The position numbers and the translations under genes were made by a program. From Dehalococcoidia bacterium (GTDB lineage: Bacteria > Chloroflexota > Dehalococcoidia > Lucifugimonadales > JAGWBF01): a DNA stretch of 64,000 bases. The stretch is taken from contig CBDFGE010000006.1 in the NCBI GenBank assembly GCA_965247055.1, positions 688,114 through 752,113 of the forward strand, written 5' to 3'. Positions 1-64,000 of this stretch are shown here, one piece after another (the stretch's first letter is position 1; the number at the start of each line of letters is the position of its first letter). The notes beneath the pieces are model-generated. The model was not told the DNA's origin. It searched no databases and saw only the letters and a list, made by a program, of their open reading frames with translations.

Positions 1-1349
1 GTAACAAGAGGAGAGGGTCTGGATGAAGAGAGACCACCACGTCATCCTTAGCGGGCAAAGACGAGCCTGAGAAAGGAGGACAACGGTGGTCAAGGAAAGG
101 ATGGACCTGCTTGAGCTAATGCGCAAGAGGGGAGTCGACGGTGACGTGGACTTTCTACGAGAGGCACTGAGAGTGCTGGTCGAGGAGATCATGGAGGCTG
201 ATGTGTCATCGAGGACCGGTGCTGGGTATGGAGAACGCAACCCTGAGCGGGTGACCCAGCGCAACGGGTACCGGTCTCGAGCATGGGACACTCGCGTAGG
301 GACCATGGAGTTGCAGATACCCAAGCTCAGAGAGGGAAGCTACTTTCCGAGCCTGCTGGAGCCACGGCGTCGCAGCGAGCGAGCTCTGCTGGCGGTGATC
401 CAGCAGGCGTATGTGGAGGGTGTATTGGACGAGGCGAGTGGATGATCTGGTCAAGGCTCTTGGGTGCGAGGGTATCTCAAAGAGCCAAGTGTCGCGTATC
501 TGCCAGGAGCTGGACGGGGTGGTGGAGAGCTTCCTGGGTCGGCCGCTGGACGGCGGATCATATCCCTACCTGTGGCTGGACGCACTAACCCAGAAGGTCA
601 GAGAGGCCGGTAGGATAGTCAACGTCAGCGTGGTGGTGGCGACGGCGGTCAATAGCGAGGGCAAGCGTGAGATCGTTGGGATGGACGTGGGTACCAGTGA
701 AGACGGCGCCTTCTGGCTGGCCTTCCTGCGCTCACTGGTCGCCAGGGGCCTCGGCGGGGTGGAACTGGTGGTATCGGACGCTCATCAGGGACTCAGGGAT
801 GCCATCGCAACTGTCTTCGGTGGGGCCAGTTGGCAGCGGTGCCGCACCCACTTCATGACCAACCTGCTCACTCGGGTCCCCAGGAGCGCTCAGCCCTGGG
901 TGGCCACCATGGTACGCACCATCTACCAGCAGCCGTCCCCTCAGGAGGTGCATGCCCAACTCGAGCGGGTGATTGCTCAGCTCCAGGACCCGTTCCCACA
1001 GGGCGCCTCTCGACTGGACGAGGCTGGACCCGACGTCCTGGCCTTCTCCAGCTTCCCCGTCGCCCACTGGAAGAAGATCTGGTCCAACAACCCCCTGGAG
1101 CGTCTCAACAAGGAGATACGGCGCCGCACCGATGTGGTGGGCATCTTCCCTAACCGCCCAGCTGTCCGTCGGCTGGTCGGCGCCGTCCTAGCTGAGCAGC
1201 ACGACGAGTGGGCCGTCGGCCGTCGATACATGACACAGGAGGTAACCACCTCCAACGAAGCTCTACCCAGAGCCGAACTCGCAGAGGCAGCGGCCTAGAC
1301 GATATCAACAGGATGACGTACTCTTACACCACTCTATGGGACGTGACCC
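1..1349 (+). mobile_element. IS256-family insertion sequence, copy A (left tip cut off by the window start)
   Basis: nt 1-1349 match the reverse complement of about 18042-19388 almost base for base. Encodes a Mutator/IS256-type transposase. Identity with copy B stops at 1349 (acgtgaccc). Confidence 0.9.
86..1298 (+). pseudogene. IS256-family transposase, inactivated by a +1 frameshift near nt 427-429
   Basis: ORFs 86-445 and 411-1298 together reproduce the intact 403-aa transposase at 18093-19304. Copy A reads gggtgtattggacgagg where copy B reads gggtgtatcgacgagg, a net +1 nt, which splits ...QQAYVEGV/STRRVDDLVKAL... Confidence 0.9.
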
Positions 1350-2246
1350 CACGAAATCCCGGCCACCGAAGGCCGCCGATCCCTGGGCCGCCCGAAGCAG
1401 CGCCACCGCCCCCCGTGGGCTGACCCCAACCACCACGGCCGGATGCTCCCGGGTCGCCCCTACCAGATTGACAATATACTGCCTTACCGGCAGCGCCACC
1501 TGGACCTGCCGCACTGTGTCCTGCATCTCCACCACCTCGTCGACACTCAGCACGGGAGCCACCTCCGGTAGCCCGTGCTCCGAGCGGGAGAGTATCTCCA
1601 GCTCCTGTTGCGGCGTAGGTAGCCCTATACTCGTGGAGACCAGGAACCGGTCTAGCTGGGAGTTGGGCAGGGGAAAGGTGCCGTGGCTTTCCACCAGGTT
1701 CTGGGTCGCGATGACCATGAAGGGTCGGGGCAACGTGTGCTGGACGCCGTCGGCGGTTACCTGGTACTCACCCATGGCTTCCAGCAGCGCCGACTGAGTC
1801 CGGGGTCCCGTCCGGTTTACCTCGTCGGCCAGCACGATATTGGCGAAGATAGGTCCTGGTACGAACTCGAACCGGCTCTGCCGCAGGTCGAAGATAGACG
1901 ACCCGGTAATGTCGCTGGGCAGCAGGTCCGGCGTAAATTGAATCCGGGAGAACCGCCCCGCGAGGGACTGAGCTATGGTCTTGGACAGCAGGGTTTTACC
2001 GACAACCGGAAGATCCTCTAGGAGCACGTGCCCCTGGGCGAAGAGCCCCAGCAGCGCAGACTGAATCGTCCTCTCCGAGGCCACCACTACCAGGGCTATG
2101 TTGGAGGCCAGGGCTGCGAACCGCTCATGGAACCGGGTCCACTTCACGGTGCCGTCTTCGTCCGACCGGGCTTCTCTTAGCAGTTTCACGGCACCCCGCC
2201 TTTCGATCCGTTTCCCGGCCGCGCACCTCCCCGGACGCATCCCCAA
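1350..2246 (-). pseudogene. MoxR-family AAA+ ATPase, 3' end truncated by IS256 copy A
   Basis: MoxR-like sequence (LLEDLPVVGKTLL..., ILADEVNRTGPRTQSALLEAM, MVIATQN, GVSPRGAVALLRAAQ). The reading frame runs from ...GGRDFV straight into IS sequence, so about 40-50 C-terminal residues expected for the family are missing. The P-loop is atypical (DLPVVGKT rather than GxPGxGKT). Confidence 0.75.
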
Positions 2247-2638
2247 GGGCAGACCGGCACCAGCAGAGAGGCGCTGTTGACTGCCGCTGTATGAAGGTCA
2301 AGTATAGCACGGGGCCTCCATGGCTTCCAGGGTGAACCCTCCCCACTTCCGGGGGGGGTGCACCCGGTTCGTGCTGTCGACGTTCGGTGTGGGCCGCCGA
2401 CGGAGGGTGTCGCCTCGGGAAACCCCGGAAGCTATCCGTCTGCCGGCGCCTGGTATAGCTCCGTGTCGGGGCGGTAGTCCCTCCCCGAGAACCAGAACTC
2501 GTAGTGGGACGCCACGCGTTCAAGGGTGGCCCCACGCGCCGCCGGCGTGTAATCCGAACCTCGATAAATCTTTCCGGGATGAGCCACATCCAAAGGACTA
2601 AAAGGGTGGTACCCAATTTTACACCAGGGGTTGACGAG

Positions 2639-2908
2639 ATGCTGCTCCGGGTAGCGGAGTTGAAATGCCACAACTGCGGCCGCACGAGGGGGGAGATCGT
2701 AGCACCAACCGTGGGCGGACTGGACGTGAAGGCCACGTCCTTGAGGGCGGCAGCCCGTTCACGTGCGGCTGGACAGAGGACCTCGCCACGCTGCCGTCAT
2801 TGTGGCGGACTGCTATACGTCGATGAGCCCTTCAGCGTGCGCTCCGGCGAGCTATCGAGACTCGTAGATATCCCGGGCAGGCCCGTCCTCGACGCCAAGG
2901 CCGCGTGA
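2639..2908 (+). CDS. hypothetical small protein with two CxxC pairs (zinc-ribbon-like)
   Basis: ATG at 2639 within ORF 2504-2908. CHNCG...CRHCG motif and GC-rich third codon positions. No family recognised and the RBS is weak. Confidence 0.3.
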   Translation: MLLRVAELKCHNCGRTRGEIVAPTVGGLDVKATSLRAAARSRAAGQRTSPRCRHCGGLLYVDEPFSVRSGELSRLVDIPGRPVLDAKAA

Positions 2909-3072
2909 AGGGGCCGTGGATTCTCGGCCGTGGCCAGGCCACTCTCGTTGGGGGAGGATAGCGATTTGGGTGGCACATCGCTGACACGACGCTTCAGAGA
3001 TTCGGTCTCGGACGGCAGGGCTCCAGGTCCGTCGGGTATGAGGTAAAATAAGGACAGGGGGAAACGCGGACG

Positions 3073-4479
3073 GTGAGCAAAAAGGTGCTGGTGACGATTC
3101 TCATATCTCTGACGCTGGCCGCGATAGCCGGATCGGTGGTGGGCCTGGCCCTGATGTCGGGCTCCCGTGACGACCGTCCCTCCATGGCGGCGGTAGAGGC
3201 AGAGGAGCCCACGCCGGGTCCCGACGCCGCGGCCACTTCCACCTCCGGGTCCGAGGTCCCTCCGCGGTCCGGGATGCTCGTCGCGCCCGATCCGGATTTC
3301 GAGAAGGCGCTAAAAAACGCCAGCTTCCGCACCCGCGGGTGGAAGACCGATTTCAGTCTTCACACTGTGCCCTATAGCGAGATAATATCGGGCGGCCCTC
3401 CCCGCGATGGGATCCCCCCGATAGATAACCCCGAGTTCGTCTCTCCCGAGAACGCCAATGGCTGGCTCGGACCCCTGGAACCCGTCATCGCCTTCGAGAT
3501 CGATGGAGACGCCAGGGCCTATCCCCTCCAGATACTCATCTGGCACGAGATCGTGAACGACATCGTGGCCGGGGTACCCGTGACGGTAACCTTCTGTCCC
3601 CTGTGCAACTCCGCCATCGTCTTCGACAGGCGGCTCGAGGGAGTCGTCTACGACTTCGGCACCTCGGGCAACCTGCGTAACAGCGACCTTGTAATGTGGG
3701 ACCGCCAGACCGAGTCCTGGTGGCAGCAGCTCACCGGTGAGGCGATAGTCGGGGAGCTCGCCGGCAAGAAGCTGACCTTCCTCCCGGCGTACATGATCTC
3801 GTGGTCGGAGTTCAAGGCCGCCCATCCGAACGGGACGGTGCTGTCCCGGGACACGGGCTTCCGTCGCAACTACGGCACCAACCCGTACTCCGGCTACGAT
3901 CGCGCAGATAGCTTTCCTTTCCTTTTCCGGGACGACCCCGACGGGCGGCTCCCGCCAAAGGAGCGGATTGCGGCGGTCACCATCGGCGGCGTCGATGCGG
4001 CGTTTCCCTTCTCCATTCTGGAGGAGGAGCGGGTGGTCAGCTACACCGTCAACGGCCAGGAACTGGTGGTGTGGTTCGTGCCCGGGACCCAGTCGGCCCT
4101 TGACCGGAGCGCGATAGACCAGTCCCGGGAGGTCGGCGCCACTGGAGTCTTCGACCCCCATCTGGACGGCCGAGCACTCACCTTCCGGGCCGACGGCGAC
4201 CGGATCGTGGACAACGAGACCGAGAGCGTCTGGAACATACTGGGCACGGCCACTGAAGGGCCGCTGGCCGGGAAGCGGCTGACGCCCATCGTCCACGCCA
4301 ATCACTTCTGGTTCGCCTGGGCAGCATTCAAGCCCGAGACCAGGGTCTACACGGGGGGGCCCAATAGCGCCTCGGCAAACTTGAGCGCCGGGCCCCCGGC
4401 GTGGCCATGTCCCCCCGCTACAGGGGCAGCGGAAGCTCGGTATTATCCGGAGGTATGTCATCCACCCCAAAGGCATTGA
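3073..4479 (+). CDS. DUF3179 domain-containing protein with an N-terminal membrane anchor
   Basis: GTG start followed by a hydrophobic segment. Typical DUF3179 core: GGPPRDGIPPIDNPEF...YPLQILIWHEIVND...TFCPLCNS...VMWDRQTESWWQQ. Confidence 0.8.
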   Translation: MSKKVLVTILISLTLAAIAGSVVGLALMSGSRDDRPSMAAVEAEEPTPGPDAAATSTSGSEVPPRSGMLVAPDPDFEKALKNASFRTRGWKTDFSLHTVPYSEIISGGPPRDGIPPIDNPEFVSPENANGWLGPLEPVIAFEIDGDARAYPLQILIWHEIVNDIVAGVPVTVTFCPLCNSAIVFDRRLEGVVYDFGTSGNLRNSDLVMWDRQTESWWQQLTGEAIVGELAGKKLTFLPAYMISWSEFKAAHPNGTVLSRDTGFRRNYGTNPYSGYDRADSFPFLFRDDPDGRLPPKERIAAVTIGGVDAAFPFSILEEERVVSYTVNGQELVVWFVPGTQSALDRSAIDQSREVGATGVFDPHLDGRALTFRADGDRIVDNETESVWNILGTATEGPLAGKRLTPIVHANHFWFAWAAFKPETRVYTGGPNSASANLSAGPPAWPCPPATGAAEARYYPEVCHPPQRH

Positions 4480-4996
4480 TGTTAAAGGCCAGAAGGGCAT
4501 AGTAAGCCATCACATTAGTGAGCTCGACGAGTCCCCGGATCCCGAACTGGGAGAGGGCGGCGTCGAAGGTACCCCGGCTTACCTGGTGGGTCCGGAACCA
4601 CTCCTGCCCATACTTCACAACCGCGCTCTCCTGGGGCGTCAGGCCCGTGAGCTCTTTCCTGTCGCGCAGGCGGTCGACTATCTCATCCCGCACGCCGGAC
4701 TCCCGACCCAGCTTGGCATGGGCGTACCAGATAAACTGGCAGTCGAGTTCCCTGGCCGTGACCAGCATGGCCAGCTCCCTCGTCATTGGAGATATAACCG
4801 ACTCTCGGGTAAGGTAGCTCCGCAGAAGCTCGCCACGCTTGGCGACCTCCGGGACGTTTATCATTACGGAGACCGGGCCGGGCGCGCCTCCAAACTTCTC
4901 AATAACGTCGGGGCCGTAAAGCCGCAAGACATCATCGAAAAGGGCCTTCTGGTCTTCAGGGACGCTTTCCTTGGTCGCTGGGGGAATCCGTGCCAT
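4418..4996 (-). CDS. carboxymuconolactone decarboxylase (AhpD-like) family protein
   Basis: Internal ATG at 4996 preceded by GGAAGGAG. MARIPPATKE...ELAMLVTARELDCQFIWYAHAKL pattern. The upstream part of ORF 4418-5446 is antisense to the SDR gene. Confidence 0.75.
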   Translation of the reverse strand: MARIPPATKESVPEDQKALFDDVLRLYGPDVIEKFGGAPGPVSVMINVPEVAKRGELLRSYLTRESVISPMTRELAMLVTARELDCQFIWYAHAKLGRESGVRDEIVDRLRDRKELTGLTPQESAVVKYGQEWFRTHQVSRGTFDAALSQFGIRGLVELTNVMAYYALLAFNINAFGVDDIPPDNTELPLPL

Positions 4997-5043
4997 GTTC
5001 AGCTCCTTCCTTAACGTATGGATGACGGGGCCGACCCCCGCCG

Positions 5044-5805
5044 CTACCGGGCGGTCCAGCCGCCATCGGCAAGAATGGCCGCGCCGGTTATAAAAGACGC
5101 CTCCTCGGAGCAGAGGAACGCGGCCACGCCAGCTATCTCCTCGGGCTCGCCGATGCGGCCGAGGGCGATGCGCTCTATCCGGCTCCTGAGGGAGGCCTCC
5201 GGGTCGGGCGTCTGCTCCCTGTTGGAGCGGGAGAGAGGTGTGTCCACCGGCCCGGGACAGACGCAGTTTACCCTGATACCATCGGCGGCGTGGTCCAAGG
5301 CCAGGCACCGGGTCAGCTGGATTACCGCTCCCTTGGTGGCAGGGTACACGGCCGAGGCTTCGATCCCCACCACCCCAAGCTGGGAAGCCGTATTCAGGAT
5401 GACCCCTCCCCCTTGGGACTTCATTACTGGGATCGCCTCCTTGCATCCCAGGAACACTCCCTTTACGTTGACGGCGAACAGCCGGTCGAAGTCCCGCTCG
5501 TCTATCTCCAGGACGGTCCCCCGGATGCTTATGCCGGCGTTGTTGAAAAGGATGTCCAGGCGCCCGTACGTCTCGACGGCGGCCGCTATCATACGCCTCA
5601 CCGACCTGGCGTCGGTCACATCGGCGACAACGGCCAAGGCTGTACCCCCTTCCTCTCCGACCTCGCGGACGGTCTCCGCCACGCCCTCGGAGTTGGTGTC
5701 TACAGCCACCACTTTGGCCCCCTCGCGAGCAAACCTGAGGGCCGAAGCCCTTCCAATGCCCGACGCGGCCCCAGTGATGAGGGCCACCTTATCCTTCAGC
5801 GGCAT
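5044..5805 (-). CDS. short-chain dehydrogenase/reductase (FabG-like)
   Basis: TGAASGIGRA Rossmann motif, NNAG, and S...YxxxK (YPATKGAV). Start ATG at 5805 preceded by GGGAGGGG. Confidence 0.9.
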   Translation of the reverse strand: MPLKDKVALITGAASGIGRASALRFAREGAKVVAVDTNSEGVAETVREVGEEGGTALAVVADVTDARSVRRMIAAAVETYGRLDILFNNAGISIRGTVLEIDERDFDRLFAVNVKGVFLGCKEAIPVMKSQGGGVILNTASQLGVVGIEASAVYPATKGAVIQLTRCLALDHAADGIRVNCVCPGPVDTPLSRSNREQTPDPEASLRSRIERIALGRIGEPEEIAGVAAFLCSEEASFITGAAILADGGWTAR

Positions 5806-6409
5806 GGTCCCCTCCCGTGTCCGTATCGCCTCCGTCATCCCGCCACCGCCGGCTCAGAGCCCGCGCCACCGCTTCGAAGGATTCCCCCATGGTACGGGCG
5901 GGATAGCCGGTTATTCCCACGCCATGCACCACTCTCAGGGACACGAAGGTGGGGCCGTCCTCCTGCAGGACCTCTTCCAGGCCGAGGATCAGTGTCTCCA
6001 GATCGTCGAACCGGTAGGCCCGGGGATAGCCTGCCTCCTCCGCGAAAGCTTTGAAATTGACGCGTCCCGCGCCGGAGAGGGGCCGTCGATGGGCCGATAC
6101 GGAGCTCCCATCCTCCAGCAGAAAGTGTACCAGGTTCTTCGGGGCAGCACCGCCAACGGTTATCAAGCTACCCAGGTTGAGGGGCAGGGCACCGTCACAG
6201 TCGAGGACCAGTACCGCGCAATGAGGCTGGGCGAGTGCCACGCCCAGCCCTACCGAGGAGCATTTGTCCGCACAGTCCCAAAGGTCAAGGTCCAAGTCCC
6301 TCCGGGACGACACGTAGGCCCACTCCCTCAAGGCCCCGCCGGCAGACACTACGATAGCGTCCCCTCTGCGGTCGCTGATCGTCCTCATAGCCTCAAGGGC
6401 TGGTATCAC
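5789..6409 (-). CDS. TPP-binding (PP-domain) beta-like subunit, divergent second paralog
   Basis: GTG start at 6409 preceded by AGGAGGGAG. Colinear with the beta subunit at 6630-7217, but the TPP/Mg motif reads LDCDGA...EDGSS instead of LDGDGS...ENGVY. Confidence 0.7.
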   Translation of the reverse strand: MIPALEAMRTISDRRGDAIVVSAGGALREWAYVSSRRDLDLDLWDCADKCSSVGLGVALAQPHCAVLVLDCDGALPLNLGSLITVGGAAPKNLVHFLLEDGSSVSAHRRPLSGAGRVNFKAFAEEAGYPRAYRFDDLETLILGLEEVLQEDGPTFVSLRVVHGVGITGYPARTMGESFEAVARALSRRWRDDGGDTDTGGDHAAEG

Positions 6410-6442
6410 CTTGGCGCTCCCTCCTGGCTTTCCTATCCGGGG

Positions 6443-6622
6443 TCACCGCCCTCCGTGGGCCAGGGCCATGAACCACATGCCCAGGGGTATCATTACGCCT
6501 CCCAGCACCCCCAGGGGTACGTTGTAGTCCAGGAATCCGGTGAAAAGCAGCCAGAACCCACCGCCGAACACCGCGAGACCAAAGGCCCGCCCCAAAAGAC
6601 TCCCGGCAAGAAGCTTCAGCAT
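6443..6622 (-). CDS. small two-helix membrane protein
   Basis: MLKLLAGSLLGRAFGLAVFGGGFWLLFTGF...GVLGGVMIPLGMWFMALA. The ATG at 6622 lies 7 nt after the upstream stop, inside the operon. Confidence 0.5.
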   Translation of the reverse strand: MLKLLAGSLLGRAFGLAVFGGGFWLLFTGFLDYNVPLGVLGGVMIPLGMWFMALAHGGR

Positions 6623-6629
6623 CCCGGCA

Positions 6630-7217
6630 CTAGAGACCGAAGACCCGGGCAAGGTCCTTCATTCCCATCTGCATGGTTCTAGGGTCCCACGTCCTCAAGT
6701 GCACAGGCGTGTTCTCTATCTCCGGCACTATCTTCAGGCACACGAGTACAGGGCCCCGCTGCTCGAGGACCTCTTCTATGCCGGTGGCCAGATCTTCGGT
6801 GTCGTCGAACTCATAGACGGCGGCATATCCGGCCTCCCTGGCCATCCCGGCAAAGCCGATTACCCCTTCCCCGGGGATGGGCTGCCCGCCGGTAACGGCG
6901 TAGACACCGTTCTCGAAGACGAAGTGGTACAGGTTCTCGGGCGCCTTGTTCGCGATCGTGGCCAGGGTCCCCAGGTTCATTAGAAGGCTGCCGTCGCCAT
7001 CCAGTACAATTATCTTGCGCTCCGGCCTCGCCAGGGCCAGGCCCAGTGCAACGGAGGAGGTCTTGCCCATGGCTCCGGACACGGGAAAGTCCATCTCCTC
7101 CCTACGGGTCACGCTGGGCAGACCGAACCTGGGGTTGCCCGCGTTCATGGTGGTGATAATGACCGCATCGCCCCGGTGCTCGTCCACTATCTTGACGGCG
7201 TCCACGTTTTTGATCAT
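6630..7217 (-). CDS. sulfopyruvate/phosphonopyruvate decarboxylase-like TPP enzyme, beta subunit
   Basis: GAMGKTSSVALGLALA...VLDGDGSLLMNLGTL...FENGVY is a canonical GDG-N TPP-binding motif, in a roughly 190-aa split-subunit format like ComE. Confidence 0.8.
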   Translation of the reverse strand: MIKNVDAVKIVDEHRGDAVIITTMNAGNPRFGLPSVTRREEMDFPVSGAMGKTSSVALGLALARPERKIIVLDGDGSLLMNLGTLATIANKAPENLYHFVFENGVYAVTGGQPIPGEGVIGFAGMAREAGYAAVYEFDDTEDLATGIEEVLEQRGPVLVCLKIVPEIENTPVHLRTWDPRTMQMGMKDLARVFGL

Positions 7218-7267
7218 GGCCTCTGTTCTCCGCCGTGGATGGTTTGGGCTGCCTTCGTGGCCGCTGA

Positions 7268-7771
7268 CTAGACGCCGAATTCGGTCCCGAGCAGCACCGC
7301 CACGGGCCGGGAAGTCCGGGCGGCCTGTTCCATGGCCAGGGAGATCCGGGGGGCGTGCTCGTCGACCTCTACCAGGTAGTAGTCTATGCCCCAGGTGTGA
7401 AGGATATGCTCGATGAAGCGAGCCGCCGAGTCACTAGTAACCCCGTGCCTGTCCCAGCCCCGGTAGCCCACCAGCATCACCAGGGGCTGGTTTATGTCCA
7501 GGCAGAGGCCCCGTATGGAATCGCCCGACTCCATGACCCCCGTATTCTGGATCAGCACAACCGGCTTTTTGCCCCCTACCCATAGCCCCGCGGCTATGGC
7601 CATGGTCTCCCCCTCCCGGCAGACCGGGACAAGGTCCAGGTCAGGGTCGGCCAGCAGCCGGTGGTACATGAAGTTGGTTTCACTGTCTGGAAGCCACACC
7701 ACGTGGGTAACCTGGTTCTTCTTGAGCTCTCCGATGATCGAGTCGGGGTGCAGCACCGTCTCCAGCTGCAT
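7268..7771 (-). CDS. sulfopyruvate/phosphonopyruvate decarboxylase-like TPP enzyme, alpha (PYR-domain) subunit
   Basis: ATG at 7771 preceded by GGAGGTG. VCREGETMAIAAGLWVGGKKPVVLIQNTG is typical of the N-terminal TPP pyrimidine-binding domain (ComD-like). Confidence 0.8.
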   Translation of the reverse strand: MQLETVLHPDSIIGELKKNQVTHVVWLPDSETNFMYHRLLADPDLDLVPVCREGETMAIAAGLWVGGKKPVVLIQNTGVMESGDSIRGLCLDINQPLVMLVGYRGWDRHGVTSDSAARFIEHILHTWGIDYYLVEVDEHAPRISLAMEQAARTSRPVAVLLGTEFGV

Positions 7772-8009
7772 GCCACCTCCAGTTTTCCCCCGCAGCCGCG
7801 GTCGACGGCACCTATTATATGCGAGGGTGGATGCGCGGTCAACGACGGTCTGCAGGGGCGGGTGGATGGCAGGCGGGCGCCGGAACAAGCGGGGCCCCCA
7901 AGTCTAAGTACAAAGTATTTGGGGAAAACCTGACCAAAAGAACGAGGGACATGGTGGGGATTGTGTCAAAAACCACAATCTTGACAAGAGCGTCTCCACC
8001 GATTTAGAC

Positions 8010-8037
8010 TTGACCTCAACTGGCTGGCCGGTATATA
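8010..8037 (+). promoter_or_regulatory. candidate sigma-70 promoter (TTGACC, 16 nt spacer, TATATA)
   Basis: TTGACC at 8010-8015 and TATATA at 8032-8037, about 150 nt upstream of the 8190 start. A perfect 7-bp inverted repeat GATTGTG-N8-CACAATC lies at 7959-7980. Confidence 0.3.
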
Positions 8038-8189
8038 TGGGTCTAAGCGCGTTGAGGCCAGCGTCGGGGGCCGGGGTCGGGAGTCTAGCATCAGCAAGAT
8101 GCTGACCAAGAATAGGGATGTGGTTCTTACCTTTTGCCGAGGGGCTCGGTTGCCGGGGCGATGTTAGGTAGGAGCGAGGAGGAGGGGGA

Positions 8190-8912
8190 ATGGCAGTAGT
8201 GACGTTCACGGGTCCTCCTGGCACCCCAGGAGGCGAGGTAGGCGTTCTGGTGGCCCGGCTGCTGAACGCCGATTACGTTGATAGGCTCATCCTGGCGGAG
8301 GCCGCCAAGCGCATCGGGTCTACTGTCGAGGTCCTGGAAATCAAGGAGCGCCGTACAATCCAGTTCAAGGACCGTCTAGCCCACTTCTTCCAGTCCATGC
8401 TGGAGCGCTCCGCGATGTCGGGGGCCGGAGGAGAGCCGTACTTCAGCCCCGGAATGGAGTATCTGCCCTCGGAAGAGTACACCGATCTGGCCCAGGAGCC
8501 TCGGACGGCAGCCCAGCGCCTCAACGACCAGCACTTCATAGAGGTGACCAGCACCGTCATCACGGAACTGGCTAGATCTGGCAACGTGGTGATCATCGGT
8601 CGCGGTTCGTGCATGATACTAAAGGATGTGCCGGAGGCGTTTCACGTGGCCATGGTTGAGCCCCTGGAACAGCGGATACGGCGCATCATGAAGACGGAGC
8701 ACGTCGACGCCAAAGAGGCTGAGGAGCACATAGACGATAGGGAGAAGGCGAGGATCAGCTACTACCGGAAGTTTTTCAAGGTACACCCCGATGACCCCAG
8801 CCTGTACCACATGGTCTTGAATCTGGGGGCCCTTGACGTAAAAGCCGCGGCGGAGATCGTTGCCCGGGCCGCGGAAAAGGTCGCGCTGGAGCCGGACCCG
8901 ATACCGGGCTAG
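8190..8912 (+). CDS. cytidylate kinase-like family protein
   Basis: ATG preceded by GGAGGAGGGGG. N-terminal GPPGTPGGEVG...LLNADYVDRLILAEAAKRIG resembles the Cytidylate_kin2 family. Confidence 0.55.
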   Translation: MAVVTFTGPPGTPGGEVGVLVARLLNADYVDRLILAEAAKRIGSTVEVLEIKERRTIQFKDRLAHFFQSMLERSAMSGAGGEPYFSPGMEYLPSEEYTDLAQEPRTAAQRLNDQHFIEVTSTVITELARSGNVVIIGRGSCMILKDVPEAFHVAMVEPLEQRIRRIMKTEHVDAKEAEEHIDDREKARISYYRKFFKVHPDDPSLYHMVLNLGALDVKAAAEIVARAAEKVALEPDPIPG

Positions 8913-8973
8913 TCCCCGCTGTGTCCCGCAACTGCGCTTCAGGCATGTTTAGCTTAAGTTTGGCGGGGAGTTG

Positions 8974-9519
8974 ATGCAGACGAGGAGATACAGTGCTCTA
9001 ACGCTGGACGACCCCCAGCAGCGGACACCTGTGGGCGTCGCCGCACGGCAACCCCAGAGCGACCGAACTGCCCAGATAGTGGCCCTTCGTAACGAGGGGG
9101 TTCTGCTCTGGGAAATCGCCGACCGGGTGGGGGTGACCAAAGAAAGGGTACGTCAGATCCTGGCCAAAGCGCGGGAAATGGGCGTGGGGCCAGCGCCCCC
9201 CCAGCAAATCGTCACTCGGCGGGCGTCCATGATGTTGGGTATGTCCTCTGAAATGCGTCCGGGGTCCTTTCGAAGTCTCATGGCTAAGTTCAGCGTAGAA
9301 CCGGTGGCCAGCAAGAGGGGACGCCTGTACTGGTCGGTCGAGGAGCTTTTGGCTATCGAACTCCCCAGGTGCGTGGTCTGTGAGTCGCCGTTCTCCCTGA
9401 GAAGGTATGCCAGGTCCGTGACCTGCAGCCGCGACTGCTCGACGTACCGGCGCTCCCGCTCTTCGAGCCGGAGGAAGGCCCGGGCTCCCAGCGATACAGG
9501 ACAGCGGAGTTCTACGTAG
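8974..9519 (+). CDS. hypothetical protein with a sigma-70 region-4-like HTH
   Basis: IVALRNEGVLLWEIADRVGVTKERVRQILAKAR is an HTH-like segment. There is a C-terminal Cys cluster and a basic tail. Confidence 0.4.
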   Translation: MQTRRYSALTLDDPQQRTPVGVAARQPQSDRTAQIVALRNEGVLLWEIADRVGVTKERVRQILAKAREMGVGPAPPQQIVTRRASMMLGMSSEMRPGSFRSLMAKFSVEPVASKRGRLYWSVEELLAIELPRCVVCESPFSLRRYARSVTCSRDCSTYRRSRSSSRRKARAPSDTGQRSST

Positions 9520-9529
9520 CCATCAGGGG

Positions 9530-10900
9530 CTAAGCCGCGGGTTCCAGGACCTCCCTCACCGCGCGCAGCAGGGTGTCTTCTTCTTCGAGGAACACAGTAC
9601 GGGGGTCAAGGACGACCCGGTCATCCTCAATGCGCGCGATCACCGGGGTGCTGTACTCCCTGAGCCGGCCTATCAAGCGCTGGGCGCCTCCGGGGAGATG
9701 ACTACACTCCAACGCCAGCAGCCAGGTGTCCAGAGTCCCGCCCGGGAGGCTGCCGCCACCAACTGTGGACAGCCCCCGCAACACCAGCGCCCTGTTACCG
9801 ATTACCGCCTGCCAGTGGTATGCCCTGTCCTCCAGCTCCCCCGCCGAGGTGCTTATCAGCCGCCAGACGGGCACTTTCACCTCCGCCTCACCCTTTACGT
9901 AATGGAGGAGCGTCGCTGAGAGGGCGGCCAGGCTTAGCTTATCCATGCGCACGGCCCGGGCCAGGGGATGGGCTGCCATTCTTCGCACGAGCTCCCTCCG
10001 GCCAACCACGATGCCGGCTTGGGGGCCGCCCAGCAGCTTGTCGCCGGAGAAGAACACCAGCGCAGCTCCCGCGGCGATGCTCTCCTGGGGAGTGGGCTCC
10101 CGAGCGAGGCCGTACTCCTGGGTGTTTAAGAGGCACCCGCTCCCCACATCGTGGAACAGGGGGATGCCGTGCCTGTTGCCTATCTCCACCAGCTCCGCCA
10201 CATCGGTGGACCGGGTGAAGCCCTCGAGCCGGAAATTGCTGGCGTGCACCTTAAGGAGGGCCGCCGTATTGTCGCTAACGGCCCCCTCATAGTCCGAGGC
10301 GTAAGTCCGGTTAGTAGTTCCCACCTCCACCAGCGTCGCTCCACTCTGCAGCATCACCTCCGGTATGCGGAAGCCTCCGCCGATCTCCACCTCCTCTCCC
10401 CGGGAGACTATCACCTCTTTGCCCCTGGTCAAGGTCGATAGCGCCAGCAGCAGGGTGGCGGCGTTGTTGTTCACCACCAGGGCTGCCTCGGCGCCGGTAA
10501 GCTGGCAGAGGAGGGGCTCTACGTTCGCCTGGCGCGAGCCACGCCTCCCTTCCAGCAGGTCCAGCTCCAGGTTGCTGTAACCCTCGGCCGCCTGAAGCAT
10601 CGCCTCCATCGCCTCGAGACTCAGGGGAGCACGGCCCAGATTGGTGTGTATGATGACCCCGGTGGCGTTGATTAAAGGCCGGGGAGCGGCCCTGCCGAGT
10701 ATCTCCACCTGGCGGGCGACAGCGTCGGAAATCTCGTCCAGGGTAGGAGCCGCCGCCCCGTTCCGTATCGCGCCCCTGGCCTCGTCTATCCTAGCCCGCA
10801 CCAGGTTGGTCACCCAGTCCCGGGTGTACTCCTCCATCAGCGTCCTCACGCGCCTGCTGGAAAGCACACTCTCCACACTGGGCAGGTTACGCAGCTCCAT
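9530..10900 (-). CDS. selA: L-seryl-tRNA(Sec) selenium transferase
   Basis: Full-length SelA pattern: LRNLPSVESVL, INATGVIIHTNLGRAPL, FSGDKLLGGPQAGIIVG-type PLP-Lys motif (FSGDKLLGGPQAGIVVG), VGGGSLPG. Confidence 0.9.
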   Translation of the reverse strand: MELRNLPSVESVLSSRRVRTLMEEYTRDWVTNLVRARIDEARGAIRNGAAAPTLDEISDAVARQVEILGRAAPRPLINATGVIIHTNLGRAPLSLEAMEAMLQAAEGYSNLELDLLEGRRGSRQANVEPLLCQLTGAEAALVVNNNAATLLLALSTLTRGKEVIVSRGEEVEIGGGFRIPEVMLQSGATLVEVGTTNRTYASDYEGAVSDNTAALLKVHASNFRLEGFTRSTDVAELVEIGNRHGIPLFHDVGSGCLLNTQEYGLAREPTPQESIAAGAALVFFSGDKLLGGPQAGIVVGRRELVRRMAAHPLARAVRMDKLSLAALSATLLHYVKGEAEVKVPVWRLISTSAGELEDRAYHWQAVIGNRALVLRGLSTVGGGSLPGGTLDTWLLALECSHLPGGAQRLIGRLREYSTPVIARIEDDRVVLDPRTVFLEEEDTLLRAVREVLEPAA

Positions 10901-11134
10901 GCTTCGCTCGACCTCAAGGCTCCTGCTAATACCCTATCTCACAATTGTATCACGGCCGCTGTTGATTACACCCTCACACAGGCACGCCAGAATTAAGGGC
11001 AAATGAGATACCCGGCATCCCAACGGTAGGGGCGGTGGCTGTTACCGTACGGGCGGTATATAATATCGGGGACTTCAAGAGAGTCCCCCTGTTCCATACC
11101 GGCCTACGACCTACACAGTAAGAGGTGGAGCGCC

Positions 11135-12364
11135 ATGGACTTCAAGCTCCCTCCAGAGTTGGACGCTCTCAAACACACCCTACGCCGAATAGTCCAGCAG
11201 GAGTGCATACCCCTGGAGCCCCGCTACCTGGCCAATCCGCCCCGCGATGGAGTAGAGGACGACGGGCCGAGGGGCATCGCCGAGGCTACCATGGGAGTGG
11301 TGGGTACTCTCCCCGGGGAGGACTGGGACCGCCTTACCCGCCTCTCCAAGGAGACGGGTATCTACACAGCCCACCTGCCCACTGAGTACGAAGGAGGAGG
11401 CCTGGGAGCGCTGGGACACGTGGTGGTGGACGAGGAAGCCCACAAGAGCATCGTCCAGCTTCCCGTTTCCCCCGTGCCGATGATGCTCCTCGGGGTCTGC
11501 ACCAGGGAGCAGGAGGAGAAATACGTGTATCCCTCGATCCGTGGGGACATGATATACGCCTTCGGCCAGACGGAGCCCCAGGCAGGCTCGGACCCTGGGG
11601 GGATGATGCAGACCCGGGCCATTCAGGACGGTGACGACTGGGTCCTCAACGGCACCAAGATGTTCATCTCAGGTGCAGCCTCCGCCGACTACATCCTGGT
11701 CCAGGCGGTCACCGACCCGGAGAAGCGCCAGCGGGGCGGCATCACCATGTTCATCGTGGACAACCCAACTCCGGGCATGAGCTTCGACCCCATCAGGGTG
11801 TGGACCACCCCCACCAAGGCCCAGCAGTTCTTCGTCCACCTGGACAACGTCCGGGTCCCCCAGACCCAGGTGCTGGGAGATGTGGGAGGAGGCTTCACCC
11901 TGGGGCAGAAATGGCTGGTCCACCACGACAGGCTGCTCCGAGGCACCATGGCCCTGGGCATCATGAGCCGTTCCCTGGGCATGGCCATCGACTGGGCCAA
12001 GCAGCGGGTGACCTACGGCAGGCCCATCGCCGACAGGCAGGCCATCCAGTGGATGCTCACCGACGTGTACACCGATATCATGACCCTCCGGGCCCTCACC
12101 CATCAGACGGCCTGGCGTGCCGACCAGGGAGAGGACGTGAGGGTGGAGGCGTCCATGGTCAAGTACTGCGCGGGAGAGTGGGGCTGGAGGAGCATCGACA
12201 AGGTCCTTCAGATATTCGGGGGCCTGGGAGAGACCCTGGACATGCCCATACCCCACTGGTACCACATGCTGCGCCACGCCCGCATCGGCGGCGGCACCTC
12301 GGAGATCCACAAGTTCATCATGGCCCGGGCCCTCCTCAGCGGCCGGGTCTCCTGGGAGGCGTGA
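11135..12364 (+). CDS. acyl-CoA dehydrogenase family protein
   Basis: FGQTEPQAGSD, WVLNGTKMFISGA, QIFGGLGE and GGTSEIHKF motifs. RBS GAGGTGGAG. Confidence 0.9.
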   Translation: MDFKLPPELDALKHTLRRIVQQECIPLEPRYLANPPRDGVEDDGPRGIAEATMGVVGTLPGEDWDRLTRLSKETGIYTAHLPTEYEGGGLGALGHVVVDEEAHKSIVQLPVSPVPMMLLGVCTREQEEKYVYPSIRGDMIYAFGQTEPQAGSDPGGMMQTRAIQDGDDWVLNGTKMFISGAASADYILVQAVTDPEKRQRGGITMFIVDNPTPGMSFDPIRVWTTPTKAQQFFVHLDNVRVPQTQVLGDVGGGFTLGQKWLVHHDRLLRGTMALGIMSRSLGMAIDWAKQRVTYGRPIADRQAIQWMLTDVYTDIMTLRALTHQTAWRADQGEDVRVEASMVKYCAGEWGWRSIDKVLQIFGGLGETLDMPIPHWYHMLRHARIGGGTSEIHKFIMARALLSGRVSWEA

Positions 12365-12504
12365 GGGCCGCGGTCTGGGGACTCCTTGACACGCCCATAG
12401 ATAGCAACCTACAATCCGGCCAACTAGCATTGGAGGAGTGGGGACGGGCCGCGTTGGCCAGCGGTGGGAGCATCGACGACCCGCGAAGGGACAGGAGGAT
12501 TACC

Positions 12505-13689
12505 ATGAGCAGGTGGCCCAAGGTTAACTACAAGGAAGAGGGGATGCGGGAGGGGATGCAGATAGAGGACGCCGACATCTCGGTGGATGACAGGGTGCGG
12601 CTCCTGGACGCCCTATCGGAGACGGGCCTCAAGCACATCGTGGTTGGCTCCTTCGTCAGCCCCAAGTGGACGCCCCAGATGGCCCGGGTGGACGAGATCG
12701 TCTCCAGGTTCCACCCCAAGCCCGGGGTGACCTACACCGCCCTGGCCCTGAACGAGCGGGGCGTGGAGCGGGCCCGGCAGTATTCGCCGCCCCTCACCAT
12801 AGAGCAGGACCTCTACCCCAGGCTCTCCTGCCACATGTGCGACGTCTTCACCCGCCGCAACGCCAACCGCTCCCAGATGCAGGAGATGGAGCGGTGGCCT
12901 CAGATCGTGGCCCAAGCGCAGGAGCGCAACGTCAGGGAGGCGGGCATCAGCACCAGCGCCAGCTGGGGCTCCAACTTCACCGGCGACATCCCGGTGGACG
13001 CCCTGGTGACCATGCTGGACAAGCAGCACCGGCTGTGGGACGAGGCGGGGATCAAGGTGGTAAGCGTCGGCCTGGGCGACCCCATGAGCTGGTGCAGGCC
13101 CGACAAAGTGGAGGACAGCGTGACCCGGATCAAGGAGAGGTGGCCCGAGATAAACCACTTCAACCTCCACCTCCATAACGCCCGGGGCATGGCGATGCCC
13201 TCGGCCTACGCCGCCATGCGGGCCCTCGGGCCCGACGACACCCTGGACCTGGACGGCACCATAGGCGGCTTCGGCGGATGCCCCTACTGCGGCAACGGCC
13301 GCGCCACGGGCCTGTGCCCCTCCGAAGACCTCCTTCACATGATGGAGGACATGGGCATCGAGACGGGCGTGGACATCGACAAACTCATCGAATGCGTATG
13401 GATGGCGGAGGAGATAGTGGGCAGGCCGCTCTATGGCCACGTGTCCAGGGCGGGGCCACGTCCCAAGACCGTCGACAAACTGTACGATATCAACGCTCCC
13501 TTCGTGGAGACCCTGGAGCAGGCCAGGCACTTCAAGGCCGGCCCCAAGGCCTACGAGGGCGGCACCTACCCCTATCGCGAGCCCATTACCAGCCCCTACA
13601 GGGAGCGCATCGAGAGGGGGCTTCCGGCCTACGAGCCCAGCGACGGCGAGTGGCCCTGGAAGCAGGACTGGTTCCCCGTGAAGGAGTAG
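12505..13689 (+). CDS. HMG-CoA lyase-like (DRE-TIM) acyl-CoA lyase
   Basis: ATG at 12505 preceded by AGGAGGA. EGMREGMQIED...VGSFVSPKWTPQM...LHLHNARGMA...GGFGGCPY is typical of the HMGL-like family. The upstream part of ORF 11800-13689 overlaps the ACAD gene out of frame. Confidence 0.8.
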   Translation: MSRWPKVNYKEEGMREGMQIEDADISVDDRVRLLDALSETGLKHIVVGSFVSPKWTPQMARVDEIVSRFHPKPGVTYTALALNERGVERARQYSPPLTIEQDLYPRLSCHMCDVFTRRNANRSQMQEMERWPQIVAQAQERNVREAGISTSASWGSNFTGDIPVDALVTMLDKQHRLWDEAGIKVVSVGLGDPMSWCRPDKVEDSVTRIKERWPEINHFNLHLHNARGMAMPSAYAAMRALGPDDTLDLDGTIGGFGGCPYCGNGRATGLCPSEDLLHMMEDMGIETGVDIDKLIECVWMAEEIVGRPLYGHVSRAGPRPKTVDKLYDINAPFVETLEQARHFKAGPKAYEGGTYPYREPITSPYRERIERGLPAYEPSDGEWPWKQDWFPVKE

Positions 13690-13716
13690 AAACTTGCCCC
13701 CGGCGTGCCGGGCAAA

Positions 13717-13752
13717 GGTAGAGGCGACCCTGCTGGGTCGCCTCTACCTTTT
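13717..13752. terminator. bidirectional rho-independent terminator
   Basis: Perfect 14-bp stem GGTAGAGGCGACCC-tgct-GGGTCGCCTCTACC followed by TTTT, with AAA upstream. It sits between convergent genes. Confidence 0.8.
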
Positions 13753-13790
13753 GAGCAGCTATACGCCGGGACCCAGGCCCCGGTCTCGGT

Positions 13791-14252
13791 CTAGCGGGAC
13801 GCCTCTCTGGCGAGGGCCTCCCGGGAGGGCTCCAGGCGGACGGTGTCCCCCACCCGAAGCTCACCGCCGTTCAGCACAACCGCCAGGATACCCCGCCGCC
13901 CGTCGAGCTCCACCCTGAGCCCGGGGCGTATCTCGTCCATCCGGCCGCAGGGCTCGCAGGGGCCCGTGACCTCGAGCGTCACCTCATCACCTACGAAGAA
14001 CACCTGCCCACGCCCGATGGTCGAGAAGTCCAGGCCCTCCACCGTGATGTTCTCCTTGATTACGCTGGGGGCCAGCCCAAAGGAGTCGAGGGTCTCTTTG
14101 TCCATCAGAAGCACCTGCCGGGCTATGCCCTTGCGGGCGTGCCGGTCGCCCTCCAGGCCAAAGTCCGCAATCGCCCTGGTCTCCTGGACGGACACCATGG
14201 GCTTACGACTCTCTGTACCCAGATGAAGGGCGACGACTCTCCCTTGCTCCAT
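13791..14252 (-). CDS. MOSC domain-containing protein
   Basis: ATG at 14252 preceded by GGGGAGGGAG. GLEGDRHA...QVLLM...ENITVEGLD...GPCEPC is the MOSC signature. Confidence 0.8.
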   Translation of the reverse strand: MEQGRVVALHLGTESRKPMVSVQETRAIADFGLEGDRHARKGIARQVLLMDKETLDSFGLAPSVIKENITVEGLDFSTIGRGQVFFVGDEVTLEVTGPCEPCGRMDEIRPGLRVELDGRRGILAVVLNGGELRVGDTVRLEPSREALAREASR

Positions 14253-14354
14253 TGCTCCCTCCCCGTGTGGGCCCGCTAAAAATTGAACTAGCCCATTATA
14301 TAGTGGGGGTGTTAGAATTGTCACCACCCCAAGCCCGGCATATGGAGGATCGCA

Positions 14355-15200
14355 GTGGGATACCGGTATATAAAGGTGGATAGGATGCAGGGTGTCGTCA
14401 TCCTGACCATGCACGATCCGAGTACCCGGAACGCCCTGGGCCACGAGATGGCCCGGGAGATGATCGAGGAGCTTGGCCGTTTCGAGGCCGACCCGGAGGA
14501 CAGGGTGGTGATGGTCACCGGCACCGAGCCTTCCTTCTGCTCGGGCGCCAACGTGAAAGAGTTCCGCCAGGACATCCAGTCGCGTGGCGATGGGCCGAGA
14601 GAGGGGCAAACTCTGCCCTGGGGCAAGATGGAAGCCCGCCTGGGCAGCCGGGAGGCCGGAGACCGGTCCCTTGTCCCCCAGGTCCCCCTCACGATTCACA
14701 ATCTCCAGAAACCATCCATCGCCGCGGTGAACGGACACGCCATCGGGGCGGGAATGGGGGTATCCCTCGCCTGCGACATTCGCATAGCCTCCGAGAGGGC
14801 GGTATTCTCCGAGGCCTTTGTGCGGATGGGGCTGGTACCCGCGGATGGGAGCTGCTGGCAGCTGCCCCGCCTCATCGGCCTGAGCAACACCCTCCTCCTC
14901 CAGTACACGGGGGACACGGTGGATGGCAACGAGGCCTACCGCATGGGGCTGTGCAGCAAGGTGGTGCCCCACGACGAGCTCATGCCCTCGGCCATGGAGC
15001 TGGCCTCGCGACTGGCCCGGGGAGCCACCCAGTCGATGTCCCTGACCAAGTACCTGGTCCACAGGTCCCTGGAGACCGGATTCCGGGAGAGCCTGGAGAT
15101 AGCCTGGTCCGCCCAGGAGATCGCCCGGCAGACCCAGGACCACGCGGAGGCGGTCCATGCCTTCCTGGAAAAGCGGCGCCCGGAGTTCAAGGGAAGGTGA
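14355..15200 (+). CDS. enoyl-CoA hydratase/isomerase family protein
   Basis: Crotonase fold motifs: FCSGANV, KPSIAAVNGHAIGAGMGVSLACDIRIA, EGVHAFLEKR-type C-terminus (EAVHAFLEKRRPEF). Confidence 0.9.
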   Translation: MGYRYIKVDRMQGVVILTMHDPSTRNALGHEMAREMIEELGRFEADPEDRVVMVTGTEPSFCSGANVKEFRQDIQSRGDGPREGQTLPWGKMEARLGSREAGDRSLVPQVPLTIHNLQKPSIAAVNGHAIGAGMGVSLACDIRIASERAVFSEAFVRMGLVPADGSCWQLPRLIGLSNTLLLQYTGDTVDGNEAYRMGLCSKVVPHDELMPSAMELASRLARGATQSMSLTKYLVHRSLETGFRESLEIAWSAQEIARQTQDHAEAVHAFLEKRRPEFKGR

Positions 15201-15363
15201 CTCAACGCCATGGCGTTGAATCTGGACCAACCACACGGCGTGTTGACGGCAAGGGCCATGCGAGATAACGTTGTGGGGAAGCGGCCCCTCCCCGCCCGGC
15301 GAGTCACACGAAGAGATAATTCCCTATTGCCGCAAAAATGCTGCACCATGTGAGGAGTCTCGG

Positions 15364-15981
15364 ATGAATGACGTCGAAAGACAGGCGGTGTTCTTCGTCG
15401 CAGACATATCCGGCTACACAAAGTTCATATTCTCCAACGAAAAGGAGATCGCCCATAGCCAGACAATCATCCGGGAGCTGATCACGACGCTCCTCGCAGA
15501 AGTAAATCTTCCCCTTCGGCTCGTCAGGATCGAAGGCGACGCCCTTTTTCTGTACGCCATCAAGGACGATCCTGAGCAGCCCTGGGAGACTGCGTCCAAG
15601 AACCTCGTCTTCAACGTAATGACTTTCTTCAAGGTCTTCTCAAACAAGGTCTCCGAGCTAACTATTCATAAGATCTGCAACTGCACGGCCTGCATCAACA
15701 TTGAGCGGTTGAAGCTTAAGATAGTTGTGCATAGCGGGCGAGCCGCCTTCTACCGGGTCAACGAGCATCAGGAGCTCACAGGAACCGGCCCTATCATCGT
15801 TCATCGATTGCTTAAGAACTCTGTCGAGGCCGATGAATATATCCTTTTGACCGAGTCGGCGTACAATGAACTCCCTCTCCCCGATGGGAAAGTGGAGCAG
15901 GGAGAGGAGACCTACGACGAGATTGGCACCATCAAAACCTACGTCTGTGAGGTGGACCCCAAAATTCGGACAGGTGGCTAA
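15364..15981 (+). pseudogene. DUF2652 (nucleotidyl-cyclase-like) protein, C-terminus replaced by IS3 sequence
   Basis: FFVADISGYTKFI...RIEGDALFLY...KIVVHSG resembles DUF2652. From nt 15948 the frame reads into the IS3 terminal repeat (…CEV/DPKIRTGG*). The gene is visibly AT-richer than its neighbours. Confidence 0.55.
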
Positions 15982-16026
15982 GAGAGAGTCCCGCTCCTAA
16001 AATAGGACGGAAACAAGGAGCAGGAC

Positions 16027-16311
16027 ATGAAGCAAACACGTAAGAAGCACAGCCCAGTCTTCAAGGCCAAAGTGGCTTTGGCCGCGCTCCAGGGGGAGCA
16101 CACCATTGCAGAGCTGGCCAGCCGGTTTGAAGTCCACCCGAGCCAGATCCATGCCTGGAAGAAGGCCTTGACTCAGGGGGCGCCGCACCTCTTTGAAAAT
16201 GGTGGTGGACGCCAGGAGAAGGACCAAGAGGTCCTCACTGCCCAGCTCTACCAACAGATTGGGCAGCTCAAGGTGGAACGGAATTTTTTGTCACGGAGCT
16301 TCGGGTTGTGA
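16027..16311 (+). CDS. IS3-family transposase OrfA (HTH)
   Basis: [41 protein letters not shown] is the typical IS3/IS911 OrfA. Confidence 0.9.
16284..16290 (+). promoter_or_regulatory. -1 programmed ribosomal frameshift heptamer T_TTT_TTG
   Basis: In orfA phase the codons are AAT TTT TTG, which fits X_XXY_YYZ. orfB is in the -1 phase and overlaps the orfA end. The heptamer is conserved in copy B. Confidence 0.6.
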
Positions 16312-17243
16312 GCCGGTCCCAACGCCGGGCCATGATTGACCGAGAAGAACCGAAGCTGTCTCTGGTGCGCCAGTGCGCCTTGCTGGGTATCAGCCGCTCC
16401 TCGTTGTACTACCTGCCAACCGAGGCCGGCGCCGAGGACTTGGAGTTGATGGCCCTCATAGACCAACAGTACCTGAAGACACCTTTCTACGGCTCCAGAA
16501 GGATGACTGCCTGGCTCAGCAATCACGGACACCAGGTCAACCGCAAGCGGGTCCGCCGGCTGATGCAGCTGATAGGCCTGGAGGCCATCTACCGGCGTCC
16601 CAACACCAGCAAGCCAAACCCAGGGCATAAGGTCTATCCGTACTTGCTCAGGGGGCTGGAGATCAACCGGGTCAACCAGGTGTGGGCCACCGACATCACC
16701 TACATACCCATGGCTCGGGGTTTCCTCTACTTGGTGGCCATCATGGACTGGCACAGCCGCTACGTGTTGGCCTGGCGGCTGTCCAACACCCTGGAGGTAG
16801 ACTTCTGTGTTGCGGCTCTGGAAGAGGCCTTGAGCAAGGGTCGGCCACAGATCTTCAACACCGACCAGGGCAGCCAGTTCACCAGCGAGGCCTTCACCAG
16901 CATGCTGCTGGCGCAAGGCGTTCAAGTGAGCATGGACGGCAGGGGCCGGTGCATGGACAACGTCTTCGTGGAACGGCTGTGGCGCAGCATCAAGTACGAG
17001 GAGGTGTACCTGAAGGCATACCAAAATGGGACTGAGGCCAGAAAGGGGATTGGGGCTTATCTGGCCTTCTACAACCAAGAGCGGCCCCATCAAGCCCTGG
17101 GCTATCGGTCACCGGGTCAGGTGTTCCATGCAGTGAGCCCACAAAGGTGTTTACTGGAACATCCACGAGCCTTACCATCGGGTGAAGGTTTACAAGACAC
17201 CCCAGCGGTAGACTCTCTTATTTTAGCCTCACCGCTGTCCTGA
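16308..17243 (+). CDS. IS3-family transposase OrfB (DDE integrase core)
   Basis: WATDITYI...TDQGSQFTS...[20 protein letters not shown] is the rve-domain pattern. Probably made as an OrfAB fusion. Confidence 0.9.
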
Positions 17244-17267
17244 TCATGGGGTCCACTTGGAATTGGC

Positions 17268-17864
17268 TTGACCTTCACCCTCGCCGTAGCGGGAATAGTC
17301 ACCGGATTTACGCTGAACGCTGGGTCCGGCGAACCAGCGCAGGACCCGGATGCCACCAGCATAGACGACATCGACCCCAAGGTGTGCAACGCGATTCACA
17401 ACATCAACGCCTGCACTCCCGAGGAGCTGGAAGACCTTGGAGTGGCCCCTCACGGTGACCCCACCTACGATGAGTGGCTGTCCGACTTCGGAGATGGAAA
17501 GGTCGTCACCAGCATAGACAACGTCGACCCCAACGCGTGCGACTATATCCACAATATCAACGCCTGCACCCCCGAGGAGCTAGAAGAACTGGGAAACCTA
17601 GCAGCGATATCTTGGATAGTTGATCCCGACACCGTAGTAGAGGGTGAGCCCGAGCCCCCGTTCGTGGATGGCGAGCCAGTCACGAATCAGGAGTGCGATC
17701 TGGCTGGGGGGACTTTCTGGGCTAGCTCTGATGGCAAGGTTGGGTGCGACATCGTCAACGATCCTGAGGACGGTGGAGAAGGTGAGACCCAAGCGCAGCC
17801 TCCCGGTGGTGATACCCCAGGTCGAGCCATCCGCCTAATAAGGAGCTACGACCCTGCTACATGA
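17268..17864 (+). CDS. hypothetical protein with two HhH-like repeats, N-terminus probably lost to IS3
   Basis: Repeats IDDIDPKVCNAIHNINACTPEELEDLG and IDNVDPNACDYIHNINACTPEELEELG resemble the ComEA-type INxAxxEEL helix-hairpin-helix motif. The ORF opens only 8 codons after the IS3 end, inside a hydrophobic helix, and has a TTG start. Confidence 0.45.
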   Translation: MTFTLAVAGIVTGFTLNAGSGEPAQDPDATSIDDIDPKVCNAIHNINACTPEELEDLGVAPHGDPTYDEWLSDFGDGKVVTSIDNVDPNACDYIHNINACTPEELEELGNLAAISWIVDPDTVVEGEPEPPFVDGEPVTNQECDLAGGTFWASSDGKVGCDIVNDPEDGGEGETQAQPPGGDTPGRAIRLIRSYDPAT

Positions 17865-17868
17865 AATA

Positions 17869-17913
17869 GACGAGGCCGCCGGTTACCCACAACCGGCGGC
17901 CTCGTTCTATTAT
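17869..17913 (+). terminator. rho-independent terminator
   Basis: 15-bp stem ACGAGGCCGCCGGTT-acccac-AACCGGCGGCCTCGT followed by a T-rich tail, 5 nt after the stop codon. Confidence 0.8.
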
Positions 17914-18041
17914 TGGGGTATTTCTCGGGACGTAACCCGCGAGCACTGGGCAGCGCCACGGGGATCCAAGTTCGAAGCAACATATAAGTAAGGACCCAAT
18001 GTAAACGTGGACGGTCCCATACAGTCTACGGCCACACAGAA

Positions 18042-19410
18042 GGGTCACGTCCCATAGAGTGGTGTAAGAGTACGTCATCCTGTTGATATCGTCTAGGCCG
18101 CTGCCTCTGCGAGTTCGGCTCTGGGTAGAGCTTCGTTGGAGGTGGTTACCTCCTGTGTCATGTATCGACGGCCGACGGCCCACTCGTCGTGCTGCTCAGC
18201 TAGGACGGCGCCGACCAGGCGACGGACAGATGGGCGGTTAGGGAAGATGCCCACCACATCGGTGCGGCGCCGTATCTCCTTGTTGAGACGCTGCAGGGGG
18301 TTGTTGGACCAGATCTTCTTCCAGTGGGCGACGGGGAAGCTGGAGAAGGCCAGGACGTCGGGTCCAGCCTCGTCCAGTCGAGAGGCGCCCTGTGGGAACG
18401 GGTCCTGGAGCTGAGCAATCACCCGCTCGAGTTGGGCATGCACCTCCTGAGGGGACGGCTGCTGGTAGATGGTGCGTACCATGGTGGCCACCCAGGGCTG
18501 AGCGCTCCTGGGGACCCGAGTGAGCAGGTTGGTCATGAAGTGGGTGCGGCACCGCTGCCAACTGGCCCCACCGAAGACAGTTGCGATGGCATCCCTGAGT
18601 CCCTGATGAGCGTCCGATACCACCAGTTCCACCCCGCCCAGGCCCCTGGCGACCAGTGAGCGCAGGAAGGCCAGCCAGAAGGCGCCGTCTTCACTGGTAC
18701 CCACGTCCATCCCAACGATCTCACGCTTGCCCTCGCTATTGACCGCCGTCGCCACCACCACGCTGACGTTGACTATCCTACCGGCCTCTCTGACCTTCTG
18801 GGTTAGTGCGTCCAGCCACAGGTAGGGATATGATCCGCCGTCCAGCGGCCGACCCAGGAAGCTCTCCACCACCCCGTCCAGCTCCTGGCAGATACGCGAC
18901 ACTTGGCTCTTTGAGATACCCTCGCACCCAAGAGCCTTGACCAGATCATCCACTCGCCTCGTCGATACACCCTCCACATACGCCTGCTGGATCACCGCCA
19001 GCAGAGCTCGCTCGCTGCGACGCCGTGGCTCCAGCAGGCTCGGAAAGTAGCTTCCCTCTCTGAGCTTGGGTATCTGCAACTCCATGGTCCCTACGCGAGT
19101 GTCCCATGCTCGAGACCGGTACCCGTTGCGCTGGGTCACCCGCTCAGGGTTGCGTTCTCCATACCCAGCACCGGTCCTCGATGACACATCAGCCTCCATG
19201 ATCTCCTCGACCAGCACTCTCAGTGCCTCTCGTAGAAAGTCCACGTCACCGTCGACTCCCCTCTTGCGCATTAGCTCAAGCAGGTCCATCCTTTCCTTGA
19301 CCACCGTTGTCCTCCTTTCTCAGGCTCGTCTTTGCCCGCTAAGGATGACGTGGTGGTCTCTCTTCATCCAGACCCTCTCCTCTTGTTACACCACTTCCTG
19401 GGACTCTACT
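18042..19410 (-). mobile_element. IS256-family insertion sequence, copy B (complete; ends uncertain by about 10 bp)
   Basis: Intact transposase plus both termini. Imperfect IRs GTCCCAGGAAGTGGTGTAACAAGAG and GTCCCATAGAGTGGTGTAAGAG. Flanks differ (cacacagaag versus tctactgaac), so no target duplication is visible. Confidence 0.85.
18093..19304 (-). CDS. IS256-family (Mutator-type) transposase, intact
   Basis: 403-aa uninterrupted ORF with ...VSDAHQGLRDAI...WQRCRTHFMTN...NPLQRLNKEIRRR motifs. Confidence 0.95.
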   Translation of the reverse strand: MVKERMDLLELMRKRGVDGDVDFLREALRVLVEEIMEADVSSRTGAGYGERNPERVTQRNGYRSRAWDTRVGTMELQIPKLREGSYFPSLLEPRRRSERALLAVIQQAYVEGVSTRRVDDLVKALGCEGISKSQVSRICQELDGVVESFLGRPLDGGSYPYLWLDALTQKVREAGRIVNVSVVVATAVNSEGKREIVGMDVGTSEDGAFWLAFLRSLVARGLGGVELVVSDAHQGLRDAIATVFGGASWQRCRTHFMTNLLTRVPRSAQPWVATMVRTIYQQPSPQEVHAQLERVIAQLQDPFPQGASRLDEAGPDVLAFSSFPVAHWKKIWSNNPLQRLNKEIRRRTDVVGIFPNRPSVRRLVGAVLAEQHDEWAVGRRYMTQEVTTSNEALPRAELAEAAA

Positions 19411-19735
19411 GAACATGATGGGCCGTGGTGGAGAAGTGATTGGCGTCGACATGACCAAGGAGATGATCGACAAAGCGAGCAGCAACGCGCAAGCGATCGG
19501 GGCCAAGAATATTTCATTCAGGCAAGGGGTTATCGAGGACCTTCCCGTGGAAGACGAGTGGGCCGATGTTGTTATCTCAAATGGCGCAATCAATCTGGCG
19601 CCAGACAAAGCCGAGGTCTTTCGCGAGCTAAATCGAGTCCTTAAGCCCGGAGGCTGGCTCCAGATTGCGGACATCCTGGTTGAGAAGCCTATCCCGGATA
19701 GCGCCAAGCGAAATATCGACTTGTGGACGGGTTGA
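19411..19735 (+). pseudogene. ArsM/UbiE-like class I SAM methyltransferase, middle fragment (5' end removed by IS256, interrupted 3' by IS3)
   Basis: GEVIGVDMTKEMIDKA...DVVISNGAINLAPDK...LKPGGWLQIADI...DLWTG then TGA at 19733-19735. Colinear with arsenite methyltransferase-type enzymes. Confidence 0.8.
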
Positions 19736-19762
19736 ATCGCCGGGGTCAAGTGGACCCCATGA

Positions 19763-20698
19763 TCAGGACAGGGGTGAGGCTAAAATAAGAGAGTCTACCG
19801 CTGGGGTGTCTCGTAAACCTTCATCCGATGGTAAGGCTCGTGGATGTTCCAGTAAACACCTTTGTGGGCTCACTGCATGGAACACCTGACCCGGTGACCG
19901 ATAGCCCAGGGCTTGATGGGGCCGCTCTTGGTTGTAGAAGGCCAGATAAGCCCCAATCCCCTTTCTGGCCTCAGTCCCATTTTGGTATGCCTTCAGGTAC
20001 ACCTCCTCGTACTTGATGCTGCGCCACAGCCGTTCCACGAAGACGTTGTCCATGCACCGGCCCCTGCCGTCCATGCTCACTTGAACGCCTTGCGCCAGCA
20101 GCATGCTGGTGAAGGCCTCGCTGGTGAACTGGCTGCCCTGGTCGGTGTTGAAGATCTGTGGCCGACCCTTGCTCAAGGCCTCTTCCAGAGCCGCAACACA
20201 GAAGTCTACCTCCAGGGTGTTGGACAGCCGCCAGGCCAGCACGTAGCGGCTGTGCCAGTCCATGATGGCCACCAAGTAGAGGAAACCCCGAGCCATGGGT
20301 ATGTAGGTGATGTCGGTGGCCCACACCTGGTTGACCCGGTTGATCTCCAGCCCCCTGAGCAAGTACGGATAGACCTTATGCCCTGGGTTTGGCTTGCTGG
20401 TGTTGGGACGCCGGTAGATGGCCTCCAGGCCTATCAGCTGCATCAGCCGGCGGACCCGCTTGCGGTTGACCTGGTGTCCGTGATTGCTGAGCCAGGCAGT
20501 CATCCTTCTGGAGCCGTAGAAAGGTGTCTTCAGGTACTGTTGGGCTATGAGGGCCATCAACTCCAAGTCCTCGGCGCCGGCCTCGGTTGGCAGGTAGTAC
20601 AACGAGGAGCGGCTGATACCCAGCAAGGTGCACTGGCGCACCAGAGACAGCTTCGGTTCTTCTCGGTCAATCATGGCCCGGCGTTGGGACCGGCTCAC
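19763..20698 (-). CDS. IS3-family transposase OrfB
   Basis: 311 aa. Differs from copy A at only a few residues (A/T, D/A, GEGLQ/DEGLR). Confidence 0.9.
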
Positions 20699-20979
20699 AA
20701 CCCGAAGCTCCGTGACAAAAAATCCCGTTCCACCTTGAGCTGCCCAATCTGTTGGTAGAGCTGGGCAGTGAGGACCTCTTGGTCCTTCTCCTGGCGTCCA
20801 CCACCATTTTCAAAGAGGTGCGGCGCCCCCTGAGTCAAGGCCTTCTTCCAGGCATGGATCTGGCTCGGGTGGACTTCAAACCGGCTGGCCAGCTCTGCAA
20901 TGGTGTGCTCCCCCTGGAGCGCGGCCAAAGCCACTTTGGCCTTGAAGACTGGGCTGTGCTTCTTACGTGTTTGCTTCAT
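20695..20979 (-). CDS. IS3-family transposase OrfA
   Basis: 94 aa, one substitution (N/D) relative to copy A. Confidence 0.9.
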
Positions 20980-21058
20980 GTCCTGCTCCTTGTTTCCGTC
21001 CTATTTTAGGAGCGGGACTCTCTCTTAGCCACCTGTCCGAATTTTGGGGTCCACCTCA

Positions 21059-21231
21059 GGGCTCTGCTGGAAGCAGAGCTGGCTAACAAGGTATCAAAGG
21101 CAGGGTTCGACGATTTCGAGATCACCTGGCGAGGGGACATCTTCAGGGATACTTCCCTGCAAAGCGCCGCATACGACTTCGGCATTATGGGGATTACCTA
21201 TCGCGCACGAAAGTCCAGGGCCGCCGGGTAG
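21059..21231 (+). pseudogene. ArsM/UbiE-like methyltransferase, 3' fragment
   Basis: In phase after in-silico excision of the IS: ...IAG|ALLEAELANKVSKAGFDDFEITWRGDIF...GITYRARK*. This matches the C-terminal GALxxxxYxxxLxxAGF region of ArsM-type enzymes. Confidence 0.8.
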
Positions 21232-21507
21232 TCAGCAACGTTTCTAGGGCCTACAGCACGAGAGGCCCTGGTCTGCAGACCCCAGTACCTCAAAGGGTTG
21301 CGCGGGGAAGCAGCTCCACCAGAGATGGTCCGGCCGCCACGACGATAGCCGAAGCAGAAGGTGGCGCCAGGTCGGGCGTTCCCCATGTCCGGCTTGCCTT
21401 GCCATAGCCTCAGCCGGCCGGTATGATAGCCAGAAGGCATCTAGAAGGCCTCAAGCATCGTCCGAGGGGTGATTCCACCCCTGCGGACATCCACAACCGG
21501 AGGGAAC

Positions 21508-23538
21508 ATGCTCTACGGCATGTACAGGTACTCCCGGTGGGACGGCACCCAGGAGATCATGGACCTGGACGCCGAGGAGCTCATGGAGCACCTGTCCGAC
21601 GATCTCCTGGCCCACGGGGACATCCGCCAGGCGCTCAGGGAGCTCATGCGCCGGGGGATGCAGAACCGCCAGGGACAGCGCATGCCGGGCTTGGATGACT
21701 TGTTACAGCAGCTGCGGGACCGACGGCAGGACCAGCTTCAGCAGTACAACATGGGCGCGGTGATGGAGGACATCAACCAGCGGCTGGAAGAGATCCTCAA
21801 GACCGAGAGAGCAGGTATCCAGAAGCGGCTGGGGGAGGCCCGCCGAGAGATGGAGCGCGCCGAGGGCCCGGAGCGGGTCCAGATGGAGTCCCTGAACTCC
21901 CTGCTGGAGCAGCGGGCCCAACGCAACTTGGAGAAGCTGGACAGCCTCCCCGAGGGCACGGGCGGGGCCATCAAGGGGCTCATGGAGTACGACTTCATGG
22001 ACCCGGAGGCCCAACGCATGTTCCAGGAGCTCCTGGACATGCTCAGGAGCCAGATGGCCCAGAACTTCTCCCAGGAGCTGACCCAGAGCCTTCAGAACAT
22101 GACGCCCGAGGACATGGCAGCCATCAGAGAGATGCTGCGGCAGCTTAACGAGATGCTCCAGGACCGGGCCATGGGACGGGCGCCCGACTTCCAGGGATTC
22201 ATGGAGCAGTACGGGGCCATGTTCGGCTCCAACCCTCCGGGAAGCCTGGAAGAGCTCATGGAGCGCCTCATGGACCAGATGTCCCAGATGCAGTCGCTGC
22301 TGCAGAGCATGTCCCCCGAGGCCCGGAGGCAGCTGGAGGAGGCGCTAAACGCGGCGCTGGACCCGGAGACCGAGCGAGAGATGGCCCAGCTTGCGGCGCT
22401 GATGGAGCAGCTAATGCCGATGGAGGAGATGCGCCGCCAGTATCCCTTCATGGGTGACGACAGCCTCACCCTGGACCAGGCGATGCAGCTCATGGGTAAC
22501 CTCCAGGACATGGACGAGCTGGAGCAGGCCCTCCAGCAGGCGATGCGGAGGGGGGATCTGGACGAGATCGACCCCGACAAGCTGGCGGAGCTCCTGGGGG
22601 AGGAGTCGCGGCGCGTCTGGGAGCAGCTACAGCGCCTGATGGAGGCCCTCAAGGAAGCCGGCTACATAACCGACGGCGACAGTCCGGAGCTCACCCCCAG
22701 GGCCATACGGAGGATCGGCCAGAGGGCCCTGAAGGAGGTGTTCCTCAACCTGAAGAAGGACAGGTTGGGCAATCACGAGGTGGCCACCCGGGGCGCCGGG
22801 GGCGACACCCTCCACGACACCAAGCTATACGAGTTCGGCGACCCCTTCCAGTTGGACCTCCACGCCACCGTAAAGAACGCCATAGTGCGGGCCGGGCCCC
22901 AGGTGCCCGTACGCCTCATCCCCGAGGACTTCGAGATCTACCGCAACGAGCAGATGACCAGGGCGGCCACGGTGGTGCTGCTGGACCAGAGCCGGTCCAT
23001 GGGCCTCTTCAACAGCTTCCAGGCCGCCAAAAAGGTGGCCATCGCCCTCTTCGCCCTCATCCACAGCCAGTTCCCCAGGGACAGCCTCTACGTCATAGGG
23101 TTCTCCGACTATGCGCGGGAGATCAAAGAGGAGGACCTGCCCAAGGTCAACTGGAACGCCTGGGTATCCGGCACCAACATACACCACGCCCTGATGCTCT
23201 CCCGCAAGCTGCTCTCCAGGGAAAAGGGGGGCAGCCGCCAGATCATCCTGATCACAGACGGCGAGCCCACGGCCCACCTTGAGGGGGACCGCTCCTACTT
23301 CAGCTATCCTCCCAGCTACAAGACCATCGTTGAGACCCTGAAGGAGGCCCGGCGTTGCACCCAGGAGGACATCCTGATCAACACCTTCATGCTGGAGAAC
23401 AGCTACCAGCTCATGGACTTCGTGGACAAGATGACCCGCATCAACCGCGGCAGGGCCTTCTACAGTACCCCCGACCGCCTGGGCGAGTACGTGCTGGTGG
23501 ACTACGTCACCAACCGCAAGAAGCGCGTTAGGGACTGA
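21508..23538 (+). CDS. von Willebrand factor A domain protein (MoxR-partner type)
   Basis: ATG at 21508 preceded by GGAGGGA. N-terminal MLYGMYRYSRWDGTQ, a long acidic/Gln-rich coiled region, and a C-terminal vWA with the MIDAS-like VVLLDQSRSM...ILITDGEPTA. Confidence 0.8.
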   Translation: MLYGMYRYSRWDGTQEIMDLDAEELMEHLSDDLLAHGDIRQALRELMRRGMQNRQGQRMPGLDDLLQQLRDRRQDQLQQYNMGAVMEDINQRLEEILKTERAGIQKRLGEARREMERAEGPERVQMESLNSLLEQRAQRNLEKLDSLPEGTGGAIKGLMEYDFMDPEAQRMFQELLDMLRSQMAQNFSQELTQSLQNMTPEDMAAIREMLRQLNEMLQDRAMGRAPDFQGFMEQYGAMFGSNPPGSLEELMERLMDQMSQMQSLLQSMSPEARRQLEEALNAALDPETEREMAQLAALMEQLMPMEEMRRQYPFMGDDSLTLDQAMQLMGNLQDMDELEQALQQAMRRGDLDEIDPDKLAELLGEESRRVWEQLQRLMEALKEAGYITDGDSPELTPRAIRRIGQRALKEVFLNLKKDRLGNHEVATRGAGGDTLHDTKLYEFGDPFQLDLHATVKNAIVRAGPQVPVRLIPEDFEIYRNEQMTRAATVVLLDQSRSMGLFNSFQAAKKVAIALFALIHSQFPRDSLYVIGFSDYAREIKEEDLPKVNWNAWVSGTNIHHALMLSRKLLSREKGGSRQIILITDGEPTAHLEGDRSYFSYPPSYKTIVETLKEARRCTQEDILINTFMLENSYQLMDFVDKMTRINRGRAFYSTPDRLGEYVLVDYVTNRKKRVRD

Positions 23539-23697
23539 AGGGGATACAAGCTACGCGGTGAAGTAAAATGTTGTACCGGGCCGGTAGCTGAAGTTCTTCT
23601 GTCTGGGACTGTCCCGCCTCAAGGCTACCATTGGATTCCACGGGTCCTATGATCCGGGATTGTATACTTCATGCGGGACTGATGGTAGAATTGAGCT

Positions 23698-24333
23698 ATG
23701 GTCAGGTTTATCGGGGTGTGGGCAAAGCGAATCGGCCAGAAGTGGCCATGGTTACTTATTATCGGCTTCTACAAACTTGCAGAAGATCGAGGACTTTCGT
23801 GGGTTAATGAACGGCTGGATGAATCCAGAGAGGGCATCATGGGGATTCTAGGTACCTTTCTGGATGTTCTACCAATAGTTACATGGGCGGCTGTCCCGAT
23901 CGTTCTGGTTGGCCTGCTTGTTAGGACGTGGAAGGCTACGAGTCTGTCCCCACAGACTAAAGACACAGTGGAGCCCCATCCTTCATTAGGGGCACCTGCT
24001 CTGCCACGGCACCAATACTCCAAGGAAATATTGGTAGTGTCATCTCTCGTTAGTCGTCCATCTCCGATAATCATGGATAGGATTTTTAAGAATTGTACAC
24101 TTGTTGGTCCTGCCGTCATCTTGTTTGCGGATAGTTGCGAAGTCCATGGTAGTCGCTTCGACGTGGGACTTGACGTGCTACTCATTGATATTGCTGCTAA
24201 TCGAAGGTTGTCAGGAGTCATTATCTTTGATCGGTGCACGTTTGATGGCTGTCGATTTGAGGGATTGGGCATCGCTATAACACCAGCACAACGTGAGATA
24301 TTTGAACAGGCGGTTCCTAAGATACAAGGCTAG
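23698..24333 (+). CDS. hypothetical membrane protein (passenger ORF)
   Basis: 211-aa ORF with one or two hydrophobic segments. No family recognised. Lies inside the IR-bounded island. Confidence 0.4.
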   Translation: MVRFIGVWAKRIGQKWPWLLIIGFYKLAEDRGLSWVNERLDESREGIMGILGTFLDVLPIVTWAAVPIVLVGLLVRTWKATSLSPQTKDTVEPHPSLGAPALPRHQYSKEILVVSSLVSRPSPIIMDRIFKNCTLVGPAVILFADSCEVHGSRFDVGLDVLLIDIAANRRLSGVIIFDRCTFDGCRFEGLGIAITPAQREIFEQAVPKIQG

Positions 24334-25204
24334 TATATGTGCAGGTATTGGCACTTAGCAACTTTAAGAGCGTATCCCTGAATAGCCAGGGGTTATCCCG
24401 ATTATTAAACCGCCACTCGAGTTCGTCGAGGTAGGCATCAAGGTGCTTGACCGAAACCTTATGATACGAGCCAATGATGGAGCGTTTGAGGAGACTCCAG
24501 ACGTTCTCCACGGTATTAGTGTGGACTTCGCCTCTGACATATTCCTTTGCGCTGTGATTGACCGTCTCATGGCGGGTGTCGTGGTCCGCGATGCCTTGAT
24601 AGGGAGCCCAGTCGTCAGTGTAGATAGCCTCTGTCTCCGGTGCGGTGGTCTCCTGGATGAAGTTGTGGAGAGTGCGACGGCCTCGATCAGGTACGACCTT
24701 GAGTACAATCTTCCCGTCTCGCTCGACTGCCCCGACCACTACGGCCTTGTTGCCCTTGTAGCCTCTACCCTTCCCCTCAACTTTGCCCCCGATGAAGGTC
24801 TCGTCGATCTCCACGATGCCTTTCAGGGGTACCGGGTAGGCGTCCTGCATGGACTTGCGGATACGGTGGCACAGATACCAAGCTGTCTTGTAGGAGACTC
24901 CTATGGTACGCTTGAGTTGGTTGGCAGAGATACCCTTCTTCGACTCGACTATCAGAACCACCGCTATGAGTCATTTCCTCAGAGGCAGATGCGTGTCGTG
25001 GAAGATGGTGCCAGCCAGCACGGAGAATTGATAGCCGCATGAGTAGCAATCATAGGTTCCCCGAACGGTATCATGGGCATGTCTGTCACCCTCGCACCTG
25101 GGACAGCGCACCCCATCCGGCCAGCGGAGTTCTTCAAGCACTTCGCGGCACTTCTCTTCGGAGTGGAACCGTTCCATCAGCTTCATCAAGTCCATTGACT
25201 GCAT
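24317..25204 (-). pseudogene. IS1595-family (ISXO2-like) transposase with a single in-frame TGA
   Basis: N-terminal zinc ribbon (CPRCEG...CYSCGYQFS), then ...HLPLRK-TGA-LIAVVLIVESKKGISANQLKRTIGVSYKTAWYLCHRIR and a DDE-type core. The TGA (24971-24973) sits where family members have Trp (PLxKW). Confidence 0.8.
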
Positions 25205-25463
25205 GTGGGTGCTCCTATGACTAGACGTAAAAAAAAGGCGACTGAGATGACGACCGAGGAACTTGAGAAACGACTATTCCCGAAGAAGGTCGTAGACGAA
25301 GTGAAGCGCATTGCTCATGGGAAGGATGACCCTGAAACTGTACCTGAGCAACCATCACATGATAAGTCTAGCACATAAGAGTTACCGTGTCAAATATACA
25401 ATCCCGAATTGATTAAGGTGCGGCACTCTGGTATCCTGAACACAGAAGATACCGTCGAGTAAG

Positions 25464-26606
25464 GTGGGAATGAAGGAAGTAATTCAGGAAGCGGTAAGGC
25501 TGCTCGGTGAGGCCCAGCCCTGCGTCCTGGCCACGGTGGTGAGGACCAAGGGCTCCACCCCCCAGAAGCCCGGCGCCAAGCTCCTGGTGCGTAAGGACGG
25601 CAGCGGCGTCGGGACTCTGGGCGGCGGGTGCGTGGAGGGGGACATCTGGTTCGCCGCCAAGGAGATACTGCGCCGCCAGGGCGGCCCCGAGTTCCGCGAC
25701 TACCTGCTCAACGAGGACATCGCCGCCAGGGACGGGCTGGTGTGCGGCGGCACCATGTACTTCTTCATCGAGCCGCTGTGGGAGCCCCAGGAGTTCCTCC
25801 CCTTCGGTGAGGAGGTAATGGGCGCCTACCAGAGCGGCAACCCGGTGGCTGTGGCCACTGTGGTAAAGGCCGACTCCGGCCGGGGCAACATGGGGGCGAA
25901 GATCCTCCTGCGGGAGGACGGCTCCACCCGCGGCTCCCTGGGAGACCCGGAGCTGGACGGGCTGGCCCTCGATGCGGCCCGGCGGGTGGCCGACCTGGGC
26001 ACCAATGAGTACGTGACCTCCCCGAGCGGGGTGGAGCTCTTCGTGGAGGGGTTCACCACACCCCCTACCCTCGTGCTCATGGGTGGAGGACACGTTTCCA
26101 AAGCCACCTATGCCCTGGCCCAACTGCTGGGCTATCGGGTCTACGTGGTGGACGACAGGCCCCAGTTCGCCAACAGTGAGCGCTTTCCCGAGGCGGCGGA
26201 CACCATCGTGGTCCCCGACTACACCAGAGGGTTGGACCAGGTGCCTGTCAACGCCAACACCTTTATCGTGATCGCCACGAGAGGCCACTGGTTCGACGAC
26301 CTGGCGCTGGAGGCCGCCGTTCGGACGCCGGCCAAGTACGTGGGGCTGCTGGGGAGCAGGCGAAAGACGATCCTCATATACCAGCGGCTGTTGCAGCAGG
26401 GCGTTGCGCCCGAGCGCCTCAGGGCCGTACGAGCGCCCATAGGCCTCGCGATAGGCGCCCTCACGCCCGAGGAGCTGGCCGTGAGCATCATGTCGGAGAT
26501 CATCATGTTCCGGCACGGCGGCTCGGGCGGGCCGATGCAGATGAACGAAAAGTACCTCAACAGGGCCCTGAGCAAGGCAATCACCCCCGAGACCGTATCG
26601 GCTTAG
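25464..26606 (+). CDS. XdhC/CoxF-family molybdoenzyme maturation protein
   Basis: LATVVRTKGSTPQKPGAKLLV...GTLGGGCVEG plus a second Rossmann-like half (LVLMGGGHVSKA...VVDDRP) is typical of XdhC_CoxI. Confidence 0.85.
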   Translation: MGMKEVIQEAVRLLGEAQPCVLATVVRTKGSTPQKPGAKLLVRKDGSGVGTLGGGCVEGDIWFAAKEILRRQGGPEFRDYLLNEDIAARDGLVCGGTMYFFIEPLWEPQEFLPFGEEVMGAYQSGNPVAVATVVKADSGRGNMGAKILLREDGSTRGSLGDPELDGLALDAARRVADLGTNEYVTSPSGVELFVEGFTTPPTLVLMGGGHVSKATYALAQLLGYRVYVVDDRPQFANSERFPEAADTIVVPDYTRGLDQVPVNANTFIVIATRGHWFDDLALEAAVRTPAKYVGLLGSRRKTILIYQRLLQQGVAPERLRAVRAPIGLAIGALTPEELAVSIMSEIIMFRHGGSGGPMQMNEKYLNRALSKAITPETVSA

Positions 26607-26610
26607 GGGC

Positions 26611-27255
26611 GTGGTGACCGGCACGGCTGCCCTTCTCCTGGCTGCGGGCGAGTCCAGCCGCATGGGCGAGCCCAAGGCGCTCCTCCCCTGGCAGGGCACG
26701 ACCCTACTGGAGCACCAGCTGGCAGCCCTGGAGTCGGCGGGCGTATTCAGGACCGTGGTGGTCCTGGGCCACCAGCCGGAGAGATTACAGCCGCTGATCT
26801 ATGGCCGGCAAGGGGTCCGCTGGGTCCACAACCCCGACTATCGGAAGGGCAAGACCACTTCCATAAGAGCGGGGCTCCACGCCCTCATCCAGTCCCAGGC
26901 TACCGCCCCAGACACTCCCGGGGAAGAGGCCATACTGCTGCTCAACGTGGACCAGCCCCGCTCCTCTTCGATCATCCGCCTGATAATCCGCTCCCATTTC
27001 GAGTCAGCGAGGCCAGGACACCCTTCCATTACAGTCCCGACCTACCAGGGTAAGGGAGGGCACCCCGTGGTTTTGTCCGCCCACCTCATGGACGAGCTGA
27101 TGCAGATGTCCGAGAGCACCCAGGGCCTCAAGGCGGTGGTGCGCAGGCATGGGGACGATGTGGTGCGGGTGGAACTGGACGCCCCCGAGATACTCCTTGA
27201 CCTGAACACGCTACAGGACTATCATCGGGCCTTGAGACAGTCGGGCCAGGCATGA
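26611..27255 (+). CDS. mocA: molybdenum cofactor cytidylyltransferase-like nucleotidyltransferase
   Basis: LLLAAGESSRMGEPKALLPW...LLNVDQP...GGHPVVL follows the MobA/MocA NTP_transf_3 pattern, and it sits directly after XdhC. Confidence 0.75.
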   Translation: MVTGTAALLLAAGESSRMGEPKALLPWQGTTLLEHQLAALESAGVFRTVVVLGHQPERLQPLIYGRQGVRWVHNPDYRKGKTTSIRAGLHALIQSQATAPDTPGEEAILLLNVDQPRSSSIIRLIIRSHFESARPGHPSITVPTYQGKGGHPVVLSAHLMDELMQMSESTQGLKAVVRRHGDDVVRVELDAPEILLDLNTLQDYHRALRQSGQA

Positions 27256-27327
27256 GGCCGCCGTGGGCCGCTCCGGCGGCCTCATGCCTGGCGGATCTCA
27301 GAGACCAATCCCACCAAGGAGCTGACG

Positions 27328-28521
27328 ATGAAGGCATTGGACGGGGTACGCGTGCTGGACCTGACCCGGGCCCTGGCGGGTCCCTACTGCACCATGATGC
27401 TGGGCGACTACGGGGCCGACGTGGTCAAGATCGAGCTGCCCAAGGTGGGGGACGACACGCGACACTGGGCACCTCCCTATATAGGGGAGGAGAGCGCCTA
27501 TTTCCTCAGCGTCAACCGCAACAAGCGCAGCATGACCCTGAACCTCCGGCACGAGACGGGAAAGGCTGTCTTCGCTGAGCTGGCACGAAGGGCGGACGTG
27601 GTGGTGGAGAATTTCACCCCCGGGGTGGTGGACCGGCTGAGCATCGACTACGGGTCGGTGAAAGCCATCAACCCGCGGGTGGTCTATTGCTCCATCTCCG
27701 GCTTCGGCCAGACCGGCCCCTACAAGAACAGGTCCGCCTACGACCAGATCATGCAGGGGATAGGTGGCATCATGAGCGTTACCGGCGAGCCTGGGGGCAC
27801 TCCCGTCAAGACGGGCATAGCCGTGACGGACATAGGAGCGGGCATGCTGGCCGCCTACGCCATCGTGACGGCGCTGCTCCACCGGGCGACCCACAAGCAG
27901 GAAGAGGGGCAGTACATAGACGTGTCCATGCTGGACCTACAGGTCGCCTGGCTGACCTACCTGGGAGGCTACTACTTCGCGACCGGGGAGAACCCGGCGA
28001 AGGTGGGGGCCGCCCACCCCAACCTGGTGCCCTATCAGGCGTTCATGTGCCAGGACGGGCAGTACATCAACGTAGCGGTCGGCTCCGAGCGACTCTGGGA
28101 GAGGTTCTGCAAGGCGATGCACCGGGAGGACCTTTACGCCGACCCCGACTACGCCCAGAACGCGGACAGGGTAAGGAACCGGTCGACGCTGGTGCCCCTT
28201 CTACAGGAGGGCTTTCTCAAGAAGCCGGCGGCCCCCTGGGTGCGAGAGCTGGACGAGGCCGGCGTGCCCTGCGGCCCTATCAACGACCTGAGCCACGTCT
28301 TCGCCGATGCCCAGGTAAACTCCCGCGGCATGCTGCTGGAGATACCCCATCCGACGCTGGGAAAGATCAAGCAGGCCGGGATCCCCATCAAGTTCTCTCG
28401 CACCGAAGGCTCAATAGACCGACATCCTCCTCTGCTGGGGGAGCACACCAACGAGATACTCTCCGAGCTCGGATACTCGGAGGAAGACCTGGAGCGGATG
28501 AACGCCGAGGGAGTGATCTAA
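27328..28521 (+). CDS. family III CoA-transferase (CaiB/BaiF type)
   Basis: LDGVRVLDLTRALAGPYCTMMLGDYGADVVKIE...ENFTPGV...YDQIMQGIGGIMSVTG motifs. Confidence 0.9.
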   Translation: MKALDGVRVLDLTRALAGPYCTMMLGDYGADVVKIELPKVGDDTRHWAPPYIGEESAYFLSVNRNKRSMTLNLRHETGKAVFAELARRADVVVENFTPGVVDRLSIDYGSVKAINPRVVYCSISGFGQTGPYKNRSAYDQIMQGIGGIMSVTGEPGGTPVKTGIAVTDIGAGMLAAYAIVTALLHRATHKQEEGQYIDVSMLDLQVAWLTYLGGYYFATGENPAKVGAAHPNLVPYQAFMCQDGQYINVAVGSERLWERFCKAMHREDLYADPDYAQNADRVRNRSTLVPLLQEGFLKKPAAPWVRELDEAGVPCGPINDLSHVFADAQVNSRGMLLEIPHPTLGKIKQAGIPIKFSRTEGSIDRHPPLLGEHTNEILSELGYSEEDLERMNAEGVI

Positions 28522-28644
28522 GTTGCCCCGCACGTCGGCCGGGCGATCTGGACGGATCCTTGAGTTCACCCGAGTACTCCCTTGCTTCCCGGCCCGACGC
28601 CCATTATCATTGGACGGAGCCGGCGGCGGGAGGAGGTACCGGGG

Positions 28645-29535
28645 ATGATGGACCTGGGGCTTAGGGAACGGGTAGCGATCGTGGGAGGCTCCAGCAAGGG
28701 AATGGGCAGGGCGACGGCGCTTGCCCTGGCCCGAGGCGGTGCCAGCATTACCATCTGCGCCCGGAACGAAGCGGACCTCCGCAAGACAGAGATAGAGATA
28801 GCGAGAGCCAGCTCCCAGCACCACGTACTTGCCATCCCTGCCGACCTCTGCGCCCGGAACGAAGCGGACCTCCGCAAGACAGAGATAGAGATAGCGAGAG
28901 CCAGCTCCCAGCACCACGTACTTGCCATCCCTGCCGACCTCTCACGCATTGAGGACGTAAAGCGGGTAGTGCGCAGCACCTTCAACCGTTTCGGCCGGAT
29001 AGATATCTCCGTTAACAACGTTGGAGGCCCTCCTACCGGTGAGCCCTCGGAGCTGGGCGACGAGGAGTGGGAGCACGCCCTGGACCAGAACTTCCTGAGC
29101 GTGGTAAGAATGAGCCGGGAAGTGGTCCCCTACATGAAGCAGCAGCGTTGGGGGAGGATCATCAATCGACTCTCCATCTCCGCCAAGCAAGCGATAGATG
29201 GTCTGGTCCTCTCCACCGCTACGCGCATGGCGGCCGTTGGATACGCCAAGATGCTGGCCATGGAGCTCGCGCCCTTCAACATAACGGTCAATAACGTCCT
29301 CCCCGGCCACATAGATACGGAGCGGCTGACCGCTTTTTATGAAGCGAGTGCACAGGAGCGGGGTCGCACCGCCGAAGAGCTAATAGAGGAAGCCGCCAGG
29401 TCCATACCGATGGGCCGCATGGGCAAGCCCGAAGAGGTGGGAGACCTCATCGCGTTCCTTGCTTCGGAGCGGGCCGACTATATTACAGGGGCCAGCATCC
29501 CCGTGGACGGGGGCGCCCTGCAAGCCACGATCTAG
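28645..29535 (+). CDS. short-chain dehydrogenase/reductase carrying an internal 31-aa tandem duplication
   Basis: ATG at 28645 preceded by GGAGGAGG. GGSSKGMGRA, NNVGG and other SDR features. CARNEADLRKTEIEIARASSQHHVLAIPADL occurs twice in tandem. Confidence 0.85.
   Translation: MMDLGLRERVAIVGGSSKGMGRATALALARGGASITICARNEADLRKTEIEIARASSQHHVLAIPADLCARNEADLRKTEIEIARASSQHHVLAIPADLSRIEDVKRVVRSTFNRFGRIDISVNNVGGPPTGEPSELGDEEWEHALDQNFLSVVRMSREVVPYMKQQRWGRIINRLSISAKQAIDGLVLSTATRMAAVGYAKMLAMELAPFNITVNNVLPGHIDTERLTAFYEASAQERGRTAEELIEEAARSIPMGRMGKPEEVGDLIAFLASERADYITGASIPVDGGALQATI
28754..28942 (+). repeat. perfect 93-bp direct tandem duplication (2 copies plus a 3-nt microhomology)
   Basis: 28754-28846 and 28847-28939 are identical as read. 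The junctions share tct. Confidence 0.95.
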
Positions 29536-29552
29536 GTCCTGCCGGAAACCAG

Positions 29553-30758
29553 ATGGAAGCAACTGGAAACCTTTCGCCAGCACAAGTCATAGGGGAAGCC
29601 CAGGAGTACATGAGCCGGCACCCGGAGTCCGGTCTGGGCGGCTGGCTCCTGCACGACTATCGCCGCTCCAACCCAATCTTCTGGCAGGCTCTCGGCGGCA
29701 ACATCGGTACGGTGACGCGTCCCTGCTACTTTTTCATACCGGCGACTGGAGGACCCCGGCTCCTGGTGCACCACGTGGACGCAGGCAAGTTCCAGGATTC
29801 GGGGGTCCCTCTGGCAGTGTACCGGAACCGACAGGGCATGGTGGACGGAGTGACGGAGCTTCTCGCCTCCACTGGCAGGGTAGCGATGGAGTACTCGCCC
29901 CAGGCCGCCATCCCCAGGGCCTCGAAGGTAGACGCCGGCACCGTGGAGCTGGTGCGTGGCCTGGGGGTCGAGGTGGTGTCTTCGGCAGACCTGCTCCAGT
30001 ACGCCACCCAACGCTGGAGCCAGGCCCAGCTCTCATCCCACCTGCGGGCAGCCGAGCTCCTGGGCCGCATCGTGCTGGAGGCCTTCGCCTACATCGGGCG
30101 GCACCTGTCCAGCGGGCCCACCGAGTTCCAGGTAGCCGAGTTCATTCGTGGGCGCTTCTCGGAGGAAGGCTTGCACTCCCCCGACGGTCCCATCGTGGCG
30201 GTGAACGAACACGCCAGCGACCCCCACTACGAACCGTCAGCCGAGGGCGGCCGCCCCATCGGGGAAGGCGACTGGGTGCTGATAGACCTGTGGGCCAGAG
30301 AGCCAGCCGGGGACGGCGTCTACGCCGATATAACCTGGGTGGGCTACGTTGGGGAGCAGGTCCCCCAGGCGTACCAAGAGGTGTTCGAGGTGGTGGCCAC
30401 CGCCCGGGACTCGGCCCTGAAATACCTGGAGGGCTCGGCCCGCCAGGGCATCACCCTCCAGGGATGCCAGGTGGACCGCATCGCCCGGGAGTACATCGCC
30501 CGCCGTGGCTACGGCGAACAGTTCACACACCGCCTGGGACACAGCATAGGCCGGGAGGTGCATGGGGACGCCGTCAACCTGGACGGTTTCGAGACGGAGG
30601 ACACCAGGAGCATCATCCCGGGAATATGCTTCAGCATCGAGCCGGGCATCTACCTTCCAGAGTTCGGAGTGCGGTCCGAGATCGACGTGTACATGTCCGA
30701 GGAAGGTCCCTACGCCACCACGTCCGTGCAGCGGGAAGTGGTACTGATCAGGGGCTAG
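29553..30758 (+). CDS. M24-family metallopeptidase (Xaa-Pro aminopeptidase/creatinase-like)
   Basis: C-terminal pita-bread motifs: DLWAR..., HRLGHSIGREVHG, FSIEPGIY, RSEIDV. Confidence 0.8.
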   Translation: MEATGNLSPAQVIGEAQEYMSRHPESGLGGWLLHDYRRSNPIFWQALGGNIGTVTRPCYFFIPATGGPRLLVHHVDAGKFQDSGVPLAVYRNRQGMVDGVTELLASTGRVAMEYSPQAAIPRASKVDAGTVELVRGLGVEVVSSADLLQYATQRWSQAQLSSHLRAAELLGRIVLEAFAYIGRHLSSGPTEFQVAEFIRGRFSEEGLHSPDGPIVAVNEHASDPHYEPSAEGGRPIGEGDWVLIDLWAREPAGDGVYADITWVGYVGEQVPQAYQEVFEVVATARDSALKYLEGSARQGITLQGCQVDRIAREYIARRGYGEQFTHRLGHSIGREVHGDAVNLDGFETEDTRSIIPGICFSIEPGIYLPEFGVRSEIDVYMSEEGPYATTSVQREVVLIRG

Positions 30759-32320
30759 AACACCTGCTCCATGTAGTCGCCGATCTCGTTGAGGTGGAAG
30801 TCCGCCACCGCCACCTCGGGGGCCCAGGCCACCTGATCGGAGGCCCAGCGCACCGTGCCATGCCGGCGTGTCCCTATCCCAAGAATCTTGTTGAGCACGT
30901 TATGTATGTTCTCGTTCATGCGTAGTGTGTTGGGCTTGATGGGCGCCCCGATGCGCCCATCCTTTATGATATAGGAGTCTCCCACCACCGTGCCGCTGAA
31001 GTCGCCGGCGCTGATGCCGTTGACGGGGTAGGTGTACCAGATGCGGCCTATGTAGAGGCCGTCGCCCACCAGCCGTAGCAGCTCGTCGCGGGTGTACTTC
31101 TCCCGGCCCTCCACGATAAGGTTCGTGGGTGTGGTCGACGGCGGAGCGTCGAAATTCCTGCCGCCCCCCCGGCCGGTGCGGAAGCCGTTGCGAGGCGCGA
31201 TGGCCTGCGCAACGCTGTGGGGGTCCGCCCCCAGCTTCTCCCGACCTTTGGGGTCGTTGAGCATACGCTGTTGCTCGTAGTGATTGGCCAGGAGCCCTAC
31301 GAGGGCTCCGTCCTTTATCAGGTCCGTCCGCCCCGTGGGCAGGCCCTCGTCGGTGATGGCCTTGCTGGCGGCCAGGCCCGGCGCGGCGCCATGGTCATAG
31401 AGGTACAGGCCGTCCGAGGCTACTTTCTGGCCCAGCTTGCCCAGGAAGGTGGACGCACCGGCGTAGAACATGTCGAGGTGGAGGCTGGGCATCAGGACCC
31501 ACTCCAGCAACTCCGACAGGGTCTGGGGACCCAGGATCACCCTATAGGCGCCGTCGTGCACCCGCTGGCCATTCATGGAAGCTATCGCGTTGCGAGCCGC
31601 CTCCGCGCCGGACTCGCCGGTGAGGTCCGAGAGGCCGGTGCCAACCGACCATCCGGTGCCCTTGGCGTACTGGTCCTCCAGCATGGCGGTGGTGAAGGCC
31701 ATGACCAGGGTCGACTCGTCGGTCTGCACTCTGGGCATATGGTAGGAGGCGATGGCCATGCGTTCCTGGAGCATCACCACGTCGCCTCCCAGGATCAGTC
31801 CCAGCCGACTGATGCCTTCAGGCGAGCCCGCCAGGTTGAGCAGGTCCTCGGAGGTGCTGAACACCTCCAGGGCCCTCTCCACGGTATCCCAGCCGGCCCG
31901 GACCATCCGGTTGTTGCCGACACGCATGATGGCGGGGTCGTGGTACCGGCTGAGGGTGGGCCTCTCCCCCGTAGCCATTGGGAGTGAGACATACTCCCTG
32001 TCTAACACGGCCCCCCTGCGCGCCTTTTCCAGGGCCAGCTTCACCCCCTCGATGGAGAGGTCGGTGGGCTCGCTGCCGAAGCCCGTCTTGAGTCCTTCGG
32101 CGGTATTCAGGGCCACCCTGATCCCGAGGCCATAGGACTCCAGGGACTTGGGCTCCTCGACGCCGTTGCTGGGGATGCGGGAGGTGTAGTTGAGCCTGAC
32201 GGTGAGGTTGCCGTTGGAGGAGGCGAACACCTCGGCCTCGGCGATATCCGGCTGCGTCCTGAGGTACGCGAGGCCGTCCCGCACGGCGCGCTTGAGCTGG
32301 CTCAGTGGTGTTATGGGCAT
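30755..32320 (-). CDS. TldD/PmbA-family protein (TldE/PmbA-like partner)
   Basis: 521 aa with PmbA_TldD family features (…GYGLRV-like ESYGLGIRV, C-terminal …PTNLIVEG…GLYIGRIWYTY…G). Lacks the HExxxH present in the 33958-35532 paralog. Confidence 0.7.
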   Translation of the reverse strand: MPITPLSQLKRAVRDGLAYLRTQPDIAEAEVFASSNGNLTVRLNYTSRIPSNGVEEPKSLESYGLGIRVALNTAEGLKTGFGSEPTDLSIEGVKLALEKARRGAVLDREYVSLPMATGERPTLSRYHDPAIMRVGNNRMVRAGWDTVERALEVFSTSEDLLNLAGSPEGISRLGLILGGDVVMLQERMAIASYHMPRVQTDESTLVMAFTTAMLEDQYAKGTGWSVGTGLSDLTGESGAEAARNAIASMNGQRVHDGAYRVILGPQTLSELLEWVLMPSLHLDMFYAGASTFLGKLGQKVASDGLYLYDHGAAPGLAASKAITDEGLPTGRTDLIKDGALVGLLANHYEQQRMLNDPKGREKLGADPHSVAQAIAPRNGFRTGRGGGRNFDAPPSTTPTNLIVEGREKYTRDELLRLVGDGLYIGRIWYTYPVNGISAGDFSGTVVGDSYIIKDGRIGAPIKPNTLRMNENIHNVLNKILGIGTRRHGTVRWASDQVAWAPEVAVADFHLNEIGDYMEQVF

Positions 32321-32419
32321 GTCATTCTCTCCCCGGTGAAGTCTTACCTGATGGGACGGTGGCCCCAGTGTGTGTGTTTCTGGGACGCAGTTTACATCCG
32401 TCCCACTATCCTTGTCTCG

Positions 32420-32713
32420 TTATGTCCTCGCGAGGAACGCCAGCGCCCTGCGAGCGTACTCTTCAGGCCTCTCCAGGGGGAAGAAGGCCCCGGCTCCTTC
32501 CACGATGGCCGTCTCAACCAGCGTACCCTCGGGCAGCAGGGCCGCCTGCTCGCTAGTGAACTTGCCCGCGGGGTCGTGCTCCCCGGCCATGATCAGTGTG
32601 GGCACTCTCACCAGGGGCAGCCGCTCCCTCGAATGGTAGCCACGTATGACCCCGGGGGATATCCGGGGCCACGCATTCAGCGACTGGAGGGTGAACATCG
32701 CAATTGCCGTCAT
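32420..32713 (-). pseudogene. alpha/beta hydrolase, C-terminal remnant only
   Basis: …VPTLIMAGEHDP…LPEGTLVETAIVEGAGAFFPLERPEEY is the last ~90 aa of an alpha/beta-fold hydrolase. There is no N-terminal part, and it abuts the rmuC stop codon. Confidence 0.6.
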
Positions 32714-33936
32714 AGACCGTCATCCTGTCTCTCTACCGAGTCCGAGTCAGTAACATCCGTACCTTCCCACAGGGAGCCCTGCCCGGCTTCCTCGAGATCG
32801 ACAGTCCCGTCATCGCTCTCTACTTGAGCGATGGGGACACCTCGCTCCTGTCTTACCGCAGCAATCCTAGTCAGCGGCCGTTCCAAGGCACGGCGCCGTG
32901 GGCCTGTCAATTCGTCGAAAGCCTTTTGAGTGGAATCTATGCGGTTTCCGAGAATCGTCATACTTTTTTCAAATTTCACCCACTGCCCACTGAATTGGCC
33001 GAAGAGAGAGAGGACCTCGTTTGAAGCTTGTTTAAGAGCAAAGTTATCCACGGCCTGCCGCACGACAGCAAGCACAGCATAAAGCGTGAGCGGCGAGCAC
33101 CATATAACCTTCTTCTGAAGTGCTACCTCGAGGATTTTTGAATCTGCCTCGTGAATGAACGCGTATACACTCTCGTTAGGAATAAACAGCAACACATAGT
33201 CAACAGTACCCTGCTCGGGGTCGATGTACTGCCGGTCGCTAACCTCATTGATCCTCGCCCTCACATCCCGGAGGAAATTGCTCTGGTAGGTGGCCTTATC
33301 GGCTTCTGACTCTGCGTCTATATACTTGAGGTAGTTATCCAATGGAAATTTGACATCCATGTTCAGCTTCAGGTCCTGCGGTAACAAGAAAACAAAGTCA
33401 GGCCGCGAGCCTCCACCGTGAACAGTTGCCTGCTTTCGGTAGTTGACACCTTCCACGAACCCAATTAGCCTCAGAATGTCCTCTGCCATCCGCTCTCCCC
33501 ATTGACCCCTAGCCCTGGAACTGGCCAATGCTTCCCGCAGGGTGCTCGTAGAGGAGGTCAAGGCAACCGTCTGCTCACCGAAGGTTTTGAGCTGGCTATT
33601 CAGCTCTGCGAATTTGGCCTCCCTGTCTTTTTCCAGCGTTTGAACTAAATTGGCGACTTTCTCGAGCTCTCCTTTCATGTTCTGAAGCTGCTGATCGATC
33701 AGCAGCTTCTTTCCCTGTAGATCACTCGAACCCGCATCTCTCAGCCTATTGAACCGCTCTTCCGCCAGTGTGAGGAATTGCTCCGACGCCCGCTTCAACG
33801 CCTCCTGCGATAGAGTTTGAAACTTCGACTTCAAGCCTTGGACCGACTCTCTTGATCTCGACCCCAGACGCGTAAAGGCAACATACGCGACTAAAATCAG
33901 AATCGCGGCAACCAACACCCCAACCAACGCTTCCAT
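32710..33936 (-). CDS. rmuC: DNA recombination protein RmuC
   Basis: N-terminal TM helix, long coiled coil, then the RmuC core (RGQWGERMAEDILR...PDFVFLLP...DVKFPL...YVLLFIPNESVY). Markedly AT-richer than the flanks. Confidence 0.8.
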   Translation of the reverse strand: MEALVGVLVAAILILVAYVAFTRLGSRSRESVQGLKSKFQTLSQEALKRASEQFLTLAEERFNRLRDAGSSDLQGKKLLIDQQLQNMKGELEKVANLVQTLEKDREAKFAELNSQLKTFGEQTVALTSSTSTLREALASSRARGQWGERMAEDILRLIGFVEGVNYRKQATVHGGGSRPDFVFLLPQDLKLNMDVKFPLDNYLKYIDAESEADKATYQSNFLRDVRARINEVSDRQYIDPEQGTVDYVLLFIPNESVYAFIHEADSKILEVALQKKVIWCSPLTLYAVLAVVRQAVDNFALKQASNEVLSLFGQFSGQWVKFEKSMTILGNRIDSTQKAFDELTGPRRRALERPLTRIAAVRQERGVPIAQVESDDGTVDLEEAGQGSLWEGTDVTDSDSVERQDDGL

Positions 33937-33957
33937 GACGGCCTCCTGATTCGCGCG

Positions 33958-35532
33958 CTACCCCTTTCCCGTGAGGCGGGCGACGCCCCGCATGGTGGGG
34001 CCGCCGTTGCTCATGCGCTTGGCCTGCATCGGCTGACCCTTGCCGCAGTTGGGTATGGGGTACATGCGGAAGTCGCTGCCCACCGCGTCTATGCTCATGA
34101 AGTAGTCCCGGGAGTCGGAGGTTATGCCCCCGTCCCGGTAGAGCTGCCCAAGCTGGCCGTTCTTGATCTCGTACACCTTCACCGCGGTGATGCGGAAGTT
34201 CTCCCTGGCCTCGGAGACCGAGGGGACGCGGTGCCCCGAGACGTAGTAGCCATCCTCCACCTCACCGATGATCTGCTGGGGGTCCCGGTCCCCTGGGGCG
34301 AACACGGTGTTAGTCATGCGGATGAGGGGGATGAGGCTGGCCTCGGTGGCCCTGGAGGAGCCGTTGGGCCGGACTCCCAGGATGGCCGCCGTCTGCCGGT
34401 TGTTCAGGAACTCCTCCAAGTTGCCGCCGCGTATATGGTACGCCCGGGTGGCCGGGGTGCCGTCGTGGTCGTACCTGAAGGAGCCGAACCCCTCCATGGT
34501 GGGGTCGGAGAAGGCGTTTACCAGGGGCGACGCGATCTGGCGGCCCAGCTGGTTCTCGCCCATGTCCCTGAAGAACCAGCTCCTGCCCGCGTAGGAGGTT
34601 TCGTACTTGAGCGCCCGGTCCAGCTCCGAGGGATGGCCCACCACCTCGTGGACCAGCAACGTATTGAAGTGGGGGTCGGTCACCACCACCACCGGCTTGT
34701 CCGGGGGACGCAGGGGTGGGGAGTTGGCCACCTCCACACCATCGGCGCCCAGCTTCTTGCAGAAGCTGACGAAGTCGGGCAGGACGATGGCGCCGTTGTC
34801 GTAGCCCTCGGTCAAGACCTCCCAGCCCCGCTGGTGGCCGGTGAAGTCGTAGATCTCCATGTTCCCGTGCTCGCTGGAGCAGATGACGATGACGAACCCC
34901 TCCGTCTGGGCAAAGCTCTGGTCTATGTCGGCCCCCTCGGTGCTACAGAAGACCTCCCGCATGAGAAAAGTGCTGGCCGAGGCGGCGGCATACCCGATCT
35001 GGCCGCTTGCCCCCTGGGCCGCCTTGCACCCGTCCACCGCCATACGTACGGCGTCAGCCAGCGAGACGGTCCGGGGGTCGGTGCGGTACACCGCCGGGAC
35101 CGTATCCCGGGCGACGGGCACGGGCGCTAGTCCGCAGTCGTACAGGCTTTCCCCCAACGCCCCGAAGCGGCGCCGGGTGCCGGCTTTCATTCGGGCGTTG
35201 GCCCTGGCCCGCTGGTGGGCCTGCCGGATGCCGTCCCTGACCACCTCGGCAACGCGGTCCACGTCCGCCGAGCCCAGGACCCTCCCGTAGTAGCCCGGGG
35301 CCGCCACCCTTCCGCCGGAGATGGCCCGCACCCCGAAGTCGAAGGCGTAGTCCTCGGCACTCATCTTCTCGTTGCCGTTCTCGGCCACGGCCCCCTTCTC
35401 CTCCCTCACCTGTATGCGCACGTCGCAGTACCGCAGGCCCGGCAGTCGCTTCGCGTCCTCGGTGACCAGGGCATTTATCTGGGGGCGAATCCGGTCCAGC
35501 AGCTCTACATCTACTCGTTGGGGCATCAGCAT
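33958..35532 (-). CDS. tldD: TldD-family metalloprotease
   Basis: HEVVGHPSELDR zinc motif plus C-terminal PmbA_TldD features (…NCGKGQP). Confidence 0.8.
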   Translation of the reverse strand: MLMPQRVDVELLDRIRPQINALVTEDAKRLPGLRYCDVRIQVREEKGAVAENGNEKMSAEDYAFDFGVRAISGGRVAAPGYYGRVLGSADVDRVAEVVRDGIRQAHQRARANARMKAGTRRRFGALGESLYDCGLAPVPVARDTVPAVYRTDPRTVSLADAVRMAVDGCKAAQGASGQIGYAAASASTFLMREVFCSTEGADIDQSFAQTEGFVIVICSSEHGNMEIYDFTGHQRGWEVLTEGYDNGAIVLPDFVSFCKKLGADGVEVANSPPLRPPDKPVVVVTDPHFNTLLVHEVVGHPSELDRALKYETSYAGRSWFFRDMGENQLGRQIASPLVNAFSDPTMEGFGSFRYDHDGTPATRAYHIRGGNLEEFLNNRQTAAILGVRPNGSSRATEASLIPLIRMTNTVFAPGDRDPQQIIGEVEDGYYVSGHRVPSVSEARENFRITAVKVYEIKNGQLGQLYRDGGITSDSRDYFMSIDAVGSDFRMYPIPNCGKGQPMQAKRMSNGGPTMRGVARLTGKG

Positions 35533-35571
35533 GGTCCTCCTTATCTAATGGCGTGGCACGCGAGAGAGCCG

Positions 35572-37257
35572 TCAGCTCGTCACGGCGCCCTGCGCCGCCG
35601 AAGACACCAGCTTGGCGTACTTGGCCAGCGCCCCCGTGGAGTACGCAGGGGGCCGGGGCTGCCAGCCGCGGCGGCGCTCCTCCATCTCCTCCGGAGACAC
35701 GTCAACCTCCAGCTTGCGTCCGGGGATGTCCAACGTGACGACATCGCCCTCCCTGACGAGGGCGATGGGCCCTCCCACCGCCGCCTCGGGAGCGACATGG
35801 CCGACCATGAGGCCCCGGGTGGCGCCGGAGAACCTGCCGTCGGTGACAAGTGCAACCTCCTGCCCCAACCCCTGGCCCACGATGGCGGCGGTCACCGCCA
35901 GCATCTCCCGCATCCCCGGGCCGCCCTTGGGCCCCTCGTACCTGATGACCACCACGTCGCCGGGCACTATCCTCTGACCCTGTATGGCCTGGAACACATC
36001 CTCCTCCCGGTCGAAGACCCGGGCCGGGCCCTGGTGCCGGATGTGCTGGCTGGCGGAGACCTTGACCACTCCTCCCTCGGGGGCCAGGTTGCCCCTGAGG
36101 ATGACCAGCCCGCCCGTGGGGGACAGGGGAGAGTCCACGGGGTACACCACCCTCTGACCGTCCTGGGTGGGTATGGCGTCCAGGTTCTCCTTCAAGGTCT
36201 TACCGGTGACGGTCATCGTTTCCCCATGGAGCAGGCCGGCCTCCAGCAGGCGCTTCATCACCAGGGGCACCCCTCCCACCCGGTCCAGGTCGGCCATGAC
36301 GTACCGCCCGCCGGGGCGCATGTCAGCTATGAAGGGGGTGCGGCTGCTGATCCTGTCGAAGTCCTCCAGCGTGAGGGCGACGTTGGCCTCGTGGGCGATG
36401 GCCAGCAGGTGGAGGACGGCGTTGGTGGAGCCCCCCATCGCCGCCACCACGGCAATGGCGTTCTCGAAGGCCTCGCGGGTCAGGATGTCCCTGGGGCGGA
36501 TATCTCGCTCCAAGAGCTGCATCACCACCTCGCCCGCAACCCGGGACGTCGTGAGCCTCCGCTCGTCCACCGCCGGGATGGAGGCGGCGCCGGGGAGAGA
36601 CATCCCCAGGGCCTCGATCGCCGCTGCCATGGTGTTGGCGGTGAACATACCCGCGCAGGAGCCCTCACCGGGGCAGGCACATCCCTCCAGCTCCGTCAGC
36701 TCCTCCCCGGGCATAAGCCCCTTGGAGTGGGCTCCGACGGCCTCGAAGACGTCCTGGATGTTCACGTCCCCGTTATGGAAACTGCCGGGCAAGATCGTAC
36801 CACCGTAAATGAAGACGGAAGGGATGTTGAGCCTTGTGGCGGCCATCAGCGTCCCGGGAAGGTTCTTGTCGCAGCCCGCCAGGGTGACGAGGCCATCGAA
36901 CCTCTGCCCGAAGGCGACCAGCTCGATGGAATCGGCTATGACCTCCCGGCTGACCAGGGACGCCTTCATCCCCTCGGTGCCCATGGAGATGCCGTCGCTG
37001 ACGGTGATGGTCCCGAACTCAAAGGGGGTACCCCCCGCCGACCTCACCCCTTCCCTGACCTTCGGGAGCAGCCTGCCCAGATGGACGTTGCAGGGCGTGA
37101 CGTCGCTGGCCAGGTTGGCGATCCCGACGAATGGCTTCTTCAGGTCATCTCGCGTAAGCCCCATGGCTAGCAGCATGGCCCTGGCCGGAGCCCGCTCCGG
37201 TCCCTCGGTGATCTCCCAGCTCCTGTGCTTGAGCCTGGAACGTCCTGCGGTCACCAT
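35572..37257 (-). CDS. ilvD: dihydroxy-acid dehydratase (IlvD/Edd family)
   Basis: KPFVGIANL..., [22 protein letters not shown] and [12 protein letters not shown] motifs. 561 aa. Confidence 0.9.
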
Positions 37258-37386
37258 CCGGTCACCTCCTGTAGCTGCGGAAGAGTCACCGTGTGCTGTC
37301 CCGCCGGCACGGTAGACCCATTATAGTTTCCGATACCCTCACGCACAACCGCTCCTCGCTCTCGGGAGACCGGACTGTAGTCGGCC

Positions 37387-38349
37387 TCAGAAAGGCAGCT
37401 CCTGTCCCATGCCCCGCTGCCTGGCCTTGTGATAGACGTGCAGGGCCGCCGCCACGTCCTCGATGGCTACCCCCTGGGACTCGAACAGGGTTATTGAGGC
37501 ATCGTCCTCCCTGCCGGCCGTCCTGCCGGAGACCACGTCCCCGAGCTCGCGGGCCATGCTCCAGCGGAAGCCGCCCCGCTCGGCGGGCCAGATGAGGTCG
37601 CCGCACTCCAGCTTGGCCTGCTCCAGGTCGTCGACCACAATGAGCTCGGCCCGCTCCACCGCCCTGTCATCTATCTCCCGGCGCATCCAGTGGTTGCCGC
37701 CGGCGGCGTTCACGTGGGTCCCGGCATTGAGCCACTCGCCCTCTAGCACGGGCTGCCGAGAGGCGGTTATGGTGATGGCTATGTCGGCGCCCCGGATACA
37801 CTCCTCGGCACTGTCCACCGGCACCACCTCCAGGCTCAGGCGCTGTTGCATGCTGCTGGCAAAGGCCTCGCGTCTATCTGGCGTGCGGCTGTAGACACTC
37901 ACACGTCTAACCTTGCGCACCGCACAGACCGCCTGAAGCTGGGTTATCGCCTGATATCCGGTGCCTATTATGCCCACGGTGGAGGCGTCGGCCCGGGCCA
38001 TGTACCTGGTGGCCAGTCCAGAGGCAGCCCCGGTGCGGATCTGCCCTAAAGCACCGGCCTGCATGACGGAGAGCAGCTCCCCCGTCTCGGCATGGTACAG
38101 CATGACCAGGAATCCGCCACCTCCCTTGGGGAAGGTGGTATAGGCCTTATAGCCGAACCCCGACAGCCCGGGCCCAATGGAGGCGGCGGCCATAAAGTGC
38201 AGTATCCCCCCGGGCAGCCTGATGCGGGTCCGGGGCTTGTTCTCGCCCAACCCCTGGCCCACGTAAGAGAACACCTCCTCCAGCACCTCGATGCACTCCT
38301 CCATGGGTAGAAGCTCCTCCACCTCCCTTTCGTTCAAGAACAGGGCCAT
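37387..38349 (-). CDS. ornithine cyclodeaminase/mu-crystallin family protein
   Basis: Full-length OCD_Mu_crystall pattern (…IRTGAASGLATRYMA…GIIGTGYQA…). Confidence 0.85.
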   Translation of the reverse strand: MALFLNEREVEELLPMEECIEVLEEVFSYVGQGLGENKPRTRIRLPGGILHFMAAASIGPGLSGFGYKAYTTFPKGGGGFLVMLYHAETGELLSVMQAGALGQIRTGAASGLATRYMARADASTVGIIGTGYQAITQLQAVCAVRKVRRVSVYSRTPDRREAFASSMQQRLSLEVVPVDSAEECIRGADIAITITASRQPVLEGEWLNAGTHVNAAGGNHWMRREIDDRAVERAELIVVDDLEQAKLECGDLIWPAERGGFRWSMARELGDVVSGRTAGREDDASITLFESQGVAIEDVAAALHVYHKARQRGMGQELPF

Positions 38350-38458
38350 CTCCTCTTCCTCCTCCTCGTTCAGGATGACGGGGCGCGTATCGTGCCGGCC
38401 ATCGAAAGCCTACGCCGCCGTGCAGCCCAGGGAGCCGTAAAACACCTCGAAGAACCTC

Positions 38459-38701
38459 TCAGTAGGCGCCCCTCAGGGGCCTTGAGGACCCCCTGACCAC
38501 GGGCACCTCTCCCCGGCCTACGTACTCCAGTATTGCCAGAGCGTTGCGCGTCGTCCGAGACAGGGAGGCGTTGCCTCCCACCGTGGTAATCCCCACAACA
38601 TGCATACCCCTGTGTCTGTGCCGCCCCAAGGCCATGAGCAGCGCTATTGCGTCATCCGTCCCTGGGTCCGTGTCTATTATCAGCCTCTTGGGACTGGCCA
38701 T
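38459..38701 (-). pseudogene. inosine-uridine-preferring nucleoside hydrolase, N-terminal 80-aa remnant
   Basis: KRLIIDTDPGTDDAIALLMAL is the IU_nuc_hydro signature, but the ORF stops after 80 aa where family members are about 300 aa. Confidence 0.65.
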
Positions 38702-38877
38702 TGGGCCTCCTGGGCATGGCCGGGTTAGGCCCGGCGGACCCGGCGTCCCCCAACCTGCGATGCGGCCCCAGGATACCAAGCCCAGGGACGGGACCCATAT
38801 CGGCCCAGGGCGGCGGGACATCACTCATCCGGTGCGGGTCGGGTAGGGAGCCGGGGCCTTGGCCTGCTGTCAGCGGT

Positions 38878-39852
38878 TTACCAGCCTGTACTTCCCCCAA
38901 GAAAGGCGGATGCCAGCGCCTCCTCAGACGTGTAGAAGAAGCGGAAGCCCGTCGCTTCCTTGAGTTTGTCCGTGCTCAGTATTATGGGATGGCGGACAAA
39001 GTCCAGACCTGCGGCGGGGGCGTCCTTCTGTATGCCCAGGTTCCAGGCCATCTGCACCATCGGGTAGGCCACGACGGGCGGAAGGAATATCAGCTTGCTG
39101 TGACAGAGACGCGCCATCTGGGAGTAACGGACGACCCCCTCTCCGGCGACGTTGAAGGTGCCGGGGCGGGCATCCATGATCAGGAGACGGAAGACCTTCG
39201 CCAGGTCATCCTCGTGTACGAACTGCAACGGCGGATCGTGGCCCCACACCCCGACCAGCAACGGCCTTGAAGAGGCCCGAGTCACGTAGTTGTCCGCCCC
39301 CGGACCCATGACCACACAGGAACGAAGGACCGTGACACTCACCTCGGGATTGTCCCCGGCGAACTGTTGCACCTCCGACTCACACTGCGCTTTATCGTAG
39401 GAGTACTGGAAGCCGCGGGAGGGACGGATGCCTACATCCTCTGTTATAGGCACCGGGCTGTCCCTGTGGGCCCCGTAAACCGTGTGGGAGCTGAGGTAGA
39501 TCAGGTTCTTGACTCCGGCGGCGCGACAGGCGTGGAGCACGCTTTGCACACCCTTCAGATTGGCCTGGCGTATGCTCTCCCTTTCCCTTCGACTACGGCC
39601 GGGCCTCATGATAGAGGCCAGGTGCACCACCGTGTTGACCCCATGTTCATGGAAGGTGCCGTCCAGGGGCTCGGTAACGTCTATCCTTTCCGAGGCGCAG
39701 TTGTGGAAGGGCACCGGCATGGGTCTCGTATCTATGGCTACCACCCTCTCCAACTGCTCCTCCGCCTCAAGTTCCTGGAGCAGACGCGAGCCTATGTAGC
39801 CCGAGGCACCGGTGACGGCAACCACCTGATAACGGTTATTCGGGCTTCGCAT
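38878..39852 (-). CDS. NAD-dependent epimerase/dehydratase family protein
   Basis: VAVTGASGYIGSRLL Rossmann motif and YSYDKAQ (YxxxK). The ATG at 39852 overlaps the upstream gene end. Confidence 0.8.
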   Translation of the reverse strand: MRSPNNRYQVVAVTGASGYIGSRLLQELEAEEQLERVVAIDTRPMPVPFHNCASERIDVTEPLDGTFHEHGVNTVVHLASIMRPGRSRRERESIRQANLKGVQSVLHACRAAGVKNLIYLSSHTVYGAHRDSPVPITEDVGIRPSRGFQYSYDKAQCESEVQQFAGDNPEVSVTVLRSCVVMGPGADNYVTRASSRPLLVGVWGHDPPLQFVHEDDLAKVFRLLIMDARPGTFNVAGEGVVRYSQMARLCHSKLIFLPPVVAYPMVQMAWNLGIQKDAPAAGLDFVRHPIILSTDKLKEATGFRFFYTSEEALASAFLGGSTGW

Positions 39853-40216
39853 CGGAAGGCACGTCCGTAAAATCGAATTGCAGCATCCCAAGGCCCGGGA
39901 CCTCGAACTTCATGCCGATCCGGTGAGGCTCGCCGCTCAGGGTTGCTCCCACGACAATTATAGTGGTGGCTCTGTTCAGGTCCAGGGTGAAGGGAACCTT
40001 ATTGGAAACCTCGGAAAAGGGGGTCCGCAACCCGTCCACCGAAAAGAAGCAGCTCTCCGTGGGGACCACCTGGCCGTCCACGGTCACGGGGAGGAGCTTT
40101 CGGGCATAGCCGGCTCCCAGGGTATTCAGGAGCTGGAACTGCACGCCCTCCTGCGTGTTACGCAAGCTCCCTCTGACGTAGAGCTTTCGCAGCAGGAAAC
40201 TTGGAACCGTCACCAT
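39836..40216 (-). CDS. hypothetical protein
   Basis: 126-aa ORF, translationally packed between the aldolase and epimerase genes. No family recognised. Confidence 0.45.
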   Translation of the reverse strand: MVTVPSFLLRKLYVRGSLRNTQEGVQFQLLNTLGAGYARKLLPVTVDGQVVPTESCFFSVDGLRTPFSEVSNKVPFTLDLNRATTIIVVGATLSGEPHRIGMKFEVPGLGMLQFDFTDVPSDAKPE

Positions 40217-40217
40217 C

Positions 40218-40940
40218 TCAGCTCCCCCTATTACCATAATCGCAGTCGCCCTTCGATCCCGCCGCCCTCTGCATCCGGAACAGCTCCTCTTCGATGCTAA
40301 TGATCTCCGGCGGCAGGGCGGTAGGTCTACCTAGGAGCGAGGAGTACACGAAAATCTGGGCCACCCGCTCCACCAGCTGACACACCTCGAGGGCCTCCCT
40401 GGGAGTCCGGCCCACACCCACAAGTCCGTGGTTCCTCAGGAGCACGGCTGTGCGGTCGCCCAGGGCCCGGCAGGCCCGCTCGGCCAGCTCCTCTGTGGTG
40501 GGGAAAGCGTACTCGGCAACCCTAACCGGGCCTCCGACCTTGACCACCATCTCGTCCACCACGGGGAAAATTTCCAGCCCGGCCACCGCACACACCGAAG
40601 CATACACCGAATGCGTGTGCATCACGGCCCTAACATCCCCCCTCGTCCTGTACAACCGAAGGTGCAGGGCGGTCTCGGTGGATGGGGCCAGATCCCCCTG
40701 CACCGTATCCCCCTCCAGGTCGATGACGACAAGATCGGCAGGGTCCATCTCCGCGTAGGGCCGCCCCGCTGGAGTAATCAGGACGAGACCCTGGTCGCGG
40801 GCGCCCGAGAGTCTCAAACTCGCGTTGCCGCTGGAGCCCATCACCAGCCCCTCCTTGACCATCTCCCTGGTCACCTCCCAGAGGGTCCTCCTCTCCGGGT
40901 CCCACCGCCCCGCCGGGTCCCCGCGGCGTGGCCCGCTCAC
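40218..40940 (-). CDS. class II aldolase/adducin-family protein (fuculose-phosphate aldolase-like)
   Basis: GTG at 40940 preceded by GAGGAGG. GSSGNASLR...ITPAG...STETALHLRLY...AVMHTHS...LLRNHGLVGVG motifs. Confidence 0.8.
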   Translation of the reverse strand: MSGPRRGDPAGRWDPERRTLWEVTREMVKEGLVMGSSGNASLRLSGARDQGLVLITPAGRPYAEMDPADLVVIDLEGDTVQGDLAPSTETALHLRLYRTRGDVRAVMHTHSVYASVCAVAGLEIFPVVDEMVVKVGGPVRVAEYAFPTTEELAERACRALGDRTAVLLRNHGLVGVGRTPREALEVCQLVERVAQIFVYSSLLGRPTALPPEIISIEEELFRMQRAAGSKGDCDYGNRGS

Positions 40941-40950
40941 CTCGGCCTCC

Positions 40951-42444
40951 TCAGTCCCATTCCAGACGCCTGTACAGCTGCAGCCATCGCTCATAGCGCT
41001 CCTGATGCTGGGCGAGCTGGCTGGGGTCTCCTGGCTCAATCTCCTCGTAGCTATCGCATGCCAGCTCCACTACCTGGGAGAGGTTCATCTCAGGCTGGGC
41101 ACGGGCGGCGGCCACCAGGGCGGCGCCCCGGGCGCTCACCTGGGGTATCAGGTGGCGGCGCACGGGAATGCCCAGGACGCCGGCCAGGGTCTCGGCCAGG
41201 GTTCTGCTCCGCGCCATACCTCCCCCCACGTGCAGGAGCTGTGGGTCCAGCACGGTCACCGCCCGGAGTATACCGACGTTGGCCCTGACGCTGTAAGCGA
41301 TGTTTTCGAGGGCCGCGCGGAGAAGCTGTCCCCGGTTGGTCTCCTGGAAGCTCAATGGGGTGGGGAACAGCAGCCCACCCAATCTCAGGCCCGCTTTCTG
41401 GGCGCTGACCGGCCCTGGGCCAAGGAAGGCCACCAGGCCGTCTGGCTCCGCCGGGGACTGCTGGGCAAGCTGCTCCGCTGTCTCGAAGGAGACATCAGGT
41501 CCCAGGAGCGTGTCCTTGAGCCACCGGTAGGCATTGCCGGCGTCTCCTAGATTCGCCTCCGCCACCCAGGAGCCGTCCTGATAACAGCCTACCCAAGTGC
41601 GCATCTCCTCGTCGAAGCACGGTCCCGATGTGATGACCTGTAGTGCGCCGCTCCAACCCATTACCGCCCCCAGGTCGCCTTCCCTCGTCAGGCCCATACC
41701 CAGCAGTCCGCATTGGGTATCCGGGCCTGCGACTACGACGCGTATCCCCTCCTCAAGGCCCAAGCTACGTGCCACGGCGGGGCTGAGCTCCGCCCACCCA
41801 TTGCCCTCCGGCGGCAGCGGCGGGAGCATCGACGGGAGCACTCCCAGCCCGCCTATCAGGTCAAGGCACCTTGTCTTTCGCCTTATATCCAGCAGCCCTG
41901 CCTCCCCGTCCAGGGCGGGATCGGCCAGCGGCACGCCCGTAAGCCTGTAGGCCACCCAGCACGCTATGGTAAGCACCGTTCTGGTCTGGCTGTAGAGAGA
42001 AGCCCGGTGATTACGAAACCATCGCAGCCGGGCCGGCACCATCATCATGGAGGGGAAATGGCCGGTGGTACGGTAAAGCGTTTCGCCAAGCTCCTCGTCC
42101 ATGGCCGCCCCTTCGAAGGTGGCACGTAGGTCCACGTTGGGGCCCGCGTATATCTCCCGTCCGGCGTGGTCCAGGAACACTACTCCCTGACGCTGGCTGG
42201 TGACCCCGATGCTACCAATGTCCCCGGGCCTTATGCCACTGGATTTCAGCAGCCCCGTTATGAGGTCGAACAGTCCGTTCATCACCTCTTCTGGACTGAA
42301 CTCCCGCGCCAGGGAAGGGCAGCCGGGGGGTACGTGGTAGTGCATGGGAGCGCTGGCCGAGGCTATGGGGACGCCCCGGGGACCGGCCAGCAAGGCGTGG
42401 AGGGCTCCGGTGCCCACGTCCAGGGCCAGGATGTAGCTACCCAC
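40951..42444 (-). CDS. FGGY-family carbohydrate kinase
   Basis: YILALDVGTG N-terminus, …GVTSQRQG…, and C-terminal …HVGGGMARS… FGGY_C pattern. Confidence 0.8.
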   Translation of the reverse strand: MGSYILALDVGTGALHALLAGPRGVPIASASAPMHYHVPPGCPSLAREFSPEEVMNGLFDLITGLLKSSGIRPGDIGSIGVTSQRQGVVFLDHAGREIYAGPNVDLRATFEGAAMDEELGETLYRTTGHFPSMMMVPARLRWFRNHRASLYSQTRTVLTIACWVAYRLTGVPLADPALDGEAGLLDIRRKTRCLDLIGGLGVLPSMLPPLPPEGNGWAELSPAVARSLGLEEGIRVVVAGPDTQCGLLGMGLTREGDLGAVMGWSGALQVITSGPCFDEEMRTWVGCYQDGSWVAEANLGDAGNAYRWLKDTLLGPDVSFETAEQLAQQSPAEPDGLVAFLGPGPVSAQKAGLRLGGLLFPTPLSFQETNRGQLLRAALENIAYSVRANVGILRAVTVLDPQLLHVGGGMARSRTLAETLAGVLGIPVRRHLIPQVSARGAALVAAARAQPEMNLSQVVELACDSYEEIEPGDPSQLAQHQERYERWLQLYRRLEWD

Positions 42445-43438
42445 GGCGCTTCCAGACTTCGCGATTTACAAGCCACCGGGGCCTCTGACCACGGAGGAAC
42501 CGGCCTATCTCCTCTACCATGAGCCACGACTGGCGCATCACCGTCCCGTCCGTGGCCCCTCCGATGTGGGGCGTGAGGATAACGGTGTCCAGCTTCAGCA
42601 AGGGGCTGGTCGGCACGATGGGATGGGTCCTGTGGACATCCAGGGCGGCTCCCGCAATATGGCCCGACTCGAGGTGCTTTACCAGGGCTGTCTCGTCGAT
42701 TACGGCGTGGGACGCCGTGTTTACGATGTAGGACCCTTGCTTCATCAGCCCCAGCCGGCCCTCGTCCAAGAGGCCCTCCGCCGGAGGCTCGGCAGACGTG
42801 TGAACGGATAGGAAGTCCGAGGCGCGAAGCACATCGTCCAGGGACGTTAGCTGGGCGCCCGCCACCTTCCTTCCCTCTGTACTGACCCAGGGGTCGTAAG
42901 CAAGGACGCGCATGCCGAAGCCCCTGGCAATCCTGGACACGGAGCGGCCGATGGAGCCCAGACCAACTAAGCCCAGGGTTTTCCCACTGAGCTCGATCCC
43001 ACCCATGGAAACGTAGGGCTCTACCGGGCTCTCCCATCCGCCGCCCTTAACGTAGCCGTTTAGCCGGTGAATGCCTCTGGCCAGGCAGAGCATGAGCACT
43101 ATTGTAAGCTCAGCCACCCCCTGGGTGTTCCTGCCCGGGGCGTTCACCACGGCCACCCCATGGTTGGTGGCCGCCTTCACGTCCACGTGGTTCAGGCCAT
43201 TCCGGCAGATGCCAAGAAACCTGAGGGGGCTCGAACGCCGGAACACCTCTTCGAATATGAAATCGGCCTCGGTTATTAGTACGCTCACGTTTTCGGCGTC
43301 GATACGGGCGCAGAGCTCTTCGGAGGAGTAGAGCCTGCGGGTGTCCGTCCAGCTCTCGTAGGTGACGGGCAGCATCCGTCCCAGCGCCGCGAGGGCGTCT
43401 TGCGCAAAGGGCGCCAGGACTAATGCCCTTTCAGTCAA
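42437..43438 (-). CDS. D-isomer-specific 2-hydroxyacid dehydrogenase
   Basis: GKTLGLVGLGSIGRSV NAD motif, …VNTASHAVID…, …LDVHRTHP…LTPHIGG. Confidence 0.85.
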   Translation of the reverse strand: MTERALVLAPFAQDALAALGRMLPVTYESWTDTRRLYSSEELCARIDAENVSVLITEADFIFEEVFRRSSPLRFLGICRNGLNHVDVKAATNHGVAVVNAPGRNTQGVAELTIVLMLCLARGIHRLNGYVKGGGWESPVEPYVSMGGIELSGKTLGLVGLGSIGRSVSRIARGFGMRVLAYDPWVSTEGRKVAGAQLTSLDDVLRASDFLSVHTSAEPPAEGLLDEGRLGLMKQGSYIVNTASHAVIDETALVKHLESGHIAGAALDVHRTHPIVPTSPLLKLDTVILTPHIGGATDGTVMRQSWLMVEEIGRFLRGQRPRWLVNREVWKRRG

Positions 43439-43468
43439 CGAATCTCCTGTGGTAGAGGCCGACCCGGC

Positions 43469-44347
43469 TCAGCTAGCTCGCAGCCGGGCACCCATCGGAA
43501 GCACGCTCTTCATCCAGGTCCGGGCGGTCACCAGGTATTTTTCCCGCCTGGTCAGGCTCACCCGCCCGTCGAAAACGTTGAAACCCTTATCTTCGATTCT
43601 GTCCAGGATATGGCTGTATATCTGCCCCAGCACCGCCGGGCACGCCCGGGACCGGGCCGACAGCAGTGGGAGCAGCCCGTAACCGCTGTCAAAATAGCGC
43701 CTGGCTCTCGCCGCCTGCAACTTCATCAGGAGCTGGAACGGCTCATTTACGACTCCGGCCTGGAGCTCTTCCACCGAGTAACCAGAGTCCCTTATCTCAT
43801 CCAGAGGCAGGTAGATACGGTCCCGATCCAGGTCCTCTCTTATATCCCTCATGATATTGGTGAGTTGCATCGCCAGACCCAGGTCCACCGCGTACTGCTC
43901 CGCCCTGGGATTGGAGTAGCCAAAGACTTTTATGCAGATGAGCCCAACCACCGAGGCTACGCTGTAACAGTAAGCCCGGAGCTCCTGGAAGTCCTGGTAC
44001 CGGGTTTTGGTGAGGTCCGTCTCCACTCCCGTGACTACCTGCTCGTAGTAATGGTCCGGTATCTCGAAGGTCCGGGCTGCATCAGCGAGGGCGGTGAATA
44101 TGGGCCCCTCGGGATGGCCGGAGTAGGCCGAGGATAACCTGCCCCGGACATCGCCCAGGAGGTCGAGCTTTTGGGCCACGGAGACATCGGCGTCGGCGGC
44201 GTCGTCACATATGCGGCAGAAGGCGTAGGCCGCGTAGATGGCCTTCCGCTTTTGAGGGGGGAGGGTGATGAAGGCGTAGTAAAAATTCTTCGCCTCTCTT
44301 CGGGTGATCAGGCGACATTGCTCGTATGCCAGGTCGAGGTCGCTCAT
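43469..44347 (-). CDS. squalene/phytoene synthase family protein (HpnC/HpnD/CrtB-like)
   Basis: AKNFYYAFITLPPQKRKAIYAAYAFCRICDDAAD and LGLAMQLTNIMRDIREDLDRDRIYLP carry the two Asp-rich motifs. 292 aa. Confidence 0.8.
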   Translation of the reverse strand: MSDLDLAYEQCRLITRREAKNFYYAFITLPPQKRKAIYAAYAFCRICDDAADADVSVAQKLDLLGDVRGRLSSAYSGHPEGPIFTALADAARTFEIPDHYYEQVVTGVETDLTKTRYQDFQELRAYCYSVASVVGLICIKVFGYSNPRAEQYAVDLGLAMQLTNIMRDIREDLDRDRIYLPLDEIRDSGYSVEELQAGVVNEPFQLLMKLQAARARRYFDSGYGLLPLLSARSRACPAVLGQIYSHILDRIEDKGFNVFDGRVSLTRREKYLVTARTWMKSVLPMGARLRAS

Positions 44348-44495
44348 CCCACATCCCCGGATGTTCTATCGCTGCTGTCCTGCTCCATAACGTTGAGAAA
44401 GGTTCATAATACTGGGGCTGGAATCCCATGGACTGAGGTGACACCGTTTCGAGGCGGCTCACCGGTACTTCCTAGAGGGGGTCCCTCCACCCCCC

Positions 44496-44939
44496 TTACG
44501 TCCCCACCACCTGGACCACCACCTCCCTGGGACGCGGGCGGTCTAGCTCTATCATGAAGACGCTCTGCCACTTGCCCAGCTGCACCGCACCCTCGACGAT
44601 GGGTATGGTCTCGCTGGTGCCCAACAAGAGGTGCTGACAATGGGCGTGGCCGTTGGGGCACTCGTCCTCCGTCATGTTCACGGTCCGGATGGTGAAATCG
44701 TTGTGCCTGTAGTTCCCATTCCGAGGGGACATGCGTTCCAGAAACTGCTCCATGTCCTGGAGGAGAAGGGGCTCGTTCTCATTTATCTTTATGGCTGCGG
44801 TGGTATGCCTGGAGTAGACCACCACGGAGCCATGCCCCACGTTAGCTTCCGCCACGCACTGACGGACCAGCTGGGTGAGGTCTACGAATTCCGGAGCTCT
44901 CGTGCTCTCTACCCTGAGACGGTAGGCCCGGACTTTCAT
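44496..44939 (-). CDS. YjbQ/UPF0047 family protein (secondary thiamine-phosphate synthase)
   Basis: …VVVYSRHTTAAIKINENE…GHAHCQHLLLGTSETIPI…GKWQSVF is the family pattern. ATG at 44939. Confidence 0.75.
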   Translation of the reverse strand: MKVRAYRLRVESTRAPEFVDLTQLVRQCVAEANVGHGSVVVYSRHTTAAIKINENEPLLLQDMEQFLERMSPRNGNYRHNDFTIRTVNMTEDECPNGHAHCQHLLLGTSETIPIVEGAVQLGKWQSVFMIELDRPRPREVVVQVVGT

Positions 44940-45027
44940 AGTGCCCACCTGCTCGCCCAGTTTCTCCGGGCTCTCGGGCCGACCTCTGGCAAGGCCTGGT
45001 GGCCCATCGCGCCGCCAGGTCGGGGTC

Positions 45028-47166
45028 TTACCCACTGTTTCCGTGTTCGCCTCTGGCACAACTCGGTCGTCCATGGTTCACATCCTTTCCGCTGGGCAAA
45101 AGACCCAACCTACGCTCGGGTCCCGGCGAACTCCGGCCATCCGGCCGCCAGGCCCCAAGGTAGGGCCGGCCTTCTAGCCTCAGGTATCTTCCCAGTGCCA
45201 TCGGGGGCCAGCAGTTGCGGTACATATGGTAGTTGATCATGAAGCCGGCGGACATCTCCAGCCCCTGGTAGCCACGCTCACCTGGCTCAGGGAACCGCTT
45301 CAGCCTCTTGCCGGCCCCGTAACCCGGGAATCCAGTCCCGGTGAAGTAAGGTTCGTCCCAGGAGCCGTCCTCCCGCTGGGTCTCCACCAGGTAGCGTATC
45401 CCCTTCTCGGTCGCCGGATTGAGCGCCTCCCCGGCCGATAATAAGGCCATGAGCGCCCAAGCGGTCTGGGAAGGGGTGCTGGGGCCCCTCCCCATGAGGG
45501 AGGGGTCGACATATGAGCCGCAGCCTTCGCCCCAGCCTCCATCCCCGTTCTGGTGGTCCAGGAGCCACTCCACCGCCCTTCGTACCCAGGGCGCGTGCAT
45601 GTCCTCCCCGATCGCCTCCAGGGCAGGGAGGACAGCCCCAGTGCCGTAGATGTAGTTGACCCCCCACCGGCCGAACCAGGGGCCTTCGGCCTCTTGCTCC
45701 CGCCTCAGATACTCGTAGGCACGCTGCACGGGAGGGGACTGCTTCGTGTATCCCAGCTTACCCAGCATCTCCACCACGTGGGCGGTGACGTCGGCGCTGG
45801 GCGGGTCCAACGCCTCGCCGAAGTCGCTGAAGGGAATCCTGGTGAGAAGGCTTCTGGTGTTGTCCTTGTCAAAGGCCCCCCAGCCACCATCCTTGCTCTG
45901 CATACTCAGGACCCAATGGACCCCCCTGCCAATGGCTTCGGCTCTTGCTTCGTCGTCAAGACCGTCCAGGCGGGCCCCGTTCAGGGCCATGACGACCTCA
46001 GCCACGTCGTCGATGTCCGGATAGATGTCGTTGTGGAACTCGAAGGCCCAACCCCCCGGGGGTGTCCTCTTATTCTTCACCTGCCAGTCTCCCCCGGTCA
46101 GCACCTGCTCCTTCACCAGCCAGCGGGTAGCCCTTTGAATGGCGGGATGGTCGGGCCGCATCCCCGAGTCCAGAAGCCCTATCTGCACAAGGCCGGTGTC
46201 CCATACGGGAGAGAGGCAAGCCTGGACCCGCCAGGTGTCTCCCTCTTCGACGGCGAACTCCTCGAACCCCTGCATGCCCTTCCTCATCACCGGGTGTTCC
46301 ATGGAGTAGCCCAAGTGTTTCAGGGCGATCAGGGAGTATACCCAGGGAGGCTGTATTCCCCCCCAGGAGCCGTCGGCCTCCTGATGGGATTCTATCCACT
46401 GGACGGCCTTCCGGATAGCCCTTTTGCGCCATGGTTTAACCGGCATCCTCTGGTACATACGAAGGAGCCTGTCTGCCACGTGAAAGACCCGGCTCCATCC
46501 CAGGAGGCCTTCCGGTGCCGGGAGGCAGTAGTCGGTCTGCTCCCTGGGGGCCGGGTAGAGCTCGTCTATGCACGCCCACCGTGGCACGGGACGCACCGGA
46601 CGCTCGGTCAGTATTATCAGCATGGGGACGATGGTGGCCCTGGCCCAGCTGGAGAACTCATAGATGCTCAGTGGGGACCAGTTGGGCAGGAGCATCAGCT
46701 CCGGCGGCATGATCGGGGTGCCCCGCCACTCCCACTGGCCGAACAGTGATAGCCAGATCTTCGTAAAGACCCGGGACCTGGGCACGCCTCCCCGGGACAG
46801 GATGAAGTCCCGCGCCTTGACCATCTCGGCCCGGTCGGCGGGAACACCCCCCAGCTTGAGGGCGAAGTAGCACTCCACTGACGTGCTCACGTCCCCCGGA
46901 GCGCCGAAGTACTGGCCCCAGGAGCTATCGTCCCGCTGCTGGCTGAGTATATAGTTGGTGAGCTTGCGCCAGCGCGCCTCATCCACCACGCCGAGGAAGT
47001 AGGTCAGAAGCAAGTACTCCGCCTCCATCGTGGCGTTGGACTCCATCTCGCCCCACCAGTAGCCCTCGGGGTACTGGATGGACAGCAGGTAGTCGTGGGA
47101 GCGCCGGATGGTGTGCTCCACGTCCTCCAGGAAGCTCGACCTTACGCTGCTACGGACTTCGGCCAC
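45028..47166 (-). CDS. shc: squalene-hopene cyclase
   Basis: DIDDVAEV (DxDD) motif, repeated QW motifs (…GGWGE…, …DGSW…), GWAFEF, and a terpene cyclase N/C layout. Confidence 0.95.
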   Translation of the reverse strand: MAEVRSSVRSSFLEDVEHTIRRSHDYLLSIQYPEGYWWGEMESNATMEAEYLLLTYFLGVVDEARWRKLTNYILSQQRDDSSWGQYFGAPGDVSTSVECYFALKLGGVPADRAEMVKARDFILSRGGVPRSRVFTKIWLSLFGQWEWRGTPIMPPELMLLPNWSPLSIYEFSSWARATIVPMLIILTERPVRPVPRWACIDELYPAPREQTDYCLPAPEGLLGWSRVFHVADRLLRMYQRMPVKPWRKRAIRKAVQWIESHQEADGSWGGIQPPWVYSLIALKHLGYSMEHPVMRKGMQGFEEFAVEEGDTWRVQACLSPVWDTGLVQIGLLDSGMRPDHPAIQRATRWLVKEQVLTGGDWQVKNKRTPPGGWAFEFHNDIYPDIDDVAEVVMALNGARLDGLDDEARAEAIGRGVHWVLSMQSKDGGWGAFDKDNTRSLLTRIPFSDFGEALDPPSADVTAHVVEMLGKLGYTKQSPPVQRAYEYLRREQEAEGPWFGRWGVNYIYGTGAVLPALEAIGEDMHAPWVRRAVEWLLDHQNGDGGWGEGCGSYVDPSLMGRGPSTPSQTAWALMALLSAGEALNPATEKGIRYLVETQREDGSWDEPYFTGTGFPGYGAGKRLKRFPEPGERGYQGLEMSAGFMINYHMYRNCWPPMALGRYLRLEGRPYLGAWRPDGRSSPGPERRLGLLPSGKDVNHGRPSCARGEHGNSG

Positions 47167-47184
47167 GCTACTCCCTTGCCAACC

Positions 47185-48195
47185 TCACGAAGCTCTCCTT
47201 CCTCGTCCAACCCCCACGTACCCGTGGTCGCGAAACCAGCTCACCGCCTTTTCGAACGCCCGCTCCACCGGGCTCTGGGGGAGCCCCAACTCCCTCACAG
47301 CTTTCGCACAGCTCACGTACATGGGCTTTCGGGACACCTTGAGCCCCTCCAACGGTATCGTGGGTTCCCTTCCGAGGACCCTTCCTTCGACAAACTGGTC
47401 CACGTAACCTGCACCGATTGCCAGCCAGGTCGGCAGCCTCAACCACGGCGCCTTCTTAGCGGACACCCGCTCGAGAAGCTTGAGTACCTGACTCAGGCTC
47501 ATGTTCATGTTGCCGAGGAGATACCGCTCCCCGGGCCTGCCCTTTTCCAGGGCCAGCACATGCCCCACGGCCACGTCCTCCACGTCCACCACATTCATTC
47601 CCGTATTGACATAGGCTGGGAGGCGCCCCCGAATAAAGTCCAGCACCAGGCGGCCTGTGGGTGTGGGCTTCACGTCCCACGGTCCCACGGGGGCCGTGGG
47701 GTTGACCACCACCACTGGAAGACCCTTCTGCACCATGGCTAGCGCCTCCCCCTCCGCCATGTACTTGGAGGCCTTGTAGTGACCCACAAGCTCCCTGGCC
47801 GAGGGCGTTGTCTCCTCGGTGCCCACGCCTCCTTTGGGTATGCCCACCGTAGAGACCGTGCTAGTATACACGCAACCGGCCACTCCTGCCCTGAGGGCCT
47901 CCTCCAGGACGATCCGGGTCCCAGTTACATTTGTCTCGTACATCAGGCGGGGGTCCGGCGTCCAGAACCGGTACAGGGCCGCGCAGTGGAACACCGCCCG
48001 GCAGCCCTTTACCGCCCTGGCGACCGACTCCCCATCCCTCACGTCTCCTGGGACCATCTCGATGCCCGTGCCTTGTAGCGTTAAGGTGCTACTCCCCGGC
48101 CTCACGAGGGCCACCACTTCGTAGCCCCTGCCGTGAAGCGTGCGGGCAACGTTCCCGCCGATAAACCCTGTGGCTCCAGTGACAAGTACCTTCAT
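47185..48195 (-). CDS. hpnA: hopanoid-associated sugar epimerase
   Basis: MKVLVTGATGFIGGNVARTL...ALVRPGS...GDVRD...AVFHCAALYRFWTPDP...YKASKYMAE closely follows the HpnA pattern. Adjacent to shc. Confidence 0.8.
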   Translation of the reverse strand: MKVLVTGATGFIGGNVARTLHGRGYEVVALVRPGSSTLTLQGTGIEMVPGDVRDGESVARAVKGCRAVFHCAALYRFWTPDPRLMYETNVTGTRIVLEEALRAGVAGCVYTSTVSTVGIPKGGVGTEETTPSARELVGHYKASKYMAEGEALAMVQKGLPVVVVNPTAPVGPWDVKPTPTGRLVLDFIRGRLPAYVNTGMNVVDVEDVAVGHVLALEKGRPGERYLLGNMNMSLSQVLKLLERVSAKKAPWLRLPTWLAIGAGYVDQFVEGRVLGREPTIPLEGLKVSRKPMYVSCAKAVRELGLPQSPVERAFEKAVSWFRDHGYVGVGRGRRAS

Positions 48196-48325
48196 CCATA
48201 GACATCCTGAGATATCCTGCCGCGTCTGATTGACGGTCCCCTTTCCTGGCAGAGGGCCGCCCCCGGGCAGCGCCTCTTTCTCTCCGAGACTCCGCCCACC
48301 GCGGAGCCTGGGGTGAAAATCAGTC

Positions 48326-49078
48326 CTAGCCATCTCCGGACCGGCTCCCCGCTGTCTTCCTCACACGTAGAAAGGCCGTGCAGAAAGCGGCCAGATTCGC
48401 CCGCGCCAGTTTCGCCTGCCCGGACAACCGAACCACTCCAGGGATACTCCACGGCCGGACAAGCCCGTTGGCCGCGACATGCAAGGCCTGCATCAGAGGT
48501 CTCTTGTCGCCAATCCCCGCCAGATAGGGCGGCAAACCCTGACGGGCCGTATCCAGGACGGCCCGCACGCTGAGGAAAGGTATCCGATGTCGGGCAACCT
48601 CTGCCCCCACCCAGAAGTCCTCCATGTTGGCCACCCAGGCCGAGGTAGCTTCCGCCAGCCGCTTCTTCTCCCCGGCCTCCGAGACCATCCGGTCTACTGT
48701 TAGGGAGTCGGCGACGAAGTGGCGTGGCGCCCCGGGACCCCTGATCGCCTCTTGGGCCTGCCTCAGCAGGTAGGAATCGGACGCAACGACGCCGTCCCAG
48801 CCCGTCGCAAAGAGCCTCGGGCAGAGGACCAGGTCCCCGGTGTCAAGTCCTTCCACCAGGGCTGTGGCGAAACCGAGGGACAATACGCAGTCCGGCCTCG
48901 CGGAGCCGTCCAACATGTCGGCTGTACCCGCCGACGCCTTTTTCGCGCCAACTCCGGTGACACACACCAGAGGGCGCACTTCGCCAGTGCGCGCTTTACC
49001 GGTATCGCTCCCGTTCAGCCAGGCTCGGCCCATGAGAAACGACACCTCTCGCTCCATCGATGCCACTATGGCAATCAC
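48326..49078 (-). CDS. hpnG: hopanoid-associated phosphorylase/nucleosidase
   Basis: PNP/MTAN-fold pattern (IAIVASMEREV…TGVGAKKA…NMEDF…). Sits between hpnH and hpnA. Confidence 0.7.
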   Translation of the reverse strand: MIAIVASMEREVSFLMGRAWLNGSDTGKARTGEVRPLVCVTGVGAKKASAGTADMLDGSARPDCVLSLGFATALVEGLDTGDLVLCPRLFATGWDGVVASDSYLLRQAQEAIRGPGAPRHFVADSLTVDRMVSEAGEKKRLAEATSAWVANMEDFWVGAEVARHRIPFLSVRAVLDTARQGLPPYLAGIGDKRPLMQALHVAANGLVRPWSIPGVVRLSGQAKLARANLAAFCTAFLRVRKTAGSRSGDG

Positions 49079-49088
49079 ACGCCCCGTC

Positions 49089-50129
49089 CTAGCTCGCCGT
49101 GATCCCGCCCTTACTTATTGCCCCCGCCTTGATCAAGGTGACCCAGTCTCTCGGACTGGAGACAGCCTTGAATATTGTGGCCGACTCGAAACCGCAGTGC
49201 ATCATACAGCCGGAGCAGCGAGGGTCCTTTCCCACGCCATACTTTTCCCAAAGGGACTCCTCGAAGAGCTCATCCACACTATCCACGTGTTCGTCGGCCA
49301 GGGGATAGCAAGGTTTCCTCCAGCCCATGACCGTGTAGGTAGGGTTGGACCATGCCGTGCACTGATACTCCCGTTTCCCCCTTAGGAAATCCAGGTAGAT
49401 GGGGTTGTTGTACAGCTTCATTCCCTTGGTCTTGCTCTTGTCCAGGATCTCGGTGAAGGCCTGATGTGACTCCTTGCGGGTGAGGAACATGTCGTGGTCT
49501 GGGGCGTGGGTGTAGTCGAAGCCCGGCGAGACCATACATCCCTCCACCCCCATCTCCGTCATGGTGCGGAACAGGCCGTGGATGTCGTCCACGTCGCAGC
49601 CGCGAAAGATGGTGGTGTTGGTGCAGACCCGGTACCCCTGATCCAGCGCCATCTGGATGGACGTCATGGCCTTCTGGAAGACACCTTTTCTGGCCACCGC
49701 CTCGTCGTGCTTTTCCTCCATGCCATCCATGTGGACCACCCAGGAGAGGTATTTGGAAGGGGGTACCTTCTTCATAACCCGCTCCAGCAGGATTCCGTTG
49801 GTACAGCAGTAGACGAAGTACTTACGCCGGACCAGCTCATTTATTATATGGTCTATCTTGGGGTGTATCGTGGGCTCCCCTCCGGCGATGGAGACGATCG
49901 GAGCACTGGACCGCTCCACCGCCGAGACAGCCTCCTCGACGGGCATCATCTTGTCCATCACCGCTTTGTACTCGTGGATGCGGCCACAGCCCACACAGGC
50001 CAGGTTGCACATCTCCAGGGGTTCCAGCATGGTCACCAGCGGGAACCGTTTCCTGCCTCTGAGACGCTTCTTCAACATGTAAAATGCCAGCCTGATGGAA
50101 AGCTCCATAGGCCTCTTGGCTCTCTTCAT
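49089..50129 (-). CDS. hpnH: adenosyl-hopene transferase (radical SAM)
   Basis: FPLVTMLEPLEMCNLACVGCGRI CxxxCxxC cluster plus the conserved C-terminal region (…RKPCYPL…CSGCMMHCGFE). Confidence 0.9.
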   Translation of the reverse strand: MKRAKRPMELSIRLAFYMLKKRLRGRKRFPLVTMLEPLEMCNLACVGCGRIHEYKAVMDKMMPVEEAVSAVERSSAPIVSIAGGEPTIHPKIDHIINELVRRKYFVYCCTNGILLERVMKKVPPSKYLSWVVHMDGMEEKHDEAVARKGVFQKAMTSIQMALDQGYRVCTNTTIFRGCDVDDIHGLFRTMTEMGVEGCMVSPGFDYTHAPDHDMFLTRKESHQAFTEILDKSKTKGMKLYNNPIYLDFLRGKREYQCTAWSNPTYTVMGWRKPCYPLADEHVDSVDELFEESLWEKYGVGKDPRCSGCMMHCGFESATIFKAVSSPRDWVTLIKAGAISKGGITAS

Positions 50130-50199
50130 ACGTTCCTTCGTTCCTTTCCCTGCGGCTCGTAATGTGAATATGGCCGCTCATTTCCGCTTCCCATGCGCC

Positions 50200-51306
50200 T
50201 CAGCGCTGCCGTGTGGTAAGGAACTCGACCAGCTCCTCTATCTCCCGGCGTGCCCAAGCAGCCAGGGGCACGCCTCCTAGCTGTGCCAGGGCCATCTCCC
50301 CCTTCTCTCGGGTCACGGCGTGGGCATACTCAGCCACGTTGAGCTCCTCCAGCACCTCCAAAACCCTCTCGACGTCCTGATCCTCCGGCTCGTCCTTGCT
50401 ATACGCCTCCACCAGCGCACGGCGGGCCGAACCCTTTGCCGACTCAAGGGCATAGACCACGGGAAAGGACTTCTTCCTCCTCCGTATGTCGTTGCCAACG
50501 GCCTTCCCAGTCGTAGCCTCATCTCCCCAGATTCCCAGCACGTCGTCTCGTATCTGGAAGGCCAGGCCCAACAACCCGCCAGCATGAGCGAACGCCTTTA
50601 TGTCATCCTCCCGGTCGGAGGCGACCAGGGCTCCCAGCTCCATACCGCACCGGAGCAGGGCGCCCGTCTTATAAGAGACCATCCCGAGATAGTCCTGGAG
50701 AGTTATGTCCAGAGTCCTTTCAAAGGCCAGGTCCATGCACTGTCCAGCGGTCATCTCAAGGTAGCCCTCCGTGATCAGGCACGACGCCCTGAGCACCTTT
50801 TCTTGGGACACCCCCCGGCGCCCGAGATCCAGGGCGGATACGTCGGCAAGGCACCGCATCGCGTTCCCGGCGACGAGGGCCTGAGGCGGTCCCCACAGGG
50901 CCCAAACGGTGGGCTGATGGCGGCGTTCCAGGTCCTGGTCCTGGATATCGTCGTGAATCAGGGAGAAGTTATGGATGAACTCCAGGGCTGCTGCAGCCGG
51001 CAGCGCCGTGGTCCACTGCTCACTCAGGGCGTCGCAGGCGAACAGGCACAGGGTGGGACGGAGCGCTTTACCCTGGGAAACCGGGGCCGCCCGGATGCCT
51101 CCAGACTCATCCGCCCAACCCATGTGATACTGGAGCATATGATAAAGGCCGGCCGGGAGATCGCCCCACCCAAGCCCCCTCTCGGGCCCAGGTATGGCCG
51201 CCCGCAACTCCCCTTCTATGCCCTCCCTGTACCGGGCGAACATGGCGGGAAGCGCTGGCCCCGAAGGGTATCTCGAGCCGATACGAATCGTATTGGCGCT
51301 GCCCAT
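50200..51306 (-). CDS. polyprenyl diphosphate synthase family protein
   Basis: FSLIHDDIQD (DDxxD) and FQIRDDVLG second Asp-rich motif. Confidence 0.85.
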   Translation of the reverse strand: MGSANTIRIGSRYPSGPALPAMFARYREGIEGELRAAIPGPERGLGWGDLPAGLYHMLQYHMGWADESGGIRAAPVSQGKALRPTLCLFACDALSEQWTTALPAAAALEFIHNFSLIHDDIQDQDLERRHQPTVWALWGPPQALVAGNAMRCLADVSALDLGRRGVSQEKVLRASCLITEGYLEMTAGQCMDLAFERTLDITLQDYLGMVSYKTGALLRCGMELGALVASDREDDIKAFAHAGGLLGLAFQIRDDVLGIWGDEATTGKAVGNDIRRRKKSFPVVYALESAKGSARRALVEAYSKDEPEDQDVERVLEVLEELNVAEYAHAVTREKGEMALAQLGGVPLAAWARREIEELVEFLTTRQR

Positions 51307-51551
51307 CCTTGCTATCGCCCAGAAAGGCTAACGGTCATACATCGCATCACGATGCTTGCAATCCTAGCAAAAGGGTGTGCCCCTGTCAAGACTGTCGGTG
51401 CCCAGAATGTCAACGACACACGCTCCGTCCAGAATCTGGGGGGGCGCCGAGATGCACATCTCACGGCCTGATGGGCACCGATCTATACCTCTTTCCAGAA
51501 GATTGCCCATTCCTCATGATGCTTACCCTGCCGAATGTTCACCCAACACCC

Positions 51552-51581
51552 TTGACTTAGTCCTACTCACGATGATATAGT
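51552..51581 (+). promoter_or_regulatory. candidate sigma-70 promoter (TTGACT, 18 nt spacer, TGaTATAGT extended -10)
   Basis: TTGACT at 51552-51557 and TATAGT at 51576-51581 preceded by TGA, about 30-70 nt upstream of the possible starts of the 610-aa ORF. Confidence 0.35.
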
Positions 51582-51612
51582 GGCTTGAACTTTCAGAGGC
51601 GCATATCGTCAG

Positions 51613-53445
51613 ATGGAAGTCTCTCGTAAAAGTGAAAGGAGAGGCGGAATGAGCAGGATCCTTCTCAACAGGATCCTTCTCAAGAGGTACGCACCGTTCT
51701 ACCTTGCGTTACTGGTAACGGGAGTCGTGATGGCGCTTCTGTTCCTGCGCCCGGACTCGGCTCTAGGCTTGACCGTAGAAGTTAGCGCAGTGAAGAAGTT
51801 CCCCGACTTCCCTGCTCCGGCGGGGTTCAAGCTCGGCGATCCGGTGATTATCAACGCCGACGTGGGGCTGCAGGGCGACTTCGAGCCGATCAAGAAGGTG
51901 ACACTGACAGTGGCGCAGGACACCGGGGACGCCGGGTTCACAGGGTTCACGGTGAACCTCCCCTTCCCGCAGGCTCCCAACTACGCTCCCATCGCCTCGG
52001 CGGACATTAGTGGGAGCTTGCCCGTAGTGGGCGGGCAGACACAGGGAAAGCTGTTTGTGGACGTAAGGCTGGTGGAGACTACGCCCGACCCCTTCGGCTA
52101 CGGCTACGGTTACCGGGGTAAGCTGGGAGACGGGTTTATCAAGTACACCATTACCTACGTACCGCCCAAAATCCGGGGGACATATACGGCCACTTTCCGG
52201 CTGTTATTCGTACAGGACTCCCAGGAGACGCTGCTCCACGACCCCGTATCCACCAAGTTCTCCATCCTCGGTCCCTTCGTGGCAGGAGACCTCGTGGCCT
52301 TACCCACGATATATCCTCGCAGCGCCGAGGGGGCCCTCTCCAGGGACATGGTGGTACTGAGGGCCATGGTACCGGCAAGCAAGTTCGGTAGCGTAGTATC
52401 GATCACGGCGGACCCCGGCCTTCTGAACCCGAACAAGGACACCATGGCGTCGGTCAGCAGCTTCCATCCGGCGCTGCTCGAGAAGTGGGATATCGATACC
52501 CGGGCAGACTGGCAGCTGGCGCTCCCGTTCAAGGTCATCCCCCAGCAGGACCCCCTGACCGGTACCTTCTTCGTTTCCCTCAGGGCCATCGACACGGCCG
52601 GACAGGTGCTCGAGTTGGGCGGCGGCGCGGGCGCCCCGGTCAAGGTCCTGGACAAGCGGCAGACCTTCAACGTGTACCTCATGCCCAATTTGAACTTCCT
52701 CTCCACGCCTTTGCAGTGCGCCACTGGGGACTGCGCCGCCAATTCTGAGCACAAGATAAGTAATCTCCTCGCTCAGGCCGCTACAAGAGGCGCGCCTGGG
52801 ATAGCTACCCTGGCGGACGCAGTGGAGATCATGTGGTACTACTGCCCCGACGGTGGCGCCTGCCCCTCCGGCGGGGCGACCCCCAAGTTCGTCTCCTACG
52901 CCCCGGGCCGGGCACAGCAGGAGTTTACGGCCGTCGGTACGGGCAAGGGCTACATCGTCAAGGCCAAAGACAGTGCGTTCAAGACGCTCACCTTCCCGGG
53001 AGGGACCCAGTTCCCTGTAGACCTTGAGGTGCCGGTGCCCATCAAACTGACCTTCAGCGGTGCTGCTGTGGCACTGCCTCCTCCCTTTACCCCGGCTGGC
53101 CAGGAGGTAAAGGAGATATGGAACCTGGTGGGGTTGCACTCCGAGCGTGACTCCACGGTCGGGAACCTGGTCAATAACGTCGACCTGGAAGCGGAGCGGC
53201 TGTGGATACAGTTGCTGGGCTTCGAGAACTCCCTCGATATCTTGCTGGATGCCAATGGTCTTATGGTGCGCGACCGGGCGACGGGTAAGCCGGTGGTGAC
53301 GCTGGTGCAGAACGTGCTGCAAAATCTATCTTTCAACCGAAACCAGTCGATCTCGGCCGGCGATGGCTTCTGGCTCGAGATGTGCGCGGACGTAGGCAGA
53401 CCTCAGTGTAACGGAATCATCGGGCCGGTGCTGGAGCCGAGGTAG
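51613..53445 (+). CDS. hypothetical secreted/anchored protein (610 aa; alternative start at 51649)
   Basis: N-terminal basic stretch plus a hydrophobic helix (FYLALLVTGVVMALLFL). No family recognised. Lies directly upstream of the giant ORF on the same strand. Confidence 0.6.
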   Translation: MEVSRKSERRGGMSRILLNRILLKRYAPFYLALLVTGVVMALLFLRPDSALGLTVEVSAVKKFPDFPAPAGFKLGDPVIINADVGLQGDFEPIKKVTLTVAQDTGDAGFTGFTVNLPFPQAPNYAPIASADISGSLPVVGGQTQGKLFVDVRLVETTPDPFGYGYGYRGKLGDGFIKYTITYVPPKIRGTYTATFRLLFVQDSQETLLHDPVSTKFSILGPFVAGDLVALPTIYPRSAEGALSRDMVVLRAMVPASKFGSVVSITADPGLLNPNKDTMASVSSFHPALLEKWDIDTRADWQLALPFKVIPQQDPLTGTFFVSLRAIDTAGQVLELGGGAGAPVKVLDKRQTFNVYLMPNLNFLSTPLQCATGDCAANSEHKISNLLAQAATRGAPGIATLADAVEIMWYYCPDGGACPSGGATPKFVSYAPGRAQQEFTAVGTGKGYIVKAKDSAFKTLTFPGGTQFPVDLEVPVPIKLTFSGAAVALPPPFTPAGQEVKEIWNLVGLHSERDSTVGNLVNNVDLEAERLWIQLLGFENSLDILLDANGLMVRDRATGKPVVTLVQNVLQNLSFNRNQSISAGDGFWLEMCADVGRPQCNGIIGPVLEPR

Positions 53446-53674
53446 TTTATAGGCCGGTGATGGAGGTGGCAGGTCCGAGGGAGTGTCCATTACATGAGGA
53501 AGGGACATAAGGACGAGCATCTGACTTCAAAGAAGTCGTTAAGAAGAGTTGTACTAACTAAAGGAGAAAGGCCCTCCTTGGGCGACTTAGGTGGTAGAAC
53601 CGGGAGCCAGAGGGGGCTTCGGTTTGTAAGTTATTGAAAGCGGATCGGGTAGTCGAGCACCCTGAGGTCGGTGA

Positions 53675-56600
53675 GCCTTCCGGCGCATAAAGGCAGTAAC
53701 TATAATAGGGGGAGGAGTTGCTCTCAGCTCTCTCCTCCTCGCCATCCTGATCCAGGCTGTCCTGGCAGCCGGCGCACCCCCACCGCTACCCCATGAATTT
53801 GCGGGTAACGTGTCGGTTGGGAACGCACCCGCTGGGGACGGCCTTGAGATCAGGGTAAAGGCCTTTGATGTCCTCCTGCAGCAACTGGTGCCTCTGGAGC
53901 TTACCCCCGCCTCGGTGGACGCCCAGGGCCGCCATCTCACCCAGAACGGCACTTACGGAGACGTGCAGGTCTTCCAGGTGCCGCAGGACGACCCGGATAC
54001 CCCCGCCATCCGTGAAGGCGCGAAACCCCTGGAGCGCCTATCATTTTTCATAGTCCCCGACCCGAGCACCGGCATAGAGATCGAAGCCCAGATGATCCCG
54101 CGAGGCCAGTCGGCCATCCCTCCATCGGAGGGCATTCCCTTTGAACCGGGGTTCACCCTTCTCGACCTGTCCGTTTTCGATCTCACCCCTCCGGTGCCCC
54201 CGGTGCTGGTGGCACCCGTCGATGGAGCGGTGCTGGCCGGCCTGACAGTAGACTTCGAGTGGCAGGTGTCCGTCAGTCCAGACGTCGCCAGTTACCGGCT
54301 CCAGGTCGCCAGCGGCGACGACGTGGACTTCTCCACGCCCATCGTGAACAAGGTGATCCCCGACCCGTCGGCCACCGGCGATCGCATCACGTTCACCTCT
54401 GCCGGGCAGTTCAGGTGGCGGGTGGGCGCCACCGATGTGGTCGGCAACGAGACCGTTCTGGCGGACCTGGTGGTCCGGACCTTCACCGTCGTGCCCGTCG
54501 TCCAGGTCACCCCTCCCGGCCTTGTCGCGCCACCGAGGTTCACCAACGCCGCGACTCCCCTTTTCCAGTGGACGGCCTCCCAGGGCACAGGGATAACCTA
54601 CAGACTTCAGGTGGTGAGAGCCGGCGACCAGTTCGCCGAGCCCTTCATTATTAATATCGGTGACATACCCCAGACCAGCTTCACGTCCCCCGTGACCTTG
54701 GCCGACGATACCTATAGCTGGCGGGTTATCGCCTCCGACTCCTTTAATAACTCCGCAACTTCACAGACCGGGACATTCTCCGTCGATACGTTACCTCCCA
54801 CGATCCCCGGCACCCTCCGTGAGGTGACCCCGGATGAGGACGCGTCGGCACGCACCTTCAGTTGGGACCGCTCCCAGGACGACACCCCACCTCTTCCCGG
54901 TACCGCCGCCGACGCGTCGGGCGTCGATTTCTACAGACTGGACATAGCGGGCCCGGAGAACCTGGTCCTCACCGCAGACGACAGCGATGTCCTCTGCCCC
55001 GCCGGAGTGTGTACCATCACCACCCCCGACTTGATAACGGGGAGCTATGCCATCGAGGTGAACGCGGTAGACCGGGCGACCAATGAAAGCGCCTTCACCG
55101 ATCCCCTGACATTCCGGGCAGGGCCGCGGACCGCGCCCCAGGACCTTCAGCAGCTCCAGCCCCTGTTCATAAACGAGCCCGTCTTCCTGTGGAGACGGCC
55201 CTTCCTGCTGCCGGCTCCACAGCTCACCACCGGGGGCATAGTCGACTATGAGGTGGCCATCACCGGAGACCCGGTGCTGGCGCCGGGCTTCATCATTCCC
55301 TTTACGTCCTTCCAGAACACGGACTTGTTCATCGTCAGGTGCTTCGACTCGAACGACGTGCCCATTGGCACGGCTGGCCAGTGCGCCGGGTTGGCGGGCA
55401 CCGGCGACAAGATCCAGCTGACTCTACTGGGTCCTGTGCCCGATGGGACCCATCTCATAGCGGTCAGGGCGGTGGACCAGGGTGGTCTCCGAACGCCGGC
55501 ATCGTTCATCCAATTTATAGTAAAGAAGATCCTGGACCTCAGCCTGCTGCCAGACGCCGACAAAGAGTTCGTTGGTCCGGGTACCATATTTAACGTGACC
55601 ATAAAGGTGGACCCCACAGAGGGCGGCCAGGCCACCGGCCAGCCGGTCTCCGCGGTGGACGCCTTCCTGGACTTCGCCCCCAGCGACTTCGAGGTCCTCA
55701 GCATAGCGTCGGGGACCCGGCTTGAGGAGGTGCTCACGGGGGACTTCGATAACACCAGGGGTACGGTCGACTACAGTGCCGCCACCCTGGGGGTCCCCGC
55801 CAACGTGCCCTTCGTCCTCGCTGTGGTGCGATTCAGGGCGAAGGAGCCCCAGGTCCTCGAGAGGCCCGGTGACATATCCTTTAGCCAGGCCCACCCCAGG
55901 AGGAGCGAGGCCGGCTACAAGGGCGCCCCGCTTTTGGACAGGGCCCTCGACACTGTCGTCACCATCCTGAAGCCGACCGTCGACATCGTGCTCCAGAACC
56001 AGGAGTTCAGCAGCCAGGAGTTCCAGGGCTTCGCCAGAAATCAGACCTTCGATGTGACCGTACGCGCAAGGACTCAGGGCCAGAAGGTCTCGGCAGTGGA
56101 CGCGCTGCTGAACTTCGATCCAGAGGCCCTGCAGGTCGTAGGACCCATCCTTCCCGGAGACGGCAGGCTAGAGCAGGTAATCGTAAGCAGGGTGGATGCG
56201 GCAAGAGGCACAATAGAGTTCAGCGCCGTGACCCAGGGGACCCCGGTAACTCAGGACTTCGACGTGGCCGTGGTGAAGTTCCAGGCGCTGCAAGCGACCA
56301 GGGCCCTGAGCGTGGGCTTCCGCAAGGACCACCCCACAGACTCCGACGCGGCGTACCAGGGGGTCTCGGTCTTGCGGGACCTTGTCGGGTTCCCAGTAGA
56401 GCTGGCCCTGGAGCTGAAGCTCACCTCCTTCGATCTTCCCAACCTTGATGCGGAAGTGGTCATCAGGGCGCGTCCCAACGGCAGCAGGGTGTCGGCGGTG
56501 GACGCCTTCCTGGACGTGGACCCGACGGACATCGGGCTTGAGAGTATCGCTCACGGTAGGAGACTGGAACAGGTACTGACCGGGGACCTCGACAGGGCCG

Positions 56601-59600
56601 CAGGCCACGTAGGCATTGGAGCCGCCACCTTCAATCCCACCGTGGGTGAGTTTGATCTCGCCACCGTCAAAGCGGTAATAACCGCCGCGAGCCTGGACGC
56701 CCTGGCACCGATGCAAGTACTGTTCCACTGCTACGATGCTACTGGGAATCCCATCCCCGGGTGCGCCCTGTTCCCCAGGAGCACCGAGGTAGCCCTCAAC
56801 GGCGAGTCTGTGCTGGACGTGCTGACTCCCCTGGCTACCCTTAGGCTACAACCACCGGGCGCCGTTGAGAACCTGATCCAGCGGAGCCCCGATAACCAGG
56901 CCAGGCCCACCTTCGACTGGGACCCACCTCGCGTGCGGCCCGCTGCCGGAATCAGGACCTTCAACATCGCCATCACCGGCAGTGGCGACGACCCGGGCCC
57001 AACAGTTGTGGCCGGTGACTTCGCCGAGGTCGGCACTGTCCAGTGCTTCGACGCGAACGAGCTGGAGTTGCCATCCTGCTTTGATGCGTCGGGCAGTCTC
57101 GACATAGACAACGTTGCCTTCTTCCGGATGGCGTTGAAGACTGCGCTGGGCGACGGAAGGTATACTATCTCCGTTTCGCCTGTCGACAACCTGGGCCAGC
57201 AGGGAGAGTTGAAGGGGTCCAAGCTTTTCTCCATCGACACCCAGCCACCCACGGTACCGGTGACCACGGGCCCGTTGGGGGCGGACTTGGCCTTCACCAG
57301 GGACACCACCCCGCTCCTGGAGTGGGACCCATCCACGGATAACCTGACCCAGACCAATCAGATAGAGTACGACGTACACTTGGCCCTCACCAAGGCCGCC
57401 CTAGACAGTGAAGCCGACCGCCGGGAGACAACCACCGGAGACCTGTTCTGGGAGGTGGTGGAGTACGAGCTGGAGCTGAACAAGGTCTACTGGTGGCGCG
57501 TAAGGGGCCTGGACAAGGCTGGCCGGATAACGGCCGCCCTCCTGGTGGCGACCGCGGACCAGAGGTCCACCCTGGCGGTGGAAAGGGTACCGGGACGGGG
57601 CAACGCCAGCGAGTTCTCCGAGCCCATCAGGTTCATTATAGATACCCTGAGTCCCACGCCCCCACAAGAGCTGAGCAGCACGTCCATCGGTGGGGCAATA
57701 ACCCCCGACCGGACCCCCACCTTCCAGTGGAAGCGCTCCACCGATCCCGGGTTCGTGGCCCCGGGGGACGAGCGGAACCGGGGCTCCGGAGTGGACCGGT
57801 ACACGGTGGAAATCCGGAGGACGGGAGATGGTACTCCTGCGGTGGTCGTCGGCGTGGTACTGGACGGCACCTGCAGCGCCGTGACGAACCTCTGCACCTT
57901 TGATGTGTCGGGAGCCGGTGTCCTCCTCGAAGACGACCAGTACACCGTTCTTGTACAGGCCATAGACAACGTGGGCAACAGCGGCGTCGCCGCCGTACTC
58001 GCTCTCACAGTCGACTCCCTGGGACCCCTCCCGCCAATCGTGTCTCTGGTTAGCATTGGCACCGGGGAGAATCCGGAGGCCGTATTCAGGTGGACCCGCT
58101 CGCAGGACCAGATTCCGGGGGGCCCTGGAAGGGCGGGTGACGAGTCGGGCGTGGACTTCTACAACGTGGTTGTAAAGCAGGTCCCCGCTGGAACCGCAGT
58201 CGCCGAGGCAACGGTGTTCGATGCTCAGTGCGGTATCTTCTGTGGGTTCACCACGCCCACCCTAACTGACGGCGACTACACCGTGGAGGTCAACGCTGTT
58301 GACCGCGCGACCAATTCCGGCGACTTCACCGATCCCTTGGGATTCTTCGCCGGCAGGGGGGACGTACCACGCAACCTGGTGCAGCTACCGCCTCTGTTCA
58401 ACGACAGGCCGACTTTCAGTTGGAGGATCCCCAAGGATCCGCCAGTGGCCGGAGTGGGCTCATACCAGGTAGCCACCGGTGAGGCTGGCACCCCACCCTT
58501 TGCCGACGCGGAGTTTCGAGATTTCAAGGAGCTGGGCGCGGTCGCCTGCGCAGATGCCACGGGCGACGCCGTCGACTGCACAACCCGGATAAACAATGCC
58601 GATACGATCCAGCTGACCTTTGCGGATGCCCATCCCGACGGCAGGCGGGCGATACAGGTACGGTTCGTGACCATAGTCGGCCAGCCCGGAGACAGCGCGA
58701 CCCTGGAGTACGACGTGGACACCACGGCGCCCGGTCCACCCACCGGCCTGCTGGTGAGGCCATCGGGGACCCTCACCGACGGGACCATTGTGGTGACGAC
58801 CGACAGGACGCCGGAGCTGGCCTGGACCTCCCCCGACACCGGCGACGAGGTCTCTGGGTTGGACCATTACACTGTTACCATCTCGGGAGACAGGGAGGGC
58901 TACGACCAGACCTTCGAGGTGGGGGCGGACCAGACCGTGTTCACCGTTCCCAACACCGTTGAGACCGTGCTGGACCCCGACGACCAGTACACGGCCCAGG
59001 TCAGGGCAGTGGACGTGGCGGGCAACACCAGCACCGCCGACAGGCTAGACTTCGTCGTGGACCTGGACCCGCCGACACAACCCACGGACCTGGCTAAGGA
59101 CCCTGCCAGTCTGGACGACGACCGCACACCCACCTTCAACTGGCAGACATCCCAGGACCTGGGCCTGGGCGTGGATCTCTACAGGCTGCACATCGAGTCT
59201 GTGAGCCTGATCGACGTCATCCCTCCGCCGGCACCGGTACCGGTGACGCCGCGGGTCATCGCCGCCGCCGGCAAAGGTTTCGTCAAGAGCGGCGACGCCG
59301 TCCGGTTCCGCTGGAGCCGGGTCACGGACAAAACCAGTGTGTTCTACAGACTGGAGGTAGCCACGGGGGCCCAGCCCGCCACCGGGTCCTTCACGTCAAA
59401 CCTGATCTTCGCGGCGGACGTCCCCCATGCGCCGGTGGCCTACCTGGATGACCGGGTGATCCAGTTCGTATTCGCCGGCTCCCTACCCACCGGGGTCGAT
59501 ATCAACTGGCACGTCCGGGCCATCGACGACGGCCGCAACGCTGGTCCCTTCTCCGCGGTGAACGTCTTCCAGGTGGTCAGCGATGCCAACGGGCCTCCAG

Positions 59601-62600
59601 TGCCACAGCTCTTGCAGCCCACTCAGGGTGTCACGGGGGACGACGCCACGCCCACCTTCCTGTGGACTCCCACGCCCGATCCCGAGGGACACGGCTCCTT
59701 CTACCATCTCCAGGTGACGTCGGGAGACATCCAGAACGCGCCCTACGCCATTAACCTGAACGGCGTGCGCCTCACCGAGAACACCTTCACTCCCGTAAAG
59801 CTCCTGGGGCCCTCCATCACCTACGTCTGGCGTGTCGAGTCGGTGGACGTCCTGGGCAATACCAATGGGTTCTCAGCCACGGGCGACTTCGGGGTCCTCC
59901 CTGATGCCAGCGCCCCCGCCAATCCGACGCTGGTGTTCCCAGGGGAAGGGGCCACGATTGGAGACAGCACACCCAGCTTCCGGTGGAAGCCGGTCACAGA
60001 CGACAGCGGCGTCACCTACGGAATAGAGATCTCGATAGCCTCGGGCGACCATCCGGCGACGGGCGCCTTCGCCGAGACGGTCTTCACGGCCGATGGAATC
60101 GCCGACGTTCTGGTGGCCAGAAACGGCGAGCAGGTGATCGAGTTTATCCTTCCTGACGCCAGCGCCCTGGCGGACGGCGACTACAGGTGGCACGCCGACG
60201 CGGTAGACGGCCGGGGCAACCGCAACTTCTTTAACGGGCCTTTCTTCACATTCACCGTAGGCCCAGATGCAGAGCCTCCGGCAGTGCCCACGCTGCTCCT
60301 CCCGACCTCGGGAGGCCAGACCACCGATTCCACCCCCACCTTTACGTGGGAAAGGGTTGAAGATGACAGCGGCGTGGCCTACCAGTTGCAGGTCTCCACG
60401 GCGTCCGGCGATGACTTCGACGCCTCCATAGTGCGCAACATACAGGCCTTCGACGCCAGCTTCACCCTCGAGGGGCCCCTGGACCAGGGTGGAACCGCGC
60501 CGAGGCAGTTCTGGTGGTGGGTAAGGGCCCAGGACGGAGCGGGCAACAACGGAGCGTACTCGGAGCAGTGGAGCTTCACGCTGGACGCCGTACCACCGGC
60601 CGCGCCGTCCGAGCTCACGATCGACCCCGACTCCCTCGATCCGGTGGTGGTGACCGGGACGTACACCCCAACCTTCCTGTGGGCCTTCGACAGCAGCGTG
60701 GTGCTGTACGAGCTGTTCCTGGACGGGGTGCTTGTGGGCACTAGCGCCAACATCCAGGTTGAGGCGGGGGTGGCCAGGTTCACGCCGGCCCAGCCCATCG
60801 CCTTTGGCCTGCACCACGACTTCCGTGTGAGGGCGTCCGACGGCTTCAGCAACCAGAGTCTGAGCGCGCTGTTCTTCAGCGACAACGTCAGGGCAGGCAA
60901 CCCCATCGCCACCTTCACGGTTCCCGACGCTGACTTCCTGCCGCTGGGCACCCACAGGATAGACGTGAGGGCGGCCGACAGGCTGGCGACAGAGCTGGGT
61001 AACCTGCCGGACAGGCTGGGCCACCGCAGCGACCCGGCGGTGCTGCCCTTCAACGTGACGGAGCTGGTCGTCTCCCTCGAACCTCCGGACCAGTCAATAC
61101 AGGTGGGCCAGCCGGCCACACTGAGGCTGCGGGTGGACCCGAAGGGCCTGGAGGTGGGAAGCCTGGACGTGAGGCTCACCTTCGACGGTCAGATTCTAAG
61201 TATCGTGCCCGGCGATATCGCCGCCAGCGGTGACGACGTCACCATAACAGATGTCTCGACGGGCGAAGGCACCGCGGACTTTGCCGTCAACTTTGCCACG
61301 CGGACCGAGCGGGATGACCTGGCCATCCTCACCTTCTCCACAACCTCCACGGGAACGGCGACGGTCCGGCTGGCCACCGACGACAGGCGCACCCAGTCCA
61401 GGTCCCCAGAGGGAGATCCGATACCCGCACTTCTGAGGAGTGCTACCATCACCGTATTTCAGCCCTCTGGCGGCCCCGGTGCGCCCCCACCTGCCGCTCC
61501 TGTAGCCGACGCCGGCGAAGACAAGGAGGTCAACGAAGGCGATACGGTGACCCTGGAAGGAAGCAGCGTGCCGCCGAACGTCATCTTCGGATGGAGGCAG
61601 ACCGGTGGCCCAGTCAATCTGACGCTGGATGGCGCCAACACCTCGACCGCCACCTTCGTCGCCCTAGATGACGGTGTGTACACCTTCGAGCTCTCGGCAA
61701 CGGGGGCCGGCTCCGACAGCGACGAAGTCGTGGTAACGGTCAACAACCTCAACCCCGTGGCAGAGGCCGGTAACGACCGGACGGTGGACGTGCTGGTGGA
61801 GGTGAGCCTCGAACCGGCGGCCACCTTCACCGACATCGGTACCCTGGATACCCACACCGCCACCATAGACTGGGGCGACGAGACGACCGATGCCGGTGTC
61901 GTGACCGAGGCCAACGGTGTCGGCAGCGTGGCCGCCTCCCATATCTACGAGGCCCCTGGCATCTTCACTGTTACCGTATCAGTCCAGGACGACGACGGAG
62001 GTATCGGGACCGCCGAGCTGACTCTCACTGTGACTGGCAACGTGCCGCCCGTCGCCGTCATCACCGGCAACGAGACCGCCAACGAGGGCGACGTCGTCGA
62101 TCTCGACGGCAGCGGCTCCTTCGACCCCGGGTCTCCCGAGACCATCGTCCTGTTCGAGTGGGACTTCGGCGACGGCGAGACCGCCGAAGGTCCCATCCAG
62201 GCCCACATCTACGAGGACAACGGCGAATACACGGTCACGCTGACGCTGACCGACGACGAGGCCGCCACCGGCGACGGCACCTTCGTGGTGTCGGTGGCCA
62301 ACGTGGCGCCGACGGTGTTGCCGGGAACCAGCCAGACGGGCGAGGAGGGTGATTCCATCCGGGTCACCGCCTCCTTCGCCGATGTCAGTGAAGTGGATAC
62401 CCATACCGCGTCCATCAACTGGGGCGACGGCAGCGCACCCACCGTGGTCGACCCCGCCATCACCCCTCTGGCGGTCCTGCACACGTACGAGGACGACGGC
62501 ACGTTCCTGGTGACCATAACGGTTACCGATGACGACGGGGGCACCGGCTCGGGCGACCTGAGCGCCGCCGTGACCAACCTGCCGCCCAAGGTGGACCCGG

Positions 62601-64000
62601 GTCCCGATCAGGCCAGCCTGGCGGGTAGTCCCATTACTATCGCTTCCACCTTCGAGGACCCCGGCCGCGACGATGACCACGTGGCCGTCATCGCCTGGGG
62701 AGACAATACACCGGACACTGTCATCGACCCCGCCGAAAGCCCGCTCTCGGTCCCCCACACGTACGCTGAGGCAGGGACCTTCACCGTAGAGGTGACCGTC
62801 ACCGACGACGACGAAGGGTCCGCCAGAGCCACCCTACAGGCACTCGTGGTGGCCGAAGCAGAGCTACCCGAGGGACTGGAGGCCAGCGGGATGACTCTGG
62901 TGTTGCGCGGCTTGCGCCTCCCTGAGGGTGTCGCCGCGACGCCGGATGCCGGCGAACCCGTAGGGCTACAAGTCAATGTCCGTAATACGACCGGCCAGCA
63001 GATCACCGATACGGTAATATTGTTCGCGGACAGGGGGGACGGCACCAGGCAACAGATTGCCTTCCCCGTGGACCTGCTGGGTGGAGACGATGTCACGCTA
63101 GTGCTGCCCAGCCGGAGGCCGGCGCGGGATCCTATCGTGCGGGCGGAGCCGGGGACCTACCTGATGCAGATGGGAAACCAGCTGGGCAGAATCATTATCC
63201 GGGGTATCGTCATCAGGCTGTTCACCGACGTGGTGCCCAGGCTGGCTGGTCCTGGCAACATCGTCGAAATCAGCACGGTGGCGGTCAACGAGGGCGGCAT
63301 CAGAGCGGACTTCAACGTAAACACCCAGGTGGATGACAACCCGGCCGTCGGCCCTGTCACCCTGGCCCCGGGACGCGAAGCGGACGTGGTCCGGTTCGTG
63401 CAGATACCGGACCAGCCGCCGGCGACGGGCATCACGAGCCCGGGACGCCACGACGTGCGGGTTATCGCCACAAAGGACACCGAGGAGCTGGACGAGGAGA
63501 AGGACTTCTTCGAAGTGGCAAGGGCCGCCCTAGATACACCCATACCAGTTGCCTACTCGTTCAACCCGGCTACCACCAGCGCGACGGATGCCGAAGGGAA
63601 CACATTGGTCCTGGTTCTGACGGGGGACATCAGGATCGGCGAGGGGTCCATCTCGCTATCTATACCGGTGCTGGCGCGGGCAGGAGTACAGGTATCCAGG
63701 TTCGTGGACAGGACCAGCGGCATCAGGATCATCGGTAAAGAGGTAACGTTGCCGGTGAGGGACCCAGTCACGAACGAGATTGTCCTCACGCTGAAGGGCA
63801 GACTGAATCAGAACCTGGCCGGCACGGCGGAGGGTACACAGGCCAGCGGCACATTCGAGTCCTTGCACCTGGAGACCGAAGAGAAGAGGGAGGATCTGAG
63901 CTCCGACGATCCCCTGGTCGGGAACCTCGGCGTCTCCCTGCTCGCCGGTCTGGACCGGCTGCCTGAGGACGTTAACCTGTCCCTCACCATCTCGAAGCAG
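53675..64000 (+). CDS. giant modular secreted surface protein, partial (more than 3,440 codons, runs off the window end; start codon unresolved)
   Basis: I translated every codon in the phase where codon starts are 2 mod 3, from 53675 to 64000, and found no stop. There is a signal-peptide-like N-terminus, repeated PxFxW...SGVxxY...VxAxDxxGN modules, and cohesin-, PKD- and CARDB-like blocks. The ORF is not in the supplied track. Confidence 0.85.
55528..56720 (+). other. three tandem cohesin-like modules within the giant ORF
   Basis: Each module has the form F(N/D)VT(I/V)... , VSAVDA(F/L)L(D/N)FDP..L.V , G.RLE(E/Q)VL , G(T/H)(V/I).(Y/F/I)(S/G)A , F(V/D)LA(V/T)V(R/K). Confidence 0.5.
61070..61465 (+). 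other. fourth cohesin-like module
   Basis: IQVGQPATLRLRVDP...LDVRLTFDGQILSIVPGD...GTADFAVNFA...LAILTFSTTSTGTATV. Confidence 0.45.
61495..62850 (+). other. array of about five PKD-like modules
   Basis: ADAGEDKEVNEGDTVTLEGS...; DTHTATIDWGDE...HIYEAPGIFTVTVSVQDDDGG; FEWDFGDGE...HIYEDNGEYTVTLTLTDD; THTASINWGDG...HTYEDDGTFLVTITVTDDDGG; IAWGDN...HTYAEAGTFTVEVTVTDDDEG. Confidence 0.65.
62870..63520 (+). other. two CARDB-like modules
   Basis: VGLQVNVRNTTGQQITDTVILFADRGDG...LLGGDDVTLVL...PGTYLM and NIVEISTVAVNEGGIRADFNVNTQVDD...LAPGREADVVRF...GRHDVRVIA. Confidence 0.35.

Follow-up and report, generated by a model that had tools for sequence, protein, structure and literature searches.

The locus under study spans positions 15364 to 21231 of a 64-kb window, the whole stretch of DNA that was analysed, and contains fragments of a methyltransferase gene scattered between mobile elements. 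The features referred to below are the following (coordinates, strand, description):

9530-10900, minus strand: intact selA (L-seryl-tRNA(Sec) selenium transferase); TIGR00474, 550.4 bits (cutoff 267.9), profile positions 1-454 of 455
15364-15946, plus strand: 5' remnant of the ancestral gene, ATG at 15364 (MNDVERQAVFF...), DUF2652 domain; ends with ...GTIKTYV at IS3 copy A
15948-17259, plus strand: IS3-family element, copy A; orfB homologue at 16308-17243, orientation opposite to copy B
17260-18042, no strand: foreign DNA of about 780 bp, absent from the locus in the related contig L081; filler between IS3 copy A and IS256
18043-19410, minus strand: IS256-family element, transposase ORF at 18093-19304; left end approximate, set from an imperfect terminal repeat
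19411-19732, plus strand: methyltransferase core fragment (...NMMGRGGEVIGVDM...ISNGAINL...NIDLWTG); PF13847 at 87.6 bits, NF008823 at 174.6 bits
19733-19735, plus strand: in-frame TGA, candidate selenocysteine (Sec) codon; the U of a UxxG motif, aligned with CmArsM Cys224
19743-19745, no strand: left copy of the GGG target-site duplication of IS3 copy B; register in the G run ambiguous
19746-21058, minus strand: IS3-family element, copy B; orfA at 20695-20979, orfB at 19763-20698; rve, HTH_21 and HTH_Tnp_1 domains
21059-21061, no strand: right copy of the GGG duplication; G21061 is also base 1 of the hairpin
21061-21079, plus strand: predicted bacterial SECIS hairpin GCUCUGC-UGGAA-GCAGAGC; 7-bp stem, 5-nt loop, GG at loop positions 2-3
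21062-21231, plus strand: 3' end of the coding sequence (ALLEAELANKVSKAGFDDFEITWRGD...RARKSRAAG); TAG stop at 21229-21231

As soon as IS3 copy B and one copy of its GGG duplication are taken out, positions 19415-19745 and 21062-21231 join to a single open frame that reads MMGRGG...NIDLWTG, stop, IAGALLEAELANKVSKAGFDDFEITWRGDIFRDTSLQSAAYDFGIMGITYRARKSRAAG, stop. The frame contains a single TGA, followed by 56 codons and the TAG, and the junction runs ...DLWTG-TGA-IAGALLEAEL...RARKSRAAG-TAG. An earlier note on this DNA had proposed that removal of the element restores the frame and that the IS3 went in between the UGA and the hairpin. Both proposals were reproduced, and both agree with the related contig L081 (99% identity, different sample), where the site of copy B is empty, with uninterrupted sequence and one GGG. 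The two alignments of the window with L081 that flank copy B overlap by exactly 3 bp.

The comparison with L081 also accounts for the other end of the gene. The 5' remnant is collinear with L081 positions 4243-5811 at 99% identity, segment 5812-6134 of L081 is missing from the window, and homology picks up again at 19411, where the right end of the IS256 adjoins the methyltransferase fragment. About 322 bp of mid-gene sequence have been replaced by IS3 copy A, the 780 bp of foreign DNA and the IS256, and the loss takes SAM motif I (VVDAGCGAGLD) with it. Because L081 is a noisy 2x assembly with frameshifts of its own, the extent of the deletion (322 or 323 bp) and the length of the ancestral gene can be given only approximately. 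On this alignment, the ancestral gene is reconstructed as a fusion of DUF2652 and methyltransferase of about 469 codons, which the earlier note had missed. Its N-terminal 190 aa match PF10851 (DUF2652) over the full profile length with 98.9 bits, and the DUF2652 remnant now lies 3.5 kb upstream of the methyltransferase fragment. The note had further stated that the IS256 removed the 5' end; this has to be amended, as 583 nt of the 5' part survive at 15364-15946 and the missing sequence, about 322 bp, is internal. That the gene is now dead was correctly recognised, with the UGA split from the hairpin by IS3 copy B and the internal sequence gone. The segment 15364-21231 thus very probably represents the remains of one selenoprotein gene of about 469 codons that was wrecked by mobile elements.

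The fusion is not confined to this organism. Among intact orthologues, in-frame fusions of DUF2652 and methyltransferase recur at nine loci (L001-L005, L007, L012, L024 and L221) in at least two phyla. DUF2652 (PF10851) comprises predicted class III nucleotidyl-cyclase-like proteins (PMC4886424). A published survey of the domain described it as essentially single-domain, with one polyketide-cyclase fusion, in Actinobacteria, Bacteroidetes and Proteobacteria, whereas neither a methyltransferase fusion nor an occurrence in Chloroflexota was reported there (PMC4886424).

The central question is how the in-frame TGA is read. In the alignments with three solved ArsM structures, its counterpart is Cys224, and orthologues carry one of two kinds of codon at the site: TGA at 109 distinct loci and TGC or TGT at 17, as counted among the best-matching species representatives in public genomes (73 versus 7 in the first 80 loci). 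The loci come from Chloroflexota, Acidobacteriota, Gemmatimonadota, Rubrobacterales, Desulfobacterota, Planctomycetota and Proteobacteria. A replacement of a conserved Cys by TGA had been suggested from the window alone, together with a search of relatives for either codon, and both forms were found. Cys orthologues that lack the hairpin, which had been named as a possible objection, do exist, as expected when a family has Sec and Cys forms, and the alignment of TGA and Cys on which the note relied is indeed seen. The same picture emerges from the 120 nearest protein clusters, where 65 stop at ...LW[TA]G, about 50 continue as LWTGCIAG and three as LWTGWIAG, the last because the gene caller translated TGA as Trp.

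It is highly improbable that the TGA is the ordinary stop codon of a methyltransferase of about 200 aa ending with ...LWTG, and that the downstream frame and hairpin are unrelated to it, the latter being for instance a terminator. Dozens of database entries are indeed annotated as ending there (e.g. PKB63600.1 and MQG41222.1), and a stem-loop behind a stop codon might point to a terminator. However, the peptide encoded by the 55-60 codons that follow the TGA is conserved in different phyla (IAGALLEAEL...AAGF.DFEITWR...FGT.GI..RA.K) and aligns with ArsM structures past Cys224, homologues of the Cys form read on through the same position, and a truncation would lose the residue equivalent to a metalloid ligand of ArsM. 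A terminator is further contradicted by the lack of a T run after the hairpin and by the position of the hairpin inside conserved coding sequence. From these patterns we infer that the orthologues insert Sec at the UGA.

In the rejoined mRNA, the hairpin begins 10 nt and its loop 16 nt past the UGA, and the same nucleotides encode the peptide ALLEAEL. The predicted folding energy is -11.7 kcal/mol for the isolated hairpin and -18.6 kcal/mol in a context of 51 nt. Published descriptions of bacterial SECIS elements ask for a loop of 3-9 nt, an upper stem of 4-16 bp, a G in the first two loop positions, a distance of 16-37 nt from UGA to loop and a minimum free energy of at most -7.5 kcal/mol (PMC13188914), and the hairpin lies within all of these limits. 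The perfect hairpin with SECIS-like geometry of the earlier note was thereby reproduced. The additional 3-bp lower stem (GCC/GGC) considered possible there does fold in the sequence of the window, but the respective columns pair in only 14-54% of orthologues, and it was ruled out as a part of the conserved element.

Conservation of the hairpin differs sharply between the two forms of the gene. Third-position entropy of the five stem codons amounts to 0.0-0.49 bit in TGA forms versus 1.29-1.81 in Cys forms, and flanking codons show a median of 1.6 (minimum 0.92, up to 2.0); the difference between stem and flank is significant in Sec forms (Mann-Whitney, p = 7e-7) and absent in Cys forms (p = 0.52). 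Stem cells are paired in 98% of cases in Sec forms and in 51% in Cys forms, and shifting the 3' partner by 1-3 columns leaves 20-45% paired. The 45 nt from the codon onwards fold on average with -18.8 kcal/mol in Sec forms versus -12.8 kcal/mol in Cys forms (p = 1e-7). The hairpin of the window is the commonest variant, present in 43 of the 109 TGA loci. Compensatory changes are few (pair 18-26 changed from GC to TA twice, besides a handful of G-U wobbles), and support for the hairpin comes almost wholly from invariance.

Such invariance could also arise if the hairpin were kept only via the conserved peptide ALLEAEL, or through recent horizontal transfer, and were not an RNA signal. Sec forms do conserve the peptide IAGALLEAEL to 90-100%, and covariation in the stem is sparse. 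Yet the third positions of stem codons with four- or six-fold degeneracy are fixed (GCT in 108 of 109 loci, CTG in 105 and 99, GCA in 92), whereas the Leu codon just past the stem, which is equally conserved, varies freely between CTC, CTT, CTG, CTA and TTA. Synonymous sites in the flanks are saturated, which excludes recent transfer as the cause, and both codon bias and pairing are absent from Cys forms with similar peptides. An explanation through the peptide or through transfer is therefore hardly credible, and the hairpin is, on the evidence of its codon usage and pairing, regarded as a genuine SECIS element. By analogy to other bacterial SECIS elements, it would bring SelB with Sec-tRNA(Sec) to the ribosome, so that UGA 19733-19735 would be recoded as Sec in the intact gene.

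A pattern search that tolerated up to 2 mismatches, with 0.01 chance matches expected, found this one hairpin in the window and no second copy or paralogue. Rfam scans returned zero matches, both for the window at gathering thresholds and for the uninterrupted sequence (L081 6380-6600) in a permissive scan at E up to 10. These scans are uninformative because Rfam has no model of such a SECIS, as is expected for short, family-specific elements.

The presence of selA near the locus, already pointed out in the earlier note, is borne out by the match to TIGR00474, and it indicates that the genome encodes Sec biosynthesis. Neither selB nor selD was found in the 64-kb window, where NCBIfam scans of 20 large ORFs gave only selA, and ARAGORN detected zero tRNA genes there, hence no tRNA-Sec. 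In close relatives (69-79% SelA identity), no tRNA-Sec lies alongside selA, while more distant Dehalococcoidia have one. Dehalococcoidia have been reported to be rich in selenoproteins. A crude scan of the window for further selenoprotein candidates, with a TGA preceded by at least 60 codons, followed by at least 20 codons and accompanied by a bSECIS-like hairpin, yielded 15 matches; these were set aside, as their Arg-, Pro- and Gly-rich translations look non-coding.

The mobile elements could be assigned to known families. The two IS3 copies are 99.5% identical (7 mismatches over 1312 bp in blastn) and have imperfect terminal inverted repeats (T[G/C]A[G/A]GTGGACCCCA...). The hallmarks of the IS3 family were found, namely an overlapping HTH orfA and DDE orfB (rve, rve_3, HTH_21), inverted repeats and, for copy B, a 3-bp duplication. 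No target duplication is visible at the ends of copy A, which suggests that this copy is associated with a deletion or rearrangement. The IS256 transposase matches PF00872 (Transposase_mut) with 445 bits over profile positions 7-377 of 379, and an imperfect terminal repeat (GTCCCA..AGTGGTGTAA) occurs on both sides of the element, as is characteristic of the IS256 family. Inside the filler of about 780 bp lies an ORF (17268-17864) of 198 aa with an internal repeat, for which no NCBIfam or Pfam match was obtained.

Clusters such as the present one, with a near-identical pair of IS3 copies and an IS256 in 5 kb, are a classic source of mis-assembly, and the locus in L081 is uninterrupted; the arrangement might accordingly be an artefact of collapsed or mis-joined repeats with the real gene being intact. 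This is considered very unlikely. The junctions of IS3 copy B are exact on either side and framed by a clean 3-bp duplication, and with 7 differences between them the IS3 copies are not a collapsed repeat. In L081, obtained from another sample, a different insertion, an IS110, lies nearby, which fits real activity of insertion sequences at the level of strains. The locus documents recent IS3 and IS256 activity in a lineage of Dehalococcoidia that probably decodes Sec.

The gene has been inactivated by two independent routes. In one of them, IS3 copy B landed between the UGA and the hairpin and generated the GGG duplication; with the decoding signal now 1.3 kb away from the codon, the UGA would act as a stop in translation. 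In the other, IS3 copy A, the 780 bp of foreign DNA and the IS256 replaced the roughly 322 bp, whereby SAM motif I was lost and the DUF2652 part was split from the methyltransferase part.

The physiological role of the intact enzyme has to be considered in relation to ArsM. Orthologues carry the SAM motif I VVDxGCGAGxD and match PF13847, PF08241 and PF13649. The closest NCBIfam model is NF008823 (arsenite methyltransferase), and ArsM and AS3MT are the top matches among solved structures. Homology to CmArsM and human AS3MT (PDB 4FR0, 4KW7, 5EVJ and 8XT7) covers the N-terminal and Rossmann-fold parts with E values of 1e-20 to 1e-27, and the Sec aligns with the metalloid ligand Cys224. Unlike eukaryotic-type ArsM enzymes, the protein is without their C-terminal domain (about 260 aa here versus about 380), and a GFHFHTGR motif that is invariant in the family sits where ArsM has the Cys44 region. 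As(III) methyltransferases share four cysteines that are conserved in all of them, of which Cys174 and Cys224 form the metalloid site (PMC6138428). Aligned with 4KW7 and 5EVJ, the proteins retain just the Cys224 position, as Sec or Cys: Cys44 is replaced by Arg, Cys72 by Thr and Cys174, the cysteine of the SNC motif, by Gly (ISNGAINL). Loss of these three cysteines was seen across the 120 homologue clusters, in Sec and Cys forms alike, which bears out the suspicion of the earlier note that this is not a canonical ArsM.

These comparisons make it unlikely that the gene encodes a bona fide arsenite methyltransferase for arsenic detoxification with Sec in place of one Cys. The family model and structure matches speak for such an enzyme, as does the fact that arsenite methyltransferases with a UxxG Sec motif are a listed selenoprotein family. 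However, with NF008823 the rejoined fragment scores 174.6 bits and full-length orthologues 227.7 (L001) and 220.5 (L008), where the curated cutoff is 263; out of the four cysteines required according to PMC6138428, three are missing irrespective of the form, and ars genes do not recur next to orthologues (80 loci). Since the three cysteines are absent and the score stays below the cutoff, the substrate is probably something other than arsenite. Gene neighbourhoods show associations with an MFS transporter (16 of 80 loci), an MBL-fold protein (11 of 80) and OsmC (7 of 80), which are too weak for a pathway assignment. A link to the H2S/methanethiol S-methyltransferases MddH and MddM was considered and dropped, as the published accounts contain no testable sequence or family information.

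The kind of selenoprotein described here is already known in the literature, and the enzyme family is not new. According to published family descriptions, Sec arsenite methyltransferases with a UxxG motif have been known since 2007 (Fomenko et al. 2007; PMC2398784, PMC5029168, PMC9312934, PMC13188914). This family (PRK11873/NF008823; published exemplar WP_011987699.1) was compared via its model and its descriptions. It shares with the present proteins the fold family, the UxxG Sec site (here U-I-A-G), the Sec/Cys pair and a SECIS in the coding region right after the UGA. The present proteins differ from it by scores below the NF008823 cutoff, by the loss of the other three ArsM cysteines and by the N-terminal DUF2652 in some orthologues and in the ancestor of the copy in the window. 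Three fusion selenoproteins with ArsM-type domains, as modelled in NCBIfam (Haft & Tolstoy 2025, cited in PMC13188914), have the same UxxG Sec position: NF041537 (ArsM/AhpD), NF041536 (ArsM/DUF2284) and NF047649 (methyltransferase/UXPK-star). Their cutoffs of 510, 575 and 460 bits, respectively, are all missed by the present proteins, where the match is confined to the methyltransferase domain; AhpD, DUF2284 and a C-terminal UXPK-stop Sec are lacking, and the fusion partner is an N-terminal DUF2652. The methyltransferase domains of the three models match like canonical ArsM, with 196-226 bits over model positions of about 7-233, the N-terminal region included.

The intact gene would thus encode a two-domain selenoprotein with an N-terminal DUF2652 and an ArsM-like, SAM-dependent methyltransferase, in which a single conserved active-site nucleophile, the Sec, occupies the position of ArsM Cys224. 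Its chemistry would most likely consist in the methylation, with SAM as donor, of a soft substrate bound through the single selenol, and not in the multi-thiol chemistry of arsenite methylation. It is conceivable, though as yet a tentative proposal, that the intact orthologues form an uncurated methyltransferase family, mostly of the Sec form, that is distinct from ArsM and marked by the lone selenol next to the GFHFHTGR motif and by the DUF2652 fusions. If so, the substrate would not be arsenite, and candidates are substrates for which one soft ligand is enough, for example a chalcogenide or thiol, selenide, or mono-ligand organometal(loid)s like DMAs(III) and methylmercury. The fusions might then couple methylation to a nucleotide-binding or signalling domain.

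For the locus itself, two methyltransferase fragments and a DUF2652 fragment that had no explanation become one explained pseudogene. Beyond it, a widespread family with more than 100 species representatives in at least seven phyla is cut short at the Sec codon in public annotation, and the truncated entries carry the label 'methyltransferase domain-containing'. A dedicated model with the UGA and the uniform SECIS GCUCUGCUGGARGCAGAGC would mend these annotations. With its lone cysteine position kept preferentially as Sec, the family may offer, in its intact orthologues, a tractable test of a lone selenol in a SAM methyltransferase.

The earlier note had described an arsenite-methyltransferase-like gene disrupted by an insertion sequence, with a TGA at a conserved cysteine and a SECIS-like hairpin, and this finding is real and was interpreted rightly. 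Sequence inspection and ORF listing of 18000-22000 of the window gave the following parts:

19415-19735, + strand: methyltransferase fragment, ending ...RNIDLWTG-TGA
19746-21058, - strand: 1313-bp element, IS3 copy B (the second of two near-identical IS3-family elements)
20695-20979 and 19763-20698, - strand: orfA and orfB of IS3 copy B, with HTH_Tnp_1 and rve/HTH_21 domains
21061-21079, + strand: hairpin GCTCTGCTGGAAGCAGAGC, starting 10 nt 3' of the UGA in the rejoined sequence

The sequence ATCGCCGGGG is immediately followed by IS3 copy B, which has imperfect terminal inverted repeats and is bordered by GGG at both ends. Removal of the element and one GGG in silico restored an unbroken frame, MMGRGG...DLWTG*IAGALLEAELANKVSKAGFDDFEITWRGDIFRDTSLQSAAYDFGIMGITYRARKSRAAG*, with its stop at TAG 21229-21231, and the two fragments thus rejoin in frame as proposed. 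Independent proof of the insertion came from L081, an ENA contig of a relative from another sample that encodes the nearest protein match (P0002, 99% identical). In blastn, L081 6135-6469 corresponds to window 19411-19745 and L081 6467-6692 to window 21059-21283, and as the two alignments overlap by exactly the 3-bp GGG, L081 represents the empty site and IS3 copy B lies between UGA and hairpin; being a 2x low-coverage assembly with its own single-base frameshifts, L081 settles the architecture, not each base. The insertion point of IS3 copy B (19745/19746) falls inside the G run with which the SECIS stem begins on its 5' side; the original target of IS3 copy A is lost. L081 also carries 166 extra bp just 3' of the gene (6693-6858; window 21283/21284) and an IS110-family element (3068-4242, PF01548/PF02371) beside a MOSC-domain gene that the window (14382/14383) lacks. 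The neighbourhood is an insertion/indel hot spot in both strains.

The rejoined protein could be aligned with three solved As(III) methyltransferases, which placed the TGA opposite CmArsM Cys224 (llgeC/lygeC-LgGAL) and a Gly opposite Cys174 (viSNCv). Among the top 120 clusters from a search of 5.8 billion proteins, about 65 stop at ...LW[TA]G (a length of 204 aa in many cases), about 50 read LWTGCIAG, and three read LWTGWIAG, the TGA having been rendered as Trp by the gene caller. The TGA-ending entries are named 'methyltransferase domain-containing protein' or 'hypothetical protein' (for example PKB63600.1, MQG41222.1, MEC9289754.1 and MCH2498647.1 in the public protein collection), and Tara Oceans sequences with the mis-read Sec-TGA are also found among the nearest clusters. 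Two scans of GTDB species representatives, a biased sample limited to the best 80 of ~550-590 hits per scan, gave 109 distinct loci with TGA (Sec forms) and 17 with TGC/TGT (Cys forms) at the same codon, as expected if the TGA replaces a conserved Cys. The loci span Chloroflexota, Acidobacteriota, Gemmatimonadota, Rubrobacterales, Desulfobacterota, Planctomycetota, Nitrospinota and Proteobacteria, and the frame 3' of the TGA is open and conserved (IAGALLEAEL...AAGF.DFEITWR...FGT.GI.FRARK).

The hairpin occurs only once in the window, even when two mismatches are allowed (0.01 expected by chance), and its SECIS-like geometry agrees throughout with the bacterial model of PMC13188914:

Apical loop: 3-9 nt required; UGGAA, 5 nt
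Upper stem: 4-16 bp required; 7 bp
G within the first two loop positions: required; G at 2-3
UGA-to-loop spacing: 16-37 nt required; 16 nt
MFE: <= -7.5 kcal/mol required; -11.7 for the hairpin alone, -18.6 in 51-nt context

Decisive for the SECIS was the comparison of synonymous sites. In the Sec forms, third-position entropy at stem codons +4, +5, +6, +8 and +9 was 0.00, 0.18, 0.21, 0.49 and 0.26 bit, whereas the remaining third positions of codons -20 to +29 never fell below 0.92 (median 1.6; p = 7e-7); the Cys forms showed 1.3-1.8 bit at the same five positions (p = 0.52). Stem codons are nearly fixed in the 109 Sec forms (GCT 108, CTG 105, CTG 99, GCA 92, GAG 104), and five codons occur for the conserved Leu that directly follows the stem. 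The paired fraction of stem cells is 98% in Sec forms versus 51% in Cys forms (20-45% with the 3' partner slid by 1-3 columns), and the mean folding energy of the 45-nt stretch starting at the codon is -18.8 versus -12.8 kcal/mol (p = 1e-7). Compensatory changes are rare (pair 18-26 GC to TA twice, and some G-U wobbles), and the element is supported by conservation, not covariation. The window hairpin is exactly the commonest variant (43/109). The lower stem GCC/GGC suggested earlier lies outside the element, as it pairs in only 14-54% of loci. No Rfam model matched the window or the uninterrupted sequence in L081.

A full-length selA (9530-10900, - strand; TIGR00474, 550 bits vs cutoff 268) lies near the gene, as had been noted, and no tRNA-Sec, selB or selD was found within the 64-kb window. 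The selA product places the organism in Dehalococcoidia (best species representative 79% identical), for which up to 46-49 selenoproteins per genome have been reported (PMC13326102). selA likewise stands without adjacent selB or tRNA-Sec in relatives at 69-79% SelA identity (loci L082-L110), while more distant Dehalococcoidia have tRNA-SeC(tca) <=4 kb from selA.

Pfam matched only generic class I methyltransferase domains. The best NCBIfam model was arsenite methyltransferase NF008823 (fragment 174.6 bits, full-length orthologues 220-228, curated cutoff 263); the ArsM-type selenoprotein fusions NF041537, NF041536 and NF047649 fit the methyltransferase domain no less well (196-226 bits), but their cutoffs of 510, 575 and 460 are missed and their partner domains are lacking. 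Compared with 5EVJ and 4KW7, a full-length orthologue has Arg for Cys44, Thr for Cys72 (FAGTGNPF vs FYGCGS/FWGCGNP) and Gly for Cys174, replacements common to the 120 clusters in both Sec and Cys forms, and the protein is indeed no canonical ArsM. Since four cysteines are conserved in all As(III) SAM methyltransferases and the Cys174-Cys224 pair forms the metalloid site (PMC6138428), the subfamily lacks two defining ArsM features. The Sec form of 'arsenite methyltransferase', marked by a UxxG motif, is already recognised as a selenoprotein family and credited to Fomenko et al. 2007, with 8 Sec and 245 Cys sequences in a GOS survey of ArsM-type sequences (PMC2398784), counts of 39 and 41 in a later comparative-genomics survey (PMC5029168), and a place in the current selenoprotein catalogue (PMC13188914). 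Under the loose, domain-based definition of these surveys the gene is a member. The 109:17 Sec:Cys ratio among the best-matching loci (L001-L080, L162-L238) is the reverse of the GOS ratio.

The gene was originally larger, which the earlier note had overlooked. In L081, a DUF2652 domain precedes the methyltransferase in the same direction, and in nine species-representative loci (L001-L005, L007, L012, L024, L221) both form a single uninterrupted frame of 468-472 codons including the TGA; among them L001, at 83% identity, comes nearest over its full length to the query of the first scan. Window 14382-15946 matches L081 4243-5811 (blastn), and the parts up to the methyltransferase fragment are:

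from ATG 15364, + strand: ORF with complete DUF2652 domain (PF10851, 98.9 bits), breaking off after ...GTIKTYV
15948-17259, + strand: IS3 copy A, 99.5% identical to copy B, without target duplication
17260-~18042: ~780 bp without counterpart in L081
~18043-19410, - strand: IS256-family element (PF00872, 445 bits)

L081 5812-6134 has no counterpart in the window; these ~322 bp, after correction of a 1-nt L081 error, encode YYPPEPEPYV...GFHFHTGRRL...ESFAGT(T)GNPF...VVDAGCGAGLDSLIAA, including SAM motif I. The gene was therefore struck at least twice, and its 5' end was not removed by the IS256, as had been assumed, but survives with DUF2652, displaced. Within the ~780-bp block, ORF 17268-17864 (198 aa) contains an internal repeat (…IDxxDPxxCxxIHNINACTPEELE[DE]LG…) and gave no Pfam or NCBIfam match. 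In L002 (3586 and 4440; Dehalococcoidia MAG CBDFJT010000003.1), the Sec fusion gene is followed after 15 nt by a standalone Sec methyltransferase paralogue, each with its own TGA and the identical GCTCTGCTGGAAGCAGAGC hairpin. In one Cys-form homologue, P0023 (JGI, 254 aa), a TusA-like sulfurtransferase domain (PF01206) sits at the C-terminus, a further fusion partner and a hint of sulfur or selenium chemistry. DUF2652 proteins were essentially single-domain in the one survey of this domain (PMC4886424), and we found no published description of the DUF2652-methyltransferase fusion.

The UGA occupies the catalytic Cys position, and the coding-region hairpin 10 nt downstream is under RNA-level selection. 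In the standard bacterial arrangement, such a hairpin tethers SelB and Sec-tRNA(Sec) to the ribosome paused at UGA, and in the orthologues Sec would be inserted in this way. The window copy cannot be expressed, because its UGA is 1.3 kb from the hairpin, SAM motif I is deleted and the promoter-proximal DUF2652 part reads into IS3 copy A. As a tentative best guess, the intact enzyme might perform SAM-dependent methylation of a soft substrate bound to one selenol; the His-x-His of the invariant GFHFHTGR motif may assist. Orthologue neighbourhoods contain an MFS transporter, an MBL-fold protein and OsmC, which are weak functional hints.

The object is thus a pseudogene of an already known kind of selenoprotein. 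What it adds lies at the family level, namely a widespread mis-annotation as truncated proteins, a very uniform SECIS, the loss of the other ArsM cysteines and the recurrent DUF2652 fusion.

Follow-up and report, generated by a model that had tools for sequence, protein, structure and literature searches.

In the window (the whole stretch of DNA analysed, 64,000 nucleotides), the final 10.3 kb are a fragment of a real gene that covers about 82% of a protein of about 4,200 residues. The product of this giant gene is quite probably a type I membrane-anchored fibrillar surface protein of an uncultured Dehalococcoidia-like bacterium, adhesin-like and possibly also a cohesin scaffold. Giant adhesin-like proteins of this sort are nothing unusual, giant Ig-repeat surface proteins being common, and the current understanding of them stands; three features of the gene are odd, namely that its start codon is lost, that it is repeatedly disrupted in relatives, and that one of its domains has no known fold. 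The features of the gene and of the region upstream are as follows:

51552-51581, plus strand: sigma-70-like promoter match, TTGACT-18-TATAGT (10 of 12 matches; a consensus match only)
51613-53445, plus strand: upstream ORF of 610 aa with an N-terminal hydrophobic segment, no Pfam family
53678-53680, plus strand: conserved start-codon position, TTC in the window and TTG in the sister strain
53678-53767, plus strand: putative signal peptide
53774-54208, plus strand: N-terminal (distal) domain, aa 34-178
54209-55543, plus strand: Ig-like modules 1-4 (Big_13 type), E-values of the module HMM 1e-21 to 1e-32
55544-56866, plus strand: cohesin-like modules 1-3, aa 629-1062 (Pfam Cohesin, internal homology)
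56867-60622, plus strand: Ig-like modules 5-14 (Big_13 type) and a partial module, aa 1809-1845 (module HMM)
60623-61084, plus strand: degenerate Ig-like module(s), about aa 2317-2470
61085-61471, plus strand: cohesin-like module 4, aa 2471-2599
61472-62839, plus strand: five PKD-type domains, one K319L-like and four PKD_4 (Pfam)
62915-63538, plus strand: two CARDB-like repeats, aa 3081-3182 and 3184-3288
63539-64000, plus strand: first half of a conserved domain of about 285 aa, cut by the window end

Coding status of the open frame

On the plus strand, in the phase whose codons begin at positions 2 mod 3, the frame of the giant gene follows immediately upon a TGA (53672-53674) and extends from 53675 to 64000 over 3,442 codons with zero stops, in agreement with the first-pass annotation, which had described an open-ended frame of more than 3,440 codons; the remaining five frames contain between 26 and 164 stops each over the same interval. 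The gene is absent from the ORF track because ORFs running off an end go unlisted, as had been suspected and as the ORF tool itself states. It is the largest gene in the window, whereas its earlier designation as the least conventional one was overstated, since its modules are of the known Big_13, SiiE type and its overall layout follows fibrillar surface proteins already known. The region of the giant gene is overlapped by numerous antisense ORFs, 100-380 aa in length.

Codon usage and HMM searches, both proposed earlier as checks of the frame, identify it as coding: GC at the three codon positions is 0.65, 0.48 and 0.80, the neighbouring genes being alike, RSCU values correlate with those of the neighbours at r = 0.96 in the giant frame vs 0.60 and 0.11 once the frame is shifted, and several Pfam domains lie above threshold. 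Random ORFs are longer at high GC, and overlapping antisense ORFs are numerous, as would suit the reading that the frame is no gene and arose by chance in GC-rich DNA or through a chimeric assembly. This reading has a practically negligible probability and is refuted by the chance of about e^-90 for 3,442 open codons (from about 0.027 stops per random codon, our own estimate for this base composition), by the Pfam domains above threshold, by the codon usage, by a collinear intact orthologue of 4,218 aa (P0025), and by an independent assembly that is 99.3% identical.

Domain organization

The product would begin with a signal peptide, with RRIK as its n-region, a hydrophobic stretch of about 20 residues, and then a conserved VLA motif, after which cleavage is likely. 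The pattern is conserved in five orthologues, which supports the signal-peptide-like start noted earlier, and the signal appears to be of the Sec type; export of the giant multi-module product is predicted from it. The following N-terminal domain, with a PHxFxGxV motif, is 41-56% identical in four orthologues; a Pfam search of aa 34-178 gave nothing at E<=1, and its AF2 model is unreliable (pLDDT 47.7). This distal domain is a candidate binding tip; no recognised adhesive domain was found in the giant protein.

Concerning the Ig-like modules, an HMM built from them detects 14 full copies, a partial copy at aa 1809-1845 and a degenerate region at about aa 2320-2452 (a weak match, E=0.002, where Pfam yields no match between about aa 2317 and 2470), so that the earlier count of at least 15 modules of about 100 aa holds with 14 full and one or two partial or degenerate ones. 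Pfam Big_13 (PF19077) scores 83.3 bits over the whole protein against a cut-off of 27, with two stretches above threshold, and the other Ig modules are tied to Big_13 through the internal HMM. A profile of the 14 modules matches the BIg domains of SiiE (2yn3/2yn5) in the PDB at E=4.7e-8, 2yn3 being named as a Big_13 fold in the literature (PMC9704523). The conserved cysteine pairs noted in the first-pass annotation are likewise found: all 14 cysteines of the window product fall into seven close pairs, two of which are invariant in orthologues. Modules 3 and 4 form a two-module block with cysteine pairs that is conserved, with invariant cysteines, in P0002-P0009, and a second copy of this block is situated at aa 1456-1694. 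The net charge of the window product is about -259. This acidity, the paired cysteines, the conserved signal-peptide-like start, the types of domain present and the rapid divergence described below would suit an extracellular protein.

Blocks resembling cohesin, PKD and CARDB domains had been reported between these modules, and the domain searches support all three, the first two above Pfam cut-offs and the third through an HMM of orthologue repeats. Pfam Cohesin (PF00963, cut-off 24.1) reaches 42.6 bits over the whole protein and 35.8 bits for module 2 alone; modules 1 and 4 remain under the cut-off (18.4 and 19.6 bits), the latter matching a cohesin HMM built from the family at E=8e-25, and module 3 has no Pfam match and is homologous to the other cohesin modules. 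The sole PDB matches of the cohesin profile are two cohesins (1g1k and 2vn5), at a marginal E of about 0.01. In the PKD region, PKD_4 (166.1 bits, four stretches), PKD (81.4 bits) and K319L-like_PKD (70.7 bits) all exceed their curated cut-offs, and PKD domains of the collagenases ColH/ColG are matched in the PDB with E down to 3e-14. The two CARDB-like repeats have no Pfam match at E<=1 and match an HMM of the C-terminal repeats of the orthologues at E of about 1e-18; in P0025 these repeats attain 79.4 bits with Pfam CARDB (PF07705, cut-off 22.7).

The last domain aligns with aa 3286-3450 of P0025 and is present in about 60 representative proteins. Pfam gave no match to it; an AF2 model of the whole domain, taken from P0025, has a pLDDT of 94.6, and a Foldseek search with this predicted structure returned no convincing match in PDB or BFVD. 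Pfam detected neither CBM, SLH, LPxTG nor RTX/HemolysinCabind in the window part or in the intact P0025, and no enzyme domain in the window product.

Orthologues and the C-terminal end

Relatives were collected by a word search (n=17; all from ENA assemblies except two NCBI entries). P0025 is collinear with aa 4-3442 of the window product at 34-35% identity and continues for another 768 aa, in which the 285-aa domain is completed and six CARDB repeats, a transmembrane (TM) helix and a basic tail follow. The proteins of three further loci (L002, L003 and L004) end in the same way, and 31 of 73 representative relatives have a TM helix and basic tail at their end. From these ends, the 740-850 residues missing from the window would complete the 285-aa domain and add about six CARDB repeats and, at the C-terminus, a TM helix with a basic tail. 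The earlier expectation that the C-terminus and any anchor lie beyond the window is thereby supported, and an anchor of the window copy, which stops before it, is predicted from the orthologues.

In the type I membrane-anchored arrangement favoured here, the Sec signal peptide at the N-terminus would drive export and would probably be cut after the VLA motif, and the C-terminal TM helix with its Arg/Lys-rich cytoplasmic tail, as seen in the orthologues, would halt transfer and retain the protein in the cytoplasmic membrane. About 35 serial beta-sandwich domains would then form an outward-directed, very acidic, disulfide-stapled fibre of probably more than 100 nm. CARDB repeats, the 285-aa domain and PKD domains would constitute the stalk near the membrane, and the 14-15 Big_13 Ig modules, the four cohesin-like modules and the N-terminal domain without a Pfam match the distal part, which may contact surfaces, other cells or partner proteins.

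Start codon, disruption and locus

The frame is indeed open from 53675, as noted before, but its start is not there, since the conserved start position is 53678. P0001, P0003, P0017 and P0025 each begin one residue before R(R)IK, and both L002 and the sister strain (L001) possess TTG at this position, L001 differing from the window by a single C/G difference at 53680. The window copy reads TTC there and thus lacks a canonical start codon; no in-frame ATG, GTG or TTG is situated upstream of its signal peptide, the first in-frame canonical start being a GTG at 53810, past the signal peptide. This counts against the fibrillar surface protein as far as the window allele is concerned, the product of which must be regarded as putative.

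The gene of the window strain might therefore be silent or decaying, with the change from TTG to TTC marking a very recent pseudogene. Lesions exist elsewhere, too: L001 (99.3% identical, compared up to window position 63556, and ending inside the gene) carries an IS-like insertion of 1.67 kb, L002 an in-frame TAG, and L003 an rve-type IS at the 5' end with the N-terminal part missing, and L004 begins only within cohesin module 1. Nonsynonymous and synonymous differences between the window and L001 stand at 33:14. However, no stops or frameshifts are found over 10.3 kb and the codon bias is intact, such that any loss must be very recent; an error of one base in the consensus at 53680 is no less likely, translation might start weakly from an in-frame ATA (53687), and the lesions of the other loci include many 1-nt indels, which come from long-read assemblies of 2.5-9x coverage and are probably errors. 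Silence or decay of the window gene is rather unlikely. The family as such is small and fast-evolving, with IS insertions or truncations in several lineages: identity amounts to 35-41% in the giant protein vs 62-87% in its neighbours, which have diverged far more slowly.

Each of the five recovered loci (the window and L001-L004) has a minus-strand hopanoid cluster, after which comes the giant gene on the plus strand. The upstream ORF of 610 aa, which does not resemble the giant protein in sequence, recurs at the same position in L001 (98% identity) and L002 (52% identity) and is absent in L003 and L004; it is a conserved partner gene in some lineages. The promoter match ahead of it is a possible promoter of a two-gene unit with the giant gene, no terminator-like site being found from this match to the giant gene.

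The conserved position of the locus across lineages would also suit a principal envelope (S-layer-like) protein, i.e., the coat of a bacterium without a conventional wall, anchored by the C-terminal TM helix as in many archaeal surface-layer proteins. Among archaeal surface proteins, CARDB and PKD repeats combined with a TM anchor at the C-terminus are a common design, and the resemblance to it, as well as the nearest named genome, a Dehalococcoidia MAG, are in line with such a coat. Yet in several lineages an IS insertion interrupts the gene or its 5' part is missing, which fits an essential coat protein poorly; moreover, a mass of about 430 kDa is well above the typical size of S-layer subunits and no lattice-forming domain was recognised, which renders this reading improbable.

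Comparison with known systems

The organization of the giant protein, as a fibrillar surface protein, is similar to that of the fibrillar adhesin-like (FA-like) proteins defined by Monzon et al. 2021 (PMC8286594), in which the monoderm layout comprises a C-terminal anchor and a distal N-terminal non-repeat domain. Shared with them are a single chain spanning the fibre and a long stalk of tandem beta-sandwich domains (14-16 Ig modules, five PKD and two CARDB-like domains, plus about six CARDB repeats in the orthologues), as well as the distal N-terminal non-repeat domain of monoderms; an extracellular location and a C-terminal anchor are predicted, the latter from the orthologues. Despite this similarity, no recognised adhesive domain was found in the giant protein, and the predicted anchor is a plain TM helix instead of LPxTG, SLH or similar; a TM segment occurs in only about 20% of anchor-less FA-like proteins (PMC8286594).

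Equally to SiiE, the giant non-fimbrial adhesin of Salmonella enterica, the protein would be a giant single-chain surface fibre made mainly of tandem Big_13-type Ig domains. SiiE leaves its diderm cell through type I secretion and is not known to be TM-anchored, whereas here the N-terminal signal is apparently of the Sec type and the orthologues possess a C-terminal TM anchor; cohesin, PKD and CARDB domains and the domain without known fold are added, and sequence identity to SiiE is low. A T1SS-secreted giant adhesin (SiiE/RTX type) was rejected on account of the N-terminal signal peptide, the absence of RTX and the TM anchors at the orthologue C-termini. Periscope proteins are also rod-like repeat surface proteins, among whose repeat folds Big_13 is listed and in which near-identical DNA repeats permit length variation (PMC9704523); in the giant gene, by contrast, TRF found no tandem array in 53675-64000, and protein identity between the two most similar modules is 55%.

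Cellulosomal anchoring scaffoldins (e.g., CipC, 1g1k/2vn5) likewise carry several cohesin modules on a cell-bound chain. A membrane-anchored non-cellulosomal scaffoldin, whose four cohesin-like modules capture dockerin-bearing secreted proteins, the fibre thus organising a multi-protein surface assembly instead of attaching to outside ligands itself, has a small but appreciable probability, and refines the fibrillar surface protein rather than excluding it. Cohesin homology (module 2, as well as the relative P0015 with 49.6 bits) and PDB matches to scaffoldin cohesins only point in this direction. Furthermore, a relative with the same Ig modules, P0008, carries at its end a domain that Pfam assigns to Dockerin_1 (24.1 bits, cut-off 22.9), and P0006 ends in an EF-hand repeat judged dockerin-like by eye. 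The two samples that yielded L003 and L004 also contain P0008, whose contig in the L003 sample resembles L003 in GC and coverage; this link is, however, a co-occurrence at the level of samples and not of one genome. No dockerin motif exists in any of the six frames of the 64-kb window, and dockerin enzymes are absent from it. Compared with the scaffoldins, carbohydrate-binding module and enzyme domain are lacking, the orthologues' anchor is a TM helix instead of SLH or sortase, and the cohesins, three of four under the Pfam threshold and marginal in their structural similarity, are a minority of the domains.

More speculatively, and rather doubtfully, the family might form the membrane-anchored backbone of a non-cellulosomal cohesin-dockerin assembly that docks P0008-like, dockerin-tipped Ig-repeat proteins into an outer coat, with a membrane-proximal cassette of the 285-aa domain (of a fold so far unseen), CARDB repeats and TM helix; IS hits, truncations and the loss of the start codon would then reflect strong selection, e.g., by phage, to turn the structure off.

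Implications

ORF tracks that omit open-ended ORFs conceal the largest gene of the window, and low-coverage long-read assemblies split the gene into 4-8 pieces, such that the family is effectively unannotated. With the 285-aa domain it contributes a confidently modelled structure without a Pfam family and without a structural match in PDB or BFVD, and a possible cohesin-dockerin pairing outside cellulosomes is indicated. For a little-known Dehalococcoidia-like lineage of soil or sediment, the giant protein constitutes a concrete candidate for the main fibre at the cell surface.

The open frame and its start

On the plus strand, positions 53675-64000 translate into 3,442 codons without a single stop, in the same frame in which the first-pass annotation had reported a giant stop-free ORF, while the remaining five frames contain between 26 and 164 stops each over the same 10.3 kb. 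GC content at codon positions 1, 2 and 3 is 0.65, 0.48 and 0.80, a pattern shared by the neighbouring genes, and relative synonymous codon usage correlates with that of the pooled neighbours at r = 0.96 in frame vs 0.60 and 0.11 once the frame is shifted, such that the check by codon usage proposed in that annotation supports a coding sequence. Its explanation for the absence of the gene from the ORF track also holds, since the ORF lister states that it skips ORFs running off an end. The many ORFs of 100-380 aa found antisense to the gene are what a GC3-rich gene is expected to give on the opposite strand. The gene fragment is real, and its first description was correct.

The open frame is immediately preceded by a TGA (53672-53674). 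Between this stop and the hydrophobic segment there is no in-frame ATG, GTG or TTG, and the earliest canonical start (GTG at 53810) lies past that segment. The sister-strain locus L001, which stems from a separate assembly (ENA ERZ25069129 contig_24) and is 99.3% identical to the window, possesses TTG (L001 10001-10003) in place of the TTC at 53678-53680, the two codons differing by a single C/G exchange at 53680. The more distant orthologues P0003, P0017 and P0025 as well as the syntenic locus L002 (also with TTG) start at the equivalent of 53678, one residue ahead of an R(R)IK motif. This shared position indicates that 53678 is the true start and that the copy in the window has no canonical start codon; the TTC may be a mistake in the consensus or a start codon lost very recently, or translation may begin weakly at an in-frame ATA (53687). 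Neither an alternative genetic code nor an earlier start was accepted, as three stops precede 53675 within 66 nt and the other frames hold short ORFs only. Likewise rejected was the run GGGGGAGGAG (53708-53717) as a Shine-Dalgarno site: no in-frame start lies downstream of it, such that the run merely represents Gly-Gly-Gly codons. An Rfam search of the window, the 229-nt leader included, found no RNA family.

Domain organization

Features of the giant protein within the window (residues counted from 53675)
aa 2-31, plus strand: putative signal peptide; a conserved VLA motif is the likely cleavage site
aa 34-178, plus strand: conserved N-terminal domain without Pfam match
aa 179-623, plus strand: four Ig-like modules of around 110 aa each
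aa 629-1062, plus strand: three cohesin-like modules
aa 1065-2316, plus strand: ten further Ig-like modules and, besides, a partial module (aa 1809-1845)
about aa 2320-2452, plus strand: degenerate module
aa 2471-2599, plus strand: fourth cohesin-like module
aa 2600-3055, plus strand: five PKD-type domains
aa 3081-3288, plus strand: two CARDB-like repeats
aa 3289-3442 (63539-64000), plus strand: start of a further conserved domain of around 285 aa

This anatomy agrees with what had been read from the sequence alone: the roughly 15 Ig-like modules claimed correspond to four plus ten full modules, one partial and one degenerate; the Cohesin, PKD and CARDB-like blocks resolve into four, five and two units, respectively; the signal-peptide-like N-terminus is found at aa 2-31 with its conserved VLA motif; and the Cys pairs account for all 14 cysteines, which form seven close pairs. 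The Ig-like modules belong to Pfam Big_13 (83 bits), and their profile matches BIg domains (2yn3) from SiiE, the giant adhesin of Salmonella, at E=4.7e-8. Cohesin-like module 2 exceeds the Pfam threshold (35.8 vs 24.1 bits); against the PDB, the profile of the cohesin family matches scaffoldin cohesins only, and these weakly (E about 0.01). The predicted structure of the N-terminal domain reaches a pLDDT of only 47.7.

The repeats of the protein are old and diverged: the closest pair of Ig-like modules shares 55% identity, and this part of the gene contains no tandem array at the DNA level. A block of two modules with two Cys pairs is present twice (aa 384-623 and 1456-1694) and constitutes the best-conserved part among relatives. 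The protein is very acidic (D+E 469 vs K+R 210).

The missing C-terminal end

Word-index searches yielded 17 relatives (12 with aa 1-700 and 5 with aa 700-2600), all from ENA assemblies except two NCBI entries, and an exhaustive search of representative proteins with aa 3045-3442 yielded 73. Among the latter is P0025, which is intact (4,218 aa), is collinear with aa 4-3442 of the window protein at 34-35% identity and runs 768 residues beyond it. These residues comprise the remainder of the 285-aa domain, then six CARDB repeats (Pfam, 79 bits), and at the C-terminus a hydrophobic helix with RAKRGG after it. L002 and two further syntenic loci, L003 and L004, terminate in this way too. As the orthologues extend 740-850 residues past the point aligned with the window end, the full-length window protein should, judged from these alignments, comprise about 4,180-4,290 aa. 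The comparison with L001 reached window position 63556. Neither genome_contigs nor metagenome_contigs contains the exact 42-mer of the window end, a word-index search with aa 3040-3442 gave no matches, and the JGI metagenomes contained no relative of aa 3045-3442. A further relative, P0036, has at least 6,580 aa, with a CARDB and 285-aa-domain region at its truncated C-terminal end, such that certain family members are much larger than the window protein.

The 285-aa domain is situated between two CARDB blocks (aa 3286-3585 in P0025), its first half lying in the window, and about 60 representative proteins contain it. In those that were checked, it is followed by CARDB repeats, and a transmembrane helix with a basic tail often forms the C-terminus. 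Pfam contains no match for the domain. Its AF2 model is confident (pLDDT 94.6, pTM 0.89), and a Foldseek search with this model found no convincing match in the PDB (best query TM-score 0.21) or BFVD (0.29).

Genomic context

All five loci (the window and L001-L004) are organized alike, with a hopanoid biosynthesis cluster on the minus strand followed by the giant gene on the plus strand.

Features upstream of the giant gene
43469-51306, minus strand: complete-looking hopanoid cluster, syntenic in L001-L004
51613-53445, plus strand: predicted exported or membrane protein of 610 aa without Pfam family, directly upstream of the giant gene

The cluster contains squalene synthase, squalene-hopene cyclase, an HpnA-like epimerase, an HpnG-like phosphorylase, the radical SAM protein HpnH and a polyprenyl synthase; among named genomes, the one closest to this lineage is a Dehalococcoidia MAG (L002 belongs to the GTDB genome 'MAG: Dehalococcoidia bacterium'). 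The 610-aa ORF is 98% identical in L001 and 52% in L002, and is absent from L003 and L004; an exact look-up of its product returned no record. A promoter-like site lies ahead of this ORF, the stretch from the ORF to the giant gene is free of terminator-like sites, and the two genes are probably co-transcribed. On the 3' side, the giant gene is followed by His_Phos_1 and TilS genes in L003 and L004.

Elsewhere in the window, two ORFs encode Mutator/IS256-family transposases (411-1298, plus strand, truncated and covering profile positions 117-377 only; 18093-19304, minus strand). A gene for selenocysteine synthase (SelA; 9530-10900, minus strand) points to the use of selenocysteine by this organism.

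Between the window and L002-L004, the neighbouring enzymes share mostly 62-87% identity (41-49% in a phosphorylase-family gene) vs 35-41% in the giant protein. Such faster divergence than in the neighbours is the usual pattern of an exposed surface protein. Nonsynonymous to synonymous differences between the window and L001 amount to 33:14 in the giant gene vs 16:15 pooled over five neighbours, numbers too small to interpret.

Disruption of other copies

P0025 is the only intact orthologue. In L001, an IS-like element of 1,670 bp (12227-13895) is inserted in cohesin-like module 1, at window position 55896-55902, and flanked by a 7-bp duplication of this site (CCAGGAG); it contains two ORFs, of 117 aa (weak HTH_32 match) and 365 aa, and its terminal inverted repeats are imperfect. 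The same copy exhibits single-base indels and one 14-bp insertion. The L002 copy contains an in-frame TAG (12920-12922) and frameshifts. In L003, an rve-type IS (8087-9903) is situated at the 5' end of a copy without signal peptide and N-terminal domain, and in L004 (9791-10001) the polyprenyl synthase gene is immediately followed by a copy that begins within cohesin module 1, its first 700 residues missing. At 2.5-9x coverage, the 1-nt indels are probably artefacts of long-read assembly; errors of this type do not explain the insertions and truncations. An S-layer-like role of the giant protein is possible, but such frequent breakage of the gene fits it poorly.

A putative surface fibre

The overall design would combine a signal peptide, a non-repeat far N-terminal domain, a long beta-sandwich chain, and a C-terminal transmembrane helix with a basic tail. 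In monoderm bacteria, fibrillar adhesin-like proteins are described by criteria (PMC8286594) that this design fits with two exceptions: the giant protein possesses no known adhesive domain, and the anchor, as seen in the orthologues, is a plain transmembrane helix. On the strength of this fit, we consider it likely that the protein is a type I membrane-anchored surface fibre.

As a refinement of the fibre reading, the cohesin modules may serve to bind partner proteins that carry dockerins. A candidate is P0008, a relative of 856 aa with the same Ig-like modules that terminates in a type I dockerin (Pfam Dockerin_1, 24.1 bits). It is encoded at L005 (10001-12571) and L006 (1954-4524), identical in two samples and with transposase genes on both sides; these are the same two samples as those of L003 and L004, a co-occurrence at the level of the sample. 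In the window itself, however, a regular-expression search of the six-frame translation found no dockerin.

The giant protein is a new member, restricted to its lineage, of a well-known class, the giant surface proteins with Ig repeats; the points of note are the apparent loss of its start codon, the repeated disruption of the gene, a possible pairing of cohesin and dockerin, and the 285-aa domain without Pfam or structural match.
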